NCBI RefSeq assembly: GCF_024498255.1 | Contig: NZ_CP101808.1 | Location: 423,345 to 447,344 of the forward strand | Source: Mycoplasmopsis equigenitalium | GTDB lineage: Bacteria > Bacillota_I > Bacilli_A > Mycoplasmatales > Metamycoplasmataceae | Direction of reading: 5' to 3' | Length of the DNA: 24,000 bases | Shown here: piece by piece, positions 1-24,000 of the stretch | How the letters are laid out: every line of letters starts with the position of its first letter | Position numbering within the stretch: the stretch's first letter is position 1 | The notes under the pieces: model-generated | Told to the model about the DNA's origin: nothing | What the model saw: the letters and a program-made list of their open reading frames with translations, nothing else | Databases searched by the model: none | Program-made: the position numbers and the translations under genes

Positions 1-1538
1 TCGCGCATATAATGTAATAAATCAACATCGACTACTGATTTATTTGATCTAGCGTTTCTGTAAAATGGTTTTATCGCCATGATTGGTTGACCAGAAGCAT
101 CAAGTTTTAATTTTGGATTGCCTTTTTCATCGCGAACTTCTAAGCCATTTTCATCATACTCATAAACTGGTCCACTTTTAAACACTAAAATACCAGTGTG
201 GGTAACATCAAGCCCATCTAGGTCGGTTCCAACCATTACAAAATCACCTTCTTTAAAATTGTCCATAATAAATTGTTCGTTAAAAATATTGTGATTTTTT
301 GTAAATTTAATTGCTTTAAATTTGCGATGAACCGCTTTTACGCCAGGTAATCAAAATTCCGTTACTTCATCTGGTTTTTTAGGGTTTGTTTTTTTAGCAT
401 TAATATATTTTTCGACTTCAATGATTAAATCTTTATGTTTTTCTTTAGCGCCGGCGTTCATTAAATCAACAGCATTAGTTGCAATTTTGGTATTTTCAGT
501 ACCTCAATCAGTAAAGAAGTGTTTACGAGTTGTAAAATCAACTCGGCCATCAATATATCTAACTTTTACTACATTAGCAACGAATTCATCGTAGTTTTTT
601 GACATTGCAAAAGCAACAGTATAATCCAAATACGTAAAACAATCAAGACTCAACACATCAAGAACAAGCATTTCTTCGATATCTTTTTCGAAAGAACCAA
701 TCATCTTATTACCAACATAGGTTACACCTAATAGTTTTTGGGAAATGGCAGCAACCTTTTCGCCCATAGTTTTACCACTAAGAGTGTTAGCAAAAGTTAA
801 GATTTCGTCAATTTTTGCTTTAGTTTTACCACTAGGTTGTTTAATCGGGTAAAGCGTTTGTTGCATTTTAATCATTAATTGAAGACGTTTTACCAAACCT
901 GTTTTTGCTTCCTCGACACCACTTGTAATAGCGGCCTTGTTAGCATTTAAAATTCCAATTTGCTTTTTAGCATTATCAATTTCAACTTGTGTGTAAATAC
1001 CGCTACTGTTTTTGATAATAACTTCTTGTATTTCGATGTCAGCTTCAATTTTTTTTAATTCGGCTAGTTTTCCCATTTCTGGCATCATTTTTGCAAGTAA
1101 TGTTTTAGTTTCTTGACTAGCTTTTTCGAATTCATCAACTGCTTTTTGGGCAATTTTAACTAGTCTATAACCACTTGCTTCATAACCGCTTTCAAGTTTA
1201 GCGTCATCATTTTGCAAAAAACTTAAAAAAGCTTTAACGTAAGCGTTATACTCGGTTTTAACTTTTTTGATGATTCTAACTTTTTTTTCAACATCTTTTA
1301 AGTGTGTTTTAGCACTTTTAGAAAGAACTGATAAAGCATGTTCTGCTTTTTCGACGTTATTTACAAGTTTGATGTCAAGATTATTCGTATCCGCATTAAC
1401 GTAATCTACGTAATTGGTTTTGAATTGATCAATATCTTTTTGATCATGTTTCGAAACACTAGAACACGAGATCGAACATGATGCGAAGCCAATAATAGAC
1501 AACGGAATCAGTGTTACTAAAACTCTTTTTAATTTCAT
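1..1538 (-). CDS. Surface lipoprotein with an N-terminal helical region and a C-terminal DUF1460 (amidase-like) domain; 3' end runs off the window
   Basis: ATG at 1538-1536 preceded by an AGGAAGGAGAAG RBS. The signal peptide MKLKRVLVTLIPLSIIGFASC carries a lipobox Cys. Track ORF 504..1577 ends at a TGA (504-506), and reading it as Trp leaves the frame open to position 1. Motifs LDCFTYLDYTVAFAMS, RYIDGRVDFTTRKHFFTDW and GLDVTHTGI fit my memory of DUF1460/PF07313. Confidence 0.8.
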
Positions 1539-1750
1539 TATCTTCTCCTTCCTATAAATTTGTGGTATTAATACCACTAATTATATTATAGTTAGGATAT
1601 GTAAATTTTTTAACATTACGCCGTTAAAAAGATAATATTTTGTAAAATATTTTACATTTAAATTTAGGTAATTTATTCTTTTTAGATGAATAATTTAGAA
1701 TACAACTTTTTTACCTTATTCAATGATAAATCAACGTTTTTTGTTGAAAA

Positions 1751-1812
1751 AATAAAAAAAAATAAGCAGCACAAAATGCTGCTCATGGCTATAAAAAAAG
1801 CCCGAAGGGGCG
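1751..1812 (-). terminator. Two tandem rho-independent terminators downstream of the tRNA cluster
   Basis: On the minus strand, hairpin GCCC-CTTC-GGGC (1800-1811) is followed by T7. Hairpin AGCAGCA-N5-TGCTGCT (1765-1783) is followed by a T-rich run (1751-1764). Confidence 0.6.
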
Positions 1813-1824
1813 ATTTCCATCATA

Positions 1825-1900
1825 TGGTGGCTCCGGCAGGAATCGAACCAGCGACACACGGAGCTTCAGTCCGTTGCTCTACCAACTGAGCTACAGAGCC
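1825..1900 (-). tRNA. tRNA-Phe (GAA)
   Basis: Reverse complement is GGCTCTGTAGCTCAGTTGGTAGAGCAACGGACTGAAGCTCCGT...GGTTCGATTCC...GGAGCCACCA. Cloverleaf is intact, anticodon loop is CTGAAGC, and CCA is encoded. Confidence 0.93.
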
Positions 1901-1901
1901 A

Positions 1902-1978
1902 TGGCGGTCCAGACGGGAATTGAACCCGCGATCTCCTCCGTGACAGGGAGGCGTATTAAACCACTTTACCACTGGACC
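1902..1978 (-). tRNA. tRNA-Asp (GTC)
   Basis: Reverse complement is GGTCCAGTGGTAAAGTGG...CCTCCCTGTCACGGAGG...GGTTCAATTCCCGTCTGGACCGCCA. Anticodon loop is CTGTCAC. Confidence 0.93.
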
Positions 1979-1979
1979 A

Positions 1980-2056
<77 letters not shown>

Positions 2057-2093
2057 ATGTGTAAAGAATTGGCATCTATTATAAATAGATAAA

Positions 2094-2186
2094 TGGCGGG
2101 CAATGAGGGATTCGAACCCCCGCGGGCCGTGAAGCCCCTGCTAGTTTTCAAGACTAGTCCCTTCAGCCAGGCTTGGGTAATTGCCC
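2094..2186 (-). tRNA. tRNA-Ser (TGA)
   Basis: 93 nt with a long variable arm. Reverse complement is GGGCAATTACCCAAGCCTGGCTGAAGGGACTAGTCTTGAAAACTAGC...GGTTCGAATCCCTCATTGCCCGCCA. Confidence 0.9.
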
Positions 2187-2187
2187 T

Positions 2188-2263
2188 TGGTGGACCCAGC
2201 AGGACTTGAACCTGCAACCTACCGGTTATGAGCCGGGTGCTCTAACCATTGAGCTATGGGTCC
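2188..2263 (-). tRNA. tRNA with CAT anticodon, probably tRNA-Ile2 (lysidine type) rather than elongator Met
   Basis: Reverse complement is GGACCCATAGCTCAATGGTTAGAGCACCCGGCTCATAACCGGT...GGGTCCACCA. The GGACC...GGTCCACCA acceptor resembles Firmicute tRNA-Ile(CAU). Its position after Met matches the M. capricolum cluster order as I recall it. Confidence 0.75.
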
Positions 2264-2285
2264 AGTGTGCTGAATATATTCCAAA

Positions 2286-2362
2286 TGGTAGCACCGAAGA
2301 GAGTCGAACTCTTGACCTTCCGGGTATGAACCGGATGCTCTAACCAACTGAGCTACAGTGCC
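2286..2362 (-). tRNA. Elongator tRNA-Met (CAT)
   Basis: Reverse complement is GGCACTGTAGCTCAGTTGGTTAGAGCATCCGGTTCATACCCGGAAGGTC...GGTGCTACCA. Confidence 0.88.
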
Positions 2363-2366
2363 ATAA

Positions 2367-2443
2367 TGGTGGAGAGGAAGGGACTCGAACCCTCTACCTC
2401 CTGCGTGCAAGGCAGGCGCTCTAGCCAGGTGAGCTACCCCCCC
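2367..2443 (-). tRNA. tRNA-Ala (TGC)
   Basis: Reverse complement is GGGGGGGTAGCTCACCTGGCTAGAGCGCCTGCCTTGCACGCAGG...CCTCTCCACCA. The G3:U70 identity pair is present. Confidence 0.92.
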
Positions 2444-2449
2444 ATAAAA

Positions 2450-2526
2450 TGGTGAAGAAGACAGGATTTGAACCTGCGACCACTACGTCCCAAACGTAGC
2501 GCTCTGCCAAACTGAGCTACTTCTCC
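2450..2526 (-). tRNA. tRNA-Pro (TGG)
   Basis: Reverse complement is GGAGAAGTAGCTCAGTTTGGCAGAGCGCTACGTTTGGGACGTAGT...GGTTCAAATCCTGTCTTCTTCACCA. Confidence 0.9.
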
Positions 2527-2560
2527 ACGGCGTTGCATATTAAAATGATATAGCCTTGTA

Positions 2561-2566
2561 ATTATA
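2561..2566 (-). promoter_or_regulatory. Candidate -10 box (TATAAT) for the tRNA cluster
   Basis: The minus strand reads TATAAT about 35 nt upstream of the tRNA-Pro 5' end. No convincing -35 box was found. Confidence 0.35.
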
Positions 2567-2597
2567 ATATATTTTATTAATTTTTATTTAACTTTTT

Positions 2598-3845
2598 TTA
2601 CTCATTTCATTCAAACTCATAATCGTATATTTTTACGGTATCAAGTTTCTTAATTCCTAAATTATATAGTTCATTTCAAACGCCCATTTTCTCTAAAATT
2701 TTATTAAAACGGAGCAAGTTGTCGTTAGAGTTAAGCGGAATTCGTTCATATCAGTATTTAACTTTTGAACCCGAAATGATAAAAATGTTGTTTTGTTTTT
2801 CGATTTTAAACGGAGCATCAAAACTAATAAATGCTTCCTTTACTTGTTCGTTCGGTACTTCCTCGACTAAGGCGTTTTTTAGAATTTGAAGCAATTTAGC
2901 TTTTAATTCATTTAAATTTTCTTGCTTAAGTGCACTTATTGGTGTTAATTCAAGCTTAAATTCTTTCTTAAAATGAGCGATATTTTCATTTGCGTTTTCT
3001 AAATCAATTTTATTCGCGACAATTAATGTTTTTTTGCTGCCTAAATTTAATTTATAACTAGCTAATTCCTTGTTAATCATAAGATAGTTATCTTTAATTT
3101 GTTGGTAATCAAGACTAAAATCAATAATATGGGCAATTATTTTACATCTTTCGATATGTTTTAAGAATTCGATCCCCATTCCTTTTCCAGCATGAGCCCC
3201 TTTAATTAAGCCGGGTAAATCAGCGACAACAAATGTTTCACCAAAAATTTCTACCATTCCAAGTTGGGGATCAATTGTTGTAAATTCGTAATTAGCAATT
3301 TTCGGCTTGGCATTGGTAATAACTGATAAAAGACTTGATTTACCAGCGTTAGGAACTCCTACAAAACCAACATCTGCCAACACTTTAAGCTCAAGTTCGA
3401 GTTGTTTTGATTCGCCAGGCATTCCATTTTCACTTAATCGTGGCGCACTATTTTTAGCAGTTTTAAATTTAGCATTACCTTTACCGCCTTTACCGCCTTT
3501 GCAAATCAAATATGCGTTTTCGTCAATTACATCAGCAATAAGTTTTGTATTTTCAAACACTTGGGTACCAAGTGGGACTTTTACAAAAACATCTTTTCCA
3601 TTGGCGCCATAAAGATTTTTTCGTCCACCGTTTACGCCATTATTACCTTTAATATTTTTTTGAAAATAAAATTTATAAAGTGTATTCATCCCAGGTTCAC
3701 CAACAAAAAAGATGTTACCACCATCGCCGCCATCGCCGCCATCAGGTCCACCTTTATCTACGTGCGCTTCGCGACGAAAAGAGATGATGCCATCACCACC
3801 TTTACCTGCCGTTACTTTGATTCGTGTTTTGTCGATAAATTTCAT
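2598..3845 (-). CDS. obg: GTPase Obg/CgtA
   Basis: N terminus MKFIDKTRIKVTAGKGGDGIISFRRE followed by a Gly-rich Obg fold. G motifs GVPNAGKSS, DLPG and NKID are present. The track ORF stops at TGA 2751; reading three UGA as Trp adds the OCT-like C-terminal domain up to TAA at 2598-2600. Confidence 0.95.
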
Positions 3846-3874
3846 TGTTTATCTATTATATACATTATTTAGTT

Positions 3875-5032
3875 TTAATTAACATCGTTTTTATCAAGGT
3901 TAATTGTTAGAAAAACCGGACAATGATCTGAAATAAACTGGTATGGATATGATTCGGGATCGCTTGGGGGTGTTTTTTTGCTTTTAATAACATCATCGAT
4001 TCATTTTTGATCAATATAACCGTCTTTTAACGCATCATAAATTTTAATCAAACCAGGATCACTGATTAATGCATCACCCTTATAAATCATTTTGTCATAG
4101 GGATTTGCATATTTACCAAATTTATTACCAAGCGAAGTTTTTCATTCATCCAAATCTTTGGAATAAAAAGTGTATCCTGCATCAATTATTGGTTTAAAGG
4201 TAAGTGCTTCTTTTCCTAATTTAATATTAGTATCACCCATAAAAATTAGTTCGTTATTTTCACCGTCTCACTGATCAAACTCGGCCATTGCCGCACTTAA
4301 ATTAAGTGCTTCGTTGGCTTCTTGTGCGCCTATACCATCACTAAAATTTTCATTAAAATCGCTTGCTAATACTTCATCTTTTTTAGCTACACCAGGTGAA
4401 TCAAAATGACTAAAAACACAAGTAAAATCTTGGTTTGTACTTAAATCTAGAAATTTAGCACCATAAGGTGGGCGTACATAAGAGTATTTGCTAGCACTAG
4501 TGTTTTTTAAATCGAGTAAATTACTTCATGGAATATTTTCGTAAAGTTTTTCGTCAATTAACTTTAATTTACTTGCTTTATAAATGATTCCCACATGTTC
4601 GCGTTGTTGCGAATCTGCTTCAAGTCATTTATTGTTTTTTCATGCCTTGTAATCCTTGCTAGAAATTGTGTATTGTCAAACAGAAGTTGGTTGCTTTTGA
4701 TTAAGAAGTTCAATAATCGCGCTAACGCCAAGTACATCATCAATTTCTGTTAAACCAACAACATCGAAATTTTCTTTATCAATAATAGTAGAAAGCGCAA
4801 TATTTTTTAATTCTTTTTTACCATTTTGATTTTTGACGTTTCAATGCGCGATTTTTATTTTACTTAAATCTTGTGGGTTAGGTAAAGGAGTTGGATTAGG
4901 GGTTGGTGTAGGTTGTGGCTTCAAATCGGGGGTTTTGGGGCGTTTTTGTCAAAAAGGTGTACAAGAAAAGGCCATAAATAATGGTGTTATTGCTGTTAAA
5001 AGGGTAAATGTTTTCCAAGCCTTTTGCTTCAT
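3875..5032 (-). CDS. Membrane nuclease-like lipoprotein of the endonuclease/exonuclease/phosphatase (EEP) family, MnuA-like
   Basis: I translated the whole frame by hand: 385 codons, nine in-frame UGA, no TAA or TAG. The signal peptide MKQKAWKTFTLLTAITPLFMAFSC has a lipobox and is followed by a P/T-rich linker. EEP motifs VVGLTEI, FMGDTN and SDHCPVF are present. Stop is TAA at 3875-3877. The gene is absent from the ORF track. Confidence 0.8.
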
Positions 5033-5184
5033 ATCGTTAATTATATTGATTTTTTGATTTTTGATGTTTTTAAGTTTTTGAGTGAGTTTGGTCTTGTTTT
5101 ATTCATTTGTGTTTTCATAATTTTCCACATTTGCAAAAAATAAAAAATATTTTTGTGAGTTTTTGGTAATTTATGGTTTAATAT

Positions 5185-5209
5185 TGGTAGATAGTGGGAA
5201 GGAGTGGTA
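5185..5209 (+). promoter_or_regulatory. Candidate MraZ operator: three direct TGGNA repeats with 10-bp periodicity
   Basis: TGGTA(5185-5189)-gatag-TGGGA(5195-5199)-aggag-TGGTA(5205-5209) sits immediately before the mraZ ATG at 5211 and overlaps the GGAG RBS. This is the same architecture as the E. coli TGGGN x3 operator with 5-nt spacers. Confidence 0.5.
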
Positions 5210-5210
5210 A

Positions 5211-5645
5211 ATGTTTTACGGCCAATTTGACAGAACATTCGATGATAAAAACCGTGTAATGATCCCTGCGAAGTTTCGTGAACAGTTAACTTCGGTTGTT
5301 TTTGTTAGCCTTGGCCTTGAAGATGTTCTAGAATTACGTTCAGAGGCAGAATGAAACAAGTTTGCATCTGAACTTAATTCAAAAAGTGAGTTTGATCGCA
5401 ACGTAAGAACGTTTAAAAGAGCTTATTTTGCGCGTACTCAACAATTAGAAATCGATAAACAAGGCCGTATTATGGTTCCACAAACATTTATTAACCTTGC
5501 CGCTATCGGAAAAAACCTCGTCTTTGTTGGCGTTGGCAATAAAGTAGAGATTTGAGATAAAGCCAAATTCGAAAGATTCCAAAACGAAAATCCAAGTGAA
5601 AAACTGGAAACTTTAGCTCAAGCAATCTCTGATAAAGGATTCTAG
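5211..5645 (+). CDS. mraZ: Transcriptional regulator MraZ
   Basis: MFYGQFDRTFDDKNRVMIPAKFRE... plus a second DKQGRIMVPQ repeat, giving the duplicated SpoVT/AbrB-like MraZ signature. Two UGA Trp codons. Stop is TAG at 5643-5645. Confidence 0.93.
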
Positions 5646-6550
5646 TGAGTAGCGAATTACATATTCCTGTCTTATTAGATGAAGTTATCGATCAACTGAA
5701 TATTCAAGAGGATGATATCATTGTCGATTTAACAATCGGCCTTGGTGGTCATAGCTCTTGTATCCTCAAAAAGTTAAATTCAGGGCTCTTGGTCGGTTTT
5801 GATAAAGATAACTATGCTATAGAAAAAAGTAGCAACCGTCTTGGCAAAATCGGACACAATTTTAAGCTATTTAAATCAGACTATCAACACTTTAACGATT
5901 ACCTAGCACAACTTAAAATTGACAAAGTTTCTGGAATCTTAGCCGATTTAGGAATAAGCTCACCACAAATCGACATTCAAGAACGTGGCTTCTCGTACTT
6001 TCAAGATGCCCGCCTAGATATGCGAATGGATCAAGAACAAAAACTTGACGCGTATGAGGTTGTTAACAATTATCCTGTAGAAAAATTAGCCGAAATTTTA
6101 AATGCTTATGGGCAAGTGAAGCTATCCAAGCAAATTGCCAAAGCAATCGTAGAACATCGACCAATTACCACCACTGCCGAGTTAGCAACTTTAATCCGTG
6201 ATACTTACCCAAATGCGATGACACGTAAGAAAAATTTAATCAAACCAATTTTTCAAGCCATCCGTATTGAAGTAAATAATGAACTTGATTCACTCAAAAA
6301 CATGCTTAAGAAAACATTAAATTTCTTAAAAAGAAATGGCAAATTACTGATTATTACATTTCACTCCCTTGAAGACAAAATTGTTAAAGACTTTTTTGGT
6401 TCATTAATTAAACATAACGACCCCAAATTACCAGTTATGTTAAGTCAAGAATACAAAGTCAAAACTATTTACCCTTCGCAAACCGAAATCAACACAAACA
6501 AACGTGCGCGTAGCGCCAAACTTCGTGTTTTAACAAAACTAGTTGATTAA
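5645..6550 (+). CDS. rsmH: 16S rRNA (cytosine1402-N4)-methyltransferase RsmH (MraW)
   Basis: The GTG start overlaps the mraZ stop (taGTG). Sequence HIPVLLDEV...DLTIGLGGHS...DLGISSPQID..RGFSY...LDMRMD...FHSLEDKIVK matches RsmH. Confidence 0.93.
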   Translation: MSSELHIPVLLDEVIDQLNIQEDDIIVDLTIGLGGHSSCILKKLNSGLLVGFDKDNYAIEKSSNRLGKIGHNFKLFKSDYQHFNDYLAQLKIDKVSGILADLGISSPQIDIQERGFSYFQDARLDMRMDQEQKLDAYEVVNNYPVEKLAEILNAYGQVKLSKQIAKAIVEHRPITTTAELATLIRDTYPNAMTRKKNLIKPIFQAIRIEVNNELDSLKNMLKKTLNFLKRNGKLLIITFHSLEDKIVKDFFGSLIKHNDPKLPVMLSQEYKVKTIYPSQTEINTNKRARSAKLRVLTKLVD

Positions 6551-6740
6551 TTAACTTGAAGATGGATTTCTAAGATAGTTAAACACATTAATCACAAGCG
6601 ATGAAAAAGATATGAAACTTGTTTATTTAAAGAAGTAATATGTCGCTTAAAAACATTTGAGCATTTATCAAAAAACAAAGATAAAACCGTATAACCTTAA
6701 GATAACCAGGTTGGTTTGCAGTTTACTGATAAATCAACAA

Positions 6741-6768
6741 AAAAAGCAGGCTTTGGTCTGCTTTTTTG
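6741..6768 (+). terminator. Rho-independent terminator after rsmH
   Basis: AAAAAGCAGGC-TTTG-GTCTGCTTTTTT is a hairpin followed by a T-run. Confidence 0.65.
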
Positions 6769-6801
6769 ATTGTTTTTTAAATTCAATTACAATAGAAGTA
6801 A

Positions 6802-7281
6802 ATGATTAAATGATTTTTTCTTTGCAAAACAAGAATATATTCACCCTGCGATGGTGAGGTTTTATCCTTAAAATTATTAAACGATCAAATCTTTTGCGAG
6901 GGACGCTTAGGCGAAGGTGTAATGATTGAACCAGATGGTGACGAGGTTACCCTCTATGCTCCTATTAGTGGCGTTATTAGTGCCATTAATGAAACAAATC
7001 ATGCACTGATTATTTCAAATAAAAATGTTAGTGTTTTACTTCATATTGGTACACAAACTACCCAACTTCAAGGCCAAGGAATCGATTTACTAGTTAAACA
7101 AAATCAAAAAGTACGCAAAAGACAGGCACTTTTAAAATTAAATTTAGCCTACTTACAATCACATTTAGATTTCGCAGGAATTATTATGGTAGTAATTCCC
7201 GAATCAAAACGACACCGACTATCACAAATTAAATACGGTAAAATTCAAAAGAAACAATTAATTTTTAAAGCAAGTAAATAA
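6802..7281 (+). CDS. PTS EIIA(Glc)-type domain protein (stand-alone, crr-like)
   Basis: ATG at 6802 (MIKWFFLCKTRIYSPCDGEVLSL..). A UGA Trp at codon 4 extends track ORF 6922..7281 upstream. Both EIIA-Glc histidine contexts are present: TNHALII and LLHIGTQTTQLQGQG. Confidence 0.8.
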
Positions 7282-7307
7282 AAAAAGTAGCGCTCGCTAC
7301 TTTTTTT
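7281..7307. terminator. Bidirectional terminator between the convergent EIIA gene and nrdE
   Basis: A6-GTAGC-GCTC-GCTAC-T7. The hairpin is flanked by an A-run and a T-run, so it can terminate both strands. Confidence 0.7.
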
Positions 7308-7308
7308 A

Positions 7309-9450
7309 TTAAATCATACAGGTTTCACATTCAAGGTTTTCGCTACCTTCAAGTACCTCTTGACGTAATCTAACATAATAAATTGAAGAACATTTTTTAG
7401 TAAATGCTCGAATATATGCCTTGTTTAAATCACGAGTAGTTGCTTTGTCGGTCATAAATAAGGTAAGCGAAATGGCTTGATCAACGTGTTTTTGTGCTTC
7501 CGCAACTAAGTCAATAATTGGATTAGGTCCTAACTCGTAAGCTCCCTTTTCATAATATGGTAAGTTGGTATTGGTAATTTTAAAGGCTGGAACATATACC
7601 CGACCAACTTTCCCCTCTTTTCTAATTTCAACTGGTGCTACAACAGGTTGTAAACTTGGAGTACATGAGCTAAGATATGAAATTGAGCCAGTTGGTGCAA
7701 TCGCCATTAAGTGTGAATTGGCCAACCCTTCCTTCATAATTTTTTTCGAAAGTGCGATTCATTCAGCCTGAGTTGGAATATGAATATTGGCTTTTTCAAA
7801 AATATGTTTTACTTTATTTGTTTTTGGTAAATATTCATCTTCATCACATTTGGTGTATTTTTCTAAATACTTACCATTAGCATATTGACTCTCGCTAAAA
7901 CCTTTAAATTTTCCAAATTCAGATACCATTTTGTTCGATGCTTTGTAAGCATAATAAGCAACGGTGTAAAAGAAAATATTGGTAAAATCTAGGGCTTCGG
8001 GCGAATCATAATAAACACCATTAGTTGCAAGAAAACCATGCATATTCATTGCTCCCAAACCTAAGGCATGGTTAGCTTCGTTACCATTTTTAACGCTTGG
8101 TGCACTATCTAAATCAGCTTGTCGTGAAACAACATCTAGAGCACGAATTGCCCGTTCAACAACATTACTAAAATCGTCTGCTGATTCCATCATGTAAGCA
8201 ATATTTAAACTACCCAAGTTACATGAAATATCTTTTCCAATTGTTTTAAATGTTAAGTCTTGATTAAATGTTGATTCGGTTGATGGTTGTGCTATTTCTG
8301 AACAAAGGTTTGACATTACAATTCGACCTGGGTGTGGATTACGGTTATTAACCGTATCATCAAATAAAATATATGGATAACCAGACTCGAATTGTAATTC
8401 TGCTATTGTTTGGAAAATTTTTCGAGCATTAATGTATGTTTTTTTAATGCGAGGATTCTTAACTAAATTATGGTACTCTTGCGTAATTGAGATATCACTA
8501 AACGATTTACCATACTCTTTTTGAACATCATATGGTGAGAAAAGTGCCATTTCTTCGTTATTTTTAGCTAATTCAAAGGTAATATCAGGAACCACTAAAC
8601 CAAGTGAAAGCGACTTAATTCTAATTTTTTCATCCGCATTTTCACGTTTTGTATCAAGAAACGACATTACATCAGGGTGGTGCACATTAATATAAACCGC
8701 ACCAGCACCAGGTCTTTGGCCAAGTTGATTTGCATAGCTAAATGAGTCTTCAAGTAATTTCATAACTGGAATTAGCCCGGTTGCTTGGTTCTCAAGATTC
8801 TTAATTGGTGCCCCAAATTCACGTAAATTAGTTAAACAAAGTGCCACACCACCGGCGCGTTTTGATAATTGTAAACTAGTCGAAATTCCCCGAGCGATTG
8901 ATTCCATATTGTCTTCGACACGAAGTAAATAACACGAGACGAATTCGCCCCGTTGTTTTTTACCTGCATTTAAGAATGTTGGCGTCGCTGGTTGAAAACG
9001 ACCTAGCATCATATCTTTGACTAAATTGTGTGCCCGTTCAAAGTTTCCATCACCTAAAACAAGCGCGTTCATCACCACTCTGTGTTCATAAGTTTCTAGA
9101 TACTCTTGTTCGTTAAATGATTTTAAACAATATGTACTAAAAAACTTAAACGCCCCCATAAAACCAGGGAATTTGTGATTGAATGATTTTGCATACTCGA
9201 TAAGTTCAACAACTTTTTCTGTTCCATATTTTGCAATTCATTCTGGTTCATAGTAATGATTTTCAACTAAATAGAATAAACGATCTTGTTCACTTTCAAA
9301 TTTTTTCATTTTAGGCAAAACATGGTGCTTCATATATTGTTTAACTGATTCTTTATCCGATTCAAAATGGTATTTACCATTTATTTTCATACTTGCTATC
9401 GCATTTAGAGTGATGTATTCATCATCCTCTTTCATTAATTTACTGCTCAT
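7309..9450 (-). CDS. nrdE: Class Ib ribonucleotide reductase alpha subunit NrdE
   Basis: Track ORFs 7309..7737, 7759..9159 and 9238..9450 share one frame and are joined by UGA Trp codons. Class I RNR motifs are present, including NLCSEI and the C-terminal CxxC. Stop is TAA at 7309-7311. Confidence 0.95.
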
Positions 9451-9491
9451 ATAATTCCTTTATATTTCTGTTGTTTTAATTGTTATTTTCC

Positions 9492-9965
9492 TCAAAAATC
9501 GGTCAAAATTTGTCTTACTCTAGTAACATCGTCATTTGTACCACGTAACTCAAATTGGTAAAGTAATGGTACATTTAATTTTTTACTTAAAATTGGACCA
9601 GCAAGAGCAAATGTTTCATTAAAGTTGGTGTTACCTGAAACAATTACCCCTTTACAGTGATCGCGATTTTGTTTAACATTTAAAAATTTAATCACTTCTT
9701 TTGGCACGGCGCCTTCTTTGAATTCGCCGCCGCCACTAAATGTTGGACAAAATAACACATAGTCACGATCAACTAAAATAGTACCTTCAACTGGTTTGTC
9801 ATCTTTATTAACTAGTTTTTTTTCGTATGGAATACGTAATGAATCTAATTTAAGCTTTTGGGTCACAAATGTGTGTGTATTTTCGGTTAAACTTGAATAA
9901 TAAACACAAAGAATGTCACCACTTGGTTTGTCAATTCCTTTAACTTTAATAATATCTTTATGCAT
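9492..9965 (-). CDS. nrdI: Flavodoxin-like protein NrdI
   Basis: Lies between nrdF and nrdE. Start is probably the ATG at 9965 (MHKDIIKV..), 2 nt after the nrdF stop. Sequence VYYSSLTENTHTFV...GNTNFNETFALAG is typical of NrdI. Confidence 0.88.
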   Translation of the reverse strand: MHKDIIKVKGIDKPSGDILCVYYSSLTENTHTFVTQKLKLDSLRIPYEKKLVNKDDKPVEGTILVDRDYVLFCPTFSGGGEFKEGAVPKEVIKFLNVKQNRDHCKGVIVSGNTNFNETFALAGPILSKKLNVPLLYQFELRGTNDDVTRVRQILTDF

Positions 9966-9967
9966 GA

Positions 9968-11056
9968 TTAAAACTCCCAATCTTCATCTTCTGTTTCTTC
10001 ACTAACTCCCATCACGTATGAACTTCCGTTTCCTGAGAAGAAGTCGTGATTTTCATCAGCACGAGCTGATAATTGTGCAAATACTTCTGGCGAAATTTTA
10101 GTTTCTTCATCGGTAAATGGCGACTCGTAACCTAAGTTTTGTAAAAACTTACCAGCATTATAAAGGCTGAAACGAATAGCGTCTTCTGCTAAACTTTGAC
10201 CGTTTTCTAGCTCGAATCCTTTATAAAGTTCAGTTAAATATTTCTTTTCTAAATCGATTAATTTGTAAGTTAAATCGAAAGTGAATTTTTTCATTTCTGC
10301 TTGTCTTTCGGGTGTTGCTTTTGCCAATTTACGTTGGTATTTATAACCACTGTAGTAATTGTGGATAACTTTGTCACGTAAAATTAGACGGATAATATCA
10401 CTGGTGTTTGGCAACTTGCTTCTAGCTGCTAAATAAAATGGTAAGTAGAAACCACCATAAAGTAAAAATCCTGGCATTAAGGCAGCAGCAACTTTTGATT
10501 TGAGCGGGTCACCACATGAATAAAATGGAATTAAAGCTTTAGCACGATTTTGAAGTGATTCGTTACTGATTACTCAATCGTGCGCCTCTTCAATTTGTTC
10601 GCTTGAACAAAGTGTCGAGAAAATTGTTCCATAACTTCGAGCATGAACCCCAACCATAAATGCAAAGTTAGCATAAATAACTTGTTCATGGTCTGTTAAT
10701 CCATTTTCAATTTGTGCAATATCACAAACTGTAGCTTGAATTGTGTCTAATAAGGTAAGACCAGTAAATGTTCTTGTAATAAGTTGTTGTCAGTTTTCTG
10801 ACAATGAATTTCATGATTTCAAGTCATTTGATACTGGAATTTTTTCAGGTAATCAAAAGTTTTGTGTTACCCGGCTTCAAACTTCTAAATCCTTATCATC
10901 ATTAATTCAGTTTCAGTTAACTGAACGTAAACGGCCTTTGAATCCTTTTTTAACGTATTCAATTGGTGAAACCGATTCGTAATAATAGGCATTTTTTTGA
11001 CGAATTTTGTCATTTTTTTGTGTTTTTGGTTTTAGTGTTTTTTTTGTAATTTTCAT
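9968..11056 (-). CDS. nrdF: Class Ib ribonucleotide reductase beta subunit NrdF
   Basis: ATG at 11056 preceded by an AAAGGAGAAAGG RBS. Reading UGA as Trp gives [33 protein letters not shown], continuous with track ORF 9968..10477. Confidence 0.93.
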
Positions 11057-11088
11057 AAACCCTTTCTCCTTTTGTAATAGTGTGTATT

Positions 11089-11119
11089 ATTATAATAATT
11101 CAAAAAACAAGATCTCAAA
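11089..11119 (-). promoter_or_regulatory. Candidate nrdFIE promoter
   Basis: On the minus strand, TTGAGA (11114-11119), about 19 nt, then TATAAT (11089-11094). This is about 35 nt upstream of the nrdF ATG. Confidence 0.35.
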
Positions 11120-11331
11120 GTACTTCCACAAATAAAAAAACCATAAAAACCAAAAAGTTATTTTTTGCGACTTTTAAAGGCTTAAAATAAATTTTTTATT
11201 TTTTTTAAAATATTTTTTATCTTATTTTTTGCTTTGTGCTTGTTTTGTGTTAATGAGCAAAAATCTAACAAAAAAACATAAAAAATGGCGCAAATTAGGC
11301 ACTTTGATAATTTCGATATTTTTTGAAAAAT

Positions 11332-11370
11332 AAAAAAAAATAGATTACTTTGTAATCTGTAATCTATTTC
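11332..11370 (-). terminator. Rho-independent terminator after rplL
   Basis: On the minus strand, AAATAGATTAC-N10-GTAATCTATTT is followed by T9. Confidence 0.7.
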
Positions 11371-11382
11371 TAATTATTTTAA

Positions 11383-11763
11383 TTATTCAACTTCAAGTTC
11401 AGCTGTAGGTGAAAGTTCAAGAATTTTTGCTTTAAGCGCTTCTGCTTCTTCAGGTTTTGCGTTGTCTAGTAAAGCAACAGGTGCTGATTCAACAAGTTTT
11501 TTTGCATCCATAAGTGATAAGTTAAGTGCTTCTTTAACTGCTTTAAGAGTAGGGATTTTAGCACCACCATCTCCTTTTAGCATTAATTTAACTGTTGATT
11601 TTTCTTCAGCAGCCTCACCACCAGCTGCTGGACCAGCAGCAACTGCAACAGCACTAGGGTCAATACCAAATTCTTCTTTCATTGCATCAACAAGTTCCAT
11701 TACTTCTTTGATGCTCATTTCTTTTAATGAACTAATAAAACTTTCTTTAGTTAATTTTGCCAT
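11383..11763 (-). CDS. rplL: 50S ribosomal protein L7/L12
   Basis: [36 protein letters not shown]..., an Ala/Gly/Glu hinge, and a C-terminal domain ending in [11 protein letters not shown]. Confidence 0.96.
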
Positions 11764-11789
11764 GATAATTCCTTTCTTATCTATATATA

Positions 11790-12293
11790 TTAATTAGCTA
11801 ATTTATTTTCATCAACAAGCATTTTTAAGCCAATTGAAATTTGTTGAAGGGGAGCGAGTAGTGAACGGCCAAGAATGCCAAGCGCTTCTTCATAAGTTGG
11901 CAAGCTTGCCACCATTTTGACACCATCAGCATCGATCACTTTTCCTTCATATGTACCAGCTTTAATTACAAGCAACTTGTTTGTTTTCGCAAAAGCTGAT
12001 AAAACTTTAGCAGCAGACATATCATCATTATTACTAAAAGCAAAAATTGATGAACCTACTAAATATTGATCTAGATCGTTTAATTTAGCGTCGGCAGCAG
12101 CTAATTTAAAAAGACGGTTTTTATAAACTTTGATATCTACACCGTGATGTTTTGCTTCACGACGTAAAGTTTGTAATTCCGAAACTTTTAGACCACTGTA
12201 TTGTGCCACAACTAATGCTTTAGAATTAGCAAGCTTGTTACTAATTTCTTTCACAGTATCTTTTTTAATTAAACGAAATTTAGAGTCGGCCAT
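11790..12293 (-). CDS. rplJ: 50S ribosomal protein L10
   Basis: Start is probably the ATG at 12293 ([21 protein letters not shown]), preceded by an AAAGGAGG RBS. The gene sits upstream of rplL. The longer track ORF start at 12359 lacks an RBS. Confidence 0.92.
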
Positions 12294-12408
12294 GACGCCT
12301 CCTTTCATTTTTTGCAATAAATAAAAAACAAGAGATACACTCGGTAACATATTAAGCAAGGCTGTTACTGTCTTTATGTATTGCTTATCTATTATACAAA
12401 AATTAAGA
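12294..12408 (-). promoter_or_regulatory. rplJL promoter (extended -10, TGTATAAT) plus a ~100-nt 5' leader that may be an L10-leader-type autoregulatory RNA
   Basis: The minus strand reads TGTATAAT at 12401-12408. The leader contains complementary segments AAGCAA/TTGCTT and GTAAC/GTTAC. I could not verify an L10-leader fold by eye. Confidence 0.35.
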
Positions 12409-12571
12409 AAAAAGATTTTTCAAAAAATAAAAAATAAAAACGATATTTTTTTAAAAATATCTATATACTTTACTAGTAAGGCAACGAGGATTGTTTTACG
12501 AAAATTCACACGAAACGGAAGTGGATTTTTTTATTTTTCGTTTCAAATTTTAAAAAAAAAGGGGTAGAAAT

Positions 12572-14107
12572 ATGAATCAAAACAACGATATCGACAACGA
12601 TATCAGACAAAACAACCCTGAAAATTCACAAAATGTGAATGGTAATGGGGTTGTTACTCAGAAAAAACAAAGCTGAGTAGATCGTTTCTTTCGTTTAAGT
12701 GAAAGAAACACAAATTGAAAAAGGGAAATTATTGCCGGAATTATTACATTCCTTGCAATGTGCTATATTCTAGTTGTTAACCCAAGTATGCTTGAGTTTA
12801 GGGTTGATAAACTCGATATTAATGGAAAACCAATAATCGATGCTGTTACCGGTAAACCAGAAACAGTAGTTCTTGGACTTCCATGGGGTGGTGCATTTCT
12901 TGCAACAGCGCTTTCGGCTTTTGTCGGAACAATGGTTATGGGATTCTTTGGTAATTTACCACTAGGACTAGCTCCAGGAATGGGAATCAATGCTTTCTTT
13001 ACATATGTAGTAATGGGTCAATTTAAATATAAACCAGAAGAAGCTCTTGGTGCTGCATTACTTGCTGGTCTTCTCTTCTTAATTATTTCTTTAACACCAC
13101 TCAGAAGAATTATGATCAAAGCAATACCAAAGGATCTAAAATTAGCAATCGGTGCTGGAATTGGATTCTTTATCGCTTTTGTAGGATTACAAAATGCTGG
13201 AATTATTGTTAAAAATCCTGGTACTGCTGTAGCACTTGGCGATTTAACTCAACCTAAAGTTTTACTTGCATTAGGTGGAATCGTTTTATCAATTATTCTT
13301 TATTCAATCAATTTTAAATTTAACTTTATTGTTTCAATCGTAGCTACTACTGTTGTAGGAATTATTATTAATTATATTTACTACGCTGTAAATAATGGTG
13401 CGACTCTAGATGGTTTACCAAAATTTGAAGGATTTGATTACTCAACCTTAGCAGAATACAAAAACGTAATTGGTAAAGGTGTAGTCGCAATCTTTACTCA
13501 AAACTTCTGAAAAATTAGTTTAATTGGTATTTTAGTATCATTCTTGTTTGTTGATATGTTCGATACAATTGGAACTTTTATGGGAGTAACCGAACCATTA
13601 GGAATCGTTGATGAAAAAGGTGAACTTAAAGGCGCACATAAAGGTCTTATTTCAGACTCAATTGCAACTGTAGCAGGTGCCGTTTTAGGAACAAGTGCTG
13701 TAACAACTTATATTGAGTCAACTGCAGGTATTAAAGCAGGTGGCAAAACCGGACTTACCGCAGTTACTATTGCAGTTTTATTTGCGTTATCAATTCCACT
13801 TTTCCCTGCTATCAAAATATTTAGTACAAGCGCATCAACATCTATGGTGTTGTTCACTGTTGGAGCAATGATGGTTGTACAGCTTAAAAATCTTAACTGA
13901 GAAGATGTAACCATTACTTTACCCGCATTTGCAACCATTCTCTTTATGACACTAACATACTCAATTACAAACGGTATTGCATTTGGATTTATTAGTTTCG
14001 TGGTTATGCAAATGGTTCGTGGTAAATTCAAAGAAATTCACCCAATGATGTATGGTTTAGCGGTAGCATTTATTGCCTACTTTGCTCTCACAGCACTTCT
14101 CGTTTAA
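12572..14107 (+). CDS. NCS2/AzgA-family purine (adenine/guanine/hypoxanthine) permease
   Basis: ATG at 12572 after an AAAGGGG RBS. Track ORFs 12758..13510 and 13544..13900 are joined in one frame by UGA Trp codons, four in total. Sequence FFRLSERNTNWKREIIAGIITFLAMCYILVVNPSML, multiple TM segments and ESTAGI fit this family. Stop is TAA at 14105-14107. Confidence 0.88.
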
Positions 14108-14121
14108 AAAAATATCGATGT

Positions 14122-14153
14122 AAAAAAAACACCTGTTTTCAAGGTGTTTTTTT
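14122..14153 (+). terminator. Rho-independent terminator after the permease
   Basis: AAAAAACACCT-GTTTTCA-AGGTGTTTTTTT. Confidence 0.75.
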
Positions 14154-14389
14154 GTATTATTTTTTTATATTTACAACAAAAATTCAATATTTTTTACTGA
14201 AAAAACAATATTTTTGTATTATTAAAATTCTCCCTTTTTAACAAATTGTTATTTTTATTTAAAAAAACCAAAATCAACGAAAGCAACTATGAAAAAACAG
14301 CAATTTTTCATATTTTTTTATTTTTTGACGTATTTTTACCCCTCCAGAATACATATATAGGTGGATATAAAAAAGAAAGGAGGTGAAAT

Positions 14390-14932
14390 ATGTTCAAAAA
14401 TAAAAATGCACTTTATAATTTAATTAAAGATGCAACTAAACTAACCAAGAAGGAGGTAATGTCTATTTTAAAGCGTTACTCGGATGTTGATATGTTTCAA
14501 ATGATGTTTGAAAACGAACCTAATATCCTTTGATTGATTGCAAAAATAGATCAAAATAATATGAAACAAAAACCCGAAAACGATAAATTCAAACAAATAG
14601 ATCAGAAATTTGATCAAATTGATAAAAAATTCAAACAAATAGATGAAAAATTTGCTCAAGTAGATCAGAGATTTGATCAAATTGATAAGAAATTCGAACA
14701 GATAGATGAAAAATTTGTTCAAATAGACCAAAGATTTGATCAAATTGATAAGAGATTTGATAGCTTTGAGGCGAAATTTGAAGAAAAGTTTGAAACACTT
14801 ACTAAAACCTTACTTGGTGCAATTGCTGGGGTTGAAACTAGATTATCAAATAGATTAGATAAAATTGAAAAAGATGTTGCCGAACTTAAAGACAGGGTTA
14901 CCGTGTTAGAAAGTTATCATATGTCCGCTTAA
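14390..14932 (+). CDS. Hypothetical coiled-coil protein with about 10 tandem KFxQIDx heptads
   Basis: ATG at 14390 after an AAAGGAGGTG RBS. One UGA Trp (14531) joins the N-terminal 47 aa to track ORF 14534..14932. Total 180 aa. No signal peptide or catalytic motif was recognised. Confidence 0.75.
14585..14794 (+). repeat. Tandem 21-bp (7-codon) coding repeat, about 10 units, with a higher-order 63-bp unit
   Basis: KFKQIDQ KFDQIDK KFKQIDE KFAQVDQ RFDQIDK KFEQIDE KFVQIDQ RFDQIDK RFDSFEA KFEEKFE. The 63-bp blocks 14627-14689 and 14690-14752 are near-identical. Confidence 0.9.
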
Positions 14933-14976
14933 TATTTAATAATCTTCTGATTAACTTTAATTAAAAATAATTAATT

Positions 14977-15005
14977 AAAAACACCACTATTAATGGTGTT
15001 TTTTT
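14977..15005. terminator. Terminator between the convergent coiled-coil gene and tRNA-His
   Basis: AAAAACACCA-CTATTAA-TGGTGTTTTTTT. The A-run on the left allows weaker function on the minus strand. Confidence 0.7.
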
Positions 15006-15023
15006 GGTGTTCTTACAACATAA

Positions 15024-15100
15024 TGGGGCAAGCGACGGGAATCGAACCCGCGAATGTCGGAGCCACAACCCGATGCGTTAACCACTTCGCCACACTCGCC
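15024..15100 (-). tRNA. tRNA-His (GTG)
   Basis: Reverse complement is GGCGAGTGTGGCGAAGTGGTTAACGCATCGGGTTGTGGCTCCGA...GGTTCGATTCCCGTCGCTTGCCCCA. The extra 5' G(-1) typical of tRNA-His is present and the anticodon loop is TTGTGGC. Confidence 0.92.
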
Positions 15101-15112
15101 AAATGTTATTTT

Positions 15113-15118
15113 ATTATA
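15113..15118 (-). promoter_or_regulatory. Candidate -10 box (TATAAT) for tRNA-His
   Basis: The minus strand reads TATAAT 13-18 nt upstream of the tRNA 5' end. Confidence 0.35.
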
Positions 15119-15499
15119 TACTATTTAGCTTAATTTATTTCTGATATTTTTATACGCCTTAAATTGGTATTGTATATATCTTTATAAAATTAAAAATTTA
15201 TATTCTCATACCACCATTTGTACTTTTTTGGAGATTTATATAAATACGTTGTATTTGTTTATTTATATGTAACAAAAACATATTTTAAAAATATATAAAG
15301 TAAAAAGTTGCATCATTAGAACTTTTATTAGCATCTGGGATAAGTATGGAATATTAAAAAACAAACAGGTTGCTATTAACGATTTGAAAACAAAATAAAA
15401 CAACATATGACTAAGTAAGGAACCAGTAAATCTAGATCTTTCTTTAGAATAAAACAACAGATTTTCAATGTTTTTTGTTCATTTTTCTTGATTTTTATC

Positions 15500-15517
15500 T
15501 TTTTTTTTTTTTTTTTT
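15500..15517 (+). repeat. Homopolymeric poly(T)18 tract upstream of the giant surface-protein gene
   Basis: Direct count gives ...atc + T18 + ggc. The tract lies 115 nt upstream of the ATG at 15632, and its last two T form part of a TTGGCA -35-like hexamer (15516-15521). Confidence 0.95.
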
Positions 15518-15543
15518 GGCAAAAACAATCAAAAAATAACCCC

Positions 15544-15566
15544 ATATTATATTTAGAATATAATAT
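15544..15566 (+). promoter_or_regulatory. Perfect 10-bp-arm palindrome overlapping a TATAAT -10 candidate (15559-15564)
   Basis: ATATTATATT-tag-AATATAATAT. The arms are exact reverse complements. TATAAT lies in the right arm, about 68 nt before the start codon. Confidence 0.3.
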
Positions 15567-15631
15567 TAATGATTTTATACTAATGTATATATAAAAATGA
15601 TTAAACAAACGTATACGAGAAAGGACAAGAT

Positions 15632-18600
15632 ATGTCTAAGAAAAAGAAAGTTATATTAGGATTACTACTTGTTGCGCCTTTAGCAGCTGTAGCCGCATCA
15701 ACTGGTGTTCTATATTGAAAACAACAAACCGAAAAACCAATTTCTGCTTATTATGAATTAAAACCCATTAAAGATAAAAGTGAACGTTTAGCAAGTAATG
15801 TTAAGCAAAATGAAATAGGTTTTATTAATTTCCCTCAAGATGCCACATTCACTGTAAAAAGTATAAGTGCTGATGATGGACTCGGAAAATTACAACTTCA
15901 AATTACAATCACCCAAAATGGTAAAGTAACTGAATTAAATAAAGAAGTTATTGGTTTTAAACCAGCATTTAGTTTTTTTGATGATTTGTTAAAAACAGAG
16001 CTCAAAACAGTTTCGACAGGAAAATTACCATCAAAAGTGTCATATCCTGATCTTGCTGCTTTTAACGCCGACACCAATAACAAACTTGGATACATTAATG
16101 AATTAGGTTACACATATAGCGTACAAGAAGTGACAAACATCGATTACAAGGGACAAAAAATTGTTGCTGTAACCGTCCAAAAAGACGGCAAAAGCATTAT
16201 TACAAAAAAGTTAACCGTTAGTGGATTTAAAGCAATTTCTGGCAAAGAAAATGTTGAAAAAGCAGCAGAACTTTTCCTCAATGCTTCTACCATAACAAAA
16301 GGTGAGTTTTTACCAACTCAAATTAAATACGACAATTTTGAAGACTTTAAAAACGATGCCATAATTAATACTAATGATTCAATTACATCAATTGAACAAA
16401 AATTTGGAGTAATAATTACCAATATCACCAATATTGGCGAAGCACAAAATAATGATGATTTAGGTACAAAAACAATTAAATTGTTAATTACTCAAAAAGA
16501 TAACCCAAGCATTAAAAAAGAAGTGCTTGTAACTATCAAAGGTTACAACACTAATGCAAAAGACATGGAAAAAGTTAATGCTGCATTAGCGCAAATTACA
16601 GATGACAAAATCGAAGAAACAAATGAACACGCTAAACTTAAACCTTCGCTTGTACAATACGTTGATGTCCAAGGTTTTGATGAAGACTTACCTAATGTAC
16701 ATATTTTAAAACTTAGAAACACATACAAAGTAATAATTGAAGTTGTTAAAATAGGAACAACAACTAAAGCAATTAACCATGATGATTTAGGAACAAAAGA
16801 AGTTAAGATTCGTGTTTCAAGAAACAATTCATTTAAAGAAAAAACCATTACAATTAGTGGTTATAACACAGCTGATGGGTACAAAAAATACCAAGAAATG
16901 GAATTGATCGCGCAAGCAAAAGCAAGATTAACCGATACTCCAACAATTAAAAACACCAACGATTTAGCATCAGAAACAAAATATACTTTATATCAAGAAC
17001 TAGATGATGACATCGCTCATAATTTACGCGGTATTGAAGCTGAATTAGGTGTTAACTTTATATTCGATGTTAATAATTACGCAATTGATGACGATGTTGC
17101 GGGAACAAAGACAATTAAATTAAAAATTGTAGCAGGCGATACAACTGACTCAACCCATACATTCAAGATTACAAACTTTAAGCCTGAAAATATATACAAT
17201 AAAGATCAGGTTGATTTAGCATTCGCAAATCTTAATACCGAAGCTTCAACAATTAATAATACAAACACTCTTCCTGAAGATGTAACTTATAACAACCTAG
17301 ATCTAGCAACACTTGTTGCTGATACTGTTTTGGCGGGCAGTGGCGATACAATTAACTTATTGCGCGTTCAAAATACATATAAAGTTGAGTTAAATGTAAC
17401 ATTAAAAGAAAACACCTTGGATGGTCGCAAAATTTTAAATGTTGTTATTAGTCGAGGTACAGGTGCTAATAAAGCGACTTCTGGTGTTAAAGAAGTTGTA
17501 ATTTGTGGTTACAAAACCAAAGCAAAAGCCGATAATGAAGCGGCTGTTGAAAATACAAAAAATGCAATTCTTCAAGAATATTCAACAAAAAATACTGAAA
17601 AAACTGCAGATTTGGATATTATAAATTACGATCTTAACAACTTACTAGCTACAGTTAACGATCCAAGTAATACTTTAAAACCAACTAACGGTGTAAGTAT
17701 CAAAATAAATGCCGAAAACAATGATGATGGATTTAAAATTTTAACTTTAGAATTAAGTAAAGGCGAAGGGAAAGATGCCGTTACTGTCACAAAAGACATT
17801 AAAATTATTAATTATCTAACAGCTGCAGGTTATGATGAGAAATTAGTGGATGATACACTTGCTGCAATCAATAAGAAAACAGAAGATACAACTAAAACGC
17901 ATCAAAATGAATTTATTAATGACCCATATAATAGCGACTTAGCATTACTTGATGCTGATACTACTTTCAACTTGCAAAAAATTGCATCTGAAACTGGTAC
18001 AACAATTACCTTTACAACAAGTGATAATCCTGATGGAACAAAAACAATTAATGTTAGTGTAAAACGTGGTGCAACAACTAAAACTACTACCCTCAAAATA
18101 ACCGGTTTCCAAACCGAACAAGACCATAATGATTTATTAGAACTTGATGCTGCCGCTTTATTAATTACAGCGCAAGAAACAATAAACAACAAAACAAAAC
18201 AAGCAAGTGAAGTTAAGTATCTAGATATTAATGCGGTAGATACTGACATTGCTCTTGATTTACAAAATGATGTGATTGTTGCCAAAGGTTTAAGTGGAAT
18301 TCAAATTGTTAGTGTTAACAATGGAGATGGTGTAAAAACCTTAAATCTTACCCTTACCAAAGGTAATGTATCTAAATCAGGAGTTAATCTTAAAATCACT
18401 GGTTTTAGAACAGCACAATTAGCTGCTAATTACGCAAAAGTTGAGAGTGCAATTAATCAAATTATTTCCGGAAAAGATGCTGATGTTAGTGACTTTTTGA
18501 CAAAAAACTATAAATATAAAGATAAAACCGACCCGATTGCTACACTAGATGCTGGAATTCGTGAATTAGACTTAAATCAAATTGCACAAACAAATGGTGT

Positions 18601-21600
18601 AACACTAACCATAAGTGAAGAAAAAGATTTTGATGGTTATAAACTAGTAACAATTAATGTCACTTGTGGTGATGTACCAAATGTTGCCAGCGCAACAAAA
18701 GAAATTAAAGTTGTTGGATTCAAAACCCAAGCAACATACGATAAAGAACAAGCGGATAAAGCAGATATCGCTACAGTTGCTGCTGCAAAAAGTCAATTAC
18801 AAGCAATTATCAATAACCAAGTAACAATTAATAACAAAGATTACCTACCAGAAGCAGTTACATATGTAACTCTTAGTGAATTTGATGAAGATATTGCTTT
18901 TGACATTAATTCATTAATGGTTAATGGGCTAAAAATTGAATTAGAAAGTTCAAGATCAAATAATGATTTAGGAACAAAAGAAATTGAATTATTAATTAGT
19001 AAAGGTGTTGGCAGCGATACGATTACACTTACTGTTTCAGAATATTTAACGACAGCCAAAAATGATGAAAACAAAGTTAATGAATTGATTAACTTATTAC
19101 CTTCAAGTGTTAAAACACTAACTAACAAAGGTAAAATACCTAGTGCAGTGAATTACAATAACGAGTTAGCAAAATTAGATGCTGACACAGGTTTAAACTT
19201 AGTTAATAAAGCGGTGGATGGCATAAGTATTATAATTACCAGTGATACAGAAGATGCTGCTGCTGGTCAAAAAAATCTTGTTCTAACAATTACTAAAGAC
19301 GCAACAACTAAAACTCATAATTTAACTATTAGTGGTTTTAAAACAACTAAACAAGTTGAAGATGAAAACACTGTAAATCAGGTACTTGGTTTAATTCAAA
19401 ATGAATACGTAACAAAAACTCATACCCAAGTTCAAGCAAAAGATGTAAATTATGAAAGAAACTTTACAACATTCGCTAACGATACCGATACAACTTTATT
19501 AAGTTATCTATCCGTTCCTTATTTAGTAACAATTAACATTATCAACACTGAAGAAAATCACGATGGTTTTAAAAATATAACTTTACAAGTTACTAAAGGT
19601 GACACAGTTAAAGAAAAACAAATAAAAGTAACTGGTTACGCAACACAAAAAGATATTAATACAAAATTAGTGACCTGAGCTAAGAGTCAATTACTTAACA
19701 CTTACACAAGCAATGGTAATGAAAATAAATTACCAAGCGCAGTAACATACTCAGAAATTCAAGACATTATAAACAACACTAATTTAGTTGTTGATAACCT
19801 TACAAGTAAAGGTGTAAAGGTTACAATTCAAACCCAACAAGATACAGAGTCGGGTACCAAAACAATTACGCTTAACTTAAGTGTTGGAAACGGCGCAGAC
19901 GAAGTAACTGATACCAAAGTAATTAAAATCGAAGGTTTTAAAACCAAAGCTAAAGACGATAATGAAAAAGCTGTTGAAAGTGCAAAAAATGCAATTCTTC
20001 AAGAATATTCAACAAAAAATACTGAAAAAATGGCAAATCACGATGATTTTACAAATGAAATTACGAAGTTAATTGCTAGTGTCGAAGATGCCGGCAACAC
20101 GCTTTCACCAGCAGGTGTTACTGTTAGATTAATTACCGAAACTAACCACGATGGTTACAAACTTGTTTCACTAGAATTAAGTAAAGGTAACGGCGAAGAT
20201 GCCGTAGTTGTTAAAAAAGAAAATATTAAGATTAATGGTTATATGGCTGCAGCTGCATATAATGAAAAACAAGTAGACAAAGCAATTGCAAAAATTAATC
20301 TTAATAAAGAAGATGTTACAAAATCACATCTAAATGAGTACATTAATGATCCATATAACAATGTGTTAGCGTCGCTTGATGCTGATACAACTTTCAACTT
20401 ACAAGGAATTGCTTCTGAAACTGGTACAACAATTACCTTTACAACAACCGACAATACTGATGGAACAAAGACAATTAATGTAAGAGTAACTCGAAATGCC
20501 ACAACACAAAACACAACTCTTAAAGTTACAGGCTTCCAAACCAAACAAGATTATGATGATTTGAACGCGGTTAATAGTTCAGTTGCAAAAATTAGTGCTA
20601 TCCAAGCAAATGACAGAACAACAACTTCACATAAAAATACATCATCATCAGGAGCTAAGTATTCTAATATTAATGAACTTGATACCGATATTACTTACGA
20701 TTTAAATTCAATCATAACAGCGGATGGAACAACAATTTCAATTGTAAAAGAAGAAAATAATGATGATAGAACTAAAATAGTTCATTTAAGAGTAACAAAA
20801 GGTAAAGCAAGCAAAGAAGTAAAATTAGAAGTTTTAGGATATCAAACAAAAGAATACGCTGATGCATATAATAAATTTATGATCGCTAAGTCAAAAGTTT
20901 CTAGAAATCAAACTATAACAAGATACAGTCATTTGCTTGCAAATCAAATACATTACTTTAATGGTGGTCCTACTCCAGTTGATCAACTTGATCTAGATAT
21001 TGTCAAACCTGTTGATAGAGTTAAATTTAGTGAAATTACCTCACAGTATAATGTTGAATTCTTTATAATTGAGGAAACTTCTTTTGCCGGGTTTAAAACA
21101 TTTAAAATTTCTATTACAGCAAAAGACCCTATACTTAAAAATATGTCAGATACTCTTGAAATAAGCGTCAATGGTTTTGCAACACATGATCAGCTTTTTG
21201 CAAAAGAAAATGCTGAGAAAGTTGAAAGAATTAGAGCATATATCGCGGCCAATAATAATCAAATAACTAAGAAATACAAAAATTCGACGATGGGTGAGGC
21301 ATTTAAAATTTACACTAAAGATGTTGAAAGTATTTACGAGATTGTAAAAGATACAGAACTAAAATTATATGATGAATTAAGAAAACCCGAAAACGCCAAT
21401 GTTAGTGTAAAAATAAATATGAATAACAGCAAGTATGGAACAAATCATGGTCAAATGTTTATGCTTATTTCATTCACAATTCAATGTTATGATGCACAAG
21501 CAACTGAAACAATTTCAGTTAGCGGATTCATGCCAGAATATGAAAAAGCAATTAATGAAGCGGTTAAGTCATTACCAACAACAGTATCAACCATTAACAA

Positions 21601-24000
21601 TAAAAGTAAACTTCCTTCTGCTACGAATTACTCTAATAATTTAACATTATTGGATGCTGATACAGGTTTAAATTTATCAACAAAACTTGCTAATTACTCA
21701 AGTTTATACAACATTACTTTTAGCGAAATTTCGAACAATGATGCCGCTGGTACAAAAGAGATCGAGATCACTTTTACAGACAATGACTATTACAATCACT
21801 ACACCAAAACTCATAGACTTACAATTACTGGTTTCACAACAACTAAACAAATCGAAGATGAAAAAACAGTAAATGAAGTAATTAATTTAATTGAAAATGA
21901 ATACGTAACAATTAACAATAAAGAAAAACAAGCAAAAGATGTAAATTACCACAGAAACTTTACAACCCTTGCTAATGACACCAACCCTGTATTGTTAAGT
22001 TACTTAGAAGCGCCTAAATCTGTCGAAATTAGTATCATCAACACTGAAGATAATCACGATGGTTTTAAAAATATAACTCTACAAGTTACTAAAGGCGACT
22101 CAGTTGAAGAAAAACAAATAAAAGTAACTGGTTACGCAACACAAAAAGATATCAACACAAAATTAGTAGCTTGAGCAAAAAATCAATTATTAGATACTTA
22201 CACAAGCAACGGTAACGAAAACAAATTACCAAATGCATTAACATACAACACAATCCAAGAAATTGTAAACAACACTAATTTAGTTGTTGATAACCTTACA
22301 AGTAAAGGTGTAAAGGTTACAATTCAAACCCAACAAGATACAGAGTCGGGTACCAAAACAATTGCGCTTAACTTAAGTGTTGGAAGTGGTGCAGACGAAG
22401 TAACTGATACCAAAGTAATTACAATCGAAGGCTTTAAAACCAAAGCTAAAGACGATAATGAAAAAGCTGTTGAAAGTGCGAAAAATGCAATTCTTCAAGA
22501 ATATTCAACAAAAAATACTGAAAAAATGGCAAATCAGGATGATTTTGCAAATGAAATTGCGAAGTTAATTGCTAGTGTCGAAGATGCTGGCAACACGCTT
22601 TCACCAGCAGGTGTCACTGTTAGATTAATTACCGAAACTAACCACGATGGTTACAAACTTGTTTCACTAGAACTAAGTAAAGGTAACGGCGAAGATGCCG
22701 TAGTTGTTAAAAAAGAAAATATTAAGATTAATAGTTATATGACCGCTGCTGCATATGATGCAAAACAAGTGGACAAAGCAATTGCAAAAATTAATCTTAA
22801 TAAAGAAGATGTTACAAAATCACATCTAAATGAGTACATTAATGATCCATATAACAATGTGTTAGCGTCGCTTGATGCTGATACAACTTTCAACTTACAA
22901 GGAATTGCTTCTGAAACTGGTACAACAATTACCTTTACAACAAGTGATAATCCTGATGGAACAAAGACAATTAATGTAAGTGTAAATCGGGGAGCTTCAA
23001 CACAAAACACAACTCTTAAAGTTACAGGATTCCAAACCAAACAAGATTATGATGATTTACAAGTTCTTGAAGCAGCATCTAACCTCTTTACCGACCAAGT
23101 TACAATCAACAATCAAGATATTCAAACATCACAAATTACATACCAAAATCTTCAAGATGTTGACGATGATACCCCACTTAATATTCAAGTAGATATTATT
23201 GAAGCTAAAGCACTTAAAGGTATCGAAGTTATTAACATCACTAACGAAGATGGATATAAACTTGTAAACCTTAGATTATTAAAAGGTAATGTAACAAAAG
23301 AAGTAAGTTTTAAAGTAACTGGCTTTAGAACAGCACTTCAAGTCCTAAACCACAATCAAGTTGCTGAAGCACTTGCTAAACTTGTTCATGGAACAGATAC
23401 AAATGTTAGTCACTCACTAACAAAAGATTATAAATATACAACTCAAAGTGATCCAATCACTACCCTTGATGCTGGTGTTAATGAAATGAACCTAGCAGAA
23501 ATCATTCAAACTCATGGTGTTAGTCTTGTAATAACAAATGAAGCAGATTTTGATGGTTATAAAGTCTTGACGATCAAGGTTTCACGTGGTAGTGGTCTTG
23601 ACCTAGCAACAACAACTAAGGAAATTAAAATTTCTGGTTTTAAAACCAACGCAATTCACGAACAAGAATTACGTGATGAAGCTAATCGTCAAGCCGTAGC
23701 ACAAGTTAAAACACAACTTCAAACAATCATTAACAATCGAGTTACAAAATTCAATAAGGATAAACTTCCAAGCACAGTGACTTATACTAACATCAATAAA
23801 CTTGATGAAGATATCGACTTTGATCTTCTAGCATTAATGACTGATGGCTTAACAATTCGTTTAGGAACAACTAGTCATAATGATGATGCCGGAAGCAAGA
23901 CAATTGAATTATTAATTGATAAAGGTGCAGGTAGTGATAAAGTTTCAATTGAAGTTACAGGTTATTTAACAACTACTCAAGATAATCTAAACAAGATCAA
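15632..24000 (+). CDS. Giant repetitive membrane-anchored surface protein (at least 2,789 aa, 3' partial) with about 27 tandem ~100-aa modules; candidate mycoplasma lipoprotein-associated (Lipoprotein_17-like) repeat domain
   Basis: ATG at 15632 after a GAAAGGA RBS. N terminus MSKKKKVILGLLLVAPLAAVAASTGVLYW is a signal/anchor with no lipobox Cys. UGA Trp codons at 15716, 19676 and 22172 join track ORFs 15986..19678 and 20030..22174 to the untracked 22175..24000 segment, which I hand-translated with no stops. The recurring module is a helical linker, then (K)LPSxVxY, DxDT, NDDxGTKxIxLxIxKG, and I(T/S)GF(K/Q)T. Confidence 0.85.
17515..18125 (+). repeat. Older, more diverged copy of the two-module block found at 19937-20562 and 22433-23058
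   Basis: AAAAAATGCAATTCTTCAAGAATATTCAACAAAAAATACTGAAAAAA is shared identically by all three copies. The offset from copy 1 to copy 2 is 2,427 bp, in frame. Protein similarity is about 55-60% by eye. Confidence 0.8.
19310..20562 (+). repeat. Super-repeat copy A (partner at 21806..23058, offset exactly 2,496 bp, in frame)
   Basis: The core 19771-20562 matches 22267-23058 with only scattered substitutions, roughly 95% by eye. The flanks 19310-19770 and 21806-22266 are about 80% similar. Confidence 0.9.
21806..23058 (+). repeat. Super-repeat copy B (partner of 19310..20562)
   Basis: Same as copy A. A long identical run, for example, is ACTAATTTAGTTGTTGATAACCTTACAAGTAAAGGTGTAAAGGTTACAATTCAAACCCAACAAGATACAGAGTCGGGTACCAAAACAATT. 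Confidence 0.9.

What the first reader, a model, noticed from the sequence alone, without database searches (positions are those of the whole stretch)
15632..24000. One giant (>2,789 codon) modular surface protein hidden behind UGA codons
The ORF track shows two large ORFs (1,230 and 714 aa) and nothing after 22174. All three pieces are in the same frame, separated only by TGA within the conserved context KLV(T/A)-W-AK(S/N)QLL. The frame also extends upstream to an ATG with an RBS at 15632, through one more UGA. The result is a single protein with an N-terminal hydrophobic anchor lacking a lipobox Cys. It carries about 27 tandem ~100-aa modules, each ending in a G(F/Y)xT motif with a period of about 300 bp, and it is still open at the window edge. 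Proteins like this in Mollicutes are typically adhesins or immune-evasion antigens. This module type is poorly characterised structurally and functionally.
Basis: partly seen in the sequence, partly recalled or inferred. Interest (0 to 1): 0.75.

Follow-up and report, generated by a model that had tools for sequence, protein, structure and literature searches.

The report
Giant mycoplasma repeat surface protein
This is one very long mycoplasma membrane-anchored surface protein built from 31 copies of a known ~100-residue repeat; it only looked "hidden" because mycoplasmas read UGA as tryptophan, and the public genome record already calls it as one gene.

Summary
Window 15632-24000 is one open frame with no TAA or TAG and three in-frame TGA codons, and this genome reads TGA as Trp. 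In NrdF, 6 of 7 TGAs align with Trp in a solved homologue. The Trp at one homologous repeat position is TGA, TGA and TGG in three copies.

The window matches NCBI record LR215022.1 (805-kb mycoplasma genome) with 1 mismatch in 20,381 bases. That record already calls the gene as one 3,495-aa product with PF04200. An independent short-read contig extends the frame 2,059 nt past the window.

The protein has:
- an N-terminal signal-anchor with no lipobox Cys;
- 31 Lipoprotein_17 modules, 27 of them in the window;
- a ~300-aa non-repeat C-terminal domain with no Pfam or PDB match.

The array grew by triplication of an 8-module block. This explains the "conserved context" of the two internal TGAs.

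The gene heads a tandem cluster of paralogues. The family occupies about 7.7% of the genome at three loci. Nine T15-T18 tracts, the only long homopolymers in 88 kb, each lie 55-114 nt upstream of one of these surface-protein genes. That suggests phase-variable expression.

Verdict: a real but ordinary new member of a known kind, of modest interest.

The parts
15500..15517 (+). T18 homopolymer tract, 114 nt upstream of the start codon. It is a candidate slipped-strand (phase-variation) element of the promoter region.
   Evidence: It is the only homopolymer of 10 nt or more in the 24-kb window; shuffles give 0.02 runs of 14 or more. Eight further T15-T18 tracts lie 55-106 nt upstream of paralogous surface-protein genes elsewhere in the same genome. 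These nine are all the homopolymers of 12 nt or more in 88 kb.
15545..15581 (+). Candidate promoter region with -10-like boxes: TATTAT 15545-15550, TATAAT 15559-15564, and a tool-called TTTAGA-18-TATACT site at 15552-15581.
   Evidence: These are consensus matches only. Three promoter-like sites were found against 6.4 expected in shuffles, so they are not significant on their own.
15617..15625 (+). Ribosome-binding site GAGAAAGGA, 6 nt before the ATG.
   Evidence: Read directly from the sequence.
15632..24000 (+). Coding sequence of the giant protein, codons 1-2,789. It continues about 2,119 nt past the window edge, for a total of 3,495 aa.
   Evidence: One frame with no TAA or TAG. The NCBI gene call is 3,495 aa and starts at the base equivalent to 15632. 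Contig L005 overlaps 23648-24000 at 100% identity and keeps the frame open for 2,059 nt more.
15650..15712 (+). N-terminal signal-anchor (residues 7-27, after MSKKKK). There is no lipobox Cys.
   Evidence: It is the only segment with a 19-residue Kyte-Doolittle mean above 1.6 in the whole protein. The first Cys is at residue 625.
15716..15718 (+). In-frame TGA encoding Trp29, at the end of the membrane segment.
15722..23971 (+). Array of 27 Lipoprotein_17 (PF04200) modules, M1-M27. Four more (M28-M31) lie beyond the window.
   Evidence: The AlphaFold2 model of module M16 has pLDDT 95.7 and shows a linker helix, two short helices and a three-stranded sheet. dN/dS between paralogous modules is 0.16-0.63.
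17519..19945 (+). Super-repeat copy 1 (modules M7-M14). This block is orthologous to the single copy in the 1,765-aa relative P0001.
19676..19678 (+). In-frame TGA encoding Trp1349, in module M14.
19946..22441 (+). Super-repeat copy 2 (modules M15-M22). M18-M19 (20849-21535) are divergent outliers.
   Evidence: The DNA copies are spaced 2,427 nt apart.
22172..22174 (+). In-frame TGA encoding Trp2181, in module M22. It is homologous to the M14 codon, and the M30 copy uses TGG.
22442..24000 (+). Super-repeat copy 3 (M23-M27 in the window; M28-M30 beyond it).
   Evidence: The DNA copies are spaced 2,496 nt apart.
14390..14932 (+). A 180-aa coiled-coil protein gene. It belongs to a small-gene family that accompanies the large surface-protein genes at all three loci seen.
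   Evidence: Its sequence is. Paralogues are g4, g6 and g8 and h1 and h5; a 190-aa opposite-strand gene sits at the same position in the third locus. It has no Pfam family above threshold, only coiled-coil noise.

Best explanation
The region encodes the first 2,789 residues of a single 3,495-residue surface protein of a mycoplasma that reads UGA as tryptophan.

Shown:
- A short basic N-terminus and one hydrophobic segment without a lipobox cysteine.
- 31 diverged ~100-residue Lipoprotein_17 modules following it. Each is modelled as a linker helix, two short helices and a three-stranded sheet.
- A ~300-residue non-repeat C-terminal domain at the end of the chain. Paralogues and one orthologue share it, but it resembles nothing in Pfam or the PDB.
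- Growth of the array from a 14-module ancestor by triplication of an 8-module, ~2.4-2.5-kb block, followed by divergence and patchy exchange between copies. All of it is under purifying selection.

Inferred:
- The N-terminal segment inserts the protein in the membrane as a signal-anchor with the rest outside the cell.
- The module array acts as a long, probably flexible stalk. At 3-4 nm per module it would be roughly 100 nm long.
- The stalk presents the C-terminal domain far from the membrane, in the manner of a fibrillar adhesin or surface shield.
- Expression is stochastically switched by length changes in the T18 tract 114 nt upstream of the start. Eight paralogous surface-protein genes in the same genome carry the same kind of tract.
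For: Genetic code:
- Housekeeping genes stay intact only if TGA is read through.
- In NrdF, 6 of 7 TGAs align with Trp in the solved homologue 6GP2, E = 7e-189.
- Trp codons in the other genes are 30 TGA and 3 TGG.
- The homologous Trp of M14, M22 and M30 is encoded TGA, TGA and TGG.

One gene:
- One frame with no TAA or TAG.
- NCBI calls a single 3,495-aa product.
- An independent contig from SRR3495114 continues the frame.

Anchor:
-.

Modules:
- PF04200 at 171.6 bits.
- 31 HMM hits, four of them outside the training set.
- Module model with pLDDT 95.7, matching the description of the domain in 10.1101/2022.09.07.507039.

Stalk role:
- PF04200 is used as a 'stalk' domain in the fibrillar-adhesin classifier of 10.1101/2021.12.07.471604.

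C-terminal domain:
- Present in the extension and 54% identical to that of P0001.
- Shared with paralogues g3, g5, g7, h2, h3 and h4.

Expansion history:
- P0001 has the scaffold M1, M3-M14, M31 and the C-terminal domain.
- The DNA copies are spaced 2,427 and 2,496 nt apart.

Selection:
- dN/dS is 0.16-0.63.

Phase variation:
- 9 of 9 long homopolymers in 88 kb are T15-T18 tracts lying 55-114 nt upstream of surface-protein genes.
- Homopolymeric T tracts in front of mycoplasma surface-protein genes are read this way in PMC3931370 and PMC4081997.
Against: - There are no transcript, proteome or surface-localisation data.
- The N-terminal segment could be a cleaved signal peptide rather than an anchor, which would release the protein.
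- Large mycoplasma surface proteins are often cut into fragments after translation (my own knowledge), so 'one gene' need not mean 'one mature polypeptide'.
- The C-terminal domain has no detectable similarity to any adhesive domain. Its model is confident only for the first ~120 residues.
- The T18 tract of this gene is not in a canonical -35/-10 spacer, and its flanks differ from the cassette shared by several paralogues.
- Several paralogues have a short hairpin just before the tract, so a terminator or insulator role is conceivable there.
- No length variation of any tract was observed.
- The last ~19 codons and the stop were not read.
- The DNA repeats are too diverged (97% or less over 300 nt) for rapid slippage-type size variation.
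Confidence: 0.75

Rival explanations
1. UGA terminates translation here, so the region encodes two or three separate proteins (about 1,230 aa, about 714 aa and a third fragment), as the table-11 ORF track suggests.
For: Table-11 ORF calling gives ORFs at 15986-19678 and 20030-22174. Gene calls on the short-read Logan contig also split the gene at TGAs.
Against: - 6 of 7 TGAs in NrdF align with Trp in a solved homologue.
- Obg, NrdE and the permease all need read-through.
- The TGA in M14 and M22 corresponds to TGG in M30.
- Five TGAs in the C-terminal domain align with Trp in P0001.
- The fragments would begin in the middle of a module, with no anchor and no ribosome-binding site.
- NCBI calls one CDS.
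Confidence: 0.02
2. It is a classic size- and phase-variable mycoplasma lipoprotein antigen of the Vlp, Vsa or MBA type. Its main role would be rapid antigenic and size variation through slippage in near-identical coding repeats.
For: It is a repetitive surface protein in a multigene family with homopolymer tracts upstream. The Lipoprotein-17 literature links the domain to antigenic variation.
Against: - There is no lipobox Cys.
- TRF finds no tandem DNA repeat.
- Modules are 15-35% identical, and even the youngest copies are 90% identical in DNA over 1.2 kb.
- dN/dS of 0.2-0.4 indicates constraint, not diversification.
- A conserved non-repeat C-terminal domain implies a specific function.
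Confidence: 0.12
3. It is a component or homologue of the Mycoplasma mobile-type gliding machinery, a Gli349-like leg.
For: There is a weak NCBIfam hit to glide_Gli349, E = 1.9e-5. Gli349 and Gli123 also contain Lipoprotein-17 repeats and N-terminal transmembrane segments.
Against: The score is 21.5 bits against a curated cut-off of 1,750. The similarity is explained by the shared repeat. The neighbouring genes are paralogues of the same family rather than gli521 or gli123-like genes, judging by their architecture, although they were not scanned against the Gli models.
Confidence: 0.03
4. The extreme length is an assembly artefact, a mis-expanded or collapsed repeat array.
For: The array is long and repetitive. 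I could not independently verify the whole array with a second assembly.
Against: - Repeat copies are well diverged: 97% nt identity or less over 300 nt, 90% over 1.2 kb, and most at or below 80%. They are therefore uniquely placeable.
- An independent short-read contig matches the window end at 100% and runs through M27-M31 into the C-terminal domain.
- Every copy keeps an intact frame under purifying selection.
Confidence: 0.04

Closest known systems
Mvsp proteins of Mycoplasma mobile (for example MvspI, 220 kDa, 16 Lipoprotein-17 domains)
   Same: They are surface proteins built from tandem ~100-aa Lipoprotein_17 (PF04200) domains joined by a helix, and they belong to multigene families. 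The repeat is proposed to set the length and flexibility of the protein.
   Different: This protein has 31 modules, against a maximum of 16 reported for Mvsp in that preprint. It has a transmembrane signal-anchor instead of a lipobox, a conserved non-repeat C-terminal domain, and T-tracts upstream. It is not an orthologue: the exhaustive search gave only 12 hits, of which at least 4 (P0002, P0003, P0004, P0006) are its own paralogues from this genome.
P0001, a 1,765-aa protein from another organism (the best hit of the exhaustive search)
   Same: It is 41-43% identical and collinear. It has the same kind of N-terminal anchor, the same module order (M1, M3-M14, M31) and the same C-terminal domain at 54% identity.
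   Different: It lacks module M2 and the two extra 8-module blocks (M15-M30), so it is half the length. Its source organism and locus could not be retrieved.
Fibrillar adhesins (anchor, stalk of repeated domains, distal adhesive domain)
   Same: It has a membrane anchor at one end, a long stalk of a Pfam domain that the fibrillar-adhesin classifier lists as a stalk domain, and a distinct non-repeat domain at the far end.
   Different: The anchor is an N-terminal transmembrane segment in a wall-less bacterium, not a C-terminal sortase motif. The distal domain matches no known adhesive domain. Adhesion is untested.
Phase-variable surface-protein loci with homopolymeric promoter tracts (M. hyorhinis vlp; M. 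bovoculi vpbA-E; M. californicum lipoproteins)
   Same: Paralogous surface-protein genes are each preceded by a long homopolymer, poly-T in M. bovoculi. Here nine T15-T18 tracts precede family members.
   Different: These genes are much larger and mostly encode TM-anchored proteins rather than lipoproteins. The tract-to-(-10) geometry is not the classic spacer position for the giant gene. No switching has been demonstrated.
Gli349 and Gli123 of the M. mobile gliding machinery
   Same: They are large surface proteins with an N-terminal transmembrane segment and Lipoprotein-17 repeats.
   Different: This protein fails the NCBIfam Gli349 model by a wide margin, 21.5 against 1,750 bits. Nothing in the locus shown suggests gliding genes.

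Membership tests
Pfam PF04200 (Lipoprotein_17, 'lipoprotein associated domain') proteins | Whole-protein score at or above the gathering cut-off of 22.4 bits | tested here: met
   171.6 bits, E = 4.2e-51, with 9 stretches passing on their own. The NCBI-record product also carries a precomputed PF04200 hit.
Pfam PF04200 (Lipoprotein_17) proteins | A domain of ~100 aa with a connecting helix and a three-stranded beta-sheet, as described for Mvsp and Gli123 | tested here: met
   The AlphaFold2 model of M16 has pLDDT 95.7 with H2-16, E21-23, H40-46, H51-58, E61-68, E74-82 and E85-94. This agrees with the description in 10.1101/2022.09.07.507039.
Pfam PF04200 (Lipoprotein_17) proteins | Structural match to the solved family members (2KRT, 3JVC/3K63) | tested here: inconclusive
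Bacterial lipoproteins (the usual carriers of this domain) | An N-terminal signal peptide ending in a lipobox with an invariant Cys | tested here: not met
   There is no Cys before residue 625. The N-terminus is MSKKKK followed by a 21-residue hydrophobic segment. Neighbours g1 and g10 do have lipoboxes.
Gli349 gliding-leg protein (NCBIfam NF045861) | Score at or above the curated cut-off of 1,750 bits | tested here: not met
   21.5 bits.
Size-variable tandem-repeat antigens (Vlp, Vsa, MBA type) | Near-identical in-frame tandem DNA repeats prone to slippage | tested here: not met
   TRF finds no arrays. Modules are 15-35% identical in protein. The best DNA identity is 97% over 300 nt, and that pair lies 2.5 kb apart.
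Phase-variable contingency genes with promoter homopolymers | A long homopolymeric tract in the 5' regulatory region, recurring across paralogues | tested here: met
   T18 lies at 15500-15517. Eight more T15-T18 tracts lie upstream of paralogues, and they are the only long homopolymers in 88 kb.
Phase-variable contingency genes with promoter homopolymers | Tract length varies within populations and switches expression | not testable with these tools
   No read-level data or second assembly of the tract could be retrieved.
Fibrillar adhesins | A stalk of tandem repeated domains plus a cell anchor | tested here: met
   There are 31 PF04200 modules and an N-terminal transmembrane segment. PF04200 is listed as a stalk domain.
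Fibrillar adhesins | A recognisable adhesive (ligand-binding) domain | tested here: inconclusive
   A conserved ~300-aa C-terminal domain exists. It has no Pfam hit and no PDB hit by sequence or by fold. Its model is only partly confident.

The most novel reading that the evidence does not exclude
The giant protein and its paralogues would form a lineage-specific family found in essentially two organisms among 1.84 billion representative proteins. They would be membrane-anchored fibrils of tunable length whose conserved C-terminal domain is a new ligand-binding fold. Each gene would be switched independently by a T15-T18 promoter tract. The 8-module block copy number would set how far the tip is projected, about 100 nm for this one. 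Together this would give the cell a combinatorial, length-graded adhesin or shield repertoire that uses about 8% of its genome.
Probability: 0.25. Interest if true: 0.5.

Novelty: new member of a known kind. Interest (0 to 1): 0.3.

Why it matters
As found, it matters little. Reading UGA as Trp is textbook for mycoplasmas, the gene is already one CDS in GenBank, and Lipoprotein_17 repeat proteins are a known class.

The context is more interesting. A minimal 805-kb genome spends about 7.7% of its DNA on one family. The family's architecture is TM anchor, Lipoprotein_17 stalk and an unknown conserved tip domain. Its largest member doubled in length through 8-module block amplification. Its members all carry long poly-T tracts upstream.

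If the tip domain is a host-binding module and the tracts are switches, this would be a tractable system for studying two things: how stalk length and combinatorial expression shape adhesion or immune evasion, and what a structurally uncharacterised domain does.

Tried and rejected
Searches that led nowhere:
- The search for homologous proteins was nearly blind to this family. A 1,438-aa query and a 313-aa query gave no hits. A C-terminal-domain profile gave one 171-aa fragment, which proved very useful.
- Both genome-contig scans failed. The C-terminal 313 aa found nothing. The neighbouring permease found only distant Lactobacillus and Bacteroidetes relatives. I therefore made no cross-species synteny comparison, and the species name stays undetermined. 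Literature searches for the accession found only its neighbours, LR215023 (M. iowae) and LR215024 (M. glycophilum).
- Look-ups failed for the table-11 fragments (714 aa, 1,230 aa and 132 aa) and for P0001.

Negative results:
- Foldseek against the PDB gave nothing significant for the module or for the C-terminal domain.
- PDB sequence searches with the module profile, with P0009 and with the C-terminal-domain profile gave nothing significant.
- hhalign of the C-terminal domain against the module profile was not significant (probability 0.8%). The idea that the first half of that domain is a degenerate Lipoprotein_17 module is therefore unsupported.
- A literature search for 'massive surface proteins' of M. 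arthritidis gave nothing relevant.

Readings rejected:
- A programmed recoding or selenocysteine-like reading of the conserved TGA context. It is a duplicated module, and the third copy uses TGG.
- A lipoprotein. There is no Cys.
- A Gli349 orthologue. The score is far below the cut-off.
- A terminator role for the window's T18 tract. No hairpin was called there.

Not done:
- A three-module structure prediction. I used the last structure job on the C-terminal domain instead.

Full report
OBSERVATION. Translating window 15632-23998 in one frame gives 2,789 codons with no TAA or TAG. There are exactly three TGAs, at 15716, 19676 and 22172. An in-frame TAA at 15602 closes the frame upstream. ATG 15632 is the first start codon after it and follows GAGAAAGGA by 6 nt.

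GENETIC CODE. With TAA and TAG as the only stops, the window resolves into intact housekeeping genes that each contain TGAs: Obg has 3, NrdE 2, NrdF 7 and a permease 4. I tested NrdF directly. Its table-4 translation matches the solved chain 6GP2 at E = 7e-189, and 6 of its 7 TGA codons align with Trp in that chain. Across nine other genes of the window, Trp is encoded by TGA 30 times and by TGG 3 times. Inside the giant gene, the Trp at one homologous position of three repeat copies is encoded TGA (M14), TGA (M22) and TGG (M30). UGA is therefore Trp, and 'hidden behind UGA' is an artefact of the standard-code ORF track.

SOURCE AND FULL LENGTH.
- An exact look-up of the window's RplL finds NCBI assembly GCA_900660595.1, record LR215022.1 (805,386 bp). 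The giant gene is called there as one 3,495-aa product with a PF04200 hit.
- The window matches that record with 1 mismatch in 20,381 bases.
- LR215023 and LR215024 are NCTC type strains of M. iowae and M. glycophilum. I could not establish the species of LR215022.
- A C-terminal-domain profile retrieved a 171-aa fragment (P0013) on contig SRR3495114_919. That run also carries the identical RplL.
- Bases 1-353 of this contig (L005) are 100% identical to window 23648-24000. The same frame then stays open for 2,059 nt more. This gives 3,476 residues, about 19 short of the annotated end.

ARCHITECTURE.
- Anchor. The N-terminus MSKKKK-VILGLLLVAPLAAVAASTGVLYW is the only hydrophobic segment in the protein, and the first Cys is residue 625. 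It is a signal-anchor or a cleavable signal peptide, not a lipoprotein signal.
- Modules in the window. 27 modules of 77-117 aa follow, each ending in a G[FY]xT-like motif.
- Total modules. An HMM built from these finds 31 modules in the extended protein. It finds M28-M31, which it had never seen, at E = 1e-15 to 1e-23.
- Pfam. PF04200 matches at 171.6 bits against a cut-off of 22.4, although only 9 modules pass individually.
- Module structure. AlphaFold2 on module M16, using the sister modules as its alignment, gives pLDDT 95.7 and pTM 0.85. The model has an N-terminal helix, a short strand, two short helices and a three-stranded sheet. This agrees with the published description of the domain.
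- Solved structures. Foldseek finds no significant PDB match. A profile of canonical repeats reaches 2KRT and 3JVC ('conserved hypothetical membrane lipoprotein') only at E about 2. The link to solved structures is therefore plausible but was not demonstrated here.

C-TERMINAL DOMAIN. After M31 comes a ~300-aa non-repeat domain.
- It is 54% identical to the C-terminus of P0001 and 22-29% identical to those of four other hits.
- Five of its TGAs align with Trp in P0001.
- It has no Pfam match and no PDB match by sequence.
- It is not detectably a degenerate module.
- A model of the P0001 domain is confident only over its first ~120 residues (mean pLDDT 62) and finds nothing in the PDB.

HOW THE ARRAY GREW.
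- Most modules are 15-35% identical to one another. They also fall into an 8-module super-repeat: M7-14, M15-22 and M23-30. The DNA copies are spaced 2,427 and 2,496 nt apart.
- The best relative, P0001 (1,765 aa, 41-43% identical, collinear), has the scaffold M1, M3-M14, M31 and the C-terminal domain. This protein is that scaffold plus two extra 8-module blocks.
- Identity between copies is mosaic. M13-16 against M21-24 is 74-95% identical (90% at the DNA level). M17-19 are outliers. This suggests later exchange or replacement.
- dN/dS is 0.16-0.63 for all pairs. The modules are therefore constrained as protein.
- TRF finds no DNA tandem repeat. With this divergence, assembly collapse and rapid slippage are both unlikely.
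- The two internal TGAs lie at the same position of M14 and M22. That fully explains their 'conserved context'.

FAMILY AND LOCUS.
- An exhaustive HMMER search of 1.84 billion representatives gave only 12 hits at E <= 1e-3. All but one (P0008) carry PF04200.
- P0002, P0003, P0004 and P0006 are encoded in the same genome.
- Cluster downstream of the giant. About 154 nt after the expected stop of the giant gene, and co-oriented with it, lies a cluster of at least 27.7 kb (g1-g12). It holds genes of 731, 1,187, 1,479, 1,422, 1,458, 662, 101 and 582 aa and more.
- Second locus. It holds at least four genes of 1,416-1,607 aa.
- Third locus. It holds a split copy.
- Most members have TM anchors without Cys, and g3, g5, g7, h2, h3 and h4 have the C-terminal domain.
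- The family occupies about 62 kb, or 7.7% of the genome.
- Small coiled-coil genes, paralogues of the window's 180-aa ORF at 14390-14932, are interspersed among the large genes.

T TRACTS.
- A T18 run at 15500-15517 lies 114 nt upstream of the start. It is the only homopolymer of 10 nt or more in the window, and shuffles give 0.02 runs of 14 or more.
- In the 88 kb of this genome that I hold there are nine homopolymers of 12 nt or more. All are T15-T18, all are on the coding strand, and all lie 55-114 nt upstream of a surface-protein start. The genes are the giant, g5, g7, g9, an unannotated lipoprotein-signal ORF, h2, h4, h6 and the split copy.
- Several share a cassette, TTTTTTGC-Tn-GTAAGAGAAAATAATATAAT. 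The giant's flanks differ, but it keeps the tract.
- Genome papers on M. bovoculi and M. californicum read such tracts as phase-variation switches.
- I observed no length variation, and the geometry at the giant gene is not the classic spacer position. Phase variation therefore remains an inference.

MECHANISM.
- Shown: one gene; UGA is Trp; an N-terminal hydrophobic segment, 31 PF04200 modules and a conserved tip domain; block amplification; purifying selection; recurrent T tracts.
- Inferred: the hydrophobic segment acts as a membrane anchor with the rest of the chain outside the cell.
- Inferred: the modules form a long flexible stalk, about 100 nm at 3-4 nm per module. This is in line with the 'stalk' use of PF04200 and the length-tuning idea for Mvsp and Gli proteins.
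- Inferred: the stalk presents the tip domain for adhesion or shielding, and expression is switched by T-tract slippage.

RIVALS. Four alternatives are argued against by specific tests:
- separate proteins terminated at UGA;
- a Vlp/Vsa/MBA-type slippage antigen;
- a Gli349 homologue (21.5 against 1,750 bits);
- an assembly artefact.

VERDICT. The finding is correct but ordinary. It is a new, very large member of the known Lipoprotein_17 surface-protein class and is already one CDS in the public record. The family context is the more interesting part: a lineage-specific expansion, an uncharacterised tip domain, poly-T tracts and 8-module block amplification.

Noticed in passing
L007 1-16440 and L006 1-16377 (record LR215022.1 positions 37505 down to 9803, downstream of the window): The giant gene heads a co-oriented cluster of at least 27.7 kb. 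The cluster holds Lipoprotein_17 genes of 731, 1,187, 1,479, 1,422, 1,458, 662, 101, 582 and 572+ aa. Two further loci (L008 and L009) hold more paralogues. In total the family takes about 62 kb, or 7.7% of an 805-kb genome.
   Followed up: yes
window 15500-15517; L007 11688-11704; L006 5890-5907, 10633-10649, 11742-11758; L008 3356-3372, 12921-12935, 18516-18532; L009 5056-5072: There are nine T15-T18 tracts. They are the only homopolymers of 12 nt or more in 88 kb of this genome. Each lies 55-114 nt upstream of a surface-protein gene. Several share the cassette TTTTTTGC-Tn-GTAAGAGAAAATAATATAAT.
   Followed up: partly
L006 about 10705-10990 (+): An unannotated short ORF starts about 55 nt after a T17 tract. 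It has a classic lipoprotein signal (MKKKIFFLSLSGIAAFAATATVISCSN...). It is probably a truncated lipoprotein gene remnant.
   Followed up: no
window 14390-14932 (+); paralogues at L007 10750-11316 (-), L006 5042-5434 (-) and 11002-11457 (-), L008 2368-2931 (-) and 17548-17943 (-): A family of small (130-190 aa) coiled-coil proteins with QIDxKF-type repeats accompanies the large surface-protein genes. A 190-aa opposite-strand gene occupies the same position in the third locus (L009 4114-4686). In the window the copy is co-oriented with the giant gene; elsewhere it is divergent. No Pfam family passes threshold.
   Followed up: partly
window 20849-21535 (modules M18-M19): Two modules in super-repeat copy 2 are outliers. 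They are 112 and 117 aa long and only about 15-30% identical to any other module, including their positional counterparts M10/M11 and M26/M27. Their origin is unexplained; they could have been replaced or could have diverged fast.
   Followed up: no
L009 5167-5832 and 6001-9417: A 221-aa gene with an upstream T17 tract is followed by the 1,138-aa P0004, which has no N-terminal anchor. Together they look like one paralogue split by a frameshift or a stop, so probably a pseudogene.
   Followed up: no
window 9839: This is the single base difference between the window (A) and the copy of LR215022.1 fetched as L001 (C). It lies within the nrdI gene (9483-9965, minus strand).
   Followed up: no
window 3875-5032 (-) and 3-1538 (-): Two lipoprotein genes have clear lipoboxes (…LFMAFSC and …IGFASC). 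The first contains 9 TGA codons. The second matches the precomputed AmiA-like Pfam hit of the gene at the corresponding end of L001.
   Followed up: no
window 1825-2526 (-) and 15024-15099 (-): There is a cluster of eight tRNA genes (Phe, Asp, Met, Ser, Met, Met, Ala, Pro). A lone tRNA-His lies between the coiled-coil gene and the T18 tract.
   Followed up: no
tools: The word-indexed protein search and both genome-collection scans failed to return the window's own protein, its paralogues or its genome. Other tools showed that they exist in public data. Negative results from those two tools are therefore uninformative for this family.
   Followed up: partly

Follow-up and report, generated by a model that had tools for sequence, protein, structure and literature searches.

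The window analysed here, i.e. a stretch of 24,000 nt from the Mycoplasmopsis equigenitalium genome, contains two nearly identical stretches of about 0.8 kb within one giant surface-protein gene. These two cores occupy corresponding positions in copies 2 and 3 of an amplified eight-module repeat, and they have probably been re-homogenised by layered intragenic gene conversion (probability about 0.7). This reading draws on the anatomy of the array, the graded divergence along it, the mosaic relationships of its copies and an orthologue with a single unit; gene conversion as the mechanism, and a role of the same tract in unequal crossing-over, are what we infer. Their spacing of 2,496 bp corresponds to one period of an older repeat of eight modules and is not the sign of a fresh intact duplication.

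A giant gene of Lipoprotein-17 modules

The full gene (positions 10001-20488 of locus L003) encodes a protein of 3,495 aa (P0001; WP_129721655.1). Translation with table 4 gives no stop codon, and the frame is intact across 10.5 kb. With table 11 the paired TGA codons (Table 1) become ORF ends, and the translation reads LVT*AKS and LVA*AKN. Interpreting them as stops, and the gene as a pseudogene, was rejected because the neighbouring housekeeping genes require code 4 (four TGA codons of the adjoining permease gene must be read as Trp), and the codons are therefore read as Trp. No record was found of the table-11 ORF 20030-22174, a possible wrong-code call from another sample.

An iterated, self-trained HMM identified 31 Lipoprotein-17 modules. 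The match to PF04200 (Lipoprotein_17) has a score of 171.6 bits, compared with a gathering cut-off of 22.4, and comprises nine tandem stretches; by this score the protein is one of the Lipoprotein-17 repeat surface proteins of Mollicutes. The sole NCBIfam match is a weak one to Gli349. PF04200 was classified as a stalk domain in a screen for fibrillar adhesins (PMC9210967), and Lipoprotein-17 stalk modules have been described as a helical part plus a three-stranded beta-sheet, with helices linking the modules (bioRxiv 10.1101/2022.09.07.507039). The AlphaFold2 model of M15-M16 (pLDDT 87.6) fits this fold. The predicted elements are H-H-E-E-E and H-(E)-H-H-E-E-E, i.e. a helical N-terminal part and a three-stranded sheet, with one long helix in M15 and shorter helices plus a short strand in M16. 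Neither a sequence profile nor Foldseek gave a significant match for this module pair in the PDB.

Kyte-Doolittle windows above 1.6 occur only at the N-terminus (starts at aa 4-11; maximum 2.17). The protein was rejected as a bacterial lipoprotein since a lipobox cysteine is absent, the first Cys being residue 625. The 731-aa downstream paralogue has a lipobox (...SVTSC). The C-terminal domain is rare and has no Pfam match; its single-sequence AlphaFold model had a pLDDT of 32 and was left unused.

Table 1. Features of the giant gene in the window (window coordinates)
Feature	Position	Strand	Remarks
Giant surface-protein gene, genetic code 4	15632..24000	+	~2.1 kb more beyond window end
N-terminal hydrophobic segment, aa 8-26	15632..15721	+	Membrane anchor or uncleaved signal
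Repeat copy 1, M7-M14, types d e f g h a b c	17513..19939	+	Module identity matrix
Copy 1 patch, ~92% identical to copies 2 and 3	17513..17603	+	Three-way alignment; background ~60%; 48-nt exact run
Second copy 1 patch, compared with copies 2 and 3	17930..18110	+	Roughly 85-90%, by eye from three-way alignment
Older layer, upstream copy	19307..19769	+	End of M12, M13, first part of M14; 79.7% identical to 21803-22265
In-frame TGA (Trp, code 4)	19676-19678	+	Partner TGA 22172-22174, exactly 2,496 bp apart
Near-identical core, upstream copy	19770..20562	+	M15 and M16 in full, plus end of M14 and first 9 codons of M17
Repeat copy 2, M15-M22	19940..22435	+	Mosaic; middle M17-M20 most divergent
Modules M17-M19, f g h positions of copy 2	20537..21529	+	No close counterpart anywhere; core homology ends at 5' edge
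Older layer, downstream copy	21803..22265	+	Change-point fit
Near-identical core, downstream copy	22266..23058	+	M23 and M24 in full, plus end of M22 and first 9 codons of M25
Repeat copy 3, M23-M30	22436..24000	+	M28-M30 beyond window, to ~window-equivalent 24856

Anatomy of the eight-module repeat

The module identity matrix, with its lags of 8 and 16, shows that a higher-order repeat of eight modules is present three times (M7-M14, M15-M22 and M23-M30). An older third copy at 17430-19080, matching at offsets of 2,427 and 4,920-4,923, had escaped the first-pass annotation. Neighbouring modules share only ~26% of their amino acids, and a single non-adjacent pair of stretches reaches 96%.

When 19771-20562 and 22267-23058 were compared ungapped at offset 2,496, 33 of 792 nt differed (95.8% identity), in line with the few dozen substitutions initially reported. 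The offset indeed equals 832 codons, or eight modules (from M15 to M23), and the frame stays open throughout under code 4. The longest exact runs between the cores are 172 nt (20276-20447) and 98 nt (19770-19867). For comparison, other module pairs have a mean identity of 48% at the nucleotide level after alignment and a maximum of 59% (sample of at most 30 random pairs), and 26% at the amino acid level, so that the cores are markedly closer than other pairs, as had been claimed. Shared 25-mers occur only at the offsets 2,496 (399), 4,923 (54) and 2,427 (34).

Maximum-likelihood change points were placed at 19307, 19770 and 20563, with identities of 0.30, 0.797, 0.958 and 0.32 in the successive segments. 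The boundaries noted by eye at 19310, 19771 and 20562 are within 1-3 nt of these values. A model with two identity levels outperformed a single-tract model (difference of 40.5 log-likelihood units), and flank and core differ in identity (Fisher's test, p = 3e-19). The 3' edge is sharp, i.e. the similarity stops abruptly at 20562. The further continuation upstream, interrupted by a 21-nt indel, was confirmed: 19045-19239 matches at offset 2,475 with 58.5% nucleotide identity, and M12 and M20 share 43% of their amino acids, compared with a median background of 26%. The description as a 2,496-bp segmental duplication does not hold. In each period of 2,496 bp, the likeness is restricted to 1,256 bp, the identity outside being 0.30-0.32, and M17, M18 and M19 are at background compared with M25, M26 and M27 (33, 25 and 18% aa).

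The relationships between the copies form a mosaic along the unit. Copies 1 and 3 have a uniform protein identity of ~50% (48-58%, one pair 76%). In modules d and e, copy 2 is close to copy 3 (96% and 90%); in modules b and c it is close to copy 1 (73% and 88%), and its modules f to a group with neither. M17, M18 and M19 are also distant from M9, M10 and M11 (37, 25 and 27% aa) and from the M. elephantis modules (29, 27 and 18% aa). In 20 kb of flanking sequence, no donor for M17-M19 came to light. As potential donors for these modules or for the cores, the three downstream paralogues and the upstream flank lack nucleotide similarity, and protein identity is only 25-35%. The flanking paralogues contain no close match to M17-M19 (best value 36.5% over 52 aa for M17; none for M18 and M19 at E<=1e-3). 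The second patch of copy 1 includes a run of 56 nt that is identical to copy 3 (17987-18042 = 22910-22965).

The positional orthologue in M. elephantis (WP_169734558.1, 1,765 aa) is collinear, and in both species the gene is preceded by mraZ-rsmH-EIIA-nrdEIF-L7/L12-L10-tRNA-His. The N-terminus, the module order and the C-terminal domain (51% identity) are alike. In contrast, the orthologue has 14 instead of 31 modules: the d-e-f-g-h-a-b-c unit occurs once, compared with three times in the giant protein, and both M2 and the upstream T18 tract are missing. The single unit shows that, over evolution, the array has gained or lost 2 x 8 modules. In each of the eight module types, copy 1 is more similar to copy 3 than either is to the orthologue.

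Probable gene conversion and alternative explanations

Synonymous divergence was calculated by module pair. Along the tract the dS values are 0.84, 0.53, 0.31, 0.066 and 0.134, followed by 0.93. The core has a dS of 0.094 and a dN of 0.029 (dN/dS ~0.3), the older flank (154 codons, 19310 to 19771) has values of 0.62 and 0.16, respectively, and older repeat pairs have dS values of 0.7 to 2.1. Because the synonymous sites are also alike, the likeness of the cores points to recency and not to constraint at the protein level. A single recent duplication is ruled out because dS spans 0.07 to 0.84 within one contiguous tract, and an intact tandem segmental duplication was likewise rejected (1,256 of 2,496 bp alike; dS from 0.066 to 0.84 inside the tract). 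Of the two origins initially suggested, recent duplication or ongoing gene conversion, the second is apt, and the first does not stand in its simple form. A sharply bounded block of identity that includes synonymous sites and lies within older repeats is a hallmark of gene conversion, as is the mosaicism of the copies. When the core differences were polarised with copy 1, they were clustered by lineage (Fisher's test, p = 0.025), and one cluster has 11 changes within 54 nt.

We propose that, once the M. elephantis lineage had split off, the eight-module unit was multiplied from one copy to three, and that the copies then diverged to ~50% protein identity. Later, non-reciprocal homologous recombination between neighbouring copies would have re-homogenised 1,256 bp in at least two nested episodes, leaving an older layer that is now ~80% identical and a recent 0.8-kb layer at ~96%. 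Both layers would share one 3' end, beyond which the copies are no longer homologous (the M16/M17 and M24/M25 boundary). The small patches in copy 1 suggest that all three copies take part in conversion. Being built on a single genome, the scheme gives neither a direction of conversion nor an exact count of events, and it does not account for M17-M19.

Alternatively, copy 2 could have been generated by a fairly recent tandem duplication of eight modules through unequal crossing-over of two older copies of the repeat, followed by replacement or fast divergence of M17-M20 and by later conversion that yielded the 96% core. This scenario predicts a middle copy with a copy-3-like front and a copy-1-like rear, as seen. 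If any run of eight successive modules is dropped at this phase, two clean units with a uniform identity of ~50% remain, and the orthologue with its single unit is proof of past amplification by whole units. However, M20 shares less with M12 (43%) than M12 does with M28 (50%), and M17-M19 do not rise above background with either possible parent, so that extra events are required. No donor for M17-M19 turned up in the flanking 20 kb. In addition, the dS values of flank and core are about seven-fold apart, so conversion would be needed anyway. We regard this scenario as unlikely, albeit the strongest of the competing ones.

Purifying selection on a protein segment that is needed twice could also keep the cores alike, without recent recombination, and the dN/dS of the core points to some protein constraint. 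However, the core dS is far lower than the values of 0.3-0.9 in the adjoining modules and those between older copies, exact runs of 172 and 98 nt are unexpected from selection on amino acids, and the equivalent module types in copy 1 were free to diverge to 58-75%; this explanation is thus very improbable. Least probable of all is an assembly or polishing artefact with reads of one copy mis-mapped onto the other: consensus polishing can homogenise repeats of such size, and frameshifts at A-runs set the two assemblies apart in other family members, a sign of some assembly noise, but two separate assemblies encode the identical protein, the remaining core differences have a sensible mix of synonymous and non-synonymous changes, the frame is intact, and a collapse would not produce the graded flank.

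Stalk length and comparison with known systems

Mycoplasmas use variable surface proteins for evasion of the host immune response and for the tuning of adhesion. Recombination between the cores would, as the first-pass annotation stated, add or remove exactly 832 codons, and the offset keeps the frame. An unequal crossover in the tract is predicted to shorten or extend the stalk by exactly eight modules, to 2,663 or 4,327 aa, respectively, and thereby to change the distance of the C-terminal domain from the membrane. Exact runs of up to 172 nt, all in frame, are present. Most of the array, with ~48% nucleotide identity, is too divergent to recombine, and any switching would thus be limited to one or a few products. 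Size switching at present is plausible, and its empirical support in the sequences is found only between species (one versus three units).

No length polymorphism was found between the two assemblies that carry the gene (805,386 and 806,532 bp), which encode the identical 3,495-aa product. The window and LR215022.1 differ by 1 nt in 18.3 kb, and the two assemblies are therefore almost certainly from the same strain. A scan of genome contigs with the core peptide gave no M. equigenitalium match, and a metagenome scan with the core found nothing. A homology search with the whole window protein retrieved no protein other than itself. The best match of the permease in the genome-contig scan was 60% identical; its matches were from unrelated Mollicutes and Firmicutes, and none was from M. 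equigenitalium.

It is doubtful, though conceivable, that the eight-module repeat is a working length switch, in which recombination between the conserved cores yields forms of 23, 31 and 39 modules in clonal populations, with a layout under selection and M17-M19 present only in long forms. If it were, identical domains would be kept apart, avoiding misfolding between neighbours, while long DNA homology was retained, and a Periscope-like mechanism would operate in a wall-less bacterium. The locus represents a clean, datable case of a very long stalk protein that has grown by whole eight-module units, with recombination still editing it, and it predicts alternative alleles (+/-832 codons) among horse isolates. 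It yields no new principle, as length change via intragenic repeats is already documented in mycoplasmas.

The proteins of Mycoplasma mobile, i.e. the Mvsp proteins (MvspI, with 16 Lipoprotein-17 domains), Gli123 and Gli349, are similar in their PF04200 module of ~100 aa and in forming long surface chains. Unlike them, the giant protein has an N-terminal hydrophobic anchor and no lipobox, an eight-module repeat and a distinct C-terminal domain; its module number is about twice that of MvspI, and no gliding genes are found near its gene.

For Periscope Proteins, it has been proposed that repeats with high DNA identity recombine within the gene and so alter its length (PMC8201768). These proteins and other fibrillar adhesins (SasG, Rib, Sgo_0707) share the architecture of an anchor, a rod of tandem domains and a distal domain. 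However, their repeats are near-identical throughout, whereas the modules of the giant protein have median identities of 26% (aa) and ~48% (nt), too low for it to be grouped with Periscope Proteins by DNA identity among repeats generally. Furthermore, their anchor is a C-terminal sortase motif, whereas the giant protein is held in the membrane by its N-terminus.

The closest functional analogy is the Lmp family of Mycoplasma hominis. Lmp1 and Lmp3 vary in size by insertion or deletion of repeats of ~500 bp, and cell agglutination correlates with fewer repeats (PMC524362; PMC2751442). Lmp repeats belong to another family and are adjacent and similar, whereas the similar stretches of the giant protein are eight modules apart. 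Membership in the Lmp family was rejected, as the 57-aa Lmp motif (PMC2751442) gave 0 matches (regex with <=25 substitutions).

The Vaa protein of M. hominis has modules of ~110 aa that vary in number (1-5) and order among isolates, with duplication or deletion and recombinational exchange as the suggested mechanisms (PMC524362). In contrast to the giant protein, Vaa is a lipoprotein of small size, built of coiled-coil cassettes and subject to poly-A phase variation, without a Lipoprotein-17 array. Like the giant gene, the vaa region is near a tRNA-His gene (PMC524362).

A single giant gene built of Lipoprotein-17 modules

With the standard bacterial code, the region is split into two ORFs (15986-19678 and 20030-22174), and the frame is open apart from two TGA codons, which are the apparent stops. 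Reading of TGA as tryptophan is also required by neighbouring housekeeping genes, and the neighbouring 511-aa xanthine/uracil permease needs it at four positions. With code 4, one ORF starts at 15632 and runs to the window edge without a stop. By an exact match of the L7/L12 protein, the window was placed in LR215022.1, a Mycoplasmopsis genome of 0.8 Mb. The complete giant gene is contained in the corresponding locus of LR215022.1 (L003, see table), which differs from the window by a single nucleotide in 18.3 kb (A versus C at 9839). A protein identical to its product is found in RefSeq and in a second assembly named M. equigenitalium (UUD36681.1, WP_129721655.1). The NCTC record LR215022.1 carries the label Mycoplasmopsis californica, which looks wrong, because the same proteins are attributed to M. 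equigenitalium in RefSeq and in the second assembly (806,532 bp), from which the window probably stems.

The giant protein is matched by PF04200 (Lipoprotein_17) with 171.6 bits (Pfam). With an HMM trained iteratively on the protein's own sequence, 31 modules of ~100 aa each were delineated, followed by a non-repeat C-terminal domain of ~310 aa. The only hydrophobic segment lies at the N-terminus (aa 8-26) and the first cysteine is residue 625; from these two features, the protein is predicted to be membrane-anchored and not lipid-modified. M15-M16 were modelled with AlphaFold from an alignment of module pairs (pLDDT 87.6); in each module, the N-terminal part is helical and a three-stranded sheet comes after it, with one long and one shorter helix in M15, and shorter ones plus a short strand in M16. 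The model agrees with the published Lipoprotein-17 modules of the M. mobile proteins Mvsp, Gli123, and Gli349, in which they form the beads of flexible surface chains (bioRxiv 10.1101/2022.09.07.507039). PF04200 is also listed among the stalk domains of fibrillar adhesins (PMC9210967).

The C-terminal domain has no Pfam match, and a set of 1.84 billion representative proteins yielded only six relatives. Five are full-length and carry the domain at or near the C-terminus of large proteins (1,138-1,765 aa), and the remaining one, of 171 aa, is a Logan fragment of the giant gene itself. The named relatives are annotated as Lipoprotein-17 proteins and stem from M. equigenitalium and M. elephantis. 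The domain appears mostly beta in a low-confidence model.

Features of the giant gene and dS values of its module pairs (window coordinates, unless the LR215022.1 locus L003 is named)
Feature	Coordinates	Details
Full giant gene	L003 10001-20488	3,495 aa, P0001
C-terminal domain	L003 19546-20488, beyond the window	aa 3182-3495
Module types d e f g h a b c		three copies: M7-M14, M15-M22, M23-M30
Atypical modules M17-M19	20537-21529	
Copy 1 patch	17513-17603	~92% identical to copies 2 and 3 (three-way nucleotide alignment)
Copy 1 second patch	17930-18110	roughly 85-90% identical to copies 2 and 3, by eye
Pair M12/M20		dS 0.84
Pair M13/M21		dS 0.53
Pair M14/M22		dS 0.31
Pair M15/M23		dS 0.066
Pair M16/M24		dS 0.134
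Pair M17/M25		dS 0.93

An eight-module higher-order repeat

All-against-all comparison of the modules gave a median identity of 26% at the amino acid level (95th percentile 35%), with clear signals at lags of 8 and 16 over M7-M30. The spacing of 2,496 bp is the period of this higher-order repeat. Copies 1 and 3 are uniformly ~50% identical (48-58%; 76% for type e). Copy 2 is a mosaic: at its front, d and e match copy 3 (96% and 90%), at its rear, b and c match copy 1 (73% and 88%), and its f, g, h, and a modules (M17-M20) are the most divergent of all. M17-M19 are at background identity to all other modules of the protein, to the local paralogues, and to the M. elephantis orthologue. With 112 and 117 aa, M18 and M19 exceed most modules in length, and their HMM scores are weak (26 and 38 bits, versus 66 for M17).

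Among the relatives of the C-terminal domain, the best is an M. elephantis protein of 1,765 aa, whose gene occupies the same place, i.e. after mraZ, rsmH, an EIIA gene, nrdE, nrdI, nrdF, the L7/L12 and L10 genes, and tRNA-His. This protein is collinear with the giant protein and comprises 14 modules (M1, M3-M6, one d-e-f-g-h-a-b-c unit, and M31) and the C-terminal domain. The M. equigenitalium protein corresponds to this architecture plus M2 and two more eight-module units. In each of the eight module types, copy 1 and copy 3 are nearer to each other than to the M. elephantis module, implying either that the amplification postdates the split from M. elephantis or that the copies have evolved in concert since. 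Under either history, the array length has changed in units of eight modules.

Probable layered exchange between the copies

At an offset of 2,496, nucleotide identity rises from ~0.3 to ~0.8 near 19310 and to ~0.96 from 19770, and collapses past 20562. A likelihood fit placed the change points at 19307, 19770, and 20563 (identities 0.30, 0.797, 0.958, and 0.32), and two identity levels were strongly favoured over one (delta-lnL 40.5; Fisher p = 3e-19). The first-pass annotation had thus located the two cores and their flank accurately, and the few dozen substitutions it reported amount to 33 differences in 792 positions; the upstream continuation with a 21-nt indel is also present, at an offset of 2,475, and is weaker. 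The cores are identical without interruption over up to 172 nt (20276-20447), and the next longest exact run covers 98 nt (19770-19867). At the module level, the matching stretches run from the end of M12 through M16 and from the end of M20 through M24; the rest of the period is without a match.

The feature is most likely a layered conversion tract, and the eight-module higher-order repeat of the Lipoprotein-17 stalk protein in which it lies is older. For the whole core, dS is 0.094 and dN 0.029, and older copy pairs have dS values of 0.7-2.1. The layers end abruptly at a common 3′ point, where homology stops, and identity decays in the 5′ direction, which is the pattern that nested conversion tracts of differing length would leave. 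Exchange also appears to involve copy 1, and thereby all three copies: its two patches include uninterrupted matches of 48 and 56 nt, in a background of ~60% identity. When the core differences were polarised with copy 1, the changes were non-randomly distributed, falling mostly on the copy 3 side in M15/M23 and mostly on the copy 2 side in M16/M24 (Fisher p = 0.025); 11 core changes are clustered within 20448-20501. Because no nucleotide-level resemblance to the giant gene was found in 20 kb of flanks, the detectable exchange partners within the ~30 kb examined are only intragenic.

In a less probable history, copy 2 arose late by an unequal crossover, and its middle modules were replaced afterwards. 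It could yield the mosaic, but it also needs later conversion and extra events. A single event for the whole tract is ruled out by the ~seven-fold difference in dS between flank and core, and protein-level selection as the source of core identity by the low dS. The in-frame 2,496-bp segmental duplication claimed initially holds as a sign of recombination and as an in-frame substrate for it; an intact recent duplication is rejected, since only 1,256 of 2,496 bp are similar.

Under the favoured reading of a layered conversion tract, RecA-type gene conversion between misaligned copies would have produced the layers. Mollicutes typically retain recA but have neither mutS nor mutL, which would tolerate the 4% mismatch. 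If the same pairing were resolved as a crossover, 832 codons would be lost or duplicated without a frameshift, as the offset is divisible by three, and the products would be proteins of 2,663 or 4,327 aa, so that the C-terminal domain would be carried on a shorter or longer stalk. No length polymorphism was seen between two assemblies, which encode the same protein and are effectively one strain; the species did not turn up in scans of genome and metagenome collections. As an analogy, M. hominis Lmp changes size by loss of repeats, which correlates with cell agglutination (PMC524362), and the Periscope Proteins offer a second analogy for changes of stalk length (PMC8201768). This kind of mycoplasma biology is well known, and the present example is unusually long and neatly structured.

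Genomic neighbourhood

A run of 18 T (15500-15517) lies 114 nt upstream of the giant-gene start codon and precedes a weak promoter-like site (15552-15581) by ~35 nt; it is a candidate slipped-strand expression switch. Its length does not differ from that in LR215022.1, the sole difference in the window being at 9839, and the M. elephantis orthologue has no such run upstream. In both species, tRNA-His is located immediately upstream of the giant gene (15024-15099, minus strand; ~7830-7905 in the M. elephantis locus L084), and the variable vaa/vmp region of M. hominis is also near a tRNA-His gene (PMC524362). A 180-aa ORF (14390-14932, plus strand) contains 21-nt and 63-nt tandem repeats (14594-14761) encoding a heptad-like pattern of the QID-KF type; this ORF and the adjoining permease gene (12572-14107) are missing from the corresponding M. 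elephantis interval.

Downstream of the giant gene (L003 20642-30488) are three more Lipoprotein-17 genes (731, 1,187, and 1,479 aa), the first of which has a genuine lipobox. Their identity to the modules of the giant protein is only 25-35%, and the N-terminal ~120 aa of its C-terminal domain recur in two of the three. Elsewhere in the genome, Lipoprotein-17 paralogues of ~1,400 aa form a sub-family in one 90%-identity cluster (P0006, P0009-P0016), and are intact in one assembly and in two to three pieces in the other. The breaks directly follow runs of lysine codons (...GFKKLDAN versus ...GFKSLML; ...SQTKKDLAEL versus ...SQTKKI), which probably correspond to A-runs, and the splitting is due either to sequencing error in homopolymers or to real phase variation.

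A lipoprotein gene at 3875-5032 (minus strand) has a ...MAFSC lipobox and a proline-rich linker; motifs in its body are reminiscent of the endonuclease/exonuclease/phosphatase fold, which makes the product a candidate membrane nuclease. Eight tRNA genes (Phe, Asp, three Met, Ser, Ala, and Pro) are clustered beside obg (1825-2526, minus strand).
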